Shown piece after piece: positions 1-64,000 of a DNA stretch of 64,000 nucleotides. Both the position numbers and the translations under genes were made by a program. The DNA is taken from positions 16,736 through 80,735 of the forward strand of contig JAIRQA010000040.1 of assembly GCA_031256715.1 (NCBI GenBank), read 5' to 3'. The stretch is from Coriobacteriales bacterium (GTDB taxonomy: Bacteria > Actinomycetota > Coriobacteriia > Coriobacteriales > UBA8131). Position 1 is the stretch's first letter; each line of letters starts with the position of its first letter. The notes below the pieces were generated by a model. That model did no database searches and had not been told where the DNA came from. It saw nothing but the letters and a program-made list of their open reading frames with translations.

Positions 1-413
1 ATATGATTGATACTGTCAGGCAACTGAAGATGCTTGCTCGCCTTATCTTCTAGCTCTGTTTCGGCCTTGCTATCTAACTTATAGCCATGCGCATCAAAAA
101 ACTTTATGCCATTGTATTGTGGGGCGTTATGCGATGCAGAGATAATAATCGCACCATTAGCATTAAGCTTGCGGGCAAGTAGCGCAACCGCCGGTGTAGG
201 CACGATGCCTGCCAGCAAAACATTGCCGCCTGCACTAGTTATACCTGCAACCAACGCTGCCTCTAGCATTGTGCCACTTCGGCGTGTGTCGCGACCAACA
301 ACAAGGCATTTGCCTAAAACAGAAACGGCGGATTTGCCTAAAGCGCTAGCAAGCTCGCATGTTAGCTCACTATTAGCAATGCCGCGCACGCCATCTGTTC
401 CAAAGTACTTCAT
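1..413 (-). CDS. glmM: phosphoglucosamine mutase, N-terminal part (gene runs off the left edge of the window)
   Basis: Reverse-strand translation from ATG (413-411) reads MKYFGTDGVRGIANS... and further in IIISASHNAPQYNGIKFF (phosphohexomutase active-site Ser loop). It is absent from the ORF track because there is no stop in the window. Conserved rplM-rpsI-glmM order. Confidence 0.9.
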   Translation of the reverse strand, partial: MKYFGTDGVRGIANSELTCELASALGKSAVSVLGKCLVVGRDTRRSGTMLEAALVAGITSAGGNVLLAGIVPTPAVALLARKLNANGAIIISASHNAPQYNGIKFFDAHGYKLDSKAETELEDKASKHLQLPDSINH

Positions 414-576
414 ATGTTTCCCTCGCACTTTGCCCTTTCTTTGTTTATCTGGCTTGGCATGCTGAAGTCACTGCCATAGCGCAAACACTCTATAGTACTT
501 ACCCACGCCATCGCTGCTTGTCTGGCTTAGTATGTCTTTGTCGGCGGTTGCGCACCAGTTTCTCTTTATTAGCTTT

Positions 577-607
577 TAAAAAAAGAGCCCACGAAAACCG
601 TGGGCTC
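577..607 (-). terminator. rho-independent terminator downstream of rpsI
   Basis: On the minus strand GAGCCCACGG-TTTT-CGTGGGCTC is followed by a T-run (TTTTTTT). It lies 26 bp after the rpsI stop. Confidence 0.75.
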
Positions 608-632
608 TGTAAAACACAGTTTTCTAAGAATC

Positions 633-1028
633 CTAACGCTTAGAGAACTGAGGACGTTTACGCGCCTTCTTTAAACCATATTTTTTGCGCTCAACCATAC
701 GCGGGTCTCTGGTAAGAAAACCAGCGCTTTTTAGCTCGCCGCGATAATCGCCTGCGGTAAGTAGTGCGCGAGCGATGCCATGTCGCAAAGCGCCCGCCTG
801 ACCAGAAACGCCACCACCATTTGCGGTAGCAATAACATCAAAATGATCTACAGTGTCTGTGACCTTAAAAGGTGTAAGTGCATAGTTAAGCAAAGCTTCG
901 CGCCCAAAGTAGGCTTGACCATCGCGACCATTAACGGTGACTTTGCCAGTGCCAGGCATCAAGCGAACGCGCATGATGGCGTTCTTGCGACGACCGACTC
1001 CAATATAAATTGCATCATTTTCTGCCAT
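633..1028 (-). CDS. rpsI: 30S ribosomal protein S9
   Basis: 131-aa ORF with [12 protein letters not shown] near the N-terminus and a C-terminal ...[14 protein letters not shown], typical of S9. Directly downstream of rplM. Confidence 0.95.
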
Positions 1029-1033
1029 AGATA

Positions 1034-1468
1034 CTAACCCTCCAAACTAATCTCACGCGGCTGTTGTGCCTGATGTGGATGTTCAGGGCCCGCATAGACC
1101 TTAAGCTTTTTACCTTGAGCTCGTCCAAGTGTGTTCTTTGGCAGCATGCCTTTTACGGCGTGCTCTATAACGCGCTCTGGATGACGCTCCATGGCACGAG
1201 CAAAGGGCTCTTCCTTAAGACCGCCTGGATAGCCGCTGTGCGAATAATAGGTTTTACTAGAAGCCTTGGCACCAGTAACCTTAATTTTGTCTGCATTAAT
1301 GACAATCACAAAATCGCCCACATCTACATGTGGAGTATATTGCGGCTTGTGCTTGCCTTTAAGAATCTGTGCGGCTGTAGACGCAACACGACCAAGAACT
1401 TGGTCTTCAGCATCTATTAGCAGCCACTCCCGCGTGACCTCGCCGGGTTTTGCATAATAGGTCTTCAC
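1034..1468 (-). CDS. rplM: 50S ribosomal protein L13
   Basis: The 190-aa track ORF is over-extended. GTG at 1468-1466 gives [30 protein letters not shown]..., a canonical L13 N-terminus, with a GAAGGA RBS upstream. Confidence 0.9.
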
Positions 1469-1812
1469 AATAATTAATCCTTCTGGTAATAGAAAGCTGT
1501 TTGTGTTTGCTTCGAGTGCTAAGATGTTTGGCATCAGCTGGACGTTCCGAAGCCTAACATCAAAAACGCTTTTTGCAAACAAACAAGTAAGTAAGCAAAC
1601 AAGCAAACAAACGCGGCACTCACAAACATGTTTCTGATCGTCATCTTAAAGATTTCACGGGGCTCTAAGAAACGAACCTAATATTTTATAGGAAACCTGC
1701 TTATGCGGCAAGAGAGCAAACAAAGTAATTTGCCAAAAGTCACAAAAAGGCAGCTTAACGCCAGCTTATGGCTGTTGCCGCCCCCCTTTTTTATCTCTCA
1801 CCCGTACCCTCC

Positions 1813-2073
1813 TTACGAAAGTGGCAATCCCGCCTCCCATTGTCCGGCTATCTGTTCGCAGTCGTCAAAGGTAAGTGTGCCTTCGCCTAACGCACCCGAG
1901 GCTATCAGACCGCTAACAATAGGTGGTCCATCATGCATGGCGCGAAATCCGGCCGCGTCTACAGTGCCACTGGTAACATCGCCAACAACTTGCGCTACGC
2001 CAAAGGCACGCAGTGACGATAGCCAAACAAAGCGACCTTTGGCCAGAGGGCTTGTGTTTGCTGTGCTATTCAT
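1813..2073 (-). CDS. hypothetical small protein (86 aa)
   Basis: Only ORF in the rplM-purA gap with ordinary amino-acid composition; the overlapping + ORF is P/S-rich antisense-like. No recognisable motif and no clear RBS. Confidence 0.3.
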   Translation of the reverse strand: MNSTANTSPLAKGRFVWLSSLRAFGVAQVVGDVTSGTVDAAGFRAMHDGPPIVSGLIASGALGEGTLTFDDCEQIAGQWEAGLPLS

Positions 2074-2151
2074 GCTGTGCTATTCGCAAGCGCCTATTTG
2101 CAAAAGAATTATTCTAATGTGTACAATCTTTAAGCTCGAAGCATCTTTGAT

Positions 2152-3681
<1,530 letters not shown>

Positions 3682-3686
3682 TTATT

Positions 3687-4427
3687 ATGCAGAATGAAGA
3701 AGAAAATGCCATTGGACTTAGTGATGGTGTAAGTGATAGCGTTTATGCTAGTGCAAACGGTGACGGTGGCGGCTGTGCCGGCAGCGGTGCTAGCGGTGGT
3801 GCCAGCGGCTGTACTAGCGGCGGCGCCAAAGGCGACTCAAGTGATAGCGCCATTGCATGCAAAACTGCCATTATTGTTGTAGACATGCTGAACGACTTTG
3901 TAACCGGCTCGTTGGCCTGCGAACGCGGAGCAGCTATTGTACCTGCGCTGGCTCGTTTACTAGATGGGGCGCGGCGTGCTGGTTGCGATGCCAACGGGAT
4001 TGCGAATGTGCCCATAGTTTACGCCAACGACTGTCATTTACCTGGTATCGATCACGAACTTAAACTTTGGGGAGAACACGCCATGAAAGGTACTTATGGT
4101 GCCGAGGTCGTGTTAGAACTTGCACCAAAAGCGACAGACTACATCGTGCCCAAGCGCCGTTACAGCGGTTTTTTTATGACTGACATGAACATTTTACTGC
4201 GCGAGCTTGGGGTTAATACCGTGGTGATGACTGGCTTGCACACCCACATGTGTGTGCGCCACACAACCGCCGATGCCTACATGCACGGCTATGATGTGGT
4301 GGTGGCAAGCGATGCCACTGACGCATTTACAGAACAAGATTACCTGAGTGGCTTAGAGTACCTACGCACAGTTTACGGCGCCATGATTGCCACAGTAGAC
4401 GAGATTGTTGATGCCTTTTCGCGTTAG
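3687..4427 (+). CDS. isochorismatase-family cysteine hydrolase (nicotinamidase-like) with a G/S-rich N-terminal extension
   Basis: AIIVVDMLNDF (catalytic Asp), KRRYSGF (Lys) and GLHTHMCVRHT (Cys) spacing typical of the isochorismatase/PncA fold. GAGGGA RBS. Confidence 0.75.
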   Translation: MQNEEENAIGLSDGVSDSVYASANGDGGGCAGSGASGGASGCTSGGAKGDSSDSAIACKTAIIVVDMLNDFVTGSLACERGAAIVPALARLLDGARRAGCDANGIANVPIVYANDCHLPGIDHELKLWGEHAMKGTYGAEVVLELAPKATDYIVPKRRYSGFFMTDMNILLRELGVNTVVMTGLHTHMCVRHTTADAYMHGYDVVVASDATDAFTEQDYLSGLEYLRTVYGAMIATVDEIVDAFSR

Positions 4428-4547
4428 GTTTGCGCATTGTGTTGTGCTAATGAGCTTTATGTAAGAACTTTTTATGTCGAGAAGTGCCAACTTCGTGATG
4501 CACTACATAATTGCAAGGTAAAAGTTAGTGGCGTGATGTGCTTTGGC

Positions 4548-5591
4548 TTACGCTCGCGCAATAGCTTCTTTTAGCAGTCTTTCTAGAAGAGTTGCCAAAT
4601 TTATATCTTCTGCTTTGCAGGCCATAGGAACTAACGAGTGCTCGGTCATACCTGGCGAGGTGTTTATCTCTAAGACGTAGGCTTTGGCGTCGCTCATGTT
4701 AGTGTCTTGCTTGGCGTTTGCTTTGTGTCCCCAAATCATGTCTACTCTAGACAGGTCGCGACAGCCAAATGCGCGATGCACGCTAACAGCTGCTAGCTTA
4801 ATAGCATCTAGCGCTGTGGCTGGTAAGGACGCGGGGCGCGGTGGGCAATAGTAATCTACCAACTCGCTGTCTAAGCGCGCATCGGTATTAAAGAAGCCTT
4901 GTTTTGGAGCTATCTCTACGGGGGCAAGCGCATAAGCATTACTTCCGCTGCCAAGTACGGTTACAGCAAGCTCAACGCCGTTTATCCAAGGCTCCAGTAA
5001 GACTTCGTTATCAAACGATAGTGCGTCAAGTAGAGCTATTGCCAGCTGCTCTTTATTGTCTACGCGAGCAATACCCATGGCAGAGCCGCCGCGCGCAGGT
5101 TTTACGACCAATGGATAGCCGCAAGACAATCTTTTGTTGGCAGGCGAGTCAACTAGATCTAAGGCGGTGGCTAAGCCCATCTCTTTAAATCCGTCGGTCG
5201 GCAGATTAATGGCATTAATAAGTCCAATTCGTGCTAGCATGCTAGTATATGAACTAGTGGTTGTGTTAGCATTTAAATAGGCCAAAACAGCATGAGGCAA
5301 GACACTTTTATTCCACGCCATGCGACAAACGCCAGCGCTAGAGCCAACAAAGGGGATGCCCAAAAACTCTAACAAAGAACAAATAGTGCCATCCTCACCA
5401 GTTTTGCCATGCAAGGCTATATACGCGGCATCTGGCTTTTGTTCTCGCAGAGTCTGAACTAGTTGAGGCGTTGTGTCTAAAGGAAGGACAGTATGACCTA
5501 ACGACTCCAATAGACGTGTGACATTGCGTCCGCTCTCTAGCGAGAACTCTCGCTCGAAAGATGTGCCGCCCATTAACACTGCGATTTTCAT
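4548..5591 (-). CDS. ddl: D-alanine--D-alanine ligase
   Basis: MKIAVLMGGTSFEREFSLESG... N-terminus, ATP-grasp body, and C-terminal EINTSPGMTEHSLVPMA. ATG 5591 with a GGAGAAG RBS is preferred over the TTG 5603 track start. Confidence 0.9.
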   Translation of the reverse strand: MKIAVLMGGTSFEREFSLESGRNVTRLLESLGHTVLPLDTTPQLVQTLREQKPDAAYIALHGKTGEDGTICSLLEFLGIPFVGSSAGVCRMAWNKSVLPHAVLAYLNANTTTSSYTSMLARIGLINAINLPTDGFKEMGLATALDLVDSPANKRLSCGYPLVVKPARGGSAMGIARVDNKEQLAIALLDALSFDNEVLLEPWINGVELAVTVLGSGSNAYALAPVEIAPKQGFFNTDARLDSELVDYYCPPRPASLPATALDAIKLAAVSVHRAFGCRDLSRVDMIWGHKANAKQDTNMSDAKAYVLEINTSPGMTEHSLVPMACKAEDINLATLLERLLKEAIARA

Positions 5592-5762
5592 GGTCTTCTC
5601 CAAATCTTAATTATCCGTTGTAATAATTTGCTGTCTTATGGCTTGCGTTTTGCTATAAGCAGGTTGTTAAATGTCTAACAAAAAGCTATCAGCAAGCTAT
5701 CAAAAAGCTAACAAAAAGCTATCAGCAAGCTATCTATGAGCCATCTACAAGCCATCACTTAA

Positions 5763-7283
5763 CTATCCTTGTATCGCGCCCGCCTGAATAAACGCGCGAT
5801 ATAGTGCCAGGCGGTCTTCGATAACAGCGGCAAGACGCTGAATGGCTTCCTGAATTTTTTCGGGCTCTTCGTAACAAAAAGCAATGCGCATGGCGTTTTT
5901 GCCCTTGCCAGACGTTGCGGGATAACAACCGCTGCCAGGCACGAAAGTGACGCCCTTCTCTAAAGCTACACTAAGCATTTGATCGGCATCCATGTATTCG
6001 GGTAGCGTCACCCAGACAAAGAATCCGCCCTGAGGGTGCGTCCAGGTGGCTTCTGGCGGGAAACACTCATTTAGGGCGGCAAGCATAGCATCGCGGCGCT
6101 CGTGGTACTTGTTGCAAAGCTTAGTTAGCGTTTCTTGCCAAGGCGTGTCATTAAAGTAGTGCTCGACGATAACCTGATTAAGAGCAGAACCGCAAAGGTC
6201 TGTACCCTGCTTAACCATATTAATTTTTTTTAGGATGGGGTGCGGTGCGATTATCCATCCTGTGCGCAAGCCAGGCGCAAAGACCTTAGAGACTGTTCCA
6301 AGATAGACTACGTCGTTGTCTAAAGAGCGCAGAGCAGGCTGTGGCTCGCCGCTATAGCGCAGGCGACTGTAGGGGTCGTCCTCGATAACTAAAATATCAT
6401 ATTCGTGCGCCAGCTTAAGAAGTTCATGACGGCGATCGGAACTCATAGTAACGCCGCCGGGATTTTGAAAAGTTGGAATGGTGTAAATGAATTTGGGCTT
6501 TTTCTGGTTTGCTGAAGTTGCGCCGGCACAGAGTGTGGCAAGCTTTTTGGCCAACAAGTCTGTGCGCATGCCGTGTTCATCAAAGGGGATGGTGTGAATT
6601 TCCGGCTCGTATGCGCTAAATGCCTGAAGCGCGCCCAGATAGGTTGGGCCTTCGGTGATAATTATGTCGCCCTTGTTAATGAAGGCTTTGCCTAGCAAAT
6701 CTAGTGCTTGTTGTGCGCCTGTGGTAACAATAACGTCTGAAGTGGTGATATGAATGTTATTGTCGCGCATCAGATTAACTATGACTTGCTTGGTTTGTGT
6801 GCGACCAGTGGTGTCGCCGTACTGAAGACCAGCTATGCCCTCTGCTAAGACTGCGTTTTTGGCAACCTCGGCAACTTCTGCAAGAGGAAGACGCGCAATG
6901 TCGGGCATGCCGCCAGACAATGAAATAATGTCAGAGCGCGAAGCAGCTGCAAATAGATCGCGCACGGCACTTGTGCGCATAGAATCTACGCGTGATGCAT
7001 AGTTTCCTTGCCACTCGTCAAACTGAATGAGGCCAGGGACGTTCGCATGCCGCGGAGTCTTCAAATCCGTGGTAAATGGCATTGTCGCGTCTTGCGCTGT
7101 CGCACCTGGCGTTGCTGAAGGTGTGGCTGGTGGCGTTGTCGCACCTGGCACTGGTGTTATCGTGGCTGGTGGCGCTGTCGCACCTGGCGTTGCTGAAGGT
7201 GTGGCTGGTGGCGTTGTCGCGCTTGCAACTGTTGTTGTGGCTGGTGGCGCTGTCGCACCTGGCACTGGTGTTGTTGTAGACAT
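5763..7283 (-). CDS. class I/II PLP-dependent aminotransferase (2-aminoadipate/aromatic aminotransferase-like). The first 67 codons are a T/P/A-rich tandem repeat, and the true start may be ATG 7082.
   Basis: SAVRDLF...ISLSGGMP, YTIPTFQNPGG and GTVSKVFAPGLRTGW (PLP-Lys region). The N-terminal PGATAPPATT repeats are encoded by tandem DNA repeats at 7083-7283. Confidence 0.8.
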   Translation of the reverse strand: MSTTTPVPGATAPPATTTVASATTPPATPSATPGATAPPATITPVPGATTPPATPSATPGATAQDATMPFTTDLKTPRHANVPGLIQFDEWQGNYASRVDSMRTSAVRDLFAAASRSDIISLSGGMPDIARLPLAEVAEVAKNAVLAEGIAGLQYGDTTGRTQTKQVIVNLMRDNNIHITTSDVIVTTGAQQALDLLGKAFINKGDIIITEGPTYLGALQAFSAYEPEIHTIPFDEHGMRTDLLAKKLATLCAGATSANQKKPKFIYTIPTFQNPGGVTMSSDRRHELLKLAHEYDILVIEDDPYSRLRYSGEPQPALRSLDNDVVYLGTVSKVFAPGLRTGWIIAPHPILKKINMVKQGTDLCGSALNQVIVEHYFNDTPWQETLTKLCNKYHERRDAMLAALNECFPPEATWTHPQGGFFVWVTLPEYMDADQMLSVALEKGVTFVPGSGCYPATSGKGKNAMRIAFCYEEPEKIQEAIQRLAAVIEDRLALYRAFIQAGAIQG

Positions 7284-7654
7284 GGTGATATTGCCGCCTT
7301 TGTGACCAATGTGTCATATAGGTTTAGTCTGACTATGTCAGTTTTGTGCCTTTTAAGTATAGCTGAGGTGTGAGCAATGCACAGCTACCACAAGCGGCGA
7401 TGCCTGCCCAATGGCAAGGATAATGTCTGCGTAATCATAAGTAATAGTTTTCTGTACGAATATCTAGAGAAAAACTATAGAAATCTAAATGATAAATTTC
7501 ATAAAAAAATAATAAAAATCTCTTGACTATTGGCATGCACAATAGTCTATAATTACACGTTATTTGCCAAGGGGCAATTAGCTTACTTTTCTAGATGGAT
7601 TTCTGGATTATGCAATTGGTTTGGTAAGAACTGAAAAGAAAAGGGTATGCGATC

Positions 7655-8272
7655 ATGATCACCAATAAGGGGTCGCAACAAGACCAACAAGACCCAAAGG
7701 GTCAAAACGTAGTAAAGGGCGGCATTCGTCAAGCTATTTTGATGACGCTAGCGCTTGTCCTTGCGATTTACTCTGCTCCGGTTATGTCGTTTGCAAGTGA
7801 GAATTGTGGTAGTCAACTTGCGCTAGTGCTGCCGCAACTTGAAACCAAGGACTTAACGTTTGATGCGGCAAAAAATTGCTTCGTTTTGGGCGAGCCGCAA
7901 GGGGCAGCTCTAAAGACTGTTGTTGACACGCAGACACCATTGTTTGCTCCAAGTGACATGAGCGGCTGGTCACTTATCAATATTATTTTTAGTGTAATAA
8001 TTGTCATACTGGCTGCAATTACCGGATTTAGGTTTTATAAGCATAAAGAATCCCAAAGCCAAGATGAACAGAAAATAGGCAGCACAAGAAGACCTATTGT
8101 GCTTATTGCGGCAATTGTGGTTGCTTTTGTTAGCGTGGGGGTTGTTGTGGTTACTTCGGAGTTTGATCATAGGATGTTGATTTTTGATATATGGTCTGTA
8201 GATCTTGCTTTAAAGGTAGTTCTTTGTGCCTTTTTAGTTGGATATGTTGTTAAGAAAGACAAGACTGGCTAG
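7655..8272 (+). CDS. hypothetical membrane protein with an N-terminal signal peptide and two C-terminal TM helices
   Basis: ILMTLALVLAIYSAPVMSFA-SE signal-like segment plus hydrophobic helices (IIFSVIIVILAAITGF and IVLIAAIVVAFVSVGVVVV). No family recognised. Confidence 0.5.
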   Translation: MITNKGSQQDQQDPKGQNVVKGGIRQAILMTLALVLAIYSAPVMSFASENCGSQLALVLPQLETKDLTFDAAKNCFVLGEPQGAALKTVVDTQTPLFAPSDMSGWSLINIIFSVIIVILAAITGFRFYKHKESQSQDEQKIGSTRRPIVLIAAIVVAFVSVGVVVVTSEFDHRMLIFDIWSVDLALKVVLCAFLVGYVVKKDKTG

Positions 8273-8803
8273 AAGCTGTTTGCGATGGCGGGGCGCGATC
8301 CCCGTAAAGTTGTGTTTAGATGTATGCAAGAAAGCTCGGTTGGCCCGAAACGCGCACAGGCAACTAGTTATTTAGGACTGATGTCGTTTATATGCATGCA
8401 GGTAACGGCTGCTCGCGGCATACGACTCATTAATAGTTATTTAGCACTGGTGTCGTTTATATGCATGCAAGCCTTTATGTATAGGCCTTCATATGCGCAT
8501 CGCATAATCTACAAAATATCTACATTTATTTGCAGCTTAAATAAGATGGCACTTTACAAACAGGCAGGCATAGCTAAAAAACTCGTGTACAGCGGTTATA
8601 ACAAAAACTTTCGCAATTTTAGAATATTCAACAGAGAAAATTCCTATATTCTCATATAACTGAACTTATTTAGCCGTATCATAGAGTGGTTATGATTAAA
8701 ATAATGTGCCAATAATGAATTGTGTATTTGATTGATGTCAAGTTAATGGGAATTTTCGTTACCGTTACGTTAACCAATCACCACATTATTTCGCTAATTT
8801 GGC

Positions 8804-8832
8804 TAGACAAGCGTTTCGGCTAGTGCTATAGT
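8804..8832 (+). promoter_or_regulatory. candidate sigma-70-type promoter (TAGACA-17 nt-TATAGT)
   Basis: TAGACA 8804-8809, 17-nt spacer, TATAGT 8827-8832. Lies at the end of a roughly 550-bp AT-rich non-coding stretch. Confidence 0.4.
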
Positions 8833-8837
8833 TTAAT

Positions 8838-9060
8838 ATAGCCGTTTGGAGGGGCGGTCGGAAGAGGCAAAACTCCTCAACACTGACACTCCCCAGTTAG
8901 CAATAAGTTACGTACCCTGTCATATCGTTAGGGCTTGGCGCAGCGACCTCGAACACGATGGACCCCCCACCATCATGAGGCAACCAGACACCATTCCCTC
9001 TCCAGAGAAGGGGAGACATTTGCCCCGCCCCCAATGCGAATGTCTCCCCATATTTTTTCT
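8838..9060 (+). ncRNA. candidate about 220-nt transcribed leader or small RNA ending in an intrinsic terminator, immediately upstream of tilS
   Basis: Bounded by the promoter above and the terminator at 9010-9059. GGGGCGG (8850-8856) is complementary to CCGCCCC in the terminator loop (9025-9031). No known riboswitch or RNA class recognised by eye. Confidence 0.3.
9010..9059 (+). terminator. rho-independent terminator or attenuator 24 bp upstream of the tilS ATG
   Basis: GGGGAGACATT (9010-9020) pairs with AATGTCTCCCC (9039-9049) and is followed by ATATTTTTT. Confidence 0.65.
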
Positions 9061-9082
9061 CAACATCTCATACAATATAGTT

Positions 9083-10477
9083 ATGCGCAAAAACAAAGAG
9101 CAGCCAACAAAACTTTTGCTGTCAACGGTTCTAGACACTGTTGAGAGGCACAACATGTTTTCGTGTAGTTTGGCGCCGCTGGTGTTAATGGTAAGCGGTG
9201 GTAGCGACTCTGTGGCTTTAGCAATGCTTGCGCGTGAGCTTTGGTGCTTTGATGGACGCAGGTGTGCCATACTTCACGTTAATCATATGCTGCGTGGCAA
9301 GCAAGCAGACGCAGACGAAAGCTTTGTACGGGAACTGGGTGAGCGCCTGCAGATTCCAGTTTATGTTAAGCGCATAGATGTGATGGCAATTACAGAGCAA
9401 ACTCCTAATGGAAATATAGAGCAGGTTGGGCGCGAACAACGCTACGCCGCCGCTTTTGAACTATTAAAAAAGCTTACGTCTTCAGATGTCGGTCTAGATG
9501 GCGGTCTAGATGTCGGTCTAGATGGCGGCCTAGAAGGTGGTCTAAAGGGTTGCCTAGAGGGTTGCCAAGATGGCGGTCAAGAGCGTTGCCAAGATGGCGG
9601 CCTAGAGGGCAACTTAGAGGCCAACCTAGATGGCGATAAAGATGTAAATTTTAATGTCAACCCGGGAGACAACTTAGAGCGCACCCTAAGAAACGACTTA
9701 GGTGGCAATTACAATGGCAATCTTAGTCACACTATTGGTGACAGCCGTAAGGCGCCTTTCTATTCTGATGGGAGAATTGTTACCGCACACACACTAAACG
9801 ACCGCGCAGAGACCTTTTTAATGCGCGTCATTGTTGGCGGCGGCACCGGATCTCTTTCTTCTACTCCTTATTGTAATGCTAATGTTATAAGGCCGCTATT
9901 GGATTGCAGTCGCGAGCAACTGCGCGGCTATCTGCTTTCTTGTAATCAGGGCTGGCGCGAAGATTTAACTAATGCAGATACTAGGCGCTCGCGTGCGTTT
10001 GTTAGGCACGAGGTCATTCCGCTTTTAAAAAATCGGAATCCCGCTTTTTTAATGACATTAAAATCGACCATGGATGTACTTGCCGTAGACGATGCCGAGC
10101 TTGATGCACAAGCAGATGCATTGTTTTTAAAATACGCAAAGGAAGATCTGCCAGAAAAACTTGCTTTAGATTTGGACATTTGGAAATCTAATATTGGTGA
10201 AGCGTTGCTGCGACGAGTGGTTTATCGCGCGTGCAAGCTGATCATGCCAGCTGCCGCTCGTCCTACTTTTGCGCACATAACAAAGATAGTAAAGCACGCA
10301 AACAATGCCAGATTCGCAACAGATATCCCCGGAGATGTGACGGTTCGTTCTATTTGCGGTAAACTGGTTTTTCGCAAAAAAACGGCAGAAGAAAAGCCAA
10401 AGCACGACCCGCGAAAAAAGCACTCCCCTAGAAAGTATAATGAGGATGCAAAAAATAGCAACACAAGCAAAACATAA
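9083..10477 (+). CDS. tilS: tRNA(Ile)-lysidine synthase with a roughly 98-aa repeat insertion
   Basis: LVLMVSGGSDS PP-loop, HVNHMLRG and TAHTLNDRAETFLMR. Start set at ATG 9083, after the terminator; the track ORF from TTG 8846 reads through the leader. Insertion of GGLD/GGLE repeats at 9476-9769. Confidence 0.88.
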   Translation: MRKNKEQPTKLLLSTVLDTVERHNMFSCSLAPLVLMVSGGSDSVALAMLARELWCFDGRRCAILHVNHMLRGKQADADESFVRELGERLQIPVYVKRIDVMAITEQTPNGNIEQVGREQRYAAAFELLKKLTSSDVGLDGGLDVGLDGGLEGGLKGCLEGCQDGGQERCQDGGLEGNLEANLDGDKDVNFNVNPGDNLERTLRNDLGGNYNGNLSHTIGDSRKAPFYSDGRIVTAHTLNDRAETFLMRVIVGGGTGSLSSTPYCNANVIRPLLDCSREQLRGYLLSCNQGWREDLTNADTRRSRAFVRHEVIPLLKNRNPAFLMTLKSTMDVLAVDDAELDAQADALFLKYAKEDLPEKLALDLDIWKSNIGEALLRRVVYRACKLIMPAAARPTFAHITKIVKHANNARFATDIPGDVTVRSICGKLVFRKKTAEEKPKHDPRKKHSPRKYNEDAKNSNTSKT

Positions 10478-10512
10478 AGAGCTCCCCTAAAGAGCACTAA
10501 AGAGCACTAAAG

Positions 10513-11118
10513 ATGATGCAAAGCAGCAACACAAGCAAAACAAAAAGCACAACACGGCCTGTGAAAGGGGCGGAGATCGAAACACAAGACGATATAAAGC
10601 AGGTGCTATACTCGGCAGAGGAGATTTGTGCTGCTGTAACAAAAATGGGCGAGCAAATTACCCGCGATTACAGTGGTAGGAAAGTTTTACTAGTAACTGT
10701 GTTAAAGGGAGCGTTCGTCTTTCTTGCCGATCTCGCGCGTCAAATTAAAGGCGATGTTGAAGTAGACTTCATGGCGGTGTCTAGTTATGGAGCAGAAGCA
10801 TCCAGTTCGGGTGTGGTGCGCATTATTAAGGATCTGCAGGCACCAGTTGATGGCCGCGATGTTATTATAGTAGAAGACATACTAGATAGCGGACTAACGT
10901 TAAAGTATTTATTAAAAATAATTAATGCGCGAGGACCAAAGTCTATAGAGGTGGCAACGCTACTTTACAAGCAGTGCTTGCAGCAGGCACGCATAGAGCC
11001 TCGCTATGTTGGCTTTATTTGTCCCGATGAGTTTGTAGTGGGATATGGGTTAGACTATGCAGAGAAGTACCGCAATCTGCCCTATATAGGCGTCTTGAAC
11101 GAAAAGGTATATAAATAA
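10513..11118 (+). CDS. hpt: hypoxanthine phosphoribosyltransferase
   Basis: VIIVEDILDSGLTL PRPP-binding loop and FVVGYGLDYAEKYRNLPYIG C-terminal motif. Conserved tilS-hpt-ftsH order. Confidence 0.92.
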   Translation: MMQSSNTSKTKSTTRPVKGAEIETQDDIKQVLYSAEEICAAVTKMGEQITRDYSGRKVLLVTVLKGAFVFLADLARQIKGDVEVDFMAVSSYGAEASSSGVVRIIKDLQAPVDGRDVIIVEDILDSGLTLKYLLKIINARGPKSIEVATLLYKQCLQQARIEPRYVGFICPDEFVVGYGLDYAEKYRNLPYIGVLNEKVYK

Positions 11119-11246
11119 TGGCGATGAATCATATAAATGGGCTTCAGACAGCAAATAAGGAGGGGTTTGGCAACATACCAAACAGTGTATTTGCCAAACA
11201 ATATACATGCTGGACAATATACAAGTAATGACGAGAAGGTATACAA

Positions 11247-14168
11247 GTGAACATTAACCCTAATTCAAACCCAAACCAAAATCAAAACAAAAAACGAACA
11301 ACGATAGTCTTTGCAGTCATTTTCGTCGTTGTGCTGCTTGCTTTATCTATGCAGCTTTATAACGCTGGCTCGTCTGGAACTAAGACAGATGTTCTTACAA
11401 CCAGCGAGTTTGTTACTGCTGTAGAAAATGGCGATGTAACCGAGGTAACTTATAATGCTGTGACTCACTCCTTAGACGGCAAATATTTAAAAGATGGCGA
11501 GAAAAACCCCGCTAACGCCATGTTATTTACATCTACTCACACCGGCGACAGCCTAAACGAACTTATGGCTGAACATCCGGAAACAAAGTACGATGTAAGC
11601 GTAACCGATCCCTCTTCATGGATGGGAATACTTAGCTATGTTTTACCGCTACTGATTTTTGGCGTACTCATATGGGTCTTTTTTACACAGTTTAATCAGG
11701 CTAACAATAAACAGATGCAATTTGGCAAAACAAAGGCAAAAAAGACTGTAGAAGAGCGCCCCAAGACTAAGTTTAGCGATGTAGCAGGTATCGACGAGGC
11801 AGTAGAGGAACTGCAAGAGGTTAGAGACTTTTTAGCAAGCCCCGCAAAATATCAAGAGCTAGGCGCCAAAATTCCGCGCGGTGTGCTATTGGTAGGCCCT
11901 CCCGGAACTGGCAAGACACTTTTAGCTCGCGCTGTGGCAGGAGAGGCGGGCGTTCCGTTTTTCTCTATATCTGGATCAGATTTTGTAGAGATGTTTGTGG
12001 GAGTTGGCGCCTCGCGTGTTCGCGATTTGTTTGAGAAGGCAAAGGCAGCGGCTCCGGCAATCATTTTTATAGACGAGATTGATGCCGTTGGACGTCAACG
12101 TGGAGCAGGACTTGGGGGCGGACACGACGAACGCGAACAAACACTAAACCAACTGCTGGTAGAGATGGATGGTTTTGAAGACAACTCATCTGTCATTCTT
12201 ATCGCTGCTACAAATCGCGTAGATATACTAGACCCAGCCTTGTTGCGCCCTGGTCGTTTTGATCGTCAAATTGTTGTTATGCGTCCAGATCTAAAGGGAC
12301 GCGAGCAAATTTTACGTGTGCATTCTGCAGGCAAGCCACTGGCACATAGTGTAGATCTAGGAAAATTAGCGCGTATGACCCCTGGCTTTACAGGTGCCGA
12401 TCTTGCAAACTTAATGAACGAGGCTGCGCTTCTTACTGCACGTAAAGGCAAGAAACTTGTGACTATGGCAGAACTTGATGAGGCAATGGAGCGCGAGATT
12501 GCCGGCCCCGAGCGTAAGGGTCGCATCATGACCGATAAAGAGAAGCGTACCATTGCATATCACGAGAGCGGTCATGCTCTTGTTGGTCATATCTTAGAAA
12601 ATTCCGATCCCGTACATAAGATTTCGATAATCTCGCGCGGTCAGGCATTAGGTTACACACTTTCGTTGCCATCTGAAGATCGTTTCTTAAACTCGCGCAA
12701 CGAGATGTTTGATGATTTGGCAGTTTTCTTGGGCGGGCGAGTTGCCGAGGAAATTTTCTGCGACGACATAACCACAGGAGCCTCGAACGATTTAGAGCGC
12801 GCAACAAAGATGGCGCGGCAGATGGTTACGCGTTATGGTATGACCGATGCTTTGGGCTCACAGGTTTATGGCGAGGCCAACCATGAGGTATTTTTGGGGC
12901 GCGACTATGGCTCTACACCAGATTATAGCGAGGCAACTGCACAGCGCATAGATGACGAGGTTGCCAAAATTATGACTGAAGCGCATGATCGTGCTTACTC
13001 TGTTTTAATAGAAAGGCGCGAGCAGATTGACCTTATGGTGCAAATCTTGCTGGAAAGAGAGACGGTTGAGGGCGAGGCACTAGAAGCGTTATTGGCAGGC
13101 ACCTGGCATGACTATATAGAAGGCGAGGATGAACTGCTGGCACGCAAGGCAGAAGAGTTACGCAAGCAGGAAGAAGATGACGAGCGACGCCGCTTAGAAG
13201 CAAAGCGAGAGGCTGAAGCCGCTGCCGCCAAAGAGGCAGCCAAGCAAGGGCATACAACGCCATTTGGCACTCCTGGAGGTGCAACAACTGCTGCTTTTGG
13301 TACACCAAACGTTCAAGGTTATGGGACACCTGGTGTTGGAGCCTCTGATGGCAAAGGTTTTGGCGTTAATAACAATGCTGCCAGTAATCAGCATGGCTCA
13401 AGTTCAGCCGCATTGTCTGGTACACAAGCTCCTTTTGTGCCACCGCCACTGCCACTTGATAGTAACCAACGCTATACATTAGAAGACATTTTTTCTGGTA
13501 GGGTGTCTCCTGATGAGCTTTTTGAAGCTCAAAAGCGAGCTTTGCTTGACCCTTCTTCTGTGGGTAATGCTGGCGAACTTATTGTTTCAGAGGATACTAC
13601 TCAGGACAATGCTGTAGAAATTGCTCCAGCAGATAGTCATGTCTCAGAAGCTGACTTGGTTAAACCTGCCGATGTAAACGCGCAAGAAGCTGACTTAGTT
13701 AAACCCGCCGATGCAAACGCGCAAGAAGCGATTTTGGAAAAGCCCACTGAGGAAGCTATGCAAGACGTGATTTTGGTTAAACCCACTGAGGAAGCTGTGT
13801 CAAAGAAAAGTACAACTAAAAAGAGCGCAGCTAAAAAGGATACAGATGCTAAGGTTGCCAAGAAGAACCCTGCAACAAAGACCGAAGTTTTGAAGAACAC
13901 AGCAAAGAAAACAACAACCAAAGCAGATGCAGATAAAACCACCAAAACCACTAACGCCACTAAACCTATCAAGAGTACTAAGAGTGCAACAAAATCTAAG
14001 AGTGCGGCTAGCTTAAAAAGTGCTAGTAGCGCTACTAGCGCAAAGACCACAAAAACTACTAAGACAATAAAGACCGCAAAGAGCTCTGGTACTGCCACAG
14101 ATAGCGCTGCATCAGGCAGAGCAGCCACAGACAACGCAGCCCCAGACAGCGACATAGACAATGGGTAA
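11247..14168 (+). CDS. ftsH: ATP-dependent zinc metalloprotease FtsH with a roughly 355-aa low-complexity C-terminal tail
   Basis: N-terminal TM, Walker A GPPGTGKT, Walker [12 protein letters not shown] region, and the zinc site HESGHAL. GTG start with a GAGAAGG RBS. The tail from about 13100 is E/K/A/T-rich with tandem repeats. Confidence 0.95.
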
Positions 14169-14733
14169 GGCAATGGATAAGGCAAAGATAGAGGCAGGGG
14201 TTCGGCTAATACTAGAGGGCATTGGAGAAGACATCAACCGAGAAGGTCTGCTTGATACACCTATGCGCGTCGCTCGTATGTATGAAGAGGTTTGTTCTGG
14301 AATAGCATGCGACCCAAAAGAATATTTTCAGACGTCGTTTGGCGAGAACCATCACGAGATGGTGCTAGTAAAAGACATGCCTTTTTATTCCTTGTGTGAG
14401 CACCACATGGTGCCTTTTTTTGGCATGGCGCATGTTGCTTACCTACCAGGCAAGGATGGACGAATTTGCGGCTTAAGCAAACTTGCGCGCCTTGTAGACG
14501 CGTATTCAAGGCGACTACAAGTGCAAGAAAGACTAACAACGCAGATAGCACAAACGCTAGTTGAGCAGCTTTCGCCACGAGGCGTAATTGTGGTCATAGA
14601 GGCCGAACATCTTTGCATGAGTATGCGGGGCGTAAAGAAGCCTGGGTCAAAAACAATTACAAGCGCGGTACGCGGTATGTTTGAGAGTTCTCAAAAGACT
14701 CGCAACGAGGCGCTGTCGTTGATTTTAGGATAA
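14161..14733 (+). CDS. folE: GTP cyclohydrolase I
   Basis: [20 protein letters not shown] and QVQERLT motifs. Overlaps the ftsH stop by 8 nt; an alternative ATG is at 14173. Confidence 0.93.
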
Positions 14734-14894
14734 TTGGCTAAGGAGGCACTACGTATCTTACGCCACGTATCTTACGTCACTTCCCCTGCATCGTTTATCA
14801 TGCACCACTTATCTAACGTTATTTATCTAGCGCCTTTCATCCGGATGAATGGGACTATACAAGGAAAGCGAAACATGGCATTATTTACTTATGG

Positions 14895-14978
14895 CAAATG
14901 GCATCGCTTGTTAGACAAGACAAACTGGGGGCAGTTTGTGGGGGGTCTACAACAAGCGGTGCCATTTGATATTTTTTT
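14895..14978 (+). terminator. long compound hairpin plus U-tract between folE and folP (terminator or attenuator)
   Basis: CAAATGGCATCGCTTGTT (14895-14912) pairs with AACAAGCGGTGCCATTTG (14950-14967). An inner ACAAACTG-GGGG-CAGTTTGT hairpin sits inside, and GATATTTTTTT follows. Confidence 0.6.
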
Positions 14979-15004
14979 GAGGATTTAAAAGAGGAGGAAT
15001 TATA

Positions 15005-16027
15005 TTGAGAAAAACTTGGCAATGCGGCAATCACAACTTGTGTCTGGACAAGCCCATAATCATGGGAATACTTAACGTTACGCCAGATTCGTTTTCTGAT
15101 GGTGGTGAGTACTATATAGAGGCAGTTGCCAACGCAAAACAAAGCACCAAAACCTACTTGGAAAACAACTTAGAAAACAACTCAGAAATCAAGACGGTAG
15201 CCAACACAAAAACCAACACAAAAACCAACACAAAAGCTTACTCAGAAAAAAGCTCAGAAAACAACTTAAGTTGCGATTCAAGCTACAGTTGCGAAGACAG
15301 TTTAGATAATAAGCTAGCATATGAATATGCTATGACAATGATATCATATGGTGCTAGCATAATTGACATCGGAGGCGAATCTACACGCCCGGGCGCGCAG
15401 GAGGTTTCTGAAGCAGAAGAGTTGCGTCGTATTTTGCCTGTGATAAAAAAGTTGGCAGATCAGGGTGTGCCAGTATCGGTAGACACGCGACACGCATCTG
15501 TAGCTAAAGCTGCGGTTTGCGCTGGTGCCAGTATCATTAATGACGTAAGCGGTTTTCGCAACCCGGAAATGGTGGCAGTAGCAAAGGACTGTAACGCTGG
15601 ATTAATTGTCATGCACATGTTAGGTGAACCGCAAAATATGCAGGAGAATCCTAAATATTGCGACGTGGTAAAGGAAGTAAGCGAGTATTTGTTACAACAA
15701 GCGAAAATGCTGGAGGGCGCAGGCATTAAGCACGAGCGCATTGCTATAGACCCAGGTCCTGGTTTTGGTAAAGATTACGCGCACAACATGGCCTTGCTGC
15801 GGGCGACGGCAAGTTTGGCAAAGCTGGGCTACCCGCTTGTAGCTGCATGGTCGCGAAAGCGTTTTGTTGGCGAACTTACAGGGGAAAAAATTGCTAAAGA
15901 GCGCGTAGCTGGTTCTGTGGCGGTAGCCGCATGGGCTGCCGCCAACAAAGCCAGTATCTTACGCGTTCATGATGTGAAGCCAATGGCTCAGGCGCTTGCA
16001 GCACTAAATGCCATTGTTGCAGATTAG
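15005..16027 (+). CDS. folP: dihydropteroate synthase with a roughly 60-aa low-complexity insertion
   Basis: GILNVTPDSFSDGG and IIDIGGESTRPG motifs, separated by an N/K/T/S-rich insert (15125-15304). TTG start 8 nt after an AGGAGG. Confidence 0.9.
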   Translation: MRKTWQCGNHNLCLDKPIIMGILNVTPDSFSDGGEYYIEAVANAKQSTKTYLENNLENNSEIKTVANTKTNTKTNTKAYSEKSSENNLSCDSSYSCEDSLDNKLAYEYAMTMISYGASIIDIGGESTRPGAQEVSEAEELRRILPVIKKLADQGVPVSVDTRHASVAKAAVCAGASIINDVSGFRNPEMVAVAKDCNAGLIVMHMLGEPQNMQENPKYCDVVKEVSEYLLQQAKMLEGAGIKHERIAIDPGPGFGKDYAHNMALLRATASLAKLGYPLVAAWSRKRFVGELTGEKIAKERVAGSVAVAAWAAANKASILRVHDVKPMAQALAALNAIVAD

Positions 16028-16055
16028 AAGTCTTTAGACCTGCAGAAATTACAAA

Positions 16056-16171
16056 CGCAAAAAGCTTTTAGACTCGCAGATATGTCAGGCGCAAAAAGCT
16101 TTTAGACTCGCTAATATGTCAAGTACAAAAAGACTTTTGAGTTGCTCTAAGGGCTCACAGATATGTTAAAC
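16056..16171. repeat. 34-bp tandem repeat x3 (third copy degenerate) downstream of folP
   Basis: CGCAAAAAGCTTTTAGACTCGC(A/T)(G/A)ATATGTCA(G/A)G occurs twice in tandem, followed by a diverged third copy. Confidence 0.8.
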
Positions 16172-16190
16172 GACACAAGATTAGCATTAA

Positions 16191-16931
16191 TTAGAGCAGC
16201 GGCCAATAATTACTTGCCTTTCCCTGCGGTTTCATGCCAGCGCGTTCTGCTTCGTCCATCATTTCTTTGATGTTTTCTGAGCAGCTAATAAGTGAGGGGC
16301 AATATTGCGTACAATTACCACATTGAACACATTCAAAAACGCCCGAAAACACTGCTTGCTCTAGACGGTTAGACCGATCTTGTCCATCTATATGGCGCAA
16401 GTAAATCTCTTGCATTGCGCCGGGACCTGCGAAACGACCCCATTTGTTAAAGATGTTTAAGGCTTGGCAGCCAGCATAACAGCACATGCATTCACGGCAA
16501 GCATTAAGTGGATAAAGTTTCTCGCGCCAAAACTCGCTTTCTATCTGTTTTAGTACCCCATCTGGCGCAAGCGTTTTAATCGTGTGATTGCTGACAACAA
16601 ATTTCGCATAGGCTTCCTGCTTGTTTACTACCAAATCGCGAATCACAGGAAAACCAGAAAGTGGGGCAAAGCTGTGGTTGCCTGTAAGTGTAAACATGCA
16701 TGCCAAACGTGGCTCGTCGTCAATCATAATAGCGCAGCGTCCACAGGTGCCGCGGCGACAGTTGTAATCATAAGCAACAGGCTCATGGTAGCGGTTTATC
16801 CAATGCAGCGCTTTTAAGGCGGTCATGGGAGCAAAATCCGGATCATCAGGGATTTCATAGGTCTTTGTATATGGTTCTAAATCTACACTGGAATCATAGT
16901 GTGTGATTGTGATTTTATATGTGTTTGCCAT
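16191..16931 (-). CDS. succinate dehydrogenase/fumarate reductase-type iron-sulfur subunit (FrdB/SdhB-like)
   Basis: CRRGTCGRCAIMIDDEPRLAC (2Fe-2S), CRECMCCYAGCQ and CVQCGNCTQYCP cluster motifs. Downstream of the flavoprotein on the same strand. Confidence 0.8.
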   Translation of the reverse strand: MANTYKITITHYDSSVDLEPYTKTYEIPDDPDFAPMTALKALHWINRYHEPVAYDYNCRRGTCGRCAIMIDDEPRLACMFTLTGNHSFAPLSGFPVIRDLVVNKQEAYAKFVVSNHTIKTLAPDGVLKQIESEFWREKLYPLNACRECMCCYAGCQALNIFNKWGRFAGPGAMQEIYLRHIDGQDRSNRLEQAVFSGVFECVQCGNCTQYCPSLISCSENIKEMMDEAERAGMKPQGKASNYWPLL

Positions 16932-17157
16932 CTAAAGGTTCCTTTCGTTTGGATGATTAATTTCTGGCTGTAAGTTCGGTTAAAAAACTGATCGTAAATT
17001 AAGTCGCAGATCTTGCCACAAGGAATGCAGAAAGCCTAGTCACAAGGCAAATTGCAGCTATAAACACAAGGCAAGCCCTAAGCTAGTCACAAGTGAAGAC
17101 ATAAGTCTAGCCACAAGATTGCTTGCAAAGTTAGCACTAAGCCTAGCGACCAAAAAA

Positions 17158-19134
17158 TCAAACTGACTTATTGGGGACACTAATGTCGTATTTTGGATCG
17201 CTGTCGTCAAGTAGACGCATTATTTCGCTTCGCGGCAAAACGGTGTCTACAACGTCGCCCTTCTCGACATTCCAAACACCATTTTTATTAACAGAGACCC
17301 ACAGATAACAAAGGAAATTTGTGTTGTCCATTTTTGGATAATCGCTACGAAAGAATGGCGAGCGACTCTCTTTGCGAGCCATTGCCGCGTGCACAGTAGC
17401 AAGCGAACAATAAAGCATGCTATCAATTTCCATCGCCATCTTCCAGTCGCGATTAAAGTTAAGCGATTTATCTTTGCAAACCATTTTGGGCAAATCCTCT
17501 TTCTGAATGCGCTCTAGCTCGGCTAGCATCGTCTTCATGCCATCCTCGCTTTTCATGAAGTCCTGACCTTTGTAAAAGGCGCGCTGAATGCGACGATGAA
17601 CCTCTGTAGAGCGAATGCCCTCGCCATCTTTAACATCCCTTTGCAAGTAGTCATATGCGTGGAGTAGCGCAGACTGAACATCGTCAGGCGAAAACGCAGG
17701 CAGGCTGGCTTCTTCTGCAACCTTTGCGCTTGCATCTTTTGCTGCAAGATAGCTTTGTCCCCAATTCCAGGTACTACTGCCTGCAGAAAGAGCTACAAAA
17801 ATGGGATAAAGTCCAGGAATTTCATGTTCGCATGTCTGGGGATTTTGAGCAGGTACACCTGCAGAGCTATATTCGTTTACCAGACACTCCAGATTGTCTG
17901 GATAGTTATAGTTTAGGTTTTTTGTTGAGAAGCGCATTAGCCCCTTGTAAGATGGATACGACTGCGAATTAGGTTCGTCCTGTAAACCTTTAAGGTTAAA
18001 ATAAATGCCATTGTTGCTGCCATCGCCACTTGTTGCCTTGTTTTGATAGAACTCTTTTGCGGTAGCAATAAGCGCACCTTGAAATGCCGAGAGGTCTTGT
18101 TTAGATGGGTCATCAAAGAAACCTAAAGTGTAGGAAACGCCATCTTTGTTTAACATGCGCTTGTGAATTTCGCCATTTACAGGAAAGGTTACAGCAAGCT
18201 CAATTTGGTCTTGCTCTTTGTCGGGGCGATAGCCAAAAGGATGAATGCCGCAGAAGTCATATTGAGGAAACTCCATGTCTTTAAATGCATAGCCACGCTT
18301 TAATAAAGCATAGTGACCTTCTCCTGTAGATTCAGGTGAGCCACCAGTTTTGCCTGTTGCCCAATGGTAGCCGCCGGTACAAAGGATGGTCTTTTTGCCT
18401 CTGAAAACATGAGCGCTGCCATCGGCAAGACTAATAGCAACAATGCCTGCAGAGTTGCCCTTGTCGTCTAGAAGAATATCTAACATCATCATATTGCTAT
18501 AAATAGGTATGCCACGCTTTGTTAGCATTTGCGCGCTTTGCTTGTATAAGGCGTTGTGCGTAGCGGCCATACCCTCTACATCGTTGCCTACAACTTTGTT
18601 GTCATCGTCGCGCTGAAAAAGATTGCCGGATTGCTCGATGACAATGCGTGGGCGACTTTCTACATGGGCGCGTCCAACATTGCGCGCCTGCTCTTGGTTC
18701 ATAATGCCCATGCAGTCTATTGCAAAGAAGTTGGCAATAGAAACACCATCGTCTTTGTTGTTTTCTGCACTTACAAATGATTGTCCCCACAAAACGCCAG
18801 AGTTTCCCGAATGACCAACCGGCCCTTTGTCTACCAAGATAACCGATGCTCCATTGTCATTAGCTACGCGTGTGGCGTTAAGCCCCGACATACCGCCGCC
18901 AACAACAATGATGTCGGCCTCATGAACGACATAGGATAAATCGCCTGACGCAAATTGCATCGTGGCAACTCTATCGTTGCCATTAGTGCCGCCACTATTG
19001 TCGTTGGCGCCTCTTGGTGCGCAAGATGTTAGCGTTGCGCCTACAGTGGTAGCCATGGCAGCCGTTGTTGCTGCCGCGGCGCCAAATAGGACGCTGCCCT
19101 TAATAAACTTGCGTCTGCTTAGTTCTTCTCCCAT
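17158..19134 (-). CDS. FAD-dependent fumarate-reductase-family flavoprotein with a twin-arginine signal and lipobox
   Basis: LSRRKFIKG TAT motif, ...ATLTSC lipobox, and the DIIVVGGGMSGLNAT dinucleotide fold. 658 aa. Confidence 0.8.
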   Translation of the reverse strand: MGEELSRRKFIKGSVLFGAAAATTAAMATTVGATLTSCAPRGANDNSGGTNGNDRVATMQFASGDLSYVVHEADIIVVGGGMSGLNATRVANDNGASVILVDKGPVGHSGNSGVLWGQSFVSAENNKDDGVSIANFFAIDCMGIMNQEQARNVGRAHVESRPRIVIEQSGNLFQRDDDNKVVGNDVEGMAATHNALYKQSAQMLTKRGIPIYSNMMMLDILLDDKGNSAGIVAISLADGSAHVFRGKKTILCTGGYHWATGKTGGSPESTGEGHYALLKRGYAFKDMEFPQYDFCGIHPFGYRPDKEQDQIELAVTFPVNGEIHKRMLNKDGVSYTLGFFDDPSKQDLSAFQGALIATAKEFYQNKATSGDGSNNGIYFNLKGLQDEPNSQSYPSYKGLMRFSTKNLNYNYPDNLECLVNEYSSAGVPAQNPQTCEHEIPGLYPIFVALSAGSSTWNWGQSYLAAKDASAKVAEEASLPAFSPDDVQSALLHAYDYLQRDVKDGEGIRSTEVHRRIQRAFYKGQDFMKSEDGMKTMLAELERIQKEDLPKMVCKDKSLNFNRDWKMAMEIDSMLYCSLATVHAAMARKESRSPFFRSDYPKMDNTNFLCYLWVSVNKNGVWNVEKGDVVDTVLPRSEIMRLLDDSDPKYDISVPNKSV

Positions 19135-19714
19135 ACTTTACTCCTATCGTTGTTGGTTGTTAATGCGCACTGCAAATTTGAGGGTGCGGACATTTTTTGG
19201 CTTCGCCTAGGTTGCCAGACCCGGGCTTTGCCTATGCTTACGTGTTAAGTATTTGTCCACCGCCTTGCGGCAGCACAAATTGTTACAAAAGCCTATTTGC
19301 TCTTTCGCATTTGTCCACCGCCTACTTAGGAACTAAAAAAAGTCCCTGTGGCAATATATTCCTCTAAGGAGCATTTGCACAGAGTGGTTCACAGGGTGTT
19401 TTGTACTTGTATTTGTAACGTGAAGTATTTTTCCGTTTGCTTGTAGCAACATTACAGTAGATAAACGTGATTGTATGGGTGATTGTATAGGTGATTGTAC
19501 AGGTGTTTAGAATAATTGTGGTGAGTTGTCGTAACGGCTAGCCAAAACGTCTGTCTGCGACGCGCGGGAGCAACAGTAAGTTGTGTAGCTTGTTATATCA
19601 CTTACGTCCGTCGCATAAAGTCCTCATAAAAAATTTCGCAAGTTAGGTTCATGTAACCTAAATATGGCATTAGGATGGTATACTAAATAGTTTGTAAGAA
19701 TGGCACGGTCGCTA

Positions 19715-19935
19715 GCGCGAGCAACGGCTATCTTTATAAGCGTGGGCAACGGCTGTCTTTGTGAGCGTGGGCAACGGCTGCATTTGTGAGCGTGGGCAAC
19801 GGCTGCATGCCCGAGCACACGTCGCGACAGTATACGCGAGCACACGTCGCGACGGTATTCACGAGCACACGTCGCGACAGTATTCACGAGCGCACGACGC
19901 GACTGCATGCCCGAGCGCACGCCACGACTTTGCGC
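19715..19935. repeat. about 25-bp tandem array (about 9 units, two sub-families) upstream of trkA
   Basis: GCGTGGGCAACGGCTG....TGA units, then GCACACGTCGCGACAGTATTCACGA units in strict 25-bp register. The ORFs on both strands here are repeat artefacts. Confidence 0.85.
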
Positions 19936-19990
19936 TAAAGCAAACGATGTGTCAGACATACATAAACTCTAGAAAGGTTACGAGGCGTAA

Positions 19991-21061
19991 ATGAACATTA
20001 TTATTGTAGGTTGTGGCAGAGTTGGCTCACAGTTGGCTCAATTGCTTTCGCACGAGAATAATAGCGTGACAGTAATAGATAGCAGCTCGCGTTCATTTGC
20101 AAACTTGGGACGCAACTTCGACGGTCGCACGGTTGTAGGCGTAGGCTTTGACGAAGACACGCTAATGGCTGCGGGAATTAACGAGTGCGATGTTTTAGCT
20201 GCTGTAACCGACCAAGACAACTCTAACCTAATGATTGCCGAGGTCGGACGCAAATTGTTTGATGTTCCCCATGTTCTTACCCGCCTATACAATCCTGACC
20301 GAAAGAGCGCGTATCTGCAACTTGGCTTAGATTATGTATGTGGCACAGAGCTTGTTGCAGAAGAAATGTATTCTAAAATTGTTGCCGAGCACGGTGGTCA
20401 TATAGACACTTTTGGCGATTACGAGATTCTTAGTTTTGCACTAGCGTTGCAGGAAGAAACACATTTTTCAGATTATGTCGAGAAGTACCCCGCTGCTACC
20501 GCTCAGGAATCCTCGTCTGGTGCGACCTGCGTACAGCCTGGCGTAGTGTCATCTAAAGAGGAAGTGCCTTTTGCGTCAGTGGCGCATCATAAGAATGCAG
20601 CAAATTCCGAACCGGCAGCGCACCCCGGGGCTTTAATGCAGTCAGCGCACCCGGGGGCTCTAATGCAGGCAACGCACCCTGTGAATACTGAACTTTCCAT
20701 GCAGTCAGCGCACCCTGTGAATACCGAACTTTCCATGCAGGCAGCACCCCCCGAATCTTCCGTGCTGCAAGCATCCCCAGAAGCTTTCGGACGGCAAACA
20801 CATTATGCACCTCCAGAAGCTTTCGGTCGGCAAGCGCAGGAAGCGCTTCTTGCACATAACGAGCACGAGACGCGCACAAAAGCTATTTTGGTAGGCGCTA
20901 TGGAACGCGACCATGAGATTCGTATCATTGCTTTTGAGCGTAAGGATGGTTCATTAAACTCTCTGCCAACAAAAGATAGTGTGCTATATGAGGGTGATAT
21001 TGTGCTAGCATGCGTTCATAAGGATAAGCTAGCACAATTTGCCCACTTTATGTCCCGTTAG
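19991..21061 (+). CDS. trkA: TrkA-family K+ uptake NAD-binding protein whose TrkA-C domain is split by a roughly 140-aa repeat insertion
   Basis: MNIIIVGCGRVGSQLA Rossmann start and C-terminal TrkA-C (...ERKDGSLNSLPTKDSVLYEGDIVLA). Internal duplicated HPGALMQ, HPVNTELSMQ and PEAFGRQ units. Confidence 0.85.
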   Translation: MNIIIVGCGRVGSQLAQLLSHENNSVTVIDSSSRSFANLGRNFDGRTVVGVGFDEDTLMAAGINECDVLAAVTDQDNSNLMIAEVGRKLFDVPHVLTRLYNPDRKSAYLQLGLDYVCGTELVAEEMYSKIVAEHGGHIDTFGDYEILSFALALQEETHFSDYVEKYPAATAQESSSGATCVQPGVVSSKEEVPFASVAHHKNAANSEPAAHPGALMQSAHPGALMQATHPVNTELSMQSAHPVNTELSMQAAPPESSVLQASPEAFGRQTHYAPPEAFGRQAQEALLAHNEHETRTKAILVGAMERDHEIRIIAFERKDGSLNSLPTKDSVLYEGDIVLACVHKDKLAQFAHFMSR

Positions 21062-21091
21062 AAGGAGTGCAGATATGAAAGTTAAAAAATC

Positions 21092-21238
21092 GTTACTGTT
21101 CACGCCCCTCTGCGTCATCCTAAGATTGCCGTGGCGGCAATGCTTAAATGTTCTGACACTTCGGTCTGGCGTACTAGAACCTTTAAGCTCTCGCTTCTCC
21201 TGACACTAGATGACATGGGGTGGGGCGTGAACAGTAAC
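21092..21238 (-). mobile_element. 147-bp MITE-like element, copy A
   Basis: 17-bp terminal inverted repeats GTTACTGTTCACGCCCC (21092-21108) and GGGGCGTGAACAGTAAC (21222-21238). The interior is the reverse complement of copy B at 24435-24581. Confidence 0.75.
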
Positions 21239-21406
21239 AAACAATCTTTAATTTCTGCGGGCTTAATTCCTTGCAGCTTGACGCAGAAAAGCCGCATAGG
21301 CTATCTTTGCCGCAACAACGTGTAGCAAAATGGAACAAAGCGTGAAAGACTGAACAATTTTACATAGAGATTTGTGCCGCTACGTGCGGCAGAATGGAAA
21401 AAAGAC

Positions 21407-22087
21407 ATGCAAATTATAATTAATGGTGGAGGCAAAATTGGCGAGCAACTTGCAACGCAGCTTACTGCAAGTGGGCATCAGGTTGCGATTATAGAAACCA
21501 ACAAAAAGAAGATCGAGCGATTGGCAAGCAAATTACCGCATCATGTGCTAATGATACTTGGCGATGGTTGCGACTCTATATATCAGGCAGACGCCGGAGC
21601 TGGACATGCTGATATCTTTGTTGCCACAACAGGTGCCGACGATGTAAATTTAGTTTCTTGCGAGATTGCATCATTGGTACACAATGTTCCACGCACAATC
21701 GCACGTGTTAACAACCCCAAAAACGAGCGCATTTTTAGACGCATGGGCATAGAGGCAGTATCTTCTACAACCATAATCTCGCGACTAATAGAGATGGAAG
21801 CAAATCAGGGTGCAGTTCATGCCATATTATCGCTTTCTCAGGGCGATCTTGTTGTAACTGAAGTACCTATTCCGCGCACAATGGTGGGTGGAAAACAGGT
21901 AGGCAAGCGCGTCGCCGACATCGCCAGTGCGCTGCCAAAAGATAGTTTGTTGGTAGCCGTTGGCGAGGGATCCAGCATGGAGCTAGTGAATGGCGATACG
22001 GTGTTGCATCCAGGCGATGTTGTGCTAACCGTAAGCAAGCCAGGCCTTCAAGAGCAGATTCGGGATGCATTTAATAGCCTTTGGTGA
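21407..22087 (+). CDS. TrkA-family K+ uptake protein (second subunit)
   Basis: MQIIINGGGKIGEQLA Rossmann start and a TrkA-C region (...GDTVLHPGDVVLTV). ATG 21407 is preferred over the track start 21374. Confidence 0.85.
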   Translation: MQIIINGGGKIGEQLATQLTASGHQVAIIETNKKKIERLASKLPHHVLMILGDGCDSIYQADAGAGHADIFVATTGADDVNLVSCEIASLVHNVPRTIARVNNPKNERIFRRMGIEAVSSTTIISRLIEMEANQGAVHAILSLSQGDLVVTEVPIPRTMVGGKQVGKRVADIASALPKDSLLVAVGEGSSMELVNGDTVLHPGDVVLTVSKPGLQEQIRDAFNSLW

Positions 22088-22283
22088 CAAGTGCTAGGCG
22101 ACGTGTGTTGGCAAGCGAGCTACAGGTGACAAGTGTTAGGCGACGTGACATTGGCAATGTTGGTTAGGTAACGCGCCATTGGTGATGTGTGTTTGCGAAC
22201 TTCAGTTAAACGTGGTGCTCACGAAGTGCAATGCAAAGCGAAATAGATGCGTTAAACAATCAGCAACCCACACTCTTTTGTTG

Positions 22284-22292
22284 TGGTAGAAT
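22284..22292 (+). promoter_or_regulatory. extended -10 element (TGgTAGAAT) upstream of tRNA-Gly
   Basis: TGGTAGAAT lies 14 nt before the tRNA 5' end. No strong -35. Confidence 0.35.
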
Positions 22293-22305
22293 ATATTGCT
22301 CACTA

Positions 22306-22380
22306 GCGGGTGTCGCCAAGTGGTAAGGCCCAAGCTTCCCAAGCTTGTACTCGCCGGTTCGAATCCGGTCACCCGCTCCA
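22306..22380 (+). tRNA. tRNA-Gly (anticodon CCC), CCA encoded
   Basis: Manual cloverleaf: acceptor GCGGGTG/CACCCGC, anticodon stem CAAGC/GCTTG with loop TTCCCAA, T arm GCCGG-TTCGAAT-CCGGT, discriminator T, then CCA. Confidence 0.9.
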
Positions 22381-22775
22381 GGTACGCTAGGTAGCTCATT
22401 GAGCTACCTAGCGTATCTGCACTTGGGCGAAAGAACTTGAAGCCTGGCAAGGGTTTAAGCGTTAAAAAATCAGCCAGTGGCTCCTTTGTAGCGAGGTTTG
22501 CGAACGTGAGATAGGAAAGAGAGCTGTTATCTTGCCGCACATCATCTCTCTTCAGATGTGTCAGCGCGATTGCGTGTTCAGATGTGTTAGTATGTATTTA
22601 ATTTGTGGGACACTCTCCCGAACATCGGATTTGCCAAGAGTAATCTACACTGAAAGCTGCAAAACGCAAGAGCGAGCAGTGAGGAGTAAAAAAACGAGAG
22701 CTTACTTACATACAAGAGTTTAGAGGGCAAGTAGTTGGTAGCTATCGCAATGTAATTTTTTTAGAGAAATGAGTC

Positions 22776-23264
22776 ATGCGCAAAATAGCGTTCGTAAATA
22801 ACGGTACGGAAATCAAAAAGGTGATGATTTATGATAGCGGCAACGGCGTGTACCTTTTTGGCTATACAACAATGCTCGACTGCAACTGCATCTGGGATGA
22901 ATGGTATGAGAATTTGTCCGACGCCGAAGCACGCTGCTCTGAGGACTTTGGCCTATCCCCAGAGGAATTCATTGCAATCGCCGACCCGTTGGATTGGTGC
23001 AATCATGATTACATTATGCCAGTTAAGATAAAGGGCAGAGAGTTAAGAAAGCCGGAATTTGATAAATGGGAGATTTTGCGTGATGGCAAGTGGCAGCCTT
23101 TTTTACCTCCGTATGATGAAACGCAGGATATATGTGCCATGACTGTTAATGAGCGGCTTAACATGGCGGGATTGTTAGAGGAGTTTAAGCAGGCAAAACA
23201 CACCGATAAAGCAAAGGCAAGAAAGATTCTGTCCGCTGTTAATAAGGGTGCAAAAGATTTTTGA
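22776..23264 (+). CDS. hypothetical protein (162 aa), first gene of the island
   Basis: Clean ORF with normal composition (W/D/E/C-rich, immunity-protein-like feel). No family recognised. Confidence 0.5.
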   Translation: MRKIAFVNNGTEIKKVMIYDSGNGVYLFGYTTMLDCNCIWDEWYENLSDAEARCSEDFGLSPEEFIAIADPLDWCNHDYIMPVKIKGRELRKPEFDKWEILRDGKWQPFLPPYDETQDICAMTVNERLNMAGLLEEFKQAKHTDKAKARKILSAVNKGAKDF

Positions 23265-23488
23265 GCCGCTTATCTGCGCACTTCAGTTCACTGGAATGTT
23301 GCGCCCACTTGGGTTCGATCCCAGGGACATGCGATAACAAAAGACCTCCTGTCATGGAAGTTCAGATCATTGCGATGTGGTGGTTGGGAACGGCTACAAG
23401 AAGAGGCTTCGTAAATAGGCTACCCATAGAAGATATAATTCGCACGCTTTTTTATTACAAATGCAGTTTGAAAGGACTCAATTTAGCA

Positions 23489-24402
23489 TGAGCAGAGTTT
23501 TCTACAACAGATTAGTGGAAGGTCAGACCGTCTCTGCTATCATCCATAATGGCAGTTACTTTTTTCAGCACATGGCAGTCTACGAGGATGGCTCCGTTAG
23601 TTGTTGGAAGCGAGTAGGGCTAGACGAGCTTCCTGAGCAGCTAAACAAAGGATGGCTTGTGACAGAAGTGCCCACTGGCGAAAATCTTAATGTTCACGGA
23701 TTAGGAGATTTTAAAATCATTGCGGCTGAATGGATGCATACACCGGAAAGTTATGTCGCGCATATTTGCGACTGCGTAAAGCAGATGAACCCAGACATGG
23801 AGGGCTTGTACAAAGAAACACGTCCGCAAAGTCAGCGCTGGGAAAAAAACCGCGTAAGTTGGAGCGCATCGCCTACTCCCTATAAGATTGCCGAAAGCTT
23901 TGGATACGACATCAGCAAAGGGGAATCAACAAGTCTTTTTTATAGATGTGGAGAAAAACTGCGGTTAACGCAGCTCACTGCATTTCCAGATAAGACAATC
24001 GCCATTGACTCACTTCCCGGGCAATGGTTTTCTCTACATGAAATTTATAAGATGTTTGAAACAGGTGAGCTAACGAGCAGCTTTGAAGGAAAGGGCAATA
24101 TCTTGTTAGGCGAACTTGGCGCAATAACGGCTGTGCGCGAGTGTGGAACATCAAACGATGACAAGCTTATGGAAATCGTAGATTTGCTTGCAAAGACCAG
24201 TGACGAGCCTACATCACATGATCGCTGTAAAAATGCATACTATGAATACTTAAGATGGCCAACTGAGGAATGCCGTAAGCGGTTACAAGCAGCATATGAG
24301 GCAGTTCCGGAGCACGAGCGAAGATATCTAGGCGACATGGACAGCAAGGATTGGGACTACAGAAGAATCATTTATCACCCAGAAAATAAACGGGAAGTAT
24401 GA
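23489..24402 (+). CDS. hypothetical protein (about 304 aa)
   Basis: Long ORF with ordinary composition; ATG 23489 or 23461. No family recognised. Confidence 0.5.
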
Positions 24403-24434
24403 AAGATTGGCAAATATTCATAATCTGCTTGTAC

Positions 24435-24581
24435 GTTACTGTCCTAAGCCCTATCTCAGGTTATCCCGAGGCGAGTGAAGCGAGAGCTTAAAGGTTCTAG
24501 CTCGCCAGACTGATGTGTCAGAGCCTTAAGCATTGTCGCCACGGCAATCTTAGGATGACGCAGGAGGGTGTGGACAGTAAC
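24435..24581 (+). mobile_element. 147-bp MITE-like element, copy B
   Basis: Ends GTTACTGTCC... and ...GGACAGTAAC. The interior (GAGCTTAAAGGTTCTAG...CGCCACGGCAATCTTAGGATGACGCAG) matches the reverse complement of copy A with few mismatches. Confidence 0.75.
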
Positions 24582-24730
24582 CCGCAAAACGAAAACGCAA
24601 TAGTGACATATGGGAGCATTTGACAGTAAATGACGGCAAATGCTACAATTACAATTTCTATAAAACGTGTAGACAAAAAGAAAATCTCTTAGTGGGAACA
24701 AAAAGTTAACCAGCAACAGAAAGGTGAATC

Positions 24731-24997
24731 ATGAGCACAGTAACAGTTCGTATGGATGCAGACATGAAGCGAGAAGCAGAGAGGATTGTTGGCAGCTTTG
24801 GCATCAATTTGCCTACGGCATTACGCATGTTTACAGCAGAAATCGTGCGCACAAAGTCTGTTCCAGTAAAGCTAGAGCGCGAGACTTCCTCCTATTTTGG
24901 ACTTACCGGAGAGGCATACCATGAGTTTTTGTTAGATGCGAAGAGAAGAATCGACGCCGGAGAACGAGGCACCGTGCATGAATTGATAGAGGTGTGA
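24731..24997 (+). CDS. RelB/DinJ-family type II antitoxin
   Basis: MSTVTVRMDADMKREAERIVGSFGINLPTALRMFTAEIV... is a ribbon-helix-helix DinJ-like N-terminus. Its stop lies 1 nt before the toxin ATG. Confidence 0.8.
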   Translation: MSTVTVRMDADMKREAERIVGSFGINLPTALRMFTAEIVRTKSVPVKLERETSSYFGLTGEAYHEFLLDAKRRIDAGERGTVHELIEV

Positions 24998-24998
24998 A

Positions 24999-25256
24999 AT
25001 GCCAATTACCTTTGACAATCCCGCATGGGTACAATACACCGAATGGCAAGAGCTTGACAAGAAAACCCTTAGGAAAATCAATAAGCTCCTGAAGTCTATA
25101 CAGCGCGATGGCATTAATACGATTGGAAAAGTCGAGCGTCTTAAAGGTGACCTCTCTGGATTTTATTCTGCTAGGATTGACGAAAAGAACCGTCTGGTCT
25201 TCTATGTTGTTGGTGATGATATCGTCATCGTTTCTTGCTCGGGGCATTACGAATAA
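24999..25256 (+). CDS. yoeB: YoeB/Txe-family type II toxin (mRNA interferase)
   Basis: 85 aa; W..Y..WQE.DKK....IN.L...I.R......GK.E.LK..LSGF.S.RI...+RLVY......I.I..C..HY pattern as in E. coli YoeB. Confidence 0.85.
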   Translation: MPITFDNPAWVQYTEWQELDKKTLRKINKLLKSIQRDGINTIGKVERLKGDLSGFYSARIDEKNRLVFYVVGDDIVIVSCSGHYE

Positions 25257-25257
25257 A

Positions 25258-25862
25258 AAAGGGCTGGCAGAGGCTGAAAGCGAACGTGTTGCCTTAAAGC
25301 TCGGCTTCACTTCTCCACAAAATATTGAACTTTATATTTATGACAGCCAAAGCGCGATGCAGATTAAAAAGTATGGCTTGATAGTACCAATTTTGAAGTT
25401 GTTTGAGAATTTTAACTGGTATATTGGGGACAATATTGGTACGATGTGATTTTAACCTCTCCTGCCAATCCAGGCAACGCTCATGACTATGAGTCTGTTA
25501 AAGGGGCTGGGGTTCACGAGATGGTTCACGCTTATAATTCTCTACTTAATTTGAGGATGCCTTTGTGGGTAACTGAGGGTATGGCGCTGTATTTGACAGG
25601 GCAGAAGCCACGTGAAGATCTATATTCTACATACTATTTTGTTCCTAGCATCGAACAAACTCATACAGGCAGTCCAATAGAGTTTGCCGATATAGGCGGC
25701 TACGATTTTGCCTATACATATATTGAATATCTGAACAGTGTGTTTGGTTGGGAGAAAGTTCTGGTTTTTGCCAAGTCTAACGATTTTGTAAGCGCGTTTG
25801 GCAAAGACGAGGTTAATGTCTATGACGGCTGGATTGCATTTTTAAAAGAGAATTACAGCTAG
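25258..25862 (+). pseudogene. HExxH gluzincin-like peptidase remnant, N-terminally truncated and frameshifted near 25445
   Basis: Frame 1 reads ...ALKLGFTSPQNIELYIYDSQSAMQ...WYIGDNIGTM* and continues in frame 3 as ILTSPANPG...GVHEMVHAYN...WVTEGMALYL. No start codon after the yoeB stop. Confidence 0.5.
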
Positions 25863-26095
25863 GCCTGTGGTGATATATAGCAAAGCATGAGTGTAGAGAA
25901 GACCAGTACCAACCTAACACAGCTTCTTCAGCTATCCAGCTTCCTAATGTCTCAAAGTACACAGAAAAAGACCAACACAAGGCAGACATTGCCACCAAGT
26001 TCATTGGTCGCGGTTCTAAATATTCATCTACAGAGGCTTACAGAAAAGCATTCGGCGAGCTTGCAAATAGTGGTGTATACACAGAAGATGACATT

Positions 26096-26935
26096 GTGTT
26101 CATATCAGCTGAGGGTAACAGACCCGGAAGGTTAGACCCTGATTGGAAAGAGATTGATAAAGCAATAGAGGCGCGTGCCAAAATAGTTGTAGACAACGAA
26201 GCTAATAGAAATCGGAGTTACAATTTAGGCGAGCGGCAGGTTCGCGAATATCTTTCTGATAACGGCTACTATGTCGAAGAAGAAAATGATAAGTATGCTG
26301 TGTATGTTCGCTACAGCCATGAAACACCTAACACGGCTACTTCTAAGGCTCCAGAAGTGACCGCACCAAGAATTGGTGAGCAGGCAAAGAGTGTTTATGA
26401 TAGTGCCGTAAAATATGACAAACTCGTTACTCCAATGCTTAAAGATATGCAGGAAAGAGGCGTTGAGCTTATTGGCTTGGAGTATAGGATAAAAGGCCTA
26501 GATAGGCTGGTTGAGAAGCTCCAGCAAGACAAGGATAGCCCAATCAAAGATGCACTTAGATATACATATATGCTTAATGAAGATGGATTCGGTGAACACG
26601 TGGCTGCAATTATTACCAAATTACAAGATAGCGGGCTTGAGTGTGTTAGAATCAGAAACACATTTAATGACGTAAAGAACTATCGTGGCGTTAACACACT
26701 CTTCAAGTTAGAAGACGGTTTCATTTTTGAACTTCAATTCCACACACAAGCTAGCTTTGATGCAAAGCAAAAGGCTCATGAACTTTACGAAGAATTGCGA
26801 GTAAGCAATGACGCAAACAAGATAAGGAAACTAGGCGATCAGATGGGCGAAATTTTTGCATCTATACCAATGCCTGAATATGTAGACTTGATTATAAGTT
26901 ATGACAATTTATATGCTGATGAGAATAAGGAGTAG
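26096..26935 (+). CDS. RelA/SpoT-like nucleotide pyrophosphokinase-domain protein (toxSAS-like). The frame is open upstream to 25874 but without ATG/GTG/TTG.
   Basis: YRIKGLDRLVEKL, IKDALRYTYM, NYRGVNTLF and FELQFHT line up with the small-alarmone-synthetase motifs RVKS..S..EK, D..G.R, GY.S.H and EIQIRT. The upstream in-frame segment ADIATKFIGRGSKYSSTEAYRKAFGELANSGVYTEDDIVFISAEGNRPGR looks like a separate N-terminal module. Confidence 0.6.
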   Translation: MFISAEGNRPGRLDPDWKEIDKAIEARAKIVVDNEANRNRSYNLGERQVREYLSDNGYYVEEENDKYAVYVRYSHETPNTATSKAPEVTAPRIGEQAKSVYDSAVKYDKLVTPMLKDMQERGVELIGLEYRIKGLDRLVEKLQQDKDSPIKDALRYTYMLNEDGFGEHVAAIITKLQDSGLECVRIRNTFNDVKNYRGVNTLFKLEDGFIFELQFHTQASFDAKQKAHELYEELRVSNDANKIRKLGDQMGEIFASIPMPEYVDLIISYDNLYADENKE

Positions 26936-26937
26936 CC

Positions 26938-27180
26938 ATGAAATATTATGTGCGCAAAAATGCTAGAAAGTTCAATGGGATACCAATCAGTATTGTAGTT
27001 AAGGCTGTAGGATACCGTAAGTTCCCAGCAAGAGCGTGGATATTAGAATCCAGAGATTTTACATCTGATATCCCACCATATGATGATGTATGGTACGATC
27101 TTGTTGAGGTCAGCGAAGAAGAGGCCCTTCGTATCGCAAAAAATACAGACGAATATAGAGCATATACAGAGGGATTATAG
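26938..27180 (+). CDS. small protein (80 aa), candidate cognate antitoxin or immunity partner of the RelA/SpoT-like gene
   Basis: ATG 2 nt after the upstream stop (tight coupling). No family recognised. Confidence 0.45.
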   Translation: MKYYVRKNARKFNGIPISIVVKAVGYRKFPARAWILESRDFTSDIPPYDDVWYDLVEVSEEEALRIAKNTDEYRAYTEGL

Positions 27181-27182
27181 CA

Positions 27183-28337
27183 ATGGTTAGAGCAGATACA
27201 TCAAGAACCCCCGATACCTCTGGTAGCGATGCTGCCAGAGCTGCTGAAGCGGCAGCTGCTAGTGCTGCTGCTAGTAGTGCCACCCAAGCAGCTCCACAGC
27301 CAAAATTTAGAATCGAGACTCCCGAAGAAAAAGCAGCAAGTTTTGCAGCAGCTAAGGAAAAAGCTGCTAAAGAACGAGCAAGAAAAGAAGCTGAAAAGGC
27401 AAGAAAAGAAGCAGAAAAAGAAAAGGCTACTCCAAAGCGTCCAGATTCTATAGGTGAAAAACAGTCTCAGATTAGCCCCTTTGACATCATGAGGCAAATG
27501 GGCTATGACCCATACGCACACCTTACAAGAAACCAACCCACCTTCACAAGATACAGCGAGAACCCGCAAATTCGCTCAATGCTTGAACCTGAGCAAACAC
27601 CTTCCACTGAAGCAAACGCTAACGAGGTTACCCAAGAAGCACCTAAGCAAAAGCCAGCAACAAGACCCAGCGATGTCATGTATCGCAGTGACACAAGGCG
27701 AGCAGGCACGCCTAATAATGCTGATGTACACAGTGGAAACTATAACCAAGCAGATGATTTTCTTTCTAATAAGATAGAAACACCAGAAGTATCTGTAATG
27801 AAACTTGATAAGGCTCGTGCTTTAATAGACAAAGATAAGCCAGATGGTTTATACGATCTTATTGCTCTTGAAACTATAAACTTCGCTACTGGCTATCAGG
27901 TTACACCTGATCTTACCTTTGACAATCCTACTTATAGGTGGAGCGATGAGGAATACGCATGTTGTGTCAATATATTTAGAGACCTTGGAGATGGAATAGC
28001 TTATGCAGGCAAGTTTGCTGGTGAGCCTGAAATTAGCCTACTTGTAGAAGATAGGGCGCTTGCTATAGAACTTGGAAGAAAATACAATCAACAGTCTGTG
28101 CTAGACTGGGCTACATTAAATGAAGGGATGACAAATACAGAAAACTACATTAAGGTTTGCGAAACGCTTGGAGCTGAAGAAGGCGAAAAAATCCTTGCAA
28201 CATTTACAGAAAATGATATACATGATTTAATTACATATCTAATTGGAGATAACAGACCTACTTTAATTAAGGCAGCAGTTTGCAATGGAATAAGAGAAGA
28301 TGTAGAAAAGGCTAGAAACCGCCATGGCCAACATTAA
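27183..28337 (+). CDS. hypothetical protein with an A/K/E-rich N-terminal half and a globular C-terminal domain (phage or conjugative polyvalent-protein-like)
   Basis: 384-aa ORF whose ATG lies 2 nt after the previous stop. Domain not identified. Confidence 0.5.
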   Translation: MVRADTSRTPDTSGSDAARAAEAAAASAAASSATQAAPQPKFRIETPEEKAASFAAAKEKAAKERARKEAEKARKEAEKEKATPKRPDSIGEKQSQISPFDIMRQMGYDPYAHLTRNQPTFTRYSENPQIRSMLEPEQTPSTEANANEVTQEAPKQKPATRPSDVMYRSDTRRAGTPNNADVHSGNYNQADDFLSNKIETPEVSVMKLDKARALIDKDKPDGLYDLIALETINFATGYQVTPDLTFDNPTYRWSDEEYACCVNIFRDLGDGIAYAGKFAGEPEISLLVEDRALAIELGRKYNQQSVLDWATLNEGMTNTENYIKVCETLGAEEGEKILATFTENDIHDLITYLIGDNRPTLIKAAVCNGIREDVEKARNRHGQH

Positions 28338-28363
28338 CCCGCTATCCAAAGAGGAACAAAACA

Positions 28364-28435
28364 ATGGTTAAAGCAGAAACATCAAGAACCACCGAAGGCG
28401 ACAGTCGTGATGTGTTCTTGCGGCGCTCTGAATGA
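28364..28435 (+). pseudogene. 12-codon remnant of a paralog of the 27183 gene, cut off by the left repeat of the AbiE cassette
   Basis: ATGGTTAAAGCAGAAACATCAAGAACC (MVKAETSRT) versus ATGGTTAGAGCAGATACATCAAGAACC (MVRADTSRT) at 27183, with a similar RBS context. Homology ends where the repeat begins at 28398. Confidence 0.6.
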
Positions 28436-28543
28436 TTTTGCGGGCGGACACACGGGCGAACGCAGTTCGCCCCTACGAAGTGCGGTTTCGGCAACCCGAC
28501 TTGCAAAACACGGGCGAACGCAGTTCGCCCCTACGAAGTGCGC
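28398..28543 (+). repeat. left copy of the roughly 150-bp direct repeat bracketing the AbiE module (contains two GGGCGAAC-N4-GTTCGCCC hairpins)
   Basis: GCGACAGTCGTGATGTGTTCTTG...GCTCTGAATGATTTT...CACGGGCGAACGCAGTTCGCCCCTACGAAGTGCG, with the hairpin module repeated once. Confidence 0.85.
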
Positions 28544-28673
28544 TTGTCCTGTCTGGCGGACAAGAAGGCTTGAACATCTGGCAGACAGCATTTCCTTGTG
28601 CAACATGCACTAGTGCTACTGCTAGGCGCTTAGACAGTTGCGCTTATGATTTGCAATGGTAAAAAAATAGCTC

Positions 28674-28702
28674 TTGACTTTATTGTTCGTATAAATTAAG
28701 AT
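28674..28702 (+). promoter_or_regulatory. promoter of the abiE operon (TTGACT-17 nt-TAAGAT) overlapped by an inverted repeat
   Basis: TTGACT 28674-28679 and TAAGAT 28697-28702. TTCGTATAAAT...ATTTACGAA is an imperfect palindrome across the -10, consistent with AbiEi autoregulation. Confidence 0.5.
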
Positions 28703-28723
28703 ATTTACGAACGAAAAGGACAA

Positions 28724-29332
28724 ATGGTGAATGTTGTGGAAACTAAAGATAAGATTGCTGACATCCTAAAAGCGAATAATGGAATCCTCAAAGCGTCTGA
28801 CGCAAGACTTGCCGGCATCTACAACAAAGAATTGCAAAGGATGACAGAGGCGGGCTTACTTGAGCGTATCAGTCGTGGGCTGTATATCTCTGCGTCAAAC
28901 ATACCAGACGATTATCTTTTGGCGCAGTATAAATGTGGCAAAGGCGTTTTTTCTCATGAAACGGCATTGTATTTCCACGGTCTATCTGACCGGACGCCGT
29001 TGGTGCTGATGATGACAATTCCAAGCGGATATAACACAAGGCTCTTAAAAGACAAAATCTCATATCGCTTCTTTTACTGTAAGTCTGATGTCTACTCACT
29101 TGGAATCACAACGCTGCTCTCGCCGCACGGAAATGCTTTGCGAGTTTATGATAGAGAGCGAACGTTGTGCGACTGCATCAAGAGGAAAGACAGCTTGGAT
29201 TCGGACTTGGTGCTTACGGCGGTCAAGCAGTATATGAGCGAGAGCGGGGCTGACCTCGCAAAGTTGCTCTCATGTGCAGAAATGCTAAAAATCCGTGACA
29301 CTTTAAGGCAATATATGGAGGTACTTGTTTGA
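28724..29332 (+). CDS. abiEi: type IV toxin-antitoxin AbiEi-family antitoxin (wHTH)
   Basis: N-terminal ...GILKASDARLAGIYNKELQRMTEAGLLERISRGLY wHTH, about 200 aa, overlapping the downstream NTase gene by 4 nt. Confidence 0.8.
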   Translation: MVNVVETKDKIADILKANNGILKASDARLAGIYNKELQRMTEAGLLERISRGLYISASNIPDDYLLAQYKCGKGVFSHETALYFHGLSDRTPLVLMMTIPSGYNTRLLKDKISYRFFYCKSDVYSLGITTLLSPHGNALRVYDRERTLCDCIKRKDSLDSDLVLTAVKQYMSESGADLAKLLSCAEMLKIRDTLRQYMEVLV

Positions 29333-30180
29333 TGGAGAATAATAAATTCCCAATAGATAATCCGCGTAGGCTCAAAGACTGGGTAAACAATATGGCAAAG
29401 AAAAATAATCTTGTTGCCAACACCGTTTTGCAAAACTACATGATGGAACGATTCTTGGAGCGCGTGTCAGTCTCGAAGTATCGCGACAATTTCATCCTGA
29501 AAGGTGGGTTTCTCATCGCTGCGATGGTGGGAATTGATATGCGAAGCACAATGGATATGGACACAACCATTAAAGGCATTCTAGTCAGCCAAAGCGAAAT
29601 TGAGAAAATCGTTTCGGAAATATTGGCTGCACCGATAAATGATAATGTGACGTTCGAGATTAAGTCTATCAAGCCGATACATGAGGCGGGCGGCTACGAG
29701 GACTTCAGGCTTGGCATAGTTGCTACGTTCTTTGCCATGCGCGTTGATTTGAAGTTAGACATCACCACCGGGGATATTGTCATTCCAAGGGAGGTGGACT
29801 ACTCTTTCAAGCTGATGTTCGAGGACAGGAGTATTCAGGTTAAGGCATACAACATTAATACGATACTTGCCGAGAAAATTGAATCTATACTTGCCCGAAA
29901 CGTTGCAAATACAAGAGCAAGGGATTACTATGACGTATATATTCTGCTGACTACCAGAAGAGGAGAGATTGACAGATGCGAATTGCTTAATGCCATCACC
30001 CTTAAAGCGGTAGAGCGTGGCACTCTCATCTATATTAAGCAGCATGTGAAATATCTGTCGGACATCAGGGAGAGTCGCGACCTACTCGCGTTGTGGAATG
30101 CTTATAGAGATAAGTATCCATACGCAGAAGGCATCGAGTTTTCGTCCATTGTAGATTCTTTGGTACGGCTATTTGAATGA
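29329..30180 (+). CDS. abiEii: AbiEii/AbiGii-family nucleotidyltransferase toxin
   Basis: FLERVSVSKYRDNFILKGGF...MRSTMDMD motif pattern of DUF1814/AbiEii NTases. ATGA overlap with abiEi. Confidence 0.8.
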   Translation: MMENNKFPIDNPRRLKDWVNNMAKKNNLVANTVLQNYMMERFLERVSVSKYRDNFILKGGFLIAAMVGIDMRSTMDMDTTIKGILVSQSEIEKIVSEILAAPINDNVTFEIKSIKPIHEAGGYEDFRLGIVATFFAMRVDLKLDITTGDIVIPREVDYSFKLMFEDRSIQVKAYNINTILAEKIESILARNVANTRARDYYDVYILLTTRRGEIDRCELLNAITLKAVERGTLIYIKQHVKYLSDIRESRDLLALWNAYRDKYPYAEGIEFSSIVDSLVRLFE

Positions 30181-30353
30181 GAATTTCTTCTTGATAAAGC
30201 GGCGCATGATTATTTTTCGAGAGCAATAACAAAGCAATTTGATGTTCAGAATGAGTGAAGTGAATTTGATGATAGAGAAAATGGAACCCAGCTGAAAGGT
30301 TGAGCGCCGAAGAATATATGCGTCGAATTAAATTGTTTAAGCAACTCCCAAAA

Positions 30354-30503
30354 GCGACAGACGTGATGTGTTCTTGTAGTGCTCTGAATGATTTTAGGGG
30401 CGAAAACACGGGCGAACACAGTTCGCCCCTACGAAGTGCGACTTGGTCAATCAGGCGAGCGAGCACACGGGCGAACGAAGGCGCGCCCCTACAAGCATGG
30501 CGC
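30354..30503 (+). repeat. right copy of the roughly 150-bp direct repeat bracketing the AbiE module
   Basis: GCGACAGACGTGATGTGTTCTTG...GCTCTGAATGATTTT...CACGGGCGAACACAGTTCGCCCCTACGAAGTGCG... aligns colinearly with 28398-28543 (roughly four-fifths identical by eye). Confidence 0.85.
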
Positions 30504-30571
30504 TCATCGTAGCTCGTCTTCGTTCTTCTCAACAAATCTTAATTCTTAACCCTTGTGGTACCATTAGCATT

Positions 30572-31342
30572 ATGGCTATTTCTAAACAAAAAGAGAACAC
30601 GCTAAAAGCAGTTAAGCGATTGGGAGAAGGAACCCAGTCGCGAGCTGGCCTTGGCGTTGACATCATAGAGATTGAGCGCATGGAGCAAATTCTTGTGCGT
30701 ACGCCTCGTTTTATGCAGCGCGTTTTTAGCGAGGGCGAGCGTAAATATGCTATGGCAAAAGCCCGTCCGGCGATTCATTTCGCGCTTTTCTTTGCAGCAA
30801 AAGAGGCCGTTTTAAAGGCTTTGGGCACAGGCTTTACCGGCATGGCGTTTACCGATGTAGAGGTAACTCACGACAGGCACGGACGTCCAGAGCCTATATT
30901 GCACGGAAACGCCGCAAAAGTTGCTAGCGAGCAAGGCGTTGTAGAGGTAGAGCTTTCGCTTTCTTACACGCATCAGGTGGGCGTGGCTTCGGCGGTTGCT
31001 ATAAAAAGCGAGGATCGTCCGCGCAAAGACGAGCGCAAAGACCCTATGGAGGAGCTTCAGCAGCAATTTAAGGAAATGCGCTCGATGTTAGACAACATGG
31101 ACGAACGCATTCGGGAACTCAGCGAGGGCTCAGAGACTGCTGTTGCCGAGGTTGAGGCAGAAGACGAAGAAGAGGGCGAATCTGATGTTGAGGATGACGC
31201 GAGTGCTGCTAGCGAAGACGAAACCGCTGCTGAAACTACGTTTAATGTTGAGAAGAAAACCGATGCCGAAGCTGCTAGCGATGCAAATGGGACAACCGAA
31301 ACACACAGCGGCGCATCCCTAAGCGAACAAACATTGTCATAG
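30572..31342 (+). CDS. acpS: holo-[acyl-carrier-protein] synthase with an acidic C-terminal tail
   Basis: GLGVDIIEIERM..., FAAKEAVLKALG and LSLSYTHQVGVASAVA. Start at ATG 30572; the track ORF from 30443 reads through the repeat. E/D-rich tail from about 31010. Confidence 0.88.
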   Translation: MAISKQKENTLKAVKRLGEGTQSRAGLGVDIIEIERMEQILVRTPRFMQRVFSEGERKYAMAKARPAIHFALFFAAKEAVLKALGTGFTGMAFTDVEVTHDRHGRPEPILHGNAAKVASEQGVVEVELSLSYTHQVGVASAVAIKSEDRPRKDERKDPMEELQQQFKEMRSMLDNMDERIRELSEGSETAVAEVEAEDEEEGESDVEDDASAASEDETAAETTFNVEKKTDAEAASDANGTTETHSGASLSEQTLS

Positions 31343-31478
31343 CTAGGTGTCGTGCTATTATGCTAGCATATTCACACAGCTTAGTAACCTCTGATAGCCT
31401 GTTAACCTCACTAGCCTTGTTAGCTTCGCCAGCCGCGCAAAACTTGTCTTGCGAACAAAGCGAACAGCAGGAGGCGAC

Positions 31479-32576
31479 ATGAGTCGTCTCATGGATCAAA
31501 ACGTTGCGCAAAATTCGTGCCCTGAACAAAGCGACCAGCGCATATCGTTGCCGGCAATTCCTGAAGACGCAAATAAGTATTCGCGAGGCAGCCTATTGAT
31601 CTTAGCAGGTTCTAGCAGTTTTCCTGGAGCTGCTGTGCTTTGCGCGCTGGCGGCGGCCCGCACAGGTGCTGGTTATGTAACATTAGCCGTGCCTGAGCCA
31701 GCGGCAACATCTGCAAGGGCGCATCTACTTTCTATACCAGTTGTTGCTGCGCCAGCAACAAGCGAAGGAGCATTTGCTGCAAATGCGCTTTTGAGTATTA
31801 TAAAGGGGCGGCAACACATAGACGCAATTGTTTGTGGGCCAGGCATCATGGTTAGCCCTGAAACAATTGCCTTTGTGCAAGAAGTCATGCAGTTTGCAGC
31901 CAAACATGACATCCCATTGCTTTTAGATGCCGATGCACTTAATGCTTTAGCGCTTTACTTAGGGGGAGGTGCGGCAAATCAAGAATCTACTAACACACCC
32001 ATAAAACATAAAGCAACTAACGTGCATGCAAATCAAGAATCTTCCAGCGTAACAAAACAAGTAACAACACAAGTAACAACACAAGTAACAAAACAAGTAA
32101 CAGCACAAGCAGCTAAACAAGCAAAACATGCAGCAACACAAGCGGCTCCCTTAGAACAACAAAAACAGCTACCAACATTTACTGAGCACAAACTGACACT
32201 TACTCCGCATGGTGGTGAGCTCGCAAGGTTACTGTGTGCCACACAGTTACAGGATGCTAGCATGCTAGCACAGTTGTTACGTGCGATTGTTGTTGCCAAA
32301 GGACCTGCCACAGTTATAACCGATGGCAAGAAAACCATAGAGTCGGCAATAGGCACTGCGGCATTGGCTAAGGCGGGTACCGGCGATGTTTTAGCCGGAA
32401 TCATTGGCTCTTTGCTTGCTCAGGGCATGAGACCATTTGAGGCTGCCTTAGCTGGCGTTAAGATACATAGCAAAGCAGGTTGTCTTGCAGAACAAAATTT
32501 TGGTATACGCTCGGTAATGGCAGAAGATGTAATAGCAGCGATTTCCGATGTCTTGCGCACCCTGCCCATTATCTAA
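31479..32576 (+). CDS. nnrD: ADP-dependent NAD(P)H-hydrate dehydratase with a roughly 75-aa Q/T/K-rich insertion
   Basis: KYSRGSLLILAGS, LDADAL, LTPHGGE and KAGTGDVLAG motifs. AGGAGG RBS before ATG 31479. Insert (VTKQVTTQVTTQ...) at about 31960-32185. Confidence 0.85.
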   Translation: MSRLMDQNVAQNSCPEQSDQRISLPAIPEDANKYSRGSLLILAGSSSFPGAAVLCALAAARTGAGYVTLAVPEPAATSARAHLLSIPVVAAPATSEGAFAANALLSIIKGRQHIDAIVCGPGIMVSPETIAFVQEVMQFAAKHDIPLLLDADALNALALYLGGGAANQESTNTPIKHKATNVHANQESSSVTKQVTTQVTTQVTKQVTAQAAKQAKHAATQAAPLEQQKQLPTFTEHKLTLTPHGGELARLLCATQLQDASMLAQLLRAIVVAKGPATVITDGKKTIESAIGTAALAKAGTGDVLAGIIGSLLAQGMRPFEAALAGVKIHSKAGCLAEQNFGIRSVMAEDVIAAISDVLRTLPII

Positions 32577-32730
32577 CACTGTCTTACCTGTTGTCTTGCG
32601 CACATGACGATGACTTTTACGGCAACAATTACATCGTATTATCTAACAACTGCCTTGCCTGTTGCCTTGCGCCTTAAACCCACAATGCAACAAATGTCTT
32701 GCTTCATACGCCCCGAACCTCACTCAAGCA

Positions 32731-32905
32731 ATCCAACAACGGCCACTTCACACGACCCGAACCTCAGTAAATCTATCCAACAACGGCCACCTTAGAAACT
32801 CCGCGCTTCTAGATCGCTACCCAACAACGGCCACCTTAGAAACTCCGCGCCTCTAGCTCGCTATCCAACAACGGCCACTTCATAAATTCTTCATCTCTAG
32901 CCCGC
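32731..32905. repeat. about 44-bp tandem repeat x4 downstream of nnrD
   Basis: ATCCAACAACGGCCAC recurs at 32731, 32774, 32819 and 32863, with conserved TTAGAAACTCCGCGC..CTAG between copies. Confidence 0.85.
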
Positions 32906-33075
32906 ATTTTACAAACTGCAATAATCTTTATTAAAAATTCTTTAAAACGACACACAATCTACATGTTCTCGTATGCAATCACTTGTGCTTTTTGCTAACA
33001 TAGCGGTGTTGGTTTTCCGTAATGTATGCTTGTAGGAGGGCACACAAAGTCTTTTGGAAAGGGGTTGCATTAATT

Positions 33076-34185
33076 ATGAAAATTGCAACAACAGTGAACG
33101 AAAACAGTAGTGTAAGACAAGGCGCACGAGCAAGCGTGCGGCGTTGGCGCCAAAGACTAGGCATTGCCATGGTGGCTTTGCTTGCCGCTTTGGTAACAGT
33201 GACGCCAGTGCTTGCGTATGCGGCGCAAAGCAACAGTGTCATCGACCAAAGCGTTGCAACGCGTGTTGCGCTAGACGAGGTTGTCGCTAACAAGGTAGAC
33301 GGTGTATATTCACAGATTCAGAATGGACTCTCTGATTACGCTGGCAAGTTGGTAACCGATCTTATTGGAAACAGGGATTCTATAAAGTCTGCGCTAAAGC
33401 CCATATTGTCTGACGCGATAAAGGCAGAGTTAGACAAGGCAAACATCTCTGATCCTAAGGTGGACGAACTAATAGAAAAGTCTGTAGACAAAATCATCGA
33501 CAATAAATATGTAGATATGATCCTAGACCACGAGTTCACACAGGCCGTCATTGCTCGTACCTGCCGCTATGCAACTGCAGATATTATCGCGCAACTTAAC
33601 ATTAGCGCCGATAGAGACACCATTGTTGCCAATGCTTCTGACCATATCTGGAACGCAAGCCTGAAGTCTGTTGGCACGGCATCTACAAAAGTAAAAAGCG
33701 ATTTGCCGGTAATAACCGCGGCTGGAGTTGTCACAAATACATCGTATTACAACTTCTCGGTTGTATCTTGGAATACATTGTTTGGCATTAAGACAACAGC
33801 CAAAGAGATTAATGTAAGCGGTTGGAACTCCTCAAACATTAACACGTATATTACCGCTACAGTTGGTTTAAACGCTGCCGGCAAATACAACGAATACAAA
33901 ACAAAGCTCAGCAATATGGACTACAAGACCATCATCTTAGAAGCAGCTAAACGCGCAATTTATGACGAGGTTGTCTTCAGACTTGAAACACTTTATCAGA
34001 ACGTGAAGACTTGCGTTGTAACAAACGTGCAGGAAGAGCTGGCAGAACTTGGCATTAATGTTGCCCTTAACCCCACTGACAGCTTAGAAAAGCTTGCAAA
34101 AGACATTAAAGCAGCAGTAGAGGCAAAGGCAATACAGGATACGCACACTGCCTTAGATAGCTTGTGGCAGTACCTGCTTTCCTAA
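33076..34185 (+). CDS. hypothetical secreted protein
   Basis: ATG 33076. Basic N-region followed by GIAMVALLAALVTVTPVLAYA-AQ, a signal peptide. No family recognised. Confidence 0.55.
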   Translation: MKIATTVNENSSVRQGARASVRRWRQRLGIAMVALLAALVTVTPVLAYAAQSNSVIDQSVATRVALDEVVANKVDGVYSQIQNGLSDYAGKLVTDLIGNRDSIKSALKPILSDAIKAELDKANISDPKVDELIEKSVDKIIDNKYVDMILDHEFTQAVIARTCRYATADIIAQLNISADRDTIVANASDHIWNASLKSVGTASTKVKSDLPVITAAGVVTNTSYYNFSVVSWNTLFGIKTTAKEINVSGWNSSNINTYITATVGLNAAGKYNEYKTKLSNMDYKTIILEAAKRAIYDEVVFRLETLYQNVKTCVVTNVQEELAELGINVALNPTDSLEKLAKDIKAAVEAKAIQDTHTALDSLWQYLLS

Positions 34186-34340
34186 TCTAATAACAATCAA
34201 ATAAAATGAGGCTTAGATAGCCTGTGTAGAGAAAAATCTGCAGCAGCGCCTTCTTAGCCTTAATAAAGCGGGCGGACTTTGCTTACACGCATTATGTTGA
34301 GAAGAACTTAGCGTGCAGGCACTGTTCGCCCCTTTCTTTG

Positions 34341-34510
34341 TGTACGTTATGCGCGGGGCAAATGGCGTTTTTTTGCCGCACAACAACCTGGGACAAATGA
34401 CGTTTTGTGCCACACAACAACCTGGGACAAATGACGTTTTGTGCCGCACAACAACCTGGAGCAAATAGCGTTTTGTGTCGCACAGCAATCCAATGCCACT
34501 CTCTTAAGCG
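34341..34510. repeat. 34-bp tandem repeat x4-5 between convergent genes
   Basis: GCCGCACAACAACCTGGGACAAATGACGTTTTGT units start at 34375, 34409, 34443 and 34477, plus a partial copy upstream. Confidence 0.85.
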
Positions 34511-34563
34511 GTGCCACTTTAGCAAGCTAGCACTGTTCGCCAGTCCTACCAACACTAACAGAA

Positions 34564-36045
34564 CTAGCAACCATGCCTGTTAATATAGCTAAATAGCTCC
34601 TTGCGCTTGTGAATGCCAATTTTGCTATAAATATGTGCAATATGGGTGTTTACAGTATTTGTAGAGATTACCAATTTTTCTGCCACGGCAGCGGCATTAT
34701 AGCCATGAGCTATTAATGTGATAATTTCGGTTTCGCGGCAGGAAAGCGCGAACTCCTTAGCTATCTGTGTGCAGATGGTGTCAGTTTCTGAACTTGTGGT
34801 TGGCTTGCTGGTAGCGCTGATGATGTTGTACTCCTGACGAACAAGCGGTATGAGCAGAGAAACTGTAAGCACAATAAGCACAAGTGCTGTTAGCGGTACA
34901 AGCAGTTTAAAAGAATTGGCATCTAGAAGCCTTTCATATAGTATTGCTAATGTGTTGCCAACTGCTACTCCAAGTCGTATTGAGCCACCTGCAAGACCAA
35001 ACGCCATTTGTGGGCTAGCATATCCGCTTTGTGTTAAGCGAGCAAAATATATAGCTATTAAAATCTCAAATACCGATACTATCATTAAGGCAACAATAAA
35101 AGATGAAAAGTAGAGAAACTCGCCTGTTAGATACATTACGCCCACTAGGGCGGTAAGCACCAAAAGCCAATTGAACATGGTAAAGATATTAAAGTGCTTG
35201 GCGGCAATGGTTCCTAAAAGCGCCAACGCAAGTATAAAAAGGGCACCCGCGTAAACACCATAGGCAAAGCTATCCTCTACGGGTACTAATAATTCCCAAG
35301 GGACAATCGCGACAAAGAAATAGCACGTAGTACAAGATATGAATGAGATCAGACAAACAATGCCTATGCTTTGCATGCTGCGTTTTACGGAACTTTCGGG
35401 TAGAAGTATGGGAAACGCTAACTTGGCATCACTACGCTTAATATATAGCATAGAACCAGAAATAAGTGGCAATAAAGCTACCCAAACAGCGGCAAGTACT
35501 GGCGGCAGTATGCTTGCAAGAATAAGTGAAACCAAAAAACAGATGCCGTAGCTTGGCGCTATATGACGTATAGAGAAATGCGCCTTAACCTGAGCGTAGC
35601 GCTCTGCCCAAAGCAGCCAGAGTAAGGCGCTGGAAATTCCTAGACAGGCGCTACATAAATAGGCTGGTATCAAAGTTGCACCTTTGCTAACAATAAGAGT
35701 AAAAATTAGTGTTCCGGCACTTGCGCAGATACAGGAAAGCCAAAGTACAATAGGGTAATCGCAAAGATGCCGATTTTTGCCCAGAAAACGCGGCAGTGCG
35801 AACAAAACAACCGCGGAGCTTGACAAGTTTATCAGCCAGGAAAAAGTTATGGCATCATCAAGCAAAAAAGTGTCGGGAAAAATATTGGCAACAAACCAGA
35901 GGCAGTAATGCCAAGCCAGTAAGGTGGTTAAACCAAGATATTTAAGTTTTGGTTGCGAGGTTACGCCGTCATTAATCTGACTAGTTAGTTCTGTAGTTGG
36001 TTCAGTTTTCGCAGGAATTTGCTGGCGCATGTTCATCATCCTCAA
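34564..36045 (-). CDS. LuxR-family transcriptional regulator with a polytopic N-terminal membrane domain
   Basis: About 10 hydrophobic helices followed by a C-terminal GerE/LuxR HTH (RETEIITLIAHGYNAAAVAEKLVISTNTVNTHIAHIYSKIG). Divergent from the cai-like cluster. Confidence 0.85.
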   Translation of the reverse strand: MRMMNMRQQIPAKTEPTTELTSQINDGVTSQPKLKYLGLTTLLAWHYCLWFVANIFPDTFLLDDAITFSWLINLSSSAVVLFALPRFLGKNRHLCDYPIVLWLSCICASAGTLIFTLIVSKGATLIPAYLCSACLGISSALLWLLWAERYAQVKAHFSIRHIAPSYGICFLVSLILASILPPVLAAVWVALLPLISGSMLYIKRSDAKLAFPILLPESSVKRSMQSIGIVCLISFISCTTCYFFVAIVPWELLVPVEDSFAYGVYAGALFILALALLGTIAAKHFNIFTMFNWLLVLTALVGVMYLTGEFLYFSSFIVALMIVSVFEILIAIYFARLTQSGYASPQMAFGLAGGSIRLGVAVGNTLAILYERLLDANSFKLLVPLTALVLIVLTVSLLIPLVRQEYNIISATSKPTTSSETDTICTQIAKEFALSCRETEIITLIAHGYNAAAVAEKLVISTNTVNTHIAHIYSKIGIHKRKELFSYINRHGC

Positions 36046-36347
36046 CCTTCATTTTTTTCTGAATCTGTGTTGTTACACGATACATGATTGACATGCCTAA
36101 TAGTACATCACTAATTCGTGATTATCACATCATTAAAAAATAATTATTTGATAAATCGTGCAGATTTTATGATGACATTTTGGCAACGAGGCGCGATTCT
36201 GCATTTAGGACGCGTCCGCAAAGTAGTCAGAATCTAAGTACTTAGGGCGCATCCAAAAATATTTGTAAGGCATTAAAGTCACAACCGATGCGCATTTAAT
36301 AGCGAATCTAAAATGTGGCAACAACTAGCACCGAAGGAGGAAGGTTT

Positions 36348-37712
36348 ATGAAAGTAGAAAATTTAGAAAAAAATGTTCAGAAGCCCACAGGGAGAAACGC
36401 AGAAAAGAGCTATGACGAGCTAAGCAAAGGCCTGAAGTGGCTGTTGTTGATACTGGCTAGTATTGGTAGCTCCATCATTTATGCGCCAGCTTATCTTAAG
36501 GCGGTTTTTTATGATCCTTTGCAACAGGCATTAGGTGTAACCAACACAGAACTAGGAGCAGTGTTTGGTGCTTATGCTATTACTGCACTGATTTGCTACT
36601 TGCCTTCGGGAATTATCGCCGACAAAGTGCGCATGCGTACGCTGTCTTCTGTTGGCTTTATCTCTACAGCCATACTCACCTTTGTTTACGCGGCATTGCC
36701 CTCTATAGAGGTTCTCTACGTGATTTTTGTTCTTATGGGTGTGACCACTATTTTAATCTGGTGGGGTGTGCGCTACAAGCTGGTTCGTCTGGTTTCTAAA
36801 GAAGACGAATATCCCAAACGCATAGGTCTGTCTTACGGACTTTATGGCGTAGCCGGTCTGCTCATCGGTTTTGTTTCTACTGCTATTGTTGCTGCAGTTG
36901 GCGAGAACCTTGGTTTGGGCGTTTCAGTTTATCTAGGCTTTTTGGGTGCTATTATACTAGCACTTGGCATTCTCTCGCTAATCTTCATTCCCAAGTTTAA
37001 AGGAGAAATAAAGACTGGTGGTGGCTTTAATCTTTCAGAGTTTGTCTCTGCTCTAAAAAGTCCTGTTGTTTGGTTGGCGGCAATTTCTTTGTTCTTCGTT
37101 TACTTCTTCTACACTGGCGTGACCTATACCACGCCGTATCTTACCGGTATCTTAGGCGCGTCACTTGTGGTGACTACTGTCATCGCAAACATTCGTAATT
37201 ACGGCATCACCTTGCTCTCGGGCCCCATTTTTGGAGTTATCGCCAACAAGCTTAAGCCTTCGTTGGTAATCGTTGCCGGCTCATTGGTGTTTTGTGTTGC
37301 TCTGGCCGCGCTCATTTTCTTGCCGCAGATACCGGCCATGATTGTTGTCGCGGCAGTGTTAATAATACTTTTGGGCTTTATAGCCAATGGTGCCTTTGGT
37401 GTGGTTTCTGCCCAACTTACCGAAGGACATGTACCGCTGCACTATTTTGGCGCCGCGACCGGCATCTTGTCTATCATTGGTTTTTTGCCAGACACTTTTT
37501 CTAGCATCTGGTTTGGCGCCATCATGGACGCGCAATCAGATGCAGCTGGCGTGGTTGCTGCCTCTGCCTACGAGCAGATATTTCTGTTGTTAATAGCTGC
37601 CGCGGTTCTTGCCGCCATTTTCTCGCTTGTTCTTTTTCTTTACATCAAGCGTAATAAGGCTCGCCTGGCAGCCGCAGAAGCCGAGCAGGTAGCAGCTAAT
37701 AAAAACCAGTAG
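36348..37712 (+). CDS. MFS transporter
   Basis: About 12 predicted TM helices. GAAGGAGG RBS before ATG 36348. First gene of the cai-like cluster. Confidence 0.75.
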   Translation: MKVENLEKNVQKPTGRNAEKSYDELSKGLKWLLLILASIGSSIIYAPAYLKAVFYDPLQQALGVTNTELGAVFGAYAITALICYLPSGIIADKVRMRTLSSVGFISTAILTFVYAALPSIEVLYVIFVLMGVTTILIWWGVRYKLVRLVSKEDEYPKRIGLSYGLYGVAGLLIGFVSTAIVAAVGENLGLGVSVYLGFLGAIILALGILSLIFIPKFKGEIKTGGGFNLSEFVSALKSPVVWLAAISLFFVYFFYTGVTYTTPYLTGILGASLVVTTVIANIRNYGITLLSGPIFGVIANKLKPSLVIVAGSLVFCVALAALIFLPQIPAMIVVAAVLIILLGFIANGAFGVVSAQLTEGHVPLHYFGAATGILSIIGFLPDTFSSIWFGAIMDAQSDAAGVVAASAYEQIFLLLIAAAVLAAIFSLVLFLYIKRNKARLAAAEAEQVAANKNQ

Positions 37713-37763
37713 CGGCGCTTTAATCCTTCATAAAACAAAAAAACCAAGAGAGGAAATAAGAAC

Positions 37764-38897
37764 ATGGATTTTAAATTATCAGACGAGCAAGAACTTTTGG
37801 TAGAAAACGTTCGCGAGTTAATGCTGCGTGAAAACTGGGAGGCTTATTTTGCCGAATGTGACGCTACGCATAGCTATCCCGAGCGTTGGGTTAAGGAGCT
37901 TTGCGAGTTAGGTTTCGATCAAATCATGCTGCCAGAAGATCGCGGCGGCCTGGGACTTGGCGTAGTAACGTTGTTGGCTGTTTATGAAGAGCTTGGCAGA
38001 CATGGCGCTCCCACCTATGTGCTTTATCAGCTCCCTGGCTACGAGACCATTTTGCGAGAGGGTACCGAAGATCAGATAAATAAGGTCATGTCCTATCTGG
38101 GCACAGGTAAGCAAATTTGGAACTCTGCCTGCACCGAGCCGGGTGCCGGCAGCGATGTAGGTGGCTTACAGACTACTTACCAGCGCAAAGATGGCAAGAT
38201 TTACCTTAATGGACACAAGACCTTTATCACATCATCTGCTCATGTGCCCTATTTGGTGATAATGGCGCGCAATGCCGATGACCCGGATGTTTTTACCGAG
38301 TGGTTCGTAGACATGAGTTTACCTGGCATTAAAAAAGAGCCATTAGAGAAGTTAGGCCTGCGCATGGACAGTTGCTGCGATATTTACCTAGATAACGTAG
38401 AGCTAAGCGAAGCAGATATGTTTGGTATCGAAGGCAATGGCTTTAAGCGCGGTATTGGCGACTTCGACTTTGAGCGTTTCTTAGTAGGCGCCTGCGATTA
38501 CGGTACAGCGCTTTGTGCTTTTGAAGACGCTGCCCGTTACGCAAACGTGCGCGAGCAATTTGGTAAAACCATTGGGCGCTTTCAGCTTAATCAACTTAAG
38601 TTTTGCGAGATGGCCATTAAGATTAACGCAATGAAGAACATGCTTTACGAGACAGCTTGGAGCTACGACAACGGCAACATGACCAGCGCACAGGCAGCTA
38701 TGTGCAAATACTATTGCGCTAATGCCGCATTTGAGGTTGTAGATGATGCCATGCAAGTCATGGCTGGTGTGGCTGTTGCGGGCGAGCATCGCATCCAGCG
38801 TATTTGGCGCGACTTACGCGTAGATCGCGTTAGCGGCGGAACCGACGAAATGATGATTCTTACGGTGGCTAAGGGTATATTACGCAGTTTTAAATAA
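37764..38897 (+). CDS. caiA: acyl-CoA dehydrogenase, CaiA-like (crotonobetainyl-CoA reductase)
   Basis: Near-colinear with my recollection of E. coli CaiA: [11 protein letters not shown]...[11 protein letters not shown]...[12 protein letters not shown]...[10 protein letters not shown]...LGLRMDSCC...[18 protein letters not shown]. Confidence 0.8.
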
Positions 38898-38932
38898 TGC
38901 CCGCAATAGCGTCAACACTAATGCCCGCAATA

Positions 38933-39063
38933 AAGTTAGCTGCAAATTACCCAACGAAGCGTCAACAACCATGGCACTTCTCAACATAGCAAAAAAAGTC
39001 AACTGCAAAGTTGCCAACAAGCTATCCAATGAAGCTTCAACAACCATGGCACTTCTCAACATA
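38933..39063. repeat. about 60-bp imperfect direct repeat x2 in the caiA-caiB spacer
   Basis: ...GCGTCAACAACCATGGCACTTCTCAACATA and ...GCTTCAACAACCATGGCACTTCTCAACATA with related left halves. Confidence 0.8.
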
Positions 39064-39107
39064 ATAAAAAGTTAGCAACCTACAACAAATCTGAAAGGAA
39101 CATAAGC

Positions 39108-40319
39108 ATGAAACCTAGTACAAAAAAACCATCATTTGGCGTACTTGATGGCGTGAAGATAGTCTATTCGGCAGTGGAGCTGGCGGTTCCCAAAGCTTGC
39201 TGCATAATGGCCGAGTGGGGAGCCGATGTTATCTGGTTAGAGAACACTGGCGCGGGCGACACCATTCGTGACACGGCTTACGTCAAGCAGGCGGAGCGTC
39301 GTAATCAGCGCAGTGTTGCTTTAGACAATTTTTCTGACGAAGGCCGCGAGATTCTTTTTAAGCTCATCGCTGACGCCGACATTTTCATAGAGGCAAGCAA
39401 GGGAGGCACTTACGCCAAACGCGGTATTACAGATGAGCTGCTTTGGCAGTACAATCCCAAGCTGGTAATTGTTCACCTGTCAGGTTTTGGTCAAAGTGGC
39501 GATCCCAATATGGTTGCTCGCGCCGCCTACGATCTTACAGTAATGGCTTATAGCGGTTACATGAGTCAGAATGGCACGCAAGAACAGCCCATGAATCCAG
39601 GCCCTTATGCTGGCGATTACTTTAATACTTTAATGGTTGTAAGTTCGTCTTTGGCAGCTTTACACAAGGCAAATGCTACCGGTATTGGCGAAAGCATAGA
39701 TTTGGCGATGTTTGAGACTTTACTTGCGATTGGTCAGTATTATCTGGTGGACTATCTTAACGCGGGCATAATTTGGCCGCGTCCAGGTGCGCGAAACCAG
39801 AACCTTTGTGCCATTGGCGAGTATAAATGCAAAGACGGTTTCATTGGGCTTTGTGTTTATGGCGTGCAGCAAAACAAGTACCTGCTGGAGGCAATTGGTT
39901 TAGGCGAGCTTTGGGGAAGCGAAGATTACCCAGAAGATACCAGTGCGCTTTGGCTCTCTAGTCCTAAAGCCAAGCTTATAGAGCAAAAACTAGAAGAATA
40001 TCTGGCCTTGCAAAATGTAGAAGATGTAGAGAAGGACTTCGCGTCCCACCGCATTGCGGCGCAAAAAGTTATGGAGTTTAGCAACTTGGTAGATGAGGAG
40101 CATCTTGCCAAGCGCGAGGTTTGGCTAAATTGGGAAACTGCCGATGGCGAACAGTTTAAGGGTCTTAATGTCTTTCCCCGTTTTAAGAATAATCCAGGAC
40201 AGGTTTGGCGACCCATGCCCGAACAAGGCTATGACACCAAAGACGTGCTTGAACGCTTGGGCTACTCTGCAGAAGATATCAAGCGTTTGGCAGCGGCCGG
40301 TACTATTAAGCTAGCATAA
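39108..40319 (+). CDS. caiB: type III CoA-transferase, CaiB-like (carnitine/gamma-butyrobetainyl-CoA transferase)
   Basis: AEWGADVIWLEN, IFIEASKGG, NPKLVIVHLSGFGQ and FPRFKNNPGQVWRPMP parallel E. coli CaiB motifs (AEWGAEVIWIEN, PKFKNNPGQIWRGMP). Confidence 0.8.
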   Translation: MKPSTKKPSFGVLDGVKIVYSAVELAVPKACCIMAEWGADVIWLENTGAGDTIRDTAYVKQAERRNQRSVALDNFSDEGREILFKLIADADIFIEASKGGTYAKRGITDELLWQYNPKLVIVHLSGFGQSGDPNMVARAAYDLTVMAYSGYMSQNGTQEQPMNPGPYAGDYFNTLMVVSSSLAALHKANATGIGESIDLAMFETLLAIGQYYLVDYLNAGIIWPRPGARNQNLCAIGEYKCKDGFIGLCVYGVQQNKYLLEAIGLGELWGSEDYPEDTSALWLSSPKAKLIEQKLEEYLALQNVEDVEKDFASHRIAAQKVMEFSNLVDEEHLAKREVWLNWETADGEQFKGLNVFPRFKNNPGQVWRPMPEQGYDTKDVLERLGYSAEDIKRLAAAGTIKLA

Positions 40320-40343
40320 TATAAAAAGAAAGTGAGAGATGGT

Positions 40344-41195
40344 ATGAAAATTATCGCATGCTGCAAGGCTGCTCCTGAAGAGCAAGACATCGTTGTTAGG
40401 GACGATGGCAGTTTAGACTTTAGCAGGGCAGACTATAAGTTTGGTTCCTACGATCTTAACGCAATTGAAGCTGCACGCGTATTAGCAGATCAGGTTGGTG
40501 GCGAGGTTATTGGTCTTAGCGTGGGTTCAAGCGAGCTAGCAAACAGCAAGCTGCGCAAGGATGCTTTGTCGCGCGGCTTAGACGAGTTGGTGGTTGTGAC
40601 TCGTTCGTCTGTAGGCGAGGATGCAAATGACAGTGTGTCGGATTTAAGTATGTCGGATTTAAGTGTGTCGAATTTGGACAGCTATCAGACAGCCAAACTG
40701 TTGGCAGACGCTTTAGAACAAATGGGTGACTACGACCTTGTTTTGTGTGGAGCAGGCTCCTCAGATTTCTACGCGCAGCAGGTAGGCAATCAGTTAGGGG
40801 CACTACTTGGTATAACTTCGCTTAGCGCCATAAACAGTATAAAGCCTGACGTAGAATCTGATGCCGAGATTTCTGAAGCAGCTACGAACATAGACTCTGT
40901 CATTGTTCAACGACTCTTAGAACAAGAAGTGCAGTGTGTTCGCGTAAAGCTTCCAGCTGTTCTAAGTGTTACATCTGGCATCAATGTGCCGCGTATCGCC
41001 GGAATGAAAGATATTTTGGCTGCCGGCAAAAAACCGGTTAAGGAATTAGTTGCTTTAGGGACGCCGGAAACTAGCACTCAGACCATATCGGTAAAGGCGC
41101 CGCCTGCGGCTAGTCGCAAGCAGGAAATTATTCAGGGTGATGCCAATGAGTCTGTAGCGCGGTTGCTAGAACTTGCATCGTCTGTTCTGCGTTGA
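40344..41195 (+). CDS. fixA: electron-transfer flavoprotein beta subunit, FixA-like
   Basis: MKIIACCKAAPEEQDIVV..DGSLDFSRADYKFGSYDLNAIEAA closely parallels the E. coli FixA N-terminus. Small S/D/L repeat insert at about 40610-40690. Confidence 0.85.
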   Translation: MKIIACCKAAPEEQDIVVRDDGSLDFSRADYKFGSYDLNAIEAARVLADQVGGEVIGLSVGSSELANSKLRKDALSRGLDELVVVTRSSVGEDANDSVSDLSMSDLSVSNLDSYQTAKLLADALEQMGDYDLVLCGAGSSDFYAQQVGNQLGALLGITSLSAINSIKPDVESDAEISEAATNIDSVIVQRLLEQEVQCVRVKLPAVLSVTSGINVPRIAGMKDILAAGKKPVKELVALGTPETSTQTISVKAPPAASRKQEIIQGDANESVARLLELASSVLR

Positions 41196-41225
41196 GTAAA
41201 GCCGATTATAAGAAAGAGGTCATAA

Positions 41226-42362
41226 ATGTCAAATTATTCAATTTGGGTAGTAGCCCACGAAGCAGACGCAGCAGCAGAACTTGTTTCCGGAGCACTTTGT
41301 TTAAGCAGCAATGTGAATGCTGTAACTTTTGGTGGCGAGGCAGTAGCCAAGGCCGCACAGGCGCAAGGGGCATTAACGGTATTAAGTGTTAACGCTATTG
41401 ACACACCTGCTACTGACGTGTCTGCTATGGGTACGCCTGCTACTGACGTGTCTGCTGTTGGCACATCTGGGCCAGATAATACTTTAAAAAACTGCTTGCC
41501 AGAAAATCATAGTAAAGCTTTGGCAAAGTTGCTTCAGGAACGCAATTCTAAACTAACTATCTTTAGCGCTACGGCTACAGGTCGTTTGATGGCAGGTATG
41601 GTTGCCAGCCACTTGGGCACTAGTGCTTATAATGCTGCGTCTATAACTATTAATGATGACACACCTGTCATAACAAGCATGGTCTATGGCGGATGCGCCA
41701 TCGCGACTCGCAGGCTTTTAAGCTCACAGGCAGTTATTACTGTAGGTGCTGGCGTTTTAGGGGCGGTATTGCCAGAGTCGCAAGAGCCGCAAGCGTCTGC
41801 ATTGTCAGCGGCATTGCCGGAGTCGCAAGAGCCGCAAGCGTCTGCATTGTCATCGGCATTGCCAGAGGCGGCAGAGTCAGAGCTAGCGTTGTCAGAGCCG
41901 CAAGCGTCTGGCAGCATAGAGCAGATTGATTTAAGTGTTAATGACAATGCTGCAGTTGTGCTTGAAGTAAAGCCGCGTAAGACAGAAAGTGTAAACCTTG
42001 CTGCAGCAAAACGTGTCATTGGCGTTGGTCGTGGCTTTGCCGCCAAGGAAGATTTAGAGTTAGCGTTTAACTTAGCTAGCAAGCTAGATGCCGAGCTTGC
42101 ATGTAGCCGTCCTATTACAGAAAGCGAGAACTGGATGGCTCGCGAGCGCTACATTGGTGTATCTGGTGTTGTGGTTAAGCCTGAATTATATATTGCTTTG
42201 GGTATCTCTGGTCAGATTCAGCACATGGTTGGCGTGAATCAGGCGAAAACCATCATCGCCATTAACAAGGACAAGAACGCTCCTGTATTCAAACAGGCCG
42301 ATTATGGCATTGTTGGCGATATCTATGAGGTTTTGCCGGTCTTAACATCAGCGCTTTCTTAG
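41226..42362 (+). CDS. fixB: electron-transfer flavoprotein alpha subunit, FixB-like, with two tandem-repeat insertions
   Basis: C-terminal ELACSRPITESENWMARERYIGVSG..KPELYIALGISGQIQHMVG...IIAINKDKNAPVF..ADYGIVGD as in FixB/EtfA. Inserts at 41393-41470 and 41765-41915. Confidence 0.85.
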   Translation: MSNYSIWVVAHEADAAAELVSGALCLSSNVNAVTFGGEAVAKAAQAQGALTVLSVNAIDTPATDVSAMGTPATDVSAVGTSGPDNTLKNCLPENHSKALAKLLQERNSKLTIFSATATGRLMAGMVASHLGTSAYNAASITINDDTPVITSMVYGGCAIATRRLLSSQAVITVGAGVLGAVLPESQEPQASALSAALPESQEPQASALSSALPEAAESELALSEPQASGSIEQIDLSVNDNAAVVLEVKPRKTESVNLAAAKRVIGVGRGFAAKEDLELAFNLASKLDAELACSRPITESENWMARERYIGVSGVVVKPELYIALGISGQIQHMVGVNQAKTIIAINKDKNAPVFKQADYGIVGDIYEVLPVLTSALS

Positions 42363-42469
42363 ACGCAATACAGCAGTTAAAGCATGGGGCTTTTTAAAAA
42401 GCAAAAGCAAAAGTCATAAGAACAGTTAAGGGACAATTAAGGGACAATTAAGGTGAGTTAAACGCAATC

Positions 42470-44035
42470 ATGAGTGACATTATTGGCAACACAACCATAG
42501 GCGAGCTTTGGCAGGATGCTGCGTGTACCTACGCAAACAAGACATTTCTAGTCTTCGAGGCCGTAGATGGCAGCAAGCAATCCTATAGTTATGGCAGCTT
42601 TTATGCCCAGATTTGCCGTAGCGCTAATCTTTTTTACTCGTGCGGCATTAGACAAGGTGACATGGTTTTAATGCAGCTATGTAACTCTGCAGAGTTTCTG
42701 ATGGTGTTTTTTGGCTTAAATTTAATAGGCGCGGTTGTTGTGCCTTTAGCTTCTAAAAGTTCGCAACACGAGTTACAGCAGGCACTTTTGGTTTGTAAAC
42801 CAAAGTGGGCAGTTGTTAACGCTGAGCATGTTCAGGCTTATTCAGAAATAGCTAAGGCGGGTGAGTACCTATGTGGTGGTGTCTTTACAGTTAACTCTAA
42901 AGGTAAAGTTAGCTCAATCAAACAAGCCAACATTTTAGATTTTAATGCCAAGCTGTCCGGTGCGAGCGATTCGGTTCCGCCAACAACTGTTACAGACAAC
43001 ATGCAACTTGCAGAGTTGCTCTTTACCTCCGGAACAACCGCCGCTCCAAAAGCCGTAATGATCACACACGCCAACTTGGTTTTTAGTGGTATCTATGGCA
43101 ATTGGCAAACCAGCATGCGCTCTGACGACCGGCTCCTTAGCACCATGCCCGCATGTCATTCAAATTTTCAGATGGCAGCGTTAATGCCGGTTTTGGTGGC
43201 GGGTGCCACACTTATTTTGGTAGAACGCTATAGCGCCAGTCGTTTTTGTTCACAACTACGCCGACATCGCGCAACTATCACACAATTAATATCCATGATG
43301 GTGCGCACGCTGTTGCTTCAACCGCCAAAAGCAGATGACGCACAAAACGACTTACGTGAGGCGCTCTACTTTATGCCTTTATCTGATGTCGAGAAAAACG
43401 CATTTGAGCAGCGCTTTAACGCACGTCTGATGAACACTTATGGCTCTACAGAGACTATAGGATGGGCTGTTACTGATTCTCCATTTGGCAAGCGCTGCTG
43501 GCCAAGCGTTGGTAAAGCAGGATTGGGTTACGAAGTTGGTATTTTTAACGGTGATGGTAAAGAGGTACAACCAGGCGAAGTGGGCGAGTTTCGCGTTAAG
43601 GGCATAGCAGGTCGCACTCTAGCGTTGGGATATTATCAGCAACCTGAGCTTAGTGCTCAGATCATAGATAAAAACGGCTGGATGCGCACCGGTGACAAAG
43701 GTTATATGAATGCAGATGGCTGGTTTTATTTCTGCGATCGTCAGGCAAATATTATTAAACGCGCTGGCGAAAATGTTTCTGCGACAGAGGTAGAGACTGT
43801 ACTTTGTGAGCATCCAGATATCAGTGAAGCTGCGGTTATCGGCGTACATGATGAACTTCGTGATGAAGCGGTTAAGGCATTTGTACTGCCGGTGAGCGGT
43901 GCTTTTCTCGACAAAGAAGAAATAAAACAATGGTGTGCTAGTAAGCTAGCAAGCTATAAAATACCAACAGAGATTGAGTTTGTGAGCGAGTTTCCGCGTA
44001 CCGTGAGTATGAAGATAGAAAAGCGACTTTTGTAG
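42470..44035 (+). CDS. caiC: acyl-CoA ligase, CaiC-like (crotonobetaine/carnitine-CoA ligase)
   Basis: LFTSGTTAAPKAVMITH AMP-binding motif, YGSTET and TGD..Y...G.FYF.DR. Overall colinear with E. coli CaiC (IIG......W.D......KT...). Confidence 0.78.
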   Translation: MSDIIGNTTIGELWQDAACTYANKTFLVFEAVDGSKQSYSYGSFYAQICRSANLFYSCGIRQGDMVLMQLCNSAEFLMVFFGLNLIGAVVVPLASKSSQHELQQALLVCKPKWAVVNAEHVQAYSEIAKAGEYLCGGVFTVNSKGKVSSIKQANILDFNAKLSGASDSVPPTTVTDNMQLAELLFTSGTTAAPKAVMITHANLVFSGIYGNWQTSMRSDDRLLSTMPACHSNFQMAALMPVLVAGATLILVERYSASRFCSQLRRHRATITQLISMMVRTLLLQPPKADDAQNDLREALYFMPLSDVEKNAFEQRFNARLMNTYGSTETIGWAVTDSPFGKRCWPSVGKAGLGYEVGIFNGDGKEVQPGEVGEFRVKGIAGRTLALGYYQQPELSAQIIDKNGWMRTGDKGYMNADGWFYFCDRQANIIKRAGENVSATEVETVLCEHPDISEAAVIGVHDELRDEAVKAFVLPVSGAFLDKEEIKQWCASKLASYKIPTEIEFVSEFPRTVSMKIEKRLL

Positions 44036-44258
44036 GTATTGGCTATGTGCCTTGCAAGCGGCTAATTAAAGCGGTGCCAGGCATGCTTAAGCAAAGGTAG
44101 GTAATGGTTGGTCGAGGTAGGTAAGAGCAGGTAAAGGTAGTGAAGCCAAAGGTAGGCAAGGGTAGGTCGAGGTAGGTAAGAGCAGGTAAAGCTAAACAGA
44201 GTTTAGAAACAAGTAAAACAAGTAAAACAAGTAAATTTTAGTGAAAGGAAGTAACATC

Positions 44259-45131
44259 ATGGCAATCAGCACAGAAATCGTGGGCAAGGAATTTGGACCT
44301 TTTGTACGCGAATACACTTTTAGGGATTTGGAGATATGCGCTTTAGGTTGTGGCGCAGGTTTTGATGGCAAGACTGACCTAGAATACATTAACGAGGTTG
44401 ATCCCGCCGCGCCTAAGTTAAAGGTGCTGCCAATTTTTGGCGTGCCACTTACGGTGCACGAAGAGATGACTAAGACGCTTGATTATGGTTACAATTACGC
44501 TGGGTCGCTGCACTATGGTTTCGAGATTTTATTTCACGCGCCATTTAAGATGAATGATCGCATAGAGACGTTTGTTACTCAAGACGCTCTTTACGATCGC
44601 GGCGAGGGACGTGGTTGTCTTTCTAAGCAGACAGGCCGCTCATATAGTGCCGATGGCACCCATCTGTGCACAACAGAGACCTGGGATTGCTGCATTTTCG
44701 ATGGTGGCTGGGGTGGGCCTGCCGCTCCTAAAGATATAGTAGAAATGCCTGAACGCAAGCCCGATATCGTTGTTCAGGAAGTTTTTCCTCTTAACCAGCC
44801 TCTTATCTATCGCTTGATGGGCGATTGGCACCAGCAGCACATAGATTGGTCATATACCAAGCAAACTGGCCTTGAGCGTCCAATTGCGCACGCTATAAGC
44901 TATGCGGGAGTTGTTATGCGTCATGCCATAGCCAACTATTTTCCGGGTGAGCCTGAGCGTATGACTCGCTTTAAAACACGCGTAACCTCACCGCTTTTGC
45001 CAGGCACAATTTTACATACACGTCTTTGGCAAGTTGGTCAGAATGAATTGCGCTTTGCTCTTTATGATGCCGATGCAGATGAGAAGCAAAGCAAGCCGCA
45101 TCTTAACTTTGGCATTATTCAGTGGAAGTAG
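44259..45131 (+). CDS. MaoC-like double hot-dog (R)-specific enoyl-CoA hydratase/dehydratase
   Basis: About 290 aa. N-terminal VGKEFGPF..EYTFRDL..CALG is typical of the MaoC_dehydrat_N half, and the C-terminal half has a P(L)IYRL(M)GDWHQQHID hot-dog signature. It occupies the slot where CaiD would be expected. Confidence 0.65.
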   Translation: MAISTEIVGKEFGPFVREYTFRDLEICALGCGAGFDGKTDLEYINEVDPAAPKLKVLPIFGVPLTVHEEMTKTLDYGYNYAGSLHYGFEILFHAPFKMNDRIETFVTQDALYDRGEGRGCLSKQTGRSYSADGTHLCTTETWDCCIFDGGWGGPAAPKDIVEMPERKPDIVVQEVFPLNQPLIYRLMGDWHQQHIDWSYTKQTGLERPIAHAISYAGVVMRHAIANYFPGEPERMTRFKTRVTSPLLPGTILHTRLWQVGQNELRFALYDADADEKQSKPHLNFGIIQWK

Positions 45132-45141
45132 CATTAATCTT

Positions 45142-46482
45142 ATGAGCGGCGTTAACGACACTAAAGATAAGGTCATGCTAGACGATGTGGGCATGTCACC
45201 TTTTTTGCGCAGGGTAACGATTTTTGCCAGCGGTGGTCCGTTTTTAGATGGATATGTACTTGCGATTATTGGAGTTGCCTTAGTTCAGCTAACGCCACAA
45301 CTACAGATGACTGCTCAAGAGACAGCACTTACCGGAGTGGCGGCATTGGCGGGTTTGTTTTTAGGCACTTTGGTGGGAGGTTATATTACAGATCTCTTGG
45401 GTCGCAAGGTTATGTTCACAATTGACATAGCTGCTATTGCGGCAATATCTATTGTTAGCATATTTGTAAGTTCGCCTGTAGAGCTGATTATCATGCGTCT
45501 GCTTATTGGCGTGGCAATTGGTGCCGACTACCCTATAGCGACATCACTGGTGGCAGAATTTACGCCTGGTCGCTATAGGGCAATATCTATGGGCGTTTTG
45601 GCAGCTATGTGGTACGTTGGAGCGACATTTGCCGGTCTAGTTGGCTTTCTCTGCATCAATCTAGACGATGGCTGGAAGTGGATGCTGGGCAGTTCTATTC
45701 TGCCTTGTTTGCTAATATTTCTTGGTCGCTTAGACATTCCGGAGTCTCCACGTTGGCTTAATCGTAAGGGTCGAACAGAAGAAGCAACAATGATAGTTCA
45801 CAGGCTCTTTGGTATGCAAGTAGAGCTAGAGAAAGAAGCAGCCCAAAAGACGCGCTATCGCAAACTATTCACGCATGGCTATTTTGGACGCGTTATTTTT
45901 GTTGGTACCATCTGGCTTTGTCAAGTTGTGCCAATGTTTGCCATCTATACCTTTGGACCTCAGATTATGGAAGCTTTTGGCTTAAGTTCTGGACACGAAG
46001 CAATTTTGGGCGACATCGCTATTAGCCTTTTTTTTCTTGCCGGCTGCATACCAGCGATGTATCTACTAAACAGTCTGGGCAGACGTCCAATGCTTATTGG
46101 CAGTTTTGCGATGATGACTTTAACCCTACTGGTGCTGGGGATATATCCCGATGCAGGCATAGTCATAGTTGTGTCGTTGTTTGCCCTTTACGCGTTTTTT
46201 AGTGGAGGTCCGGGCATCATGCAGTGGCTTTATCCAAATGAGTTGTTCCCTACAGATATCCGCGCTTCGGCGGTGGGTGCGGCTATGGCGTTCTCGCGTA
46301 TAGGTACGGTTGTCTCTACATATGCTTTACCAATGTTCATGGTGACCTATGGCGTGGGATCTGTGATGCTTGTTGGTGCTGGCATATCAGTTGTCGGTTT
46401 GCTGGTGAGCATATTTTTTGCGCCAGAGACAAAGGGACGCTCATTAGTTCAGACAAGTGCCTTAGATGATGGCAAGCATTGA
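45142..46482 (+). CDS. MFS transporter (sugar-porter-like)
   Basis: 12 TM. LGRKVMF-type loop, PESPRWL motif and ELFPTDIRASAVG. ATG 45142 lies just after the upstream stop, and the track start overlaps the MaoC gene. Confidence 0.75.
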   Translation: MSGVNDTKDKVMLDDVGMSPFLRRVTIFASGGPFLDGYVLAIIGVALVQLTPQLQMTAQETALTGVAALAGLFLGTLVGGYITDLLGRKVMFTIDIAAIAAISIVSIFVSSPVELIIMRLLIGVAIGADYPIATSLVAEFTPGRYRAISMGVLAAMWYVGATFAGLVGFLCINLDDGWKWMLGSSILPCLLIFLGRLDIPESPRWLNRKGRTEEATMIVHRLFGMQVELEKEAAQKTRYRKLFTHGYFGRVIFVGTIWLCQVVPMFAIYTFGPQIMEAFGLSSGHEAILGDIAISLFFLAGCIPAMYLLNSLGRRPMLIGSFAMMTLTLLVLGIYPDAGIVIVVSLFALYAFFSGGPGIMQWLYPNELFPTDIRASAVGAAMAFSRIGTVVSTYALPMFMVTYGVGSVMLVGAGISVVGLLVSIFFAPETKGRSLVQTSALDDGKH

Positions 46483-46675
46483 TGCAGTGTATGCTACGCG
46501 GTGATGGCAAGTATGGCAGACGGCGATGCCAAGCGGTGATGGCAAGTATGGCAAGTGGCGGCAAAAAGTAGCGGTGGCAAGTATGGCAAGCAATGATGCC
46601 AAGCGGTGATGGCAAAACCCCAAGTGCGAAGATGAGCGGCGACGGTGAGCAATGATGCCTTGGATGGCAAGTAAG
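46465..46675. repeat. degenerate tandem repeats (GATGGCAAG / GGTGATGGCAAGTATGGCA words) between the MFS gene and fixC
   Basis: GCGGTGATGGCAAGTATGGCA and close variants recur at least 5 times. Confidence 0.8.
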
Positions 46676-46724
46676 CTAACAAGCTAGTATGTTAGTATAA
46701 GATTATAATATAAAGGAGTTTGTA

Positions 46725-48014
46725 ATGGCAGATTTTGACGCAATTGTAGTAGGTTCGGGTTGTGCGGGCGCGGTGGCTGCCCATGAGCTTGCAAGTGCCC
46801 AAAAAAACACATTAGTAATAGAACGTGGCGAACGCAATGGTGCAAAGAACATGTCGGGCGGACGCCTATATACACACTCGCTTGCTGCTGTGTTTCCCGA
46901 GTATAAGACGGAAGCGCCGCTTGAGCGTAGGATTGCTCACGAGCGCTTATCGTTTATCACAGACGATGCCTGTACAACTGTAGATTTTTCTTCGGGGCAA
47001 ATGCTTGTGCCAAATTCTGATTCTTATTCTGTACTTAGGGCAGAGTTTGACGAGTGGCTTTCTAGTAAAGCAGAGTCGGCAGGTGCCGAGTATATCAATG
47101 GTATAGCAGTAGAAGGATTGCTTAAAGACGACAGTGGTCGCGTGATTGGTGTAAGAGCCGGAGATGATGAAATAAGCGCTGATATTGTGATTCTTGCCGA
47201 TGGCGTAAACTCGCTTTTGAGCAAAGAAGCAGTTGGTTTTAAGGCGCCTTTGCCAAGCACTATGGCTGTGGGTATCAAGCAAGTAATCGAGCTGCCAGAG
47301 GCGGTTATTAGCGACCGCTTGTTATCACAAGACGGCGATGGCGCTGCATGGCTCTTTGTTGGCGATGCGACACATGGTCACATTGGCGGTGGCTTTATGT
47401 ATACCAATAGAGCTTCTATTTCTCTGGGATTGGTGGCAACAATTTCTGATCTCTTTACAGCCAAACGTCCAATATATCAGATGTTGGAAGATTTAAAGGC
47501 GCATTCGGCAGTTGCACCATTAATTAAGGGCGGCAAAGTTGTAGAGCACTCTGGTCATATGGTACCAGAGGGTGGTCTAAAGATGATGCCGCCACTTACT
47601 GCAGATGGTGTTATGTTGGCAGGCGAATCCGCTATGATGTGTATAAATCTTGGTTATATGGTGCGCGGCATGGATTATGCTATTGCGGCAGGTATGCATG
47701 CTGGGCGAGCGGCTGCCGCCGCTTTAAATAAAGGCGACACATCTGCCGCTGGTTTGGCTGATTACCAAAAAGCGCTGGAAGATAGCTTTGTACTTCAGGA
47801 TTTAAGGCAGTTTTCCGGATTCCCGCATTTTATGGAGAGTACGACGCGTTTATTTAAGGAGTATCCACAGATGCTTAGCGATGTCATGAATACACTGTTT
47901 GTTGTGGATGGGCGTCCAGTGGCACCGCTAAAGAAATCACTAAAACCCATTGTTAAACAGGTGGGCTTAATAAACATGCTTAAGGATGTCAGAGGAGGTA
48001 TAAAAGCATTATGA
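46725..48014 (+). CDS. fixC: FAD-dependent ETF-quinone-oxidoreductase-like protein FixC
   Basis: FDAIVVGSGCAGAVAA, VIERGERNGAKNMSGGR, ILADGVNS and GGFMYTN...SLGLV are colinear with E. coli FixC. Confidence 0.85.
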   Translation: MADFDAIVVGSGCAGAVAAHELASAQKNTLVIERGERNGAKNMSGGRLYTHSLAAVFPEYKTEAPLERRIAHERLSFITDDACTTVDFSSGQMLVPNSDSYSVLRAEFDEWLSSKAESAGAEYINGIAVEGLLKDDSGRVIGVRAGDDEISADIVILADGVNSLLSKEAVGFKAPLPSTMAVGIKQVIELPEAVISDRLLSQDGDGAAWLFVGDATHGHIGGGFMYTNRASISLGLVATISDLFTAKRPIYQMLEDLKAHSAVAPLIKGGKVVEHSGHMVPEGGLKMMPPLTADGVMLAGESAMMCINLGYMVRGMDYAIAAGMHAGRAAAAALNKGDTSAAGLADYQKALEDSFVLQDLRQFSGFPHFMESTTRLFKEYPQMLSDVMNTLFVVDGRPVAPLKKSLKPIVKQVGLINMLKDVRGGIKAL

Positions 48015-48397
48015 GTGCAAAGAGCAACACAATAACGGTGGCAAATGAAAACTCATCAAATGATTTTGGCTTAGAAAAAGGGTTAAAAACGGCCATCGTA
48101 ACTGCAATTGATTCATTAACGGTAAACACTGACGAATATCTGGCACTTAATAAATATGAGGTTGATGAGGCAAATGCCCATATAGAACTAATAGATAATC
48201 CCAGTGAAGAAGAGTTTTTAAAACTTGTTCGCGTTTGTCCGGCCGCCCTTTATAAAATAGACGCTGAAGGCAAACAAAGCTTCGATTACGCCGGCTGCCT
48301 TGAGTGCGGCACATGTCGTATTGCTTGTGGAGACACAATAATTGCCAAGTGGGAAAATCCCCAACCCACCATGGGCATTATTTATCGGTACGGCTAA
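48011..48397 (+). CDS. fixX: ferredoxin-like protein FixX (with an N-terminal extension)
   Basis: CPAALYK......FDYAGCLECGTCRI....I..WE.P....GI.YRYG matches the E. coli FixX C-terminal pattern. ATGA overlap with fixC. Confidence 0.85.
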   Translation: MSAKSNTITVANENSSNDFGLEKGLKTAIVTAIDSLTVNTDEYLALNKYEVDEANAHIELIDNPSEEEFLKLVRVCPAALYKIDAEGKQSFDYAGCLECGTCRIACGDTIIAKWENPQPTMGIIYRYG

Positions 48398-48780
48398 GCA
48401 GTACCCGAACACAGCAAGTCACGGTAGACGCTTGGCAGCTAGCCGGGCATTGTGTATCGTTACGGGTAAGCTGCACTCCAACGCTTTAGAGCAAGGTCAG
48501 ACCTCCATCTTCGCGCGCAGCTCGCCTCACGTAAAGCTAAGCTGCGCTCAAACGCTTTAGAGCAAGGTCAGATTCGCAAAACGCCTCTGCTTAATTCTAT
48601 AATCACTACGTGCGTATTAGTCCGCTTGCCCGAATAAACCATTGGGTATGAGTCTTTATAAGACTTAATTGGGTATACTACTGAATGTTTAGGCAATAAA
48701 GCATGTGCCAAAAAAGCATAAAGAGCAGTAGAGTAAGCAAGCGCAAATAAATAAGCGCAAATAGAAGAAAGAGAGGAAAC

Positions 48781-51414
48781 GTGGCCGATACAATCGATAT
48801 CCATGCCGAGGGTGTCGAGGTTAAGAAGTCATGCTGTTATTTCTGTCACCAGAATTGCGGCGTGCTTGCGTATGTTAAGGATGGTAAGGTTCTAAAAATT
48901 GAAGGTGACCCAACCCATCCCACCAACCAAGGCGGTCTTTGCTGTCGTGGCAACATAGCACTTCTGCACCTCGATCATCCAGCGCGTATCAACCACCCGC
49001 TTAGGCGTGTGGGCGCAAAAGGCGAGAACAAGTGGGAGAAAATCCCCTGGGAACAGGCAATTTCAGAAATTGCCGAGCGTCTAAATGCGATTAAAGCAGA
49101 GAGCGGAGCAGAGGCTGTGGCGGGTGCCGCTGGTACACTTCGCACCGATGATTGGTCGCGCAGACGCTTCTTTAATATGTTTGGTACTCCAAATGTCTTT
49201 CATAACGCACTTCTGTGTTGGATTCCCACATTTATGGTAGAAACCGCAGTTAGCGGCTGGAGCCCCTTCGAGACCGACCTGGGCGACAGCCGTTGTGTTA
49301 TTCTATGGGGTTTTAACCCGGGTGCCTCGGCAATGCCGGGCATGCGTGGCTACTCTGACTTACGCAAGGCAGGCATGAAGATTATTGTTGTAGACCCACG
49401 TTATTCAGAGACTGCCGCACACTCTGACCTTTGGCTGCCATTGCGACCAGGCTCAGATACAGCTTTGGCTTTGGCTATGATTAATGTCATTATTATGGAA
49501 AGTCTTTACGACGAGGAGTTTGTTAATAACTGGTGTGTTGGTTTCGATGAACTCTGGGATCACGTCATGGAATACACTCCAGAATGGGCATCTGAGCACA
49601 CTTGGTTAGAACCTGAACTTATTCGCGAATGTGCTCGCATGTATGCTAAAAACACACCCAGCAATATCCAGTGGGGTTGTACTGCAGACCAATTGGGTAA
49701 AACATCTGGAGCCGGCATGCACGCACGTGCCATTTTGCGTGCCCTTACCGGAAATCTTGATCGTCCGGGTGGCGACTTGATGCCTGGTCCTTCTCACACT
49801 TATGTTACAGACGAAGAGCTAGAGGCCAACGATTGGCTGCCCGAAGAGCAAAAGGCAAAGCAGATTGGTGCCAATAAGTTTAAGATGACATCTTGGCCTG
49901 GCTACCAGATGATTGCCGACACTGCCCGCGAGACCTGGGGCAAGGCTCCCACGGCCGAGTGGATGTGCGAGGCTCATGGTCCATCAGTCTTTAAGGCCAT
50001 ACTTACGGGTGACCCTTACCAAATACGCGCACTTATTGTTAGCGCTACCAATCCGGTTAACTCTTACGGCGATTCTAAGATGACGCTTGAGGCACTTAAA
50101 AAGGTGGAATTTTTGGTAACCTGCGAGTACTGGATGACTCCCGCCGCAATCTATAGCGACTACGTGATGCCTATCGCCGGTGCCCTAGAGCGTCCTATCG
50201 TTCACAACAACTATGGCGTCACCGATCACCTAATAGCCTCGCAGCGTGCTATTCAGCCGCTATATGAGCGTCACACAGACTACAACTTCTGGCGCGACTT
50301 GGCGCTAGCTACAGGCCAAGACGTTGACCAATGGCCATGGGAGACCTTAGAGGACGCATTCTACTATGTAACCTATCCGCTTAACGAGCAAGGTTACGTG
50401 CATGGATCGTATGATGAATTTGTCGAGAAGTACCGCTTCTTCTATCCCCCAGTTCACTATTATGGTTATGGACGAAACGGCTTTTGCACTCCTTCGCGTC
50501 GCGTAGAACTAAAAAGCTCTATTTTGGAGGAGCTGGGATATCCAGCGCTACCCACTTGGATAGGACCGGCAGAAAACGAGATTGACGATCCTGATGTTGC
50601 AAAAGAATATCCACTTGTGCTTACAACTGGTGGCGGATTTATGCCATATCATCATTCTGAGCAGTTTAACATTCAGTCTGTGCGTTTCTTGCGCCACGAG
50701 CCTTACTTTACCATCAATCCAGAAAAAGCAGACGAACTGGGCATTAAAGATGGTGATTGGTGTTGGATAGAGACTCGCCGTGGGCGTATTCGTCAACGTG
50801 CGAACGTAGAGCCGTCTGTAGACAAGCGCGTTATTTATGCTCAGCGCGGTTGGTGGTATCCAGAGCGCCAGATTGCTCCAGGAGCTGTTGTTCCCGATGA
50901 GCCTTTTGGTTGCTTAGAGAGTAACGTTAATGTGCTATCTTCTGTAGATGACGAGCACTGCGACCCCATTGGCGGCAGCTGGGCGAATCGTGGTCTTCTC
51001 TGCAAGGTTTACAAAGTAGATTATTGGGACGAGGTAGAAACGCAGTTCTCTATACCAGGTTCTTCATCTGAGCCAGGCATCACCGTACCGCCATCTAAAC
51101 AGAAGCTAGCGTACGAGCCAATTCCCTATGACCCCAAGCCCGATTTTGAAGTTCCCGAGGGGCTTACTTGGGACAAGAAGACCAAGTACGCTTGGGATTT
51201 AGAGCTAGGTTTGTACTATGATAAGGATTCTGGCTGGTTGATTCATCCAGAGACACAGGTTTATTATGACCTTTATACAAAGTATGCCTATGACCCTACC
51301 GATAACACCTTGGTAGACGAGGCAACCGGCGTTCACTACGACATGGAGACGCGCCAACCCATTGGCGGCGTTGCTCCAGTTTCTGCACCAGCAACCACGG
51401 AAGGAGGGGAGTGA
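48781..51414 (+). CDS. molybdopterin (bis-MGD) oxidoreductase catalytic subunit with no signal peptide and a 131-aa C-terminal extension
   Basis: N-terminal CCYFCHQNCG...CCRG 4Fe-4S motif starts at residue 18, with no RRxFLK. Molybdopterin-binding body. GTG start after AGAGAGGAAAC, with no in-frame upstream start. The tail at 51019-51411 is Y/D/W-rich. Confidence 0.85.
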   Translation: MADTIDIHAEGVEVKKSCCYFCHQNCGVLAYVKDGKVLKIEGDPTHPTNQGGLCCRGNIALLHLDHPARINHPLRRVGAKGENKWEKIPWEQAISEIAERLNAIKAESGAEAVAGAAGTLRTDDWSRRRFFNMFGTPNVFHNALLCWIPTFMVETAVSGWSPFETDLGDSRCVILWGFNPGASAMPGMRGYSDLRKAGMKIIVVDPRYSETAAHSDLWLPLRPGSDTALALAMINVIIMESLYDEEFVNNWCVGFDELWDHVMEYTPEWASEHTWLEPELIRECARMYAKNTPSNIQWGCTADQLGKTSGAGMHARAILRALTGNLDRPGGDLMPGPSHTYVTDEELEANDWLPEEQKAKQIGANKFKMTSWPGYQMIADTARETWGKAPTAEWMCEAHGPSVFKAILTGDPYQIRALIVSATNPVNSYGDSKMTLEALKKVEFLVTCEYWMTPAAIYSDYVMPIAGALERPIVHNNYGVTDHLIASQRAIQPLYERHTDYNFWRDLALATGQDVDQWPWETLEDAFYYVTYPLNEQGYVHGSYDEFVEKYRFFYPPVHYYGYGRNGFCTPSRRVELKSSILEELGYPALPTWIGPAENEIDDPDVAKEYPLVLTTGGGFMPYHHSEQFNIQSVRFLRHEPYFTINPEKADELGIKDGDWCWIETRRGRIRQRANVEPSVDKRVIYAQRGWWYPERQIAPGAVVPDEPFGCLESNVNVLSSVDDEHCDPIGGSWANRGLLCKVYKVDYWDEVETQFSIPGSSSEPGITVPPSKQKLAYEPIPYDPKPDFEVPEGLTWDKKTKYAWDLELGLYYDKDSGWLIHPETQVYYDLYTKYAYDPTDNTLVDEATGVHYDMETRQPIGGVAPVSAPATTEGGE

Positions 51415-51416
51415 AC

Positions 51417-51992
51417 ATGACCCGTTACGCAATGGTTATGGATCAGCGCCGCTGCATTGGTTGCCAATCTTGTACGGTTGCCTGTCGCACTTGGAACGAG
51501 CTTCCATTAGATATTTTATATAATCCAGTTGTTGGCGAAGGTGTTGTTGGCGAGTTTCCACATGTACACCAGACTTTTACTCCGCTTATTTGCATGCACT
51601 GTGACAATCCTCCATGTACAATTTGCTGCCCATGTAAGGCATCGCAACAAGATGAGGATGGTATTGTTTGGGTAGAGTCCGAGAAGTGCATGGCTTGTAA
51701 GGCCTGTGTTAACTCTTGCCCTTATGGCGCTCGCGACGTGAGCGCATTAGATGCGCCTTTGCATAGCTATGTTCGCAAGTGCAACTTTTGCAAAGATCGC
51801 GTGCGCGAGGGTGAATTACCCTACTGTGTGGCTACCTGCCACCAAAAGGCACGTATTTTTGGTGATTTAGACGATCCTAATTCTGATGTTTCTAAGCTTG
51901 TTAATGGTCTAAACACTAATCGTATCTTCCCCGAGCTGGGCACTGATCCCCAGGTCTACTACATTCCAGATTTGGGAGGTGTAAAGCTATGA
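51417..51992 (+). CDS. 4Fe-4S ferredoxin-type electron-transfer subunit (DmsB/PsrB-like)
   Basis: MTRYAMVMDQRRCIGCQSCTVAC..., further CxxCxxCxxxCP groups, and RIFGDLDDPNSDVSK. Confidence 0.88.
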   Translation: MTRYAMVMDQRRCIGCQSCTVACRTWNELPLDILYNPVVGEGVVGEFPHVHQTFTPLICMHCDNPPCTICCPCKASQQDEDGIVWVESEKCMACKACVNSCPYGARDVSALDAPLHSYVRKCNFCKDRVREGELPYCVATCHQKARIFGDLDDPNSDVSKLVNGLNTNRIFPELGTDPQVYYIPDLGGVKL

Positions 51993-52999
51993 GTCACAAA
52001 ATGGATAGCAATAAGTTAGAGAAGCACTACTGGATTTGGCCAATTGCCATCTATTTGTTCTTGGGTGGACTTGGCGGTGGCACACTGTTTGTTGCCGGTA
52101 TGTTTGATATTCTTTATGGTCCCGAGGCAGGCTACATCACTGCTTTGGCTGTACTTGCCGGTGTCGCTTGTTTGGGATTTGGCAGCTTTCTGTTGGTTTT
52201 TGAGCTGGGGCAGCCACTAGTGTTTTTGCGCGTGTTTTTAAGTGGCACAGCAATTCTTAAATATGGCGCCTGCCTATTGATTCTTGCCATGGGCTTTGGA
52301 TTCGTGAACTTTTTATACTATCTGCCTGCAGAATGGCAGCTTTTTTACTATAGCTGGACATGGATTCGCGACCTTTGTTGTTGGCTAATGGCTATCTGTG
52401 GTCTTGGCGTTATGGTTTATACAGGTGTCTTTTTGGCTAGCATGAAGGCCAAGGCGTTTTGGAACACACCGGCGCTACCAGTATTGTTTACGGTTTCGGC
52501 TCTATCTACAGCTACAGTGCTTCTTGCTATTTTGGCTGGAGTCTGGCCTATGCCCGCAGATTTCACAGTTCAGCTCGCAGGTGCTGCTCACGCAGCCGAG
52601 TTTGACGCCCATAAACTTGTTGAGGAATTGCACTTTATAGATAGCATTTTGGTAATAGCTGAGGTTATCGTATTGTTGGTTTACGTACTTATGATGCGCG
52701 CCGCAGGAAATATTACGGCACGCACTATTGCCATAAAGTGGTTACAGGGCGCATGGGCACCATTGTTTTGGGGCGGAATGATTTGCCTTGGGCTCGTGAT
52801 TCCGTTCTTCTGTTATCGCCTAGGCGGTGCCGGAGCAGAATTTATAGCACCGGTGTTGGTTTTAGCGGCCGGTTTACTATTGCGCTTTATGGTGGTCTTT
52901 AGCGACCAGCGCCATGAAATTGCCGGCGAGCGTCGTTTTTACAACAGATTGCCTAAGGGCGATGAGGCGTTTTTGCATGAATGGAAAGCTCCGTATTAG
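51989..52999 (+). CDS. NrfD/PsrC-family polytopic membrane anchor subunit
   Basis: 336 aa, about 8-9 TM helices. HYWIWPIAIYLFLGGLGGG N-terminal signature of the NrfD family. ATGA overlap with the Fe-S subunit. Confidence 0.8.
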   Translation: MSHKMDSNKLEKHYWIWPIAIYLFLGGLGGGTLFVAGMFDILYGPEAGYITALAVLAGVACLGFGSFLLVFELGQPLVFLRVFLSGTAILKYGACLLILAMGFGFVNFLYYLPAEWQLFYYSWTWIRDLCCWLMAICGLGVMVYTGVFLASMKAKAFWNTPALPVLFTVSALSTATVLLAILAGVWPMPADFTVQLAGAAHAAEFDAHKLVEELHFIDSILVIAEVIVLLVYVLMMRAAGNITARTIAIKWLQGAWAPLFWGGMICLGLVIPFFCYRLGGAGAEFIAPVLVLAAGLLLRFMVVFSDQRHEIAGERRFYNRLPKGDEAFLHEWKAPY

Positions 53000-53454
53000 T
53001 TTGCAAACAAACTAATACACTAGCTTGCTAGCCTACTAGTATACTAGCATGTATACTTTTGCTCGAGCATTTAAAGTTACTTGCTTCAGCTTGTAAGTAT
53101 GTAGGTGCTATAATGACAAGGACAAGCATAAGGAAAGCATAAGACTGGCATAAGGATGAGCATAGGCCAAGCGCAGGAACAAGCATAAGGACGTGCACAA
53201 GACAGGCACAAGAACAAGCATAAGAACGTGCGCAAGACAGGCACAAGGACGTAGTTTTTGCTAAGTTATACATAATGCAAAATATAACGCGAAATATAAC
53301 GCAAGAAAACGGCGGGTCTCCCAGCAAGGAGACCCGTCCGACTTTAGATTTGGCCTTAAACGATCTGACTATATGCGAAGCCCACACTTTGTCTGATACA
53401 AATGGTGCAAGACTCACGTTAAGTGGTGCCGCTGCCAGGCCATGGCGTGTAGAC

Positions 53455-54282
53455 ATGGAACCAAATATTTTTTCGTTAATGCGCGCTTGTCAAGCGTCAC
53501 AACTAGATGATTGTTTTGTTTCTGAAGCGCCAAAAGATACAATCTTTGTTCCGGGTTGTATGTTGTCGGCAGAATCTCTTGAGCTTACCACAGCAGTTTA
53601 CAGCTGGCTTTGCGCTCATAGCCTCGTAGATGGTATCACTTTTCGCTGCTGCGGCAATATCTTAAAAACCATGTCTTCACCAGCAGAGCGCGAACAATAT
53701 CTTTGTGACCTAAGACAACAACTTGCTGTTCATGAGGTATCTTGCATCATTACGGCATGCCCAAATTGTTACAAGGCATTTAATCTCTTAAAAAATGAGA
53801 ATAGCCTGTGCGATTATAAGGTCTTAGCCTTAAGCGAGGTACTGGCAAAAAGTGGCATGCGTATTAGGGCTTCTGATACTAGTTATTGCATTCACGATTC
53901 CTGTCCCGACCGTACTAGTGGTGTTTTTGCTGCAAGTGTTCGCTCGCTCTTTAGTTCTACAGCCGCGCAGGGCGCTAATTGTAATACGCTCTGCGAAATG
54001 AAGCACAACCGCGAGCAATCTCGCTGCTGTGGATTAGGAAAAATGCTTTCGCTTACAGACCCTAACGCGAGCGCCAAAATGAGGGAAGCTCGCGCTAAGG
54101 AATTCTTTCAGACAGATGCTAATAAGCTAGTAACATATTGTGCTACATGCACGCAGGCATTTCAAACGTCGGAGGCAAAACGGTACTGCTGGCATTATCT
54201 AGAGCTGCTATTTGACATAGAGATAGACTGGCAGGCAAACCAGAAACGCTTTGAGCACTGCTTGGCATGTGTCAGCGGCTAA
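53455..54282 (+). CDS. cysteine-rich CCG-domain (HdrB/GlpC/LutA-like) Fe-S protein
   Basis: Two CCG motifs (FRCCGN and SRCCGLG) plus ACPNCY and YCATC. ATG 53455 preferred, since the track start at 53275 lies in repeat DNA. Confidence 0.6.
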   Translation: MEPNIFSLMRACQASQLDDCFVSEAPKDTIFVPGCMLSAESLELTTAVYSWLCAHSLVDGITFRCCGNILKTMSSPAEREQYLCDLRQQLAVHEVSCIITACPNCYKAFNLLKNENSLCDYKVLALSEVLAKSGMRIRASDTSYCIHDSCPDRTSGVFAASVRSLFSSTAAQGANCNTLCEMKHNREQSRCCGLGKMLSLTDPNASAKMREARAKEFFQTDANKLVTYCATCTQAFQTSEAKRYCWHYLELLFDIEIDWQANQKRFEHCLACVSG

Positions 54283-54390
54283 AAAAGCATCTAGCTTAAT
54301 CGCAGCAAATGCTCTTAGCCTATAACGAACAATGAATATGCCAAAGTGCTAATTGCTGTTTGCCTCTTAATCGCTATAAAAAGGTGCTAT

Positions 54391-55704
54391 CTAAAACGAC
54401 CCCATGTCTTCCTTACGACTACCAACATTACCGCCAGCCGAGGTGTACAACGAAATCGTGTAGTCGTAGTAGGACTCTAAATCTACTGTCTCGTAGCCTT
54501 CGTTAAAGGTCATTACCGAGTAACTACCCTTTTTGCCAAACATCTCTTTATCGCCAAACCAAAGATCTCCCCATGCCTCCTTAAATGTATAGGTTCCAGG
54601 GGCGATATCCATAGTAATCGATTCGCCTTTGTTTACAAAAATGCTCGCGACATGAGTGTCTCCGCTATAGATTTTTATGAAGGATGGTTGGGATGAACCA
54701 GAGCCATCAAATTTCATGCTAACAACTGAGGAGTGGTAACTACCGTGTTGGTAAAGAACAGATGTTGCCGGCATAGGCACTAAGCAGGATTGAGCCATTT
54801 CGGCGGAGTCCTTAAAATCGCCCAGTATTTTAAAGGCAGTGTAGGCTTCTTCGCGACTGTCGGCCTCTAATAGGGCAACCGCATCTGCGTAGTCTAGATT
54901 GTCATAGCAATCTAAAATCAAGTCGGTTGTTTCAAAAGTATCTGGCAGCAGCATAAAGGCACTTGCAGCAGCCTCGTAATCGCCACTTTCGTAAAGGGCA
55001 ATGGCGTTTTCGAAATCTATATTTGCTTCGCATTCTTTAATATATTCGGCAGTGTTTTTATAGTCAGGCCCGATATCCTCAAATTCAGACAAAGCATCAT
55101 CATAGTAACCGTCATTCATTTGTACTATTGCCGCTTCATATCTATTGGCAAGAGCCTCGGCTGCCGCTTGGCGAGCAAGCATGTCGCTAATAACTACGCC
55201 TGCAATTACAATCGCAATGACAAAAATTACTGCGCCAACAATAATAAATGGAAGCTTAGAGCGCTTTTTCTTTGGCACGTCTAGTTCTGTTGGTACAGTT
55301 TGAAGTGTTGGCGAAGCCAGTGGGGTTGGTGCATCTGGCGGTGTTGGATATACATGAGGTGCTGGTGCATCTGGCTGCGTTGGCCAGGCTTGAGGTGCCG
55401 ATAAAATTTGCGCGTCAGGTACGGCTTGAGGCATTGGCGTGGATTGCTCTATTGGCGATGCCTGTGGTATTGGCGTGACTTGCTCTACTGGCGAAACCTG
55501 TGGAGTTGGAGTGACTTGCTCTACTGACGAAACCTGTGGCATCGATGCGATTTGCTGTGCGTCAGGCTCTGTTGGGGTCATTTGATCTATTTGTTCAACT
55601 TGCCCATTTGGCGTAACCGAATTTAAGGGAATTATTGGCGCCCCGCATTGCAGGCAAAACTTACCGTCATCAACAATTTTGGTGCCGCATTTACTGCAAA
55701 ACAT
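54391..55704 (-). CDS. zinc-ribbon membrane protein with a proline-rich repeat linker, one TM and a TPR-like extracytoplasmic region
   Basis: MFCSKCGTKI..GKFCLQCGAPI zinc ribbon, (E)QVTPTPQVSPV repeats, TM LPFIIVGAVIFVIAIVIAGVVI, then Y/D/A-rich TPR-like repeats. Confidence 0.65.
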   Translation of the reverse strand: MFCSKCGTKIVDDGKFCLQCGAPIIPLNSVTPNGQVEQIDQMTPTEPDAQQIASMPQVSSVEQVTPTPQVSPVEQVTPIPQASPIEQSTPMPQAVPDAQILSAPQAWPTQPDAPAPHVYPTPPDAPTPLASPTLQTVPTELDVPKKKRSKLPFIIVGAVIFVIAIVIAGVVISDMLARQAAAEALANRYEAAIVQMNDGYYDDALSEFEDIGPDYKNTAEYIKECEANIDFENAIALYESGDYEAAASAFMLLPDTFETTDLILDCYDNLDYADAVALLEADSREEAYTAFKILGDFKDSAEMAQSCLVPMPATSVLYQHGSYHSSVVSMKFDGSGSSQPSFIKIYSGDTHVASIFVNKGESITMDIAPGTYTFKEAWGDLWFGDKEMFGKKGSYSVMTFNEGYETVDLESYYDYTISLYTSAGGNVGSRKEDMGSF

Positions 55705-56154
55705 AACCCTCTCCTCACTTTACTTTTGCGTTAGATGTTGCGTTAAGCGTTGTACTAGATAACAAGTGGCAGCAACAAAGCATTGCGCGTAACAATTACA
55801 TAGCAACATCATTATAGCGCTAAATTAGACAGTGCAACGTGACGCCAGCAAAAAAAATGGTCGGCCGATGAGCCCTGACGATGACAGTTGAAACTTTGCA
55901 TAGTTAACGCTACACTTAACGCAAACTTTAAGACTTAACGAAACGCGTAGCGATGAGTTTGGGGCAGCGCACCTAATCGCCTGTGTTACAATCAGAGGCG
56001 TTGCCGCTTTGATGCCTTGTTTTTTGTGTGGTACCCGCCATATGAAAGCGAGGACAGCATGGTTAATTATAAGCGATTGGACTTAGATGATACGACGCTT
56101 GCACTTTGTTGAACCTACCTGCGGTCACTCGCCGCATTTACAACGCGCTTGCAA

Positions 56155-56181
56155 CTTGTAGGGGCGAACTCTGTTCGCCCG
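56155..56181 (-). repeat. solo copy (inverted orientation) of the GGGCGAAC...GTTCGCCC-CTAC hairpin module
   Basis: CTTGTAGGGGCGAACTCTGTTCGCCCG is the reverse complement of the module found in the AbiE-flanking repeats. Confidence 0.75.
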
Positions 56182-57038
56182 CTAACGCCAACAGCTGTAC
56201 TCATATAAATATGATTGAGGGAGAACAATTGACATCAGGTAATACTCGCTATAACGTCTTTGATCCATCACCTGTACTACACACTATAAATAATGATGAC
56301 AGCGAAAGAAGGGGTGAAGAAAGACGCATGATGATGATATCAAACAATTAACAGACAAGTACGAAATGATATATAAAGAGATGGACGAGCAAAGAAAGAA
56401 TCCTGGAAAATGGCAAATACTATTCATCAATACGCTTGGCAAAAATGAGGCACTTATCACAACCGACGGAAGAGCGTTAATTCCCGAAATGCTTGGGCCT
56501 TAAGATGACCTTGTAGTTGCAACGACTGTATTCGCTAGCGTGGGCAACGACAGTAACAAATACTGAGCGCCAAACCGCATCATCCGCGTCAACCACGTCA
56601 AACCGAGTCGTTGCTCGTCGATGGTTTGACATAATTGTGAATGATAATTTATGACGAAAAGAAAACCGAGAGAGCGACGGAAAGGCAGCCCTTAAGGCAA
56701 AACTGTATACATGGGCAAGGGCTCTGACCAAAACGTATAGCTTACTGAAATCGCCAGCAACTAAAAAGGCTACTTAAAAGCAAATAAGATTATAACGATT
56801 TAAAACGGCAAATTAACGCATGAAAGATGAGGTATACGCTCATGCCACACAAATACCATTTCACAAATACGAACTTCACGCAGGCAAGCTACGTAAACGC
56901 AGTTATCGAGGTGCTTCGTGAGGCGTTTGGCTGCGGTTATGCCTTAGGGCCTGATGTAGAGAGCAATTATTCCAAGTCGCTTTATATAGATGAGCTTTTA
57001 CCCCGCCTCATGTCCGCCGAAATGTCTGTTGCCGATGT

Positions 57039-57205
57039 AAACGGGACGCTGTGGACAGCGTCCCCTACGATGGGAATGCAAGCAGAATTCGGGCTGATCC
57101 AAACGGGACGCTGTGGACAGCGTCCCCTACGAGGGGAATGCAAGGAGAAAATAATTTGGGGATTATGCAAATTGACGTAGGGGACGCTGTCCACAGCGTC
57201 CCGCC
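57039..57205. repeat. three copies of a 22-bp palindromic hairpin (GGGACGCTGTGGACAGCGTCCC) with a CCCCTACG flank: two direct, one inverted
   Basis: Copies at 57043-57064, 57105-57126 and 57180-57202. The first two carry AAAC...CTACGA(T/G)GGGAATGCAAG flanks. Confidence 0.85.
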
Positions 57206-57312
57206 AGACGGCAAAAAAGCCATTTGCACTGAATGATAAAATAATTGATAGCTTTTAGAAATAAGGGATAAGAAACTTGCGCGAGAGTTAGCGCAAGCAC
57301 ACATCACCAATC

Positions 57313-58977
57313 TTAATCATCTGAATGCGTTAACTCTAAGAGGTCAATTAACTCTTGTCTAGAATGCACATTGGTTTTCTGATAGATGCGCTGCCTGTGA
57401 GTGCTTACTGTGCCAGCAGAGATATTTAGTGATGCCTGAATATGTGAAGTGTCCCTGCCTTTAATTAGGTGAACTAAAACTTCGGTCTCGCGTTGGGTTA
57501 GTAAAAAGCGGGATGCTAGCTTCTTACAACGCGATTGAAGAGCGCCCAAGCGTCCGCCATAACCTGTAGTAATGGTAACAACGTTGCGTTCCGGCAGAAT
57601 AAAAGCATAGGTAATAACTAGCAAGATAGTAAGAATAGAGACGATGAAAGCCGAGGAAGTTGTAAGTACTCCCGTGGCAGTAGTGCCCATTGCAATTGCG
57701 TTAGACGCTGCGTCTGTCGCCGCGGTTATTGTGCTTGCAGCTGTACCAGATGCCGCGCCAGCGGCTGCGTCTGTCGCCGCGGCAATTGTGTCTGCAGCTG
57801 TACCAGATGCCGCGCCAGCAATTGCGTTAGTCCCAAAGGCATCAACAAGATTCATAAAAGGCAGCGGAGGCTGAAGCCCACCAAGAAAGACACCAACAAC
57901 CCAGCCGGCACGACCAAGCCCGAATGCACGAAGTGGAGCGACATGATAGCGATAGCAGATATTAGAAAGCGCTATCCAAAAAATTAACTCGAAACAGCTA
58001 TAGCCCACATTGATCATTATAGAGGTCAACTGCCAGTAAGTACTGCCTAGCCACGTACAGGAAAGTACAGAGGCTATCATAAAAACAAGCACAAAGCGAT
58101 AGATAAATCCAATATCTGAGCGTTTTAGAACAAGGATTGAGGCAGCAATAAGAATGACCAAAATTAATGTTGAACCAACTTGAGTAATTGCAAACGTAAG
58201 CTCTAGCGACGGCACAAATGTGCTGTTCTGAACAATTGCGCCGCTGCTAGCCGCAAACGAAAGCTGCTTTTGAACGCCAACAACGGCAGCATGAACAAAG
58301 CTGATTATTAGTGCGGCAAAGCAGATGCGCAGCGCCCCTGTCTCTCCCTCAGGTGAAAACTTGGTTTTAATAGAAGCAGCGGGGATGTCTGCGTACTTCT
58401 CGACATTATTTTTACTTGAAGAGTACCTAAGAGCTAAAGCAGAGAGCAGTGGCAAAAATGCGCCAGATATGACATAAAAAAGATTAGACGTAAAGAGCAT
58501 GAAAAGCGCATAAATTACTATTGCTAATGTAAAAGCTAAAGCTGAGTGCAGCTGCGCCATGGCGGGCTCGGTTTTTCCATACTGTTCTGCCCAATAAAAG
58601 AGCAACAGACCAGAGCCAACCCCGGTAAATAATCCACAAAGATAGGGGACGGCGGGAATGGTGACAAGCTCTGTTGCCGCTAACAATAAGGATCCCACAG
58701 ACATTAGAAGCGGGCTGGCAATTTTAAGTGCACGCGTTTGCATGCATTGCCTTAGCTTGTTGGGCAGTAGTACTCCGCAAATCATGACGCCTACAAGAAG
58801 CAGCAGCGACAGTGGATAAATAACATTGGCTTCGTCGTTAACGTGGTTATTAGTGATAAATATATTTGCCGAGAAGAAAAAAGTCGCTATCCATGCACGA
58901 TGGAAAGCGAAGCCTAGTACTTTTGGGTTAAGCACTTCAGAAAAGCTTGATTTTATAAACCCAACCGCTTCATTCAT
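57313..58977 (-). CDS. LuxR-family transcriptional regulator with a polytopic N-terminal membrane domain
   Basis: Multiple TM helices, an A/T/G-rich duplicated insert (AGAASGTAA.TI.AATDAA x2), and a C-terminal HTH (QRETEVLVHLIKGRDTSHIQASLNISAGTVSTHRQRIYQK). Divergent from the reductase operon. Confidence 0.85.
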   Translation of the reverse strand: MNEAVGFIKSSFSEVLNPKVLGFAFHRAWIATFFFSANIFITNNHVNDEANVIYPLSLLLLVGVMICGVLLPNKLRQCMQTRALKIASPLLMSVGSLLLAATELVTIPAVPYLCGLFTGVGSGLLLFYWAEQYGKTEPAMAQLHSALAFTLAIVIYALFMLFTSNLFYVISGAFLPLLSALALRYSSSKNNVEKYADIPAASIKTKFSPEGETGALRICFAALIISFVHAAVVGVQKQLSFAASSGAIVQNSTFVPSLELTFAITQVGSTLILVILIAASILVLKRSDIGFIYRFVLVFMIASVLSCTWLGSTYWQLTSIMINVGYSCFELIFWIALSNICYRYHVAPLRAFGLGRAGWVVGVFLGGLQPPLPFMNLVDAFGTNAIAGAASGTAADTIAAATDAAAGAASGTAASTITAATDAASNAIAMGTTATGVLTTSSAFIVSILTILLVITYAFILPERNVVTITTGYGGRLGALQSRCKKLASRFLLTQRETEVLVHLIKGRDTSHIQASLNISAGTVSTHRQRIYQKTNVHSRQELIDLLELTHSDD

Positions 58978-59142
58978 TTTTCTTACCTTTATCGCAGCAA
59001 CTTGACCTTTAGTTTAATAGCATATCATACTTCCTGATGACATGATTTGTGAACAATCATGTGCCATATAAGATGTGTCCTAACAGACGTACTTGTTATC
59101 ATAAGAACGCAGAAGCGCTTATAAGAACTTAGAAGTTTGCGA

Positions 59143-59358
59143 ATGTGTGCCGAACGTGCTTGCAGGTGTGAGCAAGTGTTGGCGCAGCGCTATGTGTGCC
59201 GAACGTGCTTTCAGGTGCGAGCTTGCGCCAAACGAAAAATCAGGCGCAAGCGAACACCATGAGCCAAACGAAAAACCAGGCGCCAGCGAGCACGAGTTAG
59301 CGTTGGCGTAGCGCAATGCGCGACGAACGCGCTTGCAGGCGTGCGCAAGTGTTAGCGC
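59143..59358. repeat. degenerate tandem repeats in the LuxR-reductase divergent spacer
   Basis: ATGTGTGCCGAACGTGCTT(G/T)CAGGTG x2, AAACGAAAAA(T/C)CAGGCGC(A/C)AGCGA x2, then a related GCGCGACGAACGCGCTTGCAGGCGTG. Confidence 0.8.
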
Positions 59359-59405
59359 TTCTCAACATTATAAGCGGATAGATTACCAACAGATAGGAGG
59401 TTCAG

Positions 59406-62312
59406 ATGAAATTGTCCACAATGACAAGACGCAGCTTTTTAAAGTCTGCGGCAATAGTGGGCGCGGCTACCGCTTTAAGTGGCACTAGCGTGCCGCAGGC
59501 TTTAGCCGAAGACGACTTGGTAGACACTAAAGACGACGTAAAAGTAATACGCACGGCCTGCAGGGGCTGTGGGAAGATGGAATGCGGAGTTTTGGTCACT
59601 GTTCGCAATGGTCGTGCAATTAAAGTAGAGGGCGACCCCGATGCGTTTGCCAGTGACGCTAACTGCTGTTCTAAGTCGCAGGCGTCTATTCAGGCGTGCT
59701 ATCATCCAGATCGCTTAATGTATCCTATGAAGCGCACGAATCCCAAGGATGCCTCTGATCCTGGTTGGGTTCGCATCAGTTGGGATGAAGCCTTTAAGCT
59801 TGCGGCAGATAACATTCAATCCTTAAAAGACAAGTATGGCGGCGAGACATTTTATTCTATGGTAGGAACTAGTCGCGTTTGGGCAATGGGTGGCCTTATG
59901 GCTTGGCCGCAGATTTTGGGCACACCAAACACATTGCAGGCGTATCAGATTTGCAAAGGTCCACGACATTATGCTACAAGGTTGGTATCTAACAGAGCTT
60001 TTAGTTGGATGGCAACGGTAGATAGGCCTCGAGTATTTGTGCAATGGGGAGGTGCCTCAGAGATATCTAATTACGATGACTCCTGTCGCACCACTGTAGA
60101 TTGCGCGGTAAAGGCAGACAAGCACATTGTTGTAGATCCTCGTATGGCTGGCATTGGGCGTCAGGCCGACTATTGGATGCATCTACGACCTGGTACCGAT
60201 GCCGCTGTGGCTATGTGCTGGACAAATGTGATCTTAGAAAATGATCTTATAGATCATCTGTTTGTTAAACGTTGGACGAATGCACCTTTCTTAGTAATGC
60301 CAGGCGAAGCAACATTTTCTAGCGTGCAAGCCTATGGGCCAGGACGCACATGGGAGCTTAAGACCAGGCTGCTTAAAGAGTCAGATGTTGTAGAGGGTGG
60401 TAGCCCAACACGTTTCATGGTTTGGGACACACTTGCTAATAAGCTAACATACTTTGATACTATTACTGGTCTTTGGGAGAACGAGCCGCCATTTACACCA
60501 CCCACCAAGGGTAAAGAAGCACGTCAGGACAACTTGATGCCAGGTGTTGCCAAAGGCTTTGTTCCAGACCCAACTCCATTTAACCCAAAGATTGATCCTG
60601 CCATATATGGCGAGTTTGAGGTAACGCTAGCAAATGGAAGCAGCGTAAAGGTACGCCCTGTGCTAGATGTTTACGCAGAGCGCTGCCGCGAGTACACACC
60701 CCAGAAGGCAGAGGTTATTACAGGTGTTCCTGCCAGTCAGTTAGAAGCTGCGGCAAAGGCTTACGCAACACGACTAGACCCAGAGTCTGGTTATGGTAAT
60801 GGTGGTATTCAATACATGCTTGCAGTAGAACATGCCGCTACCGCTATTCAGAACTGCCGCGCAATAGATGCCATTACTGCTCTTACCGGTAACTATGATA
60901 CTCCTGCAGGACAGCGTGGTCCTACGATGGCGCCGGTAGATGGTGGATTCACGCCATTTGCGTTTATGATTCCTGGTGCTGCCATGCAAGGGCATTTCCC
61001 CGATAGCTCTAAAGAGATAGGCGACGACGAATTTCCCGTGAATCGTTGGTGGGGCGGCTGGGCAGACGCCAATACTCTTTATAGGGCAATGGAAACAGGC
61101 AAACCTTATCCAATAAAGGGCGGCGTTAACATGGCAGGTGACTTTATGAACATGACTAACGCTAATGACAATTGGAATGTCTTGCAAAAAATGGAGTTTA
61201 TAATTGAATGCAATCTATGGCACGCGCCATCATCAGATGTAGCAGACCTGCTTTTGCCAGCCTGGCATTGGCTAGAGGTAAACTGCTCGCGTGTGTCGCA
61301 AGGTTCTTCTGGCGCTTTTGGAGCCAACATCCGCTGCGTAGAGCCACCAGCAGACACGCTTTGGGATCCTTTGATAATCATGGGCGTTGCAAAGGCAATG
61401 GGCATTTATTACGCCCCCGACCCCGAAAATCCTTGGCCAGGATCTTTACCGGATAATTGGGAGCCGGCTGAGCAATTCATTTTAGACAATGCTGTTAAGG
61501 GAACAGGCAAGAGTTGGAAAGAGTATGCCGCCGAATTTACCAAGAATGGCTGGTGGGATGCTAAGGTTGAGGAGCCTAACCGCTGGGGCACTTATAGGCG
61601 CTACGAAACAGGCTACATTATTGGTGGCTCGGCAGGCATGATGGGCGGCGAGCCAATACCGCCAACCCCTGGCTGGAACACTCCAACAAAGAAATATGAG
61701 TTGTGGTCTACTATTATAGAATCACACTATCTTAATGGCGAGTTTGACCTTCCAACTTATAGTGAGCCTCCGCATTCGCCTATAAGCGATCCAGAAACCG
61801 CAAAGGATTATCCACTTATTGTTACTACGGGCAGGCGAATTCCGGTGTACTTTCACTCTGAGCATCGTCAACTGCCTTGGTGCCGCGAGCTTTGGCCAAC
61901 GCCTCGTTGCGAGGTTAACCCCGAGGATGCCGCTGAGCTGGGAATAGAGCAAGGTGATTGGATTTGGATAGAAACCAAATGGGGCAAAGTGCGTCAAGTT
62001 GCCGATTTGTACTATGGCATTAAGAAAGGCACAATCTGTTGCGAACATCAGTGGTGGTTCCCAGAACTAAACGAATCTGGCCATGGTTTTCAGCTTTCGG
62101 GAATTAATTGTGTTAACGATCGCGACGCGCAGTGTCCAATCTGTGGCGCTTCAAACCTACGTGCCTATCTGGGCAAGATATATAAGGCTACTGCAGAGAA
62201 TTGCCCTGGAGGCAAAGTGGTGCCATGCGCGGCAGATGGTACGCCAATTATTACATCAGCCGCAGACCCACGCCTGAAAGAGTGGTTGCCAACTTATGAG
62301 GGAAGGGAGTAA
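59406..62312 (+). CDS. TAT-exported molybdopterin (bis-MGD) oxidoreductase catalytic subunit (968 aa)
   Basis: MTRRSFLKSAAIVGAATALSG twin-arginine signal, CRGCGKMECG... Fe-S motif, and a molybdopterin body paralogous to 48781-51414. AGGAGG RBS. Confidence 0.88.
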   Translation: MKLSTMTRRSFLKSAAIVGAATALSGTSVPQALAEDDLVDTKDDVKVIRTACRGCGKMECGVLVTVRNGRAIKVEGDPDAFASDANCCSKSQASIQACYHPDRLMYPMKRTNPKDASDPGWVRISWDEAFKLAADNIQSLKDKYGGETFYSMVGTSRVWAMGGLMAWPQILGTPNTLQAYQICKGPRHYATRLVSNRAFSWMATVDRPRVFVQWGGASEISNYDDSCRTTVDCAVKADKHIVVDPRMAGIGRQADYWMHLRPGTDAAVAMCWTNVILENDLIDHLFVKRWTNAPFLVMPGEATFSSVQAYGPGRTWELKTRLLKESDVVEGGSPTRFMVWDTLANKLTYFDTITGLWENEPPFTPPTKGKEARQDNLMPGVAKGFVPDPTPFNPKIDPAIYGEFEVTLANGSSVKVRPVLDVYAERCREYTPQKAEVITGVPASQLEAAAKAYATRLDPESGYGNGGIQYMLAVEHAATAIQNCRAIDAITALTGNYDTPAGQRGPTMAPVDGGFTPFAFMIPGAAMQGHFPDSSKEIGDDEFPVNRWWGGWADANTLYRAMETGKPYPIKGGVNMAGDFMNMTNANDNWNVLQKMEFIIECNLWHAPSSDVADLLLPAWHWLEVNCSRVSQGSSGAFGANIRCVEPPADTLWDPLIIMGVAKAMGIYYAPDPENPWPGSLPDNWEPAEQFILDNAVKGTGKSWKEYAAEFTKNGWWDAKVEEPNRWGTYRRYETGYIIGGSAGMMGGEPIPPTPGWNTPTKKYELWSTIIESHYLNGEFDLPTYSEPPHSPISDPETAKDYPLIVTTGRRIPVYFHSEHRQLPWCRELWPTPRCEVNPEDAAELGIEQGDWIWIETKWGKVRQVADLYYGIKKGTICCEHQWWFPELNESGHGFQLSGINCVNDRDAQCPICGASNLRAYLGKIYKATAENCPGGKVVPCAADGTPIITSAADPRLKEWLPTYEGRE

Positions 62313-62400
62313 ACATGACCAGATATGCGATTGTTCGCCTGAAAGAGTGGTTGCCAACCTATGAGGGAAGGGAGTAGACATGACCAGATATGCGATTGTT
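62271..62400 (+). repeat. 65-bp perfect-register tandem duplication (2 mismatches) spanning the catalytic-subunit stop and the Fe-S-subunit start
   Basis: 62271-62335 and 62336-62400 both read CGCCTGAAAGAGTGGTTGCCAAC(T/C)TATGAGGGAAGGGAGTA(A/G)ACATGACCAGATATGCGATTGTT. Confidence 0.95.
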
Positions 62401-62964
62401 ACTGACGTTGACCGCTGCGTTGGCTGTCTAGGTTGCTCGGTGGCTTGCAAGACCGTTAATGCTGTGCCAATAGGGCAGTTCTGGAACAAAACTCTACGCA
62501 TTGGGCCAAATCCAAAAACAGAGGGCGGTCACTGGCCAGATGTCGAGCTATATTATCTGACCATTCAATGCCAGCATTGCGAAAATCCTCAGTGTGTAGA
62601 GGTCTGTCCTACACAAGCGTCGCAAAAGACTGCCGATGGTACGATACAAATAGACAAACAGCGTTGTATTGGTTGCCAATTTTGCGTCATGGCTTGCCCT
62701 TACAATGTACGTTATTTAAATGAAGAAGAAAAAGTTGTTGAGAAGTGCACTTTGTGCGAGCAACTTATTGCTGATGGCAAAGTTCCACAATGCGTGTCGC
62801 AGTGTGGTGGACGTGCCCGCTATTTTGGCGACCTTGATGACCCAAATTCTGATGCGTCAAAAATCCTTGCAGAGACAGACCCAACAAAAGTTTACTCTTT
62901 GCCAGACGTTGGCAATAAGCCTAGTTTAAGATATATCCTACGTGAAATGAAGTGGAGGGGATAA
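62380..62964 (+). CDS. 4Fe-4S ferredoxin-type electron-transfer subunit (DmsB-like)
   Basis: MTRYAIVTDVDRCVGCLGCSVAC..., CQHCENPQCVEVCP, CIGCQFCVMACP and RYFGDLDDPNSDASK. Confidence 0.88.
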   Translation: MTRYAIVTDVDRCVGCLGCSVACKTVNAVPIGQFWNKTLRIGPNPKTEGGHWPDVELYYLTIQCQHCENPQCVEVCPTQASQKTADGTIQIDKQRCIGCQFCVMACPYNVRYLNEEEKVVEKCTLCEQLIADGKVPQCVSQCGGRARYFGDLDDPNSDASKILAETDPTKVYSLPDVGNKPSLRYILREMKWRG

Positions 62965-62967
62965 AGC

Positions 62968-63840
62968 ATGGAAATTCAATGGCCATTGATTATCTTCACG
63001 CTCTGTATTTGTTTAAGTTCCGGCACGTTTTCTTGCCTTGGTTTGTTAAACATGCTTAACAAAGGGCAAAAGCTACAGGTATCAGCTACTATTGTAACTA
63101 TGGTTGGGCTTGTGGTTGGCGGCGCAGCATCATTTTTGCATTTGCAACATGCCGAACGTCTATTTAATGGCTTTGGGCATATCACCTCTGGCATTACTCA
63201 GGAGCTGATTGGTATTGCCATACTATTTGTGCTAGCAATAGTTTATCTTGTGCTTGCACGTAAGGGCAATGTGCCAAAATGGCTTTCTGTTGTGACGCTT
63301 GTGTTTGGCTTGGCTATGGTTTTGGTTATGGCAAACTCTTATGCTATGCCTGCTCGTCCGGTTTGGGGCACACCATTGCTACTATTGTTTTACTTAGCGC
63401 AAGCTGTTGCAGCAGGAGGAGCTACAATTTGGCTTTTGGCTGCATTTTGTAAATGTGATGAAGCGATACAGCTGTCGGCGCGTGTAACTGCAATTGGCGG
63501 CATTTTGGTTGTTGTTAGTTTGGCAGCATACGCTGGCTACATTGCATCGATCTCGCTTCCGGCTGTAGATTTTTATATAGATCCAACAGACCCAACAAAG
63601 CAGATTGCCGCCACATCTGGATTTGGCAATGAGCTTGTTGGCGGCTCTTTGGCATCATATTTTTGGAGTTCCCTGATTATTGGTGGTGCCATTGCCGCAG
63701 TGCTTGGTTTGTTAAGGTGGATGCGTACAGACAATCCATTGCCATTTGCCGCAATAGCTCTTGTATGCGTTCTTGCCGGTGGCTTTGTTTTTCGTGTTGC
63801 ATTATATATACTTGGCGTAAGCGCTTTTGTGTTTTACTAA
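62968..63840 (+). CDS. DmsC-like polytopic membrane anchor subunit
   Basis: 290 aa, about 8 TM helices, immediately after the Fe-S subunit. Confidence 0.7.
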   Translation: MEIQWPLIIFTLCICLSSGTFSCLGLLNMLNKGQKLQVSATIVTMVGLVVGGAASFLHLQHAERLFNGFGHITSGITQELIGIAILFVLAIVYLVLARKGNVPKWLSVVTLVFGLAMVLVMANSYAMPARPVWGTPLLLLFYLAQAVAAGGATIWLLAAFCKCDEAIQLSARVTAIGGILVVVSLAAYAGYIASISLPAVDFYIDPTDPTKQIAATSGFGNELVGGSLASYFWSSLIIGGAIAAVLGLLRWMRTDNPLPFAAIALVCVLAGGFVFRVALYILGVSAFVFY

Positions 63841-63841
63841 T

Positions 63842-63949
63842 GTCGCGGGTAGAGTCGCGATTATAGTTGCGACTAGGGTCGCGATTGGAGTTGCGACTAG
63901 GGTCGCGATTGGAGTTGCGGGTAGAGTCGCGGGTAGAGTCGCGATTAGA
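63842..63949. repeat. 12-bp tandem repeat x9 downstream of the reductase operon
   Basis: GTCGCGGGTAGA / GTCGCGATTNNA / GTTGCGACTAGG units in strict 12-bp register. Confidence 0.85.
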
Positions 63950-64000
63950 TGGGTGCCTAGCGAAGTGTGATTCTTAAGCTAACTGAGAGCGTCTAGCGAA

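Follow-up and report, generated by a model that had tools for sequence, protein, structure and literature searches.

A signal-less molybdoenzyme operon from a Coriobacteriales bacterium with a predicted inverted NrfD anchor

Which side of the membrane does an NrfD-anchored molybdoenzyme occupy when none of its subunits carries an export signal? The question is raised by a three-gene operon in a 64,000-nucleotide stretch of DNA (the window) from a Coriobacteriales bacterium, which encodes a catalytic subunit (Mo1), an Fe-S subunit and an NrfD-type anchor (Table 1). Canonical NrfD-type members have their N-terminal end on the outer side of the membrane, together with the quinone site and the Fe-S subunit (PMC8076601). 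The initial annotation of the locus contrasted this operon with the normal, TAT-dependent arrangement and predicted that its product faces the cytoplasm or else uses an unrecognized export route.

Table 1. Coordinates of the operon, its functional elements and the downstream gene, counted from the first nucleotide of the window
Feature	Position	Strand	Basis
Mo1, catalytic Mo/W-bisPGD subunit, 877 aa, without signal peptide	48781..51414	+	Pfam, 2e7z match
FS0 [4Fe-4S] motif: C19, C22, C26, C54 and His23	48835..48942	+	Invariance, alignment
Cys146 codon, predicted Mo/W ligand	49216..49218	+	Aligned to acetylene hydratase Cys141
Mo1 C-terminal extension, residues 747-877	51019..51411	+	Pfam OCRE
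OCRE-like module, single, 68 residues, Tyr/Asp-rich, residues 792-859	51154-51357	+	
Fe-S electron-transfer subunit, four-cluster, 193 aa, without signal	51411..51992	+	Pfam Fer4_11
NrfD/PsrC-type anchor, 336 aa, 8 helices	51989..52999	+	Pfam NrfD
Anchor C-terminal tail, basic, conserved	52898..52996	+	Motif PGE..Y..RLP.GDE.FL..WK
HdrB-like protein, two CCG domains, without signal	53275..54282	+	Pfam CCG, motifs

Mo1 starts at a GTG codon 5 nt after AGAGAGGAAAC, a good ribosome-binding site, and the in-frame codons back to the preceding stop (ISANRRKRGN) include no ATG, GTG or TTG, as the initial annotation had stated. The first cysteine is residue 18, in line with the reported spacing of 17 residues before the Fe-S cysteines. 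The N-termini of orthologs confirm this start and, like that of Mo1, show no signal. Among 116 homologs whose N-terminus is intact, none shows an RR-type motif ahead of FS0, and none of 81 related loci encodes a twin-arginine signal in frame upstream of the Mo1-type start, where the open frame has a median length of only 23 residues. The two partner subunits were likewise correctly described as signal-less, judging from inspection of their N-termini and comparison with orthologs: the Fe-S subunit begins MNMTRYAMVMDQRRCIGC and runs straight into its first cluster motif, its orthologs all beginning M(T/A)RYAMV..D..RCIGC, while the NrfD subunit has an 18-residue Lys-rich tail followed by helix 1. 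No transmembrane segment is predicted in the catalytic, Fe-S or CCG proteins. The paralog at 59406, which shares just 26% identity with Mo1, does carry the twin-arginine signal ascribed to it, starting MKLSTMTRRSFLKSAAIVGAATAL and matching Pfam TAT_signal.

Each gene pair, Mo1/Fe-S and Fe-S/NrfD, shares a 4-nt overlap (GTGA and ATGA, respectively), the GTG start of the Fe-S gene overlapping the Mo1 stop; given these overlaps, the three genes are very probably co-translated. Upstream on the same strand lies a cai/fix-like cluster (MFS, acyl-CoA dehydrogenase, CaiB-type CoA transferase, EtfB, EtfA, CoA ligase, MaoC, MFS, FixC, FixX), which had been placed directly before the operon. Strand and order are as described, but a gap of 384 bp separates the two, and the cluster is linked to the Mo1 module in none of 80 related loci; we therefore give this adjacency no functional weight.

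Mo1 matches the Pfam domains Molybdopterin, Molydop_binding and the N-terminal Molybdop_Fe4S4 (E = 3e-30, 6e-17 and 7e-15), together with OCRE (E = 8e-10). Its FS0 motif, C19-x2-C22-x3-C26...C54, is invariant in all 142 non-redundant family members, as are His23, Cys146 and Trp147. Among solved structures, the best match to Mo1 (2e7z; E = 2e-116, with 33% identity across 741 residues) is that of acetylene hydratase, and the second best is PsrA (E = 1.5e-60). When placed against acetylene hydratase, pyrogallol transhydroxylase and the catechol dehydroxylases, Mo1 lies at much the same distance (30-35% identity) from the Gordonibacter Cldh/Dodh enzymes, acetylene hydratase and a second, uncharacterized group, and far from pyrogallol transhydroxylase. 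By sequence, Mo1 thus belongs to the acetylene hydratase/Cldh/Dodh group, and its domains, ligands and Fe-S and NrfD partners identify it as a putative complex iron-sulfur molybdoenzyme of the DMSO reductase superfamily. These nearest relatives are cytoplasmic and without TAT signals.

Mo1 does not appear to duplicate either of its characterized relatives. Acetylene hydratase from Pelobacter acetylenicus is, like Mo1, cytoplasmic and signal-less, with a matching FS0 and metal-ligand cysteine (Cys141, aligned with Cys146), but it is a stand-alone non-redox hydratase, whereas Mo1 has Fe-S and membrane partners. Its essential Asp13, adjacent to the second FS0 cysteine, aligns with the invariant His23 and its Ile142 is replaced by Trp; the Asp13 substitution and the coupled, always linked Fe-S/NrfD genes argue against Mo1 being an acetylene hydratase. 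The Gordonibacter-type dehydroxylases (Dodh, Cldh, Eadh1/2) also lack a TAT signal, are presumed cytoplasmic and have MFS genes nearby, and they share with Mo1 30-32% identity and a common N-terminal C-H-x-x-C-G-V-L..Y.K.G...K.EGDP. However, they lack the first FS0 cysteines (GPGCHxGC) where Mo1 has the full CxxCxxxC, and have a small Fe-S partner with no anchor, for which reason they are described as soluble. The different FS0 motif, and an identity of 30-32% against 41-47% among the Gordonibacter-type enzymes themselves, speak against a Dodh/Cldh-type assignment. Beyond its 746-residue core, Mo1 carries the C-terminal extension with its OCRE-like module, which occurs in one to four copies in Coriobacteriia homologs and in no other ORF of the window; orthologs of other phyla stop at about residue 750 without the extension.

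If the catalytic subunit is not exported, the anchor should bear the mark of a reversed orientation. We assessed its topology by combining the positive-inside rule with a simple predictor based on hydropathy. The anchor (Pfam NrfD, E = 7.5e-21; eight predicted helices) has 15 Lys+Arg residues on its N-terminal side versus 3 on the other, and the 56 orthologs with eight predicted helices average 16.2 versus 1.7, with a minimum difference of 9. The bias persists in all 56 orthologs when only internal loops are counted (8.6 versus 1.7). Four TAT-linked anchors show the opposite bias: the DmsC-type anchor encoded with the TAT-bearing paralog at 59406 (3 versus 9), a PsrC-like anchor from related locus L026 beside an RRSFLAG-bearing subunit (2 versus 9), and E. 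coli NrfD (5 versus 12) and DmsC (4 versus 8). The window anchor and the L026 paralog are 27% identical, and their helices correspond one to one with the charges flipped loop by loop. The ortholog profile finds PsrC (2vpw_C) as its only solved match, aligning helix for helix from helix 1 (E = 1.8e-4), although neither quinone ligand of PsrC is retained, Asn18 and His21 being replaced by Ile19 and Tyr22 in the window anchor. The C-terminal tail motif is kept in orthologs ranging from those of Coriobacteriia to those of Desulfuromonadales and Chloroflexi and is absent from the TAT-linked L026 paralog; this tail may be a docking element on the cytoplasmic face. Charge bias thus predicts an anchor whose N- and C-termini are both cytoplasmic, opposite to its TAT-linked relatives. 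The operon shows neither the RR signal nor the anchor bias of periplasm- or exterior-facing complexes of the Psr, Phs, Ttr, Arr and Dms type, whose anchors have both ends outside and Lys+Arg concentrated on the odd-numbered loops.

Members of at least six phyla have the three-gene module, conserved at 62-68% identity. Its gene order of Mo1, Fe-S, NrfD is the same in all related loci on contigs long enough to show it, in Coriobacteriia, Negativicutes, Peptococcaceae, Desulfuromonadales, Chloroflexi and Acidobacteriota. The Fe-S subunit (Pfam Fer4_11, E = 5e-20) has four Cys groups readable in its sequence. In several lineages the module has MFS, ABC or MIP transporter genes as neighbors, as would suit a substrate needing import, although no substrate candidate emerged from the gene neighborhoods. 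About half of the related loci, some 35, have a gene for an HdrB/HdrD-like protein, a member of a cytoplasmic family, downstream of NrfD. The window copy has two Cx(n)CCGx(m)CxxC motifs and lacks the N-terminal two-cluster ferredoxin domain ([4Fe-4S]) present in orthologs of other phyla and in some Coriobacteriia, and is for this reason termed HdrB-like. We take it to be a probable accessory subunit in the cytoplasm. Translation may begin at ATG 53275 or at ATG 53455, with no ribosome-binding site at either candidate, and this, together with the missing ferredoxin domain, suggests that the window gene may be decaying.

Without an export signal and with an apparently upside-down anchor, the enzyme should work inside the cell. 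We consider it probable that the signal-less Mo1 and Fe-S subunits dock on the cytoplasmic face of an inverted NrfD anchor in a quinone-linked complex, a reading of the initial annotation that is backed by the N-termini of orthologs, the anchor charge bias and the linked cytoplasmic HdrB/HdrD-like gene. The operon would encode a complex iron-sulfur molybdoenzyme of three, possibly four, subunits, whose catalytic and Fe-S subunits are never exported but bound to the cytoplasmic face of an anchor oriented opposite to those of TAT-dependent relatives. Electrons would be exchanged between the menaquinone pool and the Mo/W center, along a path that connects a quinone site, located where helices 1-4 end on the cytoplasmic side, through four [4Fe-4S] clusters and FS0 to the metal, and the substrate would be a small molecule present in or imported into the cytoplasm. 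We infer complex assembly and quinone coupling from gene order and family membership, and likewise infer that the HdrB-like protein may participate.

While the operon does depart from the TAT-dependent norm, such a departure is not unprecedented, as SoeABC is an accepted TAT-less, NrfD-anchored complex whose SoeC is presumed to be inverted (PMC8076601, PMC6335251) and which occurs mainly in Proteobacteria and Aquificae (PMC8076601). SoeABC of Allochromatium vinosum, Ruegeria pomeroyi and Aquifex aeolicus likewise combines a Mo-bisPGD subunit, a four-cluster Fe-S subunit and an eight-helix NrfD/PsrC anchor, all signal-less, with the peripheral subunits held facing the cytoplasm by an inverted anchor; the window operon shares the missing signals and, by charge-bias prediction, the inversion. 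Compared by description, the SoeABC catalytic subunit is of another lineage and, at about 109 kDa, larger than the Mo1 core, and SoeABC has neither an HdrD-like partner nor an OCRE tail. Given that the best relatives of Mo1 are acetylene hydratase, Cldh and Dodh, orthology to SoeA/SoeC seems unlikely, and the NCBIfam output contained no Soe-named match. PsrABC/PhsABC, the polysulfide and thiosulfate reductases (structure 2vpw), share the three-subunit plan, but PsrA is TAT-bearing and periplasmic, on an oppositely oriented anchor. The Eggerthella-type dehydroxylases (Dadh, Cadh, Hcdh) and the window operon at 59406-63840, from the same organismal group, also have a three-subunit, membrane-bound plan; unlike the Mo1 operon, they are TAT-bearing and outward-facing, and their usual companion is a LuxR regulator bound to the membrane (here at 57313-58977). 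NarGHI, HdrDE and DsrMK are cytoplasm-facing redox enzymes tied to the quinone pool, and HdrD and DsrK share CCG domains with the HdrB-like protein, but their anchors are NarI-type di-heme cytochromes b rather than cofactor-less NrfD.

As to the direction of catalysis, we lean slightly toward menaquinol-driven reduction (such as dehydroxylation or deoxygenation) of an imported organic compound, since Cldh and Dodh, the closest relatives with redox activity, are reductive enzymes, although a reductase with a cytoplasmic-side quinone site would alone conserve no energy, which weakens this reading. The same architecture could instead run in reverse, oxidizing or hydroxylating a cytoplasmic substrate and reducing menaquinone on the cytoplasmic side, as in SoeABC, with outward-facing, TAT-dependent reductases re-oxidizing menaquinol and closing a proton-motive redox loop. 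We regard this alternative as possible. The only accepted precedent for the orientation, SoeABC, is a dehydrogenase; a cytoplasmic-side quinone site would take cytoplasmic protons and be productive only for a donor enzyme; the genome encodes outward-facing reductases as electron takers, such as the operon at 59406; and in Desulfuromonadales and Firmicutes the module adjoins sigma-54/PAS activators like those of catabolic operons. Set against these points are the reductive character of Cldh and Dodh, the lack of a substrate candidate in the neighborhoods, and the main known trait of Coriobacteriia, namely the use of organic compounds as electron acceptors (bioRxiv 2022.12.26.521950).

A different concern is whether Mo1 is catalytic at all. 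It might be a structural or electron-relay protein like the cofactor-less QrcB or ActB, leaving the Fe-S/NrfD pair as a quinone-linked hub for other soluble enzymes that further genomes encode close by, namely a second protein resembling acetylene hydratase, or proteins of the Cldh/Dodh or HdrD type. Dimers of NrfD with an Fe-S protein are known to work as redox modules of general use (PMC6303296), and most other phyla have, after the module, either a second Mo protein or one of Cldh/Dodh type, lacking an Fe-S partner of its own; Cldh/Dodh-like genes share loci L064 and L070 with the module. We nevertheless consider such a role unlikely: the FS0 cysteines, Cys146 and Trp147 do not vary among the 142 sequences, the scores of the pterin-binding domains are normal, and the module is solitary, with no second Mo gene nearby, in the window and in its close relatives L004, L006, L009 and L013. 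Least probable is an outward-facing complex whose subunits piggy-back on a TAT-bearing partner encoded elsewhere or take an unknown route, perhaps aided by the Coriobacteriia-specific extension, because, although TAT co-export of signal-less partners is known for hydrogenases and DmsB and the Pro/Ser/Thr-rich tail of Mo1 resembles surface-protein linkers, the anchor bias is inverted in all 57 family members and normal in the four TAT-linked controls, tail-less orthologs outside Coriobacteriia are still signal-less, the linked HdrB/HdrD-like protein is of a cytoplasmic family and no gene of the operon bears a signal. The export route raised in the initial annotation thus found no support.

For an inward-facing, NrfD-anchored enzyme as predicted here, SoeABC is the one known precedent, and its catalytic family differs from that of Mo1. 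Our search found no curated family or paper for the three-gene module, and Mo1 would represent an enzyme family that is widespread, yet unstudied.

In silico, the module consists of a cofactor-competent catalytic Mo/W-bisPGD subunit without a signal peptide (Mo1), a translationally coupled and likewise signal-less four-cluster Fe-S subunit, and a charge-reversed, eight-helix NrfD anchor, encoded by open reading frames that lie on the same strand and each overlap by 4 nt. Mo1 starts at a GTG at 48781, 5 nt 3' of AGAGAGGAAAC, and no ATG, GTG or TTG occurs among the ten in-frame codons that separate it from the preceding stop. Its first cysteine is residue 18, and its N-terminal [4Fe-4S] motif (FS0) reads C19-x2-C22-x3-C26...C54. 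The initial annotation, which had Mo1 beginning 17 residues before its cluster cysteines with neither a twin-arginine (TAT) signal nor an upstream in-frame start, is thus borne out, and the comparison of orthologues that it proposed gives the same answer. The 120 best Mo1 homologues (63-84% identical) share this start or carry short extensions lacking an arginine pair, and an RR-type motif precedes the cluster in none of the 116 whose N-terminus is intact. Upstream of the start, a twin-arginine signal is found in none of 81 related loci from other genomes, where the open frame has a median length of 23 residues. The search for an alternative start, upstream or non-canonical, that would add a TAT signal thus found none, either in the window or in these 81 loci.

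The Fe-S subunit also lacks a signal, as annotated. Its N-terminus, like that of its orthologues, runs straight into the first cluster motif (M-T/A-R-Y-A-M-V..D..R-C-I-G-C), and the arginine pair of the window protein's QRRC belongs to the cluster motif, with no hydrophobic stretch after it. No hydrophobic segments are predicted in the catalytic subunit, the Fe-S subunit or the CCG protein, an HdrB-like product of the open reading frame downstream of the anchor gene. The textbook TAT signal ascribed to the second catalytic subunit, encoded at 59406, was likewise recovered, as its N-terminus is MKLSTMTRRSFLKSAAIVGAATAL and matches Pfam TAT_signal.

Features of the window in and around the signal-less molybdoenzyme module
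Feature	Position	Strand	Description
cai/fix-like cluster	36315-48397	+	MFS, acyl-CoA dehydrogenase, CaiB-type CoA transferase, EtfB, EtfA, AMP-forming ligase, MaoC, MFS, FixC, FixX, in this order
Mo1	48781-51414	+	877 aa; Pfam Molybdop_Fe4S4, Molybdopterin, Molydop_binding and C-terminal OCRE
Mo1 C-terminal extension	51019-51411	+	residues 747-877; contains one 68-residue Tyr/Asp-rich OCRE-like module
Fe-S subunit	51411-51992	+	193 aa; Pfam Fer4_11, four-cluster type
NrfD anchor	51989-52999	+	336 aa; Pfam NrfD
Basic C-terminal tail of anchor	52898-52996	+	PGE..Y..RLP.GDE.FL..WK
Degenerate tandem repeat	53118-53247		period 12 (AAGGACAAGCAT, ~9 copies), also scored at period 35
CCG protein	53275-54282		Pfam CCG cysteine-rich domains
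Apparent ferredoxin-domain remnant	53275-53455		degenerate
437-residue protein	54391-55704	-	N-terminal zinc ribbon, long Pro/Gln-rich repeat linker, one helix
LuxR/GerE regulator	57313-58977	-	554 residues; at least 8 predicted helices; divergent from the second molybdoenzyme operon
Second molybdoenzyme operon	59406-63840		downstream; catalytic subunit, Fer4_11 subunit, DmsC-type anchor

The orientation of the anchor, which the initial annotation had suggested checking, was tested by the positive-inside rule, with helices taken from a hydropathy scan. The window NrfD has eight helices, with 15 Lys and Arg residues on its N-terminal side (N-terminal tail, loops 2-3, 4-5 and 6-7, and C-terminal tail) and 3 on the other side (loops 1-2, 3-4, 5-6 and 7-8). 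The 56 orthologues for which eight helices are predicted average 16.2 and 1.7, with a smallest difference of 9, and when both tails are excluded the internal loops give 8.6 versus 1.7, each of the 56 showing the bias. Four anchors from TAT systems show the reverse bias: the DmsC-type anchor of the window's TAT-bearing operon (3 on the N-terminal side, 9 on the other), a PsrC-like anchor in L026, a related locus in which it lies beside a subunit starting ...ITRRSFLAGSAG (2 and 9), E. coli NrfD, whose NrfC starts MTWSRRQFLTG (5 and 12), and E. coli DmsC (4 and 8). The window anchor aligns over its full length with the L026 paralogue (27% identity), helices one to one, for example with WPIAIYLFLGGLGGG opposite GIIACYLFLAGLGGG and PVLFTVSALSTA opposite PVLFIVSALSTG, and the charged loops are exchanged one by one. 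As a single sequence, the window anchor found nothing useful among solved structures; only a profile built from NrfD orthologues reached PsrC, from the solved Thermus complex (2vpw_C, E = 1.8e-4), and the two match helix 1 onto helix 1. Canonical enzymes carry the Fe-S subunit on the outer side, where the quinone site (helices 1-4) and the N-terminal end of the eight-helix core are also found (PMC8076601); the NrfD face carrying the N-terminal end, outer in those enzymes, is predicted to be cytoplasmic here.

The initial annotation had offered two readings of the missing signal, a complex facing the cytoplasm or one using an unrecognised export route. The inverted charge bias, set against the opposite bias of the four TAT-linked controls, supports a cytoplasm-facing Mo1 complex, a reading that also agrees with the basic C-terminal tail of the anchor and with the signal-less HdrB/HdrD-like gene found 3' of the anchor gene in ~35 loci. 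The basic tail, which is kept across phyla and absent from the TAT-linked NrfD paralogue, is a candidate docking element for cytoplasmic subunits. As for export, the one feature in its favour is a linker-like tail. Orthologues from other phyla have no such tail and are just as devoid of signals, so the export route is disfavoured.

The closest solved structure to Mo1 is acetylene hydratase (E = 2e-116; 33% identity over 741 residues), followed by PsrA/PhsA (E = 1.5e-60), with pyrogallol transhydroxylase far behind (E = 7e-7). The Gordonibacter catechol dehydroxylases Cldh and Dodh, whose sequences were taken from the supplement of PMC7028382 (eLife), are 32% and 30% identical to Mo1, compared with 35% for Mo2, a second uncharacterised Mo protein that adjoins the module in many genomes, and 26% for the window's TAT-bearing paralogue. 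The phylogenetic placement that the initial annotation called for can thus be given: judged by sequence, Mo1 branches separately within a group in which every known member lacks a signal and is cytoplasmic. Across 142 non-redundant members, the four FS0 cysteines, Cys146 (the equivalent of the acetylene hydratase metal ligand Cys141) and Trp147 are invariant, which indicates that Mo1 is a real cofactor-binding subunit. The essential Asp13 of acetylene hydratase is replaced by an invariant His, also found in Cldh and Dodh; this substitution and the redox partners rule out identity with acetylene hydratase. Identity with Gordonibacter dodh is ruled out by the low similarity to both dehydroxylases, and the published qPCR primers for dodh find no match in the Gordonibacter locus, the forward primer not even with 3 mismatches. 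No NCBIfam model reaches its cut-off for any of the three subunits. Given its four-cluster partner and quinone-interacting anchor, Mo1 must, on this prediction, catalyse a redox reaction. The OCRE-like module of its C-terminal extension (consensus PEGLxWD..YD..SGWL..YYD..YAYDP..L.DE.TG..YDMETR) occurs in 1-4 copies in Coriobacteriia orthologues, often with an EGGE end, and in none from other phyla; a literature search found nothing that links OCRE with molybdopterin.

A scan of one genome per species yielded 80 module loci. Mo1 identity is 62-88% within Coriobacteriia and 62-68% over residues 1-750 outside the class, where the tail is absent; the other carriers are Selenomonadales, Desulfosporosinus and other Peptococcaceae, Geobacter, Pelobacter, Malonomonas, Geopsychrobacteraceae, Anaerolineales and other Chloroflexi, and Acidobacteriota. 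Wherever the contig reaches far enough, the order Mo1, Fe-S, NrfD is constant. The cai/fix-like cluster does lie directly upstream on the same strand, across a gap of 384 bp, as first described, but the implied link is spurious: tblastn found no homologue of any of its ten proteins near the module in 82 loci, a functional link was dropped, and the adjacency in the window is incidental. The cluster itself is a complete set and looks like a quinone-pool-linked module for the CoA-dependent reduction of enoates or betaines.

Recurrent neighbours of the module are a radical-SAM protein with a zinc ribbon of the pterin-methylase/Tes/TrsS superfamily (38 loci), the CCG protein (35), a PhnP-like metallo-beta-lactamase-fold protein (26), a DUF2064 protein (24), a ferredoxin-DUF169 fusion (20) and a GNAT acetyltransferase (15), joined by Mo2 or a protein 41-47% identical to Cldh/Dodh, sigma-54/PAS activators, Moco-synthesis genes, and MFS, ABC or MIP transporters. 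A conserved accessory cluster houses the module in at least six phyla (for example in the related loci L010, 8000-22000, and L064, 4000-20000, and in L068, L077 and L070). It comprises the radical-SAM (HMPTM zinc ribbon; TrsS/Tes-like), nucleotidyl-transferase-like DUF2064, PhnP-like hydrolase, ferredoxin-DUF169 and GNAT proteins, a flavin reductase and a second, acetylene-hydratase-like Mo protein; an HdrD-like protein also travels with the core, and the second Mo protein may instead be Cldh/Dodh-like. Such Cldh/Dodh-like proteins lie beside the module at 4249-6489 of L064 (Anaerolineales) and 16015-18309 of L070 (Geopsychrobacteraceae), so relatives of this enzyme type also occur beyond Eggerthella and Gordonibacter, the genera named for it in a review. 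None of the radical-SAM, DUF2064, PhnP-like, ferredoxin-DUF169, GNAT, flavin reductase or second Mo protein genes of the cluster is present in the window, and its closest relatives differ, having the bare three genes, these plus CCG and Mo2, or the full set. We found no paper or curated family describing the DUF169/DUF2064/radical-SAM cluster, and TrsS is listed in the literature only as a selenoprotein family, without a function.

The window's CCG protein and some relatives (in L001, L005, L010 and L012) lack the N-terminal two-cluster ferredoxin domain of orthologues from other phyla, and it is therefore HdrB-like rather than HdrD/GlpC-like; the start of its reading frame looks like a degenerate remnant of that domain. 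Neither candidate ATG (53275 or 53455) has a ribosome-binding site, and the 276-bp gap to the NrfD gene holds the tandem repeat. The 437-residue protein, whose C-terminal domain matches no family, is encoded between the two molybdoenzyme operons. A LuxR regulator divergent from the TAT-bearing operon is the layout described for inducible Eggerthella reductase operons; the Mo1 operon has no neighbouring regulator of that kind. The window has a G+C content of ~46%, and its best protein matches are in Coriobacteriales metagenome-assembled genomes (up to 84-88% identity); an exact-sequence look-up of the window's protein returned no record. No Moco riboswitch or other RNA element was found upstream, Rfam giving only one tRNA in the whole window, and promoter and terminator scans, whose output was no better than for shuffled sequence, were not used.

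In the working model that we propose, Mo1 and the Fe-S subunit would assemble in the cytoplasm and dock on the cytoplasmic face of the anchor, and five Fe-S clusters would carry electrons between the Mo/W site and menaquinone bound close to the cytoplasmic end of helices 1-4. We slightly favour a reductive direction, in which menaquinol would drive the reduction of an organic compound imported into the cell, because the redox relatives of Mo1 that have been characterised carry out reductive dehydroxylation and organic electron acceptors are a speciality of Coriobacteriia. A reductase of this orientation would make no proton gradient of its own and would depend for charge separation on outward-facing hydrogenases or formate dehydrogenases sending electrons inwards. 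Energetically more attractive, and a serious rival, is the oxidative direction, in which, as in SoeABC, a donor would be oxidised inside and the quinone reduced with cytoplasmic protons, although those same dehydroxylase relatives speak against it. That Mo1 serves as a scaffold rather than a working catalyst is unlikely in view of its invariant ligands. Whichever the direction, it is a speculative and rather improbable proposal that this operon supplies the membrane module for an unnamed but widespread cytoplasmic molybdenum-enzyme system whose core travels with the accessory genes in at least six phyla; if these act together, they would constitute a new quinone-linked cytoplasmic pathway, possibly with a modified pterin cofactor.

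A TAT-less, NrfD-anchored layout is an exception to the usual plan, but its rarity was initially overstated. The concept of a molybdoenzyme anchored by NrfD and facing the cytoplasm is not itself new, since SoeABC has been described as such, with its anchor assumed to be inverted (PMC6335251, PMC8076601). Unlike SoeABC, the Mo1 module has a catalytic subunit from the acetylene hydratase/Cldh/Dodh group. It is further distinguished by a predicted inverted anchor with a family-specific cytoplasmic tail, an often present HdrD-like partner, the OCRE-like tail in Coriobacteriia and an unusual degree of cross-phylum conservation. The descriptions of Eggerthellaceae molybdoenzymes and catechol dehydroxylases that were consulted know just two types, TAT-bearing with an anchor or soluble without one; the Mo1 family, on its predicted features, is a third, signal-less yet membrane-coupled. 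Surveys based on signal peptides miss this type; a large one of respiratory reductases in gut Eggerthellaceae counted molybdopterin enzymes in that way (bioRxiv 2022.12.26.521950). The value of the finding lies not in a new principle but in drawing attention to a widespread, testable enzyme family that has been overlooked, with orthologues in cultured Gordonibacter and Raoultibacter strains that could serve for its study, and in clear sequence evidence of anchor inversion, which had only been assumed for SoeC. If true, it would be a clean natural case of an eight-helix membrane protein topologically inverted during evolution, and the inward-facing enzyme would need substrate import and would differ in its energetics from its outward-facing relatives.

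Follow-up and report, generated by a model that had tools for sequence, protein, structure and literature searches.

A 65-bp tandem duplication across a molybdoenzyme subunit junction in a Coriobacteriia genome rich in small tandem arrays

Within the window, that is, the whole 64,000-nt stretch of DNA that was analysed, the gene for the catalytic subunit of a molybdoenzyme is joined to that for its Fe-S subunit by a 65-nt unit that stands there twice, and a short chimeric open reading frame (the mini-ORF) lies between the two genes as a result. The question raised by this locus is whether the mini-ORF is a leader that serves the downstream subunit or the by-product of a duplication that the operon simply tolerates.

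The operon concerned is of the DmsABC type, with a Tat signal and Mo-bisPGD domains, a four-cluster ferredoxin, and a DmsC/NrfD-type anchor found in its three genes by Pfam (Table 1). Matches to its proteins are named Coriobacteriaceae or Eggerthellaceae molybdopterin oxidoreductases, and the DmsABC-type enzymes of Eggerthellaceae/Coriobacteriia that are accompanied by LuxR regulators have the same Tat/Mo-bisPGD subunit, 4x[4Fe-4S] subunit, DmsC anchor, and divergent GerE/LuxR gene; the regulator also neighbours the orthologous operons of two relatives (L097 and L098). The present enzyme differs from these in that no NCBIfam equivalog cut-off is passed and in that the closest solved structure, acetylene hydratase (2e7z, E 1.5e-52), matches only the N-terminal third of the catalytic subunit. 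Indeed, the best equivalog for the catalytic subunit, PhsA, scores 191.7 bits against a cut-off of 694, and the curated cut-offs thus give it no DmsA-, PhsA-, TtrA-, or ArrA-type name. The best NCBIfam matches of the Fe-S subunit, namely NrfC, TtrB, DsrO, and DmsB, likewise all fall under their cut-offs; its L097 and L098 orthologues share its length of 194 aa.

Table 1. Features at and around the duplicated junction (positions are those of the window)
Feature	Position	Strand	Description and basis
LuxR-type (GerE HTH) regulator	57313..58977	-	Divergent, adjoins operon, outside duplication; Pfam GerE 1e-15, residues 493-546
Catalytic subunit, DMSO-reductase superfamily (Mo/W-bisPGD)	59406..62312	+	968 aa, Tat signal; Pfam TAT_signal, Molybdop_Fe4S4, Molybdopterin, Molydop_binding
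Copy 1 of 65-nt unit	62271..62335	+	Functional last 13 codons and TAA of catalytic gene, AGGGAG, AC, decoy ATG 62315 and 6 codons
Chimeric mini-ORF	62315..62377	+	MTRYAIVRLKEWLPTYEGRE and stop; 20 codons, 7 aa of Fe-S N-terminus fused to 13 aa of catalytic C-terminus; ORF listing and sequence
Copy 2 of 65-nt unit	62336..62400	+	Non-functional catalytic tail and TAG, AGGGAG, AC, real Fe-S ATG 62380 and 6 codons
Fe-S subunit, four-cluster ferredoxin-type (DmsB/NrfC/TtrB-like)	62380..62964	+	194 aa; Pfam Fer4_11 6e-25
DmsC-type membrane anchor	62968..63840	+	290 aa; Pfam DmsC 1e-10

Tandem Repeats Finder (TRF) describes 62271-62400 as 2.0 copies of period 65 with 96% matches, no indels, and a score of 246, and a separate repeat search recovered the same two copies (62271-62335 and 62336-62400), in agreement with the preliminary description, which had reported two adjacent 65-bp copies with two differences. 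The copies are identical at 63 of 65 positions—a match between adjacent segments that chance cannot explain—and stand head to tail with no gap, which is the form of a simple tandem duplication. Each unit is made up of 13 codons (RLKEWLPTYEGRE), a stop, AC, and an ATG with 6 further codons (MTRYAIV), or 39+3+2+21 = 65 nt, and the contents given earlier for each copy (13 codons and stop, AGGGAG, 7 Fe-S codons) agree with the sequence. The AGGGAG ribosome-binding-site (RBS) motif, at 62304-62309 in copy 1 and 62369-62374 in copy 2, sits 5 nt 5′ of the ATG at both joints, which read TAA-AC-ATG and TAG-AC-ATG, respectively; the true C-terminus of the catalytic subunit and its TAA stop lie within copy 1. 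Both differences between the copies are silent transitions, T in copy 1 against C in copy 2 at unit position 24 (ACT versus ACC, both Thr) and A against G at unit position 42 (TAA versus TAG, both stop). The claim that ATG 62315 opens a 20-codon chimeric frame is borne out by the ORF listing: the mini-ORF starts 2 nt past the catalytic stop and ends 2 nt short of the Fe-S ATG, and it stays in frame because 65 − 5 = 60 is a multiple of 3. A programmed frameshift or an N-terminal extension of the Fe-S protein was rejected, since the frame opened by ATG 62315 meets TAG 62375 and differs from that of ATG 62380.

A comparison of copy number among relatives, called for in the preliminary description, found a single copy in every relative examined. 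In the nearest two orthologous operons, L097 (GCA_031256895) and L098 (ERZ28634469), whose catalytic subunits are 94% and 90% identical over the C-terminal half (residues 500-968), the stop lies at 4407 and the ATG at 4410; a third orthologous junction (L099) is likewise single-copy, and in three family-level genomes (G009, G020, and G017) both halves of the query map to one overlapping segment of 64-65 nt, indicative of a single copy. The paralogous operons of the same genome do not carry the duplication either, and the paralogous junction previously listed at 51412-51417 as free of it reads TGA-AC-ATG in single copy (51412-51419). A blastn search of the 65-mer against the whole metagenome-assembled genome (MAG) returned the two tandem copies only, plus short matches at paralogous junctions. 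A metagenome scan with the Fe-S protein found relatives at no more than 68% identity and no conspecific locus, and exact-protein look-ups with the Fe-S and DmsC proteins matched nothing beyond the MAG contig and a single Logan contig from a single run. No genome or contig of the same species turned up in the collections searched. On these sequence comparisons, the duplication is derived and lineage-specific, the single stop-2 nt-ATG junction being the ancestral state. Furthermore, all relatives have C at unit position 24 and the nearest relative has a TAA stop, which suggests one derived change in each copy.

The duplication shares with ordinary small tandem duplications and in-frame repeat expansions of bacterial genes, of the contingency-locus or VNTR type, its head-to-tail, spacerless, near-identical copies and its derived state with respect to relatives. 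It differs from them in its length, which is not a multiple of 3 and is tolerable solely on account of the stop and the start that the unit covers, and in its host, the array density of which is exceptional: 787 TRF arrays (score at least 80) amount to 29.6 per 100 kb, as against 12 arrays in a 385-kb sample of the relatives' genomes (3.1 per 100 kb). Young two-copy duplications of 30-200 nt account for 101 of the 787 arrays. At least 96% matches were found in 118, so that the 65-nt repeat, at 96%, falls among the youngest 15% or so, and the earlier word "recent" therefore holds in a relative sense only. Identity is below 90% in 435 arrays, and arrays at 70-90% are abundant. On a crude longest-ORF gene map, intergenic DNA contains 67.6 arrays per 100 kb and coding DNA 17.6; the period is a multiple of 3 in 362 of 387 within-ORF arrays (94%; binomial p ~1e-138), and stop-spanning arrays divide 22/20/19 by period modulo 3, with no such bias. 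Thus, the 65-nt repeat is unremarkable within this gut-type Coriobacteriia genome, as one of about 800 small tandem arrays. Pol I, NucS, and MutS domain V were considered as causes of the excess and set aside—this genome has the Pol I 5′-nuclease domain, at a normal score, NucS is missing throughout the order, and a MutS domain V protein was found here and in one relative only—since none of the three sets this genome apart and absences are unreliable at 78% completeness.

The reading preferred here, with a probability of roughly 0.8, is that a real, lineage-specific 65-bp duplication at the subunit junction is a product of this genome-wide excess, that it is near-neutral, and that the mini-ORF acts as a passive relay. 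A high rate, or a high retention, of small tandem duplications throughout the genome would have yielded the 65-bp copy; the catalytic gene has kept its native C-terminus and stop through copy 1, and the Fe-S gene its native RBS and start through copy 2. A length that is not a multiple of 3 would be tolerated because the duplicated block contains a stop, an RBS, and a start, and both proteins and the stop-start geometry are indeed unaltered by it. The mini-ORF is probably translated, a prediction made because its RBS, start, and first seven codons are the same as those of the real Fe-S gene. Ribosomes would accordingly finish the catalytic gene, restart on the mini-ORF, terminate 2 nt short of the Fe-S ATG, and initiate there once more.

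Such a relay would be a doubled form of termination-reinitiation coupling (PMC10666635, PMC6728339, PMC12548453). The junction has the tight-coupling geometry, with only a few nt from stop to start and a Shine-Dalgarno sequence within the upstream ORF, and the single-copy relatives share it; the ancestral stop-AC-ATG with its Shine-Dalgarno sequence inside the upstream gene is the classic tight junction of subunit genes, and the duplication now provides it twice in series. The difference from the known systems lies in the interposed 20-codon ORF, formed from the two genes' own ends, for which the relay is predicted from sequence. An untranslated spacer of ~20 nt almost abolishes coupling (PMC10666635), so that coupling could bridge the 67-nt gap only if the mini-ORF were translated, and short ORFs with no role beyond handing on ribosomes are known from other systems, those of the mycobacterial MIRUs being one example (PMC12548453).

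The preliminary description had suggested that the mini-ORF could be a translational-coupling leader, and this is possible as a passive consequence of a duplicated RBS, start, and spacing. That it is instead a selected leader, tuning the catalytic:Fe-S ratio by attenuating coupled reinitiation through two serial restarts or by unfolding the mRNA at the real RBS, is unlikely. The exact relay geometry, with 2 nt from stop to start at both joints, would suit such a role, as would the strong distance dependence of coupling and the enrichment of tight junctions among subunits of heteromeric complexes (PMC10666635); the copies have, moreover, diverged at two sites with every stop, RBS, and start intact. 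However, the mini-ORF is missing at the orthologous position in all relatives examined, even in the operons that are 94% and 90% identical, and from the paralogous operons of the same genome, which produces such duplications everywhere, and an in-frame outcome has a prior of one in three. Retention of the TAG implies no constraint, because the frame would otherwise stop two codons on (ACA TGA). The predicted RNA fold at the repeat is weaker than that of shuffled sequences (z = +1.55, with 193 of 200 shuffles folding at least as well), and no RNA structure is present; promoter and terminator scans gave no match above shuffles, and no terminator-like sites in 62200-62450. That the duplication has persisted with two substitutions could be a weak sign either of an absence of harm or of its being maintained. 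Nothing in the sequence indicates selection for the mini-ORF, and its two substitutions are uninformative in this respect; a selected function for the leader thus finds no support in conservation or RNA structure.

A broader proposal along the same lines, and a very unlikely one, is that in this lineage small tandem duplications form with a preference for gene ends, or are kept there since relay mini-ORFs, once translated, let selection retune subunit stoichiometry, the mini-ORF then being a functional ribosome-delivery leader for the Fe-S subunit, a kind of "private MIRU" assembled from the ends of the two genes. The MIRU-VNTR loci of Mycobacterium tuberculosis (Supply et al., 1997, in PMC12548453) resemble the present case in several ways: both are tandem units of 40-100 nt at operon junctions in an actinobacterium, in both the small ORF of the unit lies close against the neighbouring genes' stop and start, and in both the expression of the downstream gene would be minimally affected by the insertion. 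The MIRUs differ in being a dispersed family of related units at many loci and in being thought mobile, whereas the 65-nt unit consists of local gene ends and is private to its locus; the spacing also differs, at +2 nt here compared with a −4 overlap. A dispersed element of the MIRU type was rejected, given that the 65-mer occurs nowhere else in the MAG.

As to how the duplication arose, no base is shared at the repeat borders, where the flanks read ...CCCA|CGCC... and ...TGTT|ACTG..., and microhomology is therefore 0. Over the 101 young duplications, border microhomology shows a median excess of 2 nt with a wide spread, the exact borders being obscured by mutations and additional partial copies. 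The alternative offered in the preliminary description, a young slippage event, thus stands as regards a young duplication, which is absent from relatives and is one of about 100 young two-copy cases, but not as regards classical slippage, for which border microhomology is lacking. The two substitutions mean, on a plain reading of the sequence, that the duplication has lasted some time. They might instead have been present from the start, had the duplication been born by illegitimate or unequal recombination between diverged alleles—for example, after import from a sister strain—in which case the event would be very recent. Both differences are indeed silent transitions of the inter-strain type, and short tandem repeats are usually lost fast in model bacteria, as judged by repeat-deletion rates in E. 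coli, which also counts for an origin with the differences in place. Such an origin is nonetheless highly improbable: the 435 of 787 arrays below 90% identity point to repeats that persist and diverge in place in this genome, one derived change per copy fits ordinary drift after duplication, and the second allele was not found in any collection searched.

The duplication itself is very probably genuine. A Logan contig of 3133 nt (SRR14710896_203726), assembled at k=31, is an exact substring of the window (60762-63894) with both copies and both differences; it represents an independent assembler rather than an independent sample, since the sample behind it is most probably the one that yielded the MAG. 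No 31-mer across 62200-62470 occurs more than once; the assembly graph therefore runs through this stretch without branching, and the joint ...ATTGTT|CGCCTG... has to be present in the reads. That the repeat is an artefact, in which chimeric reads, or two strain-variant contigs whose overlap was left unmerged, doubled a junction that is single-copy in the true genome, is extremely unlikely: the source is a MAG of 145 contigs and 78% completeness, and silent differences would be expected of strain variants at a single locus, but the second assembler is identical over 3133 nt, the unique 31-mers at the joint cannot come from single-copy molecules, and hundreds of the genome's other arrays contain at least three diverged copies, which join artefacts never produce. 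The independent k=31 contig thus takes away most of the worry over assembly voiced in the preliminary description.

By itself, the finding is of little weight. It shows how a tandem duplication of a length indivisible by 3 can escape the notice of selection, provided that the duplicated block brings a stop, an RBS, and a start with it, and it illustrates the filter acting on such events, by which periods that are multiples of 3 are admitted inside genes and any period is admitted where frames stay unbroken. The locus also calls for caution in annotation, as automatic gene calling may misplace the start of the Fe-S gene or report a spurious peptide. With its order of stop-2 nt-start, 20 codons, and stop-2 nt-start, it is a natural construct for testing a reinitiation relay via a short ORF. 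The locus is of use chiefly as a clean, dated, and outgroup-polarised case of the process that filled this genome with about 800 arrays.

At the junction between the catalytic and Fe-S genes of the molybdoenzyme operon, positions 62271-62400 read directly as two abutting 65-nt copies, with TRF reporting a period of 65, 2.0 copies, 96% matches, no indels, and a score of 246, and a second repeat search of the window returning the same pair. The copies differ at unit position 24 (T in copy 1, C in copy 2; ACT and ACC, Thr in both) and at unit position 42 (A and G; TAA and TAG, a stop in both). Thus, the preliminary description of two adjacent copies with two differences was borne out, and the ORF layout that it proposed matches the ORF listing (Table). 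The 65-nt unit consists, in order, of RLKEWLPTYEGRE, the stop, the dinucleotide AC, and ATG plus six more codons (MTRYAIV). Because 65 minus the 5-nt stop-to-ATG offset equals 60, the mini-ORF falls in frame, a one-in-three outcome. The 65-mer has no occurrence in the whole MAG beyond the duplicated locus. A slippage origin, as suggested earlier, is without support in its classical form, since the duplication borders (…CCCA/CGCC… and …TGTT/ACTG…) share no bases and hence lack the microhomology that classical slippage would leave.

Table. Features of the duplicated junction and subunits of its operon
Feature	Position	Source	Domain matches or role
Catalytic gene (Tat-signal Mo/W-bisPGD subunit)	59406-62312	ORF listing	TAT_signal, Molybdop_Fe4S4, Molybdopterin, Molydop_binding
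Copy 1	62271-62335		
Mini-ORF, 20 aa	62315-62377	ORF listing	
Copy 2	62336-62400		
Fe-S gene	62380-62964	ORF listing	
Four-cluster ferredoxin subunit (product of the Fe-S gene)			Fer4_11
DmsC-type anchor			Third subunit of operon

The host MAG comprises 2.66 Mb in 145 contigs and is 78% complete. An exact-protein look-up with the Fe-S subunit led to a contig of run SRR14710896 in Logan, where each run is assembled separately with k=31; this contig is an exact substring of the window (60762-63894) and contains both 65-nt copies and both differences. Each copy is interrupted by the two differences, so that the copies have no 31-mers in common; every 31-mer across 62200-62470 is unique, which leaves no branch in the assembly graph within the repeat. 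Furthermore, k-mers over the joint ATTGTT/CGCCTG are impossible from single-copy molecules and must therefore be present in the reads, and their presence in the k=31 assembly excludes an unmerged overlap. This run probably derives from the sample that yielded the MAG, and so provides a second assembler and not a second sample. With an assembly artefact, the concern raised in the preliminary description, countered by this independent contig, the duplication is very likely real.

The two-copy state is derived. In the contigs that encode the closest catalytic-subunit homologues, P0002 (MAG GCA_031256895; identity 94%, residues 500-968) and P0003 (ERZ28634469; 90%), the stop of the catalytic gene is at 4407 and the ATG of a 194-aa Fe-S gene at 4410, and the aligned junction is one copy with the layout GGGAAGGGAGT-stop-2 nt-ATG, as here. 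The junction beside an 80% homologue of the catalytic subunit is likewise single copy. In the family-level genomes G009, G020, and G017, both query halves map onto overlapping 64-65-nt segments, indicative of one copy each, so that all relatives examined for single versus double copy are single. Within the window, the paralogous junction (TGA-AC-ATG, 51412-51419) is also single copy, as previously stated. Unit position 24 is C in the outgroups and the nearest outgroup has a TAA stop in the alignment; these states suggest that each copy has probably gained one derived change since the duplication. In the paralogous operon, whose anchor is NrfD-type and not DmsC-type, the Fe-S gene most likely starts at ATG 51417 (MTRYAMV..., compared with MTRYAIV here), and not at GTG 51411, where the ORF listing places it.

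On the scale of the whole MAG, TRF returned 1134 rows, collapsed to 787 arrays (score at least 80) covering 78 kb, or 2.9% of its bases. This density of 29.6 arrays per 100 kb compares with 3.1 per 100 kb (12 arrays in 385 kb sampled) in eight family- and order-level relatives under the same parameters. The commonest period is 36 (126 arrays), 101 of the 787 are young two-copy duplications of 30-200 nt, and 18 lie inside the window (e.g., 7094-7272, 19714-19928, 34355-34488, 57707-57819, and 63850-63949). When classes were assigned against a crude longest-ORF gene map, 387 arrays fell within ORFs, 362 of them (94%; p ~1e-138) with a period divisible by three, and 308 were intergenic (67.6 per 100 kb versus 17.6 in coding DNA). 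A stop codon is covered by 61 arrays, with periods modulo three split 22/20/19 without bias, a start codon by 19, and both by six, the duplication at 62271-62400 among them. This distribution is the signature of a duplication process that is roughly indiscriminate, with a later filter acting against disrupted frames.

A strong shift towards AT marks the MAG: its GC content is 45%, versus 54-66% in relatives, and that of the operon (59000-63900) is 48%, versus 60-61% in the orthologous operons of GCA_031256895 and ERZ28634469; nucleotide identity to the closest orthologous operon is only ~76%, although amino-acid identity reaches 94% over the C-terminal half of its catalytic subunit. NucS, looked for as a cause of the repeat excess, is missing across the whole order, and MutS domain V gave no useful separation of the MAG from its relatives; a Pol I 5'-nuclease domain was found in the MAG. 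A survey of border microhomology over the 101 young duplications gave a median excess of 2 nt with a wide spread, values that mutation and additional partial copies blur.

Several other arrays deserve description. A second junction-spanning duplication lies on contig C107 (17298-17360, minus strand), where a 21-nt unit containing GGAGGTG and an ATGA/GTGA start-stop overlap occurs three times; its period is a multiple of three, and the extra copies give the downstream protein an N-terminal 7-aa repeat, SDGGDVV. On contig C2 (4941-5025, minus strand), two 41-nt units (84% matches), each carrying ATGAGTGATA (MSD...), span a crude-ORF stop as well as the start region of the following crude ORF; the first copy may be either a decoy start or the upstream gene's tail. 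On many contigs (e.g., C11:19045-19601, C86:6276-6845, and C124:4477-4693), numerous arrays and intergenic regions contain a dispersed GC-rich hairpin element (…GGGCGACCGAAGGTCGCCCCTACG…), which looks like a REP-like family separate from the private duplications.

By Pfam-type domain matches, the operon comprises three subunits, and a divergent GerE/LuxR regulator adjoins it. In an NCBIfam equivalog search, no model reached its cut-off, the best being PhsA (191.7 bits versus 694); homologues are named as molybdopterin oxidoreductases of Coriobacteriaceae, Eggerthellaceae, Parvibacter, Adlercreutzia, Gordonibacter, and Slackia. Among solved chains, the closest to the catalytic subunit belongs to acetylene hydratase (2e7z; E 1.5e-52, over the N-terminal third), not to a classical DMSO, thiosulfate, or nitrate reductase. 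The LuxR-type regulator gene carries an in-frame 57-nt x2 tandem duplication (57707-57819; 92% matches). A 12/24-nt array of about 4-9 copies (63842-63949; 72-84% matches) starts 2 nt downstream of the DmsC-type stop codon (63840), and the Logan contig terminates within it, at 63894.

A 65-nt insertion inside either gene would destroy that gene; at the junction, the duplicated block holds the stop, the RBS, and the start, and hence was tolerated: the catalytic gene takes its native end from copy 1, and the Fe-S gene takes its native RBS and start from copy 2. Neither protein is altered (968 and 194 aa), and their lengths equal those of relatives. Because its initiation signals are identical to those of the real Fe-S gene, the mini-ORF, which fills the 67-nt gap, is very probably translated. 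Termination-reinitiation coupling in both E. coli and Haloferax is nearly gone at an untranslated spacer of ~20 nt (PMC10666635), and coupling here would therefore persist only if relayed via the mini-ORF, both junctions of which reproduce the ancestral 2-nt spacing. Ribosomes may also initiate de novo on the Fe-S gene, at the RBS of copy 2.

There is no sign of selection for the two-copy arrangement. It has no conservation in relatives, RNA structure in the region is not unusual (z = +1.55), and a promoter/terminator scan of the region gave no signal above shuffles. The two substitutions are uninformative, since without TAG the mini-ORF frame would still end two codons on, at ACA-TGA; moreover, arrays persist and decay genome-wide (435 of the 787 have less than 90% identity), so that the gain of two changes needs no special explanation. 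Overall, we judge the duplication to be near-neutral (probability about 0.8), and the mini-ORF is a by-product that may passively relay ribosomes.

At mycobacterial MIRU-VNTR loci, tandem units sit where operon genes meet, and their small ORFs are coupled to adjacent genes (PMC12548453, citing Supply et al. 1997). This is the nearest described arrangement, and the 62271-62400 locus works alike; however, MIRU is a dispersed family, whereas the 65-nt unit is private and made from local gene ends, and on the whole-MAG search its membership of MIRU was rejected. The locus fits best among ordinary small tandem duplications, here sited where two genes are translationally coupled: a tidy illustration, not a new kind of element, with the genome-wide overgrowth of repeats being the more notable phenomenon.
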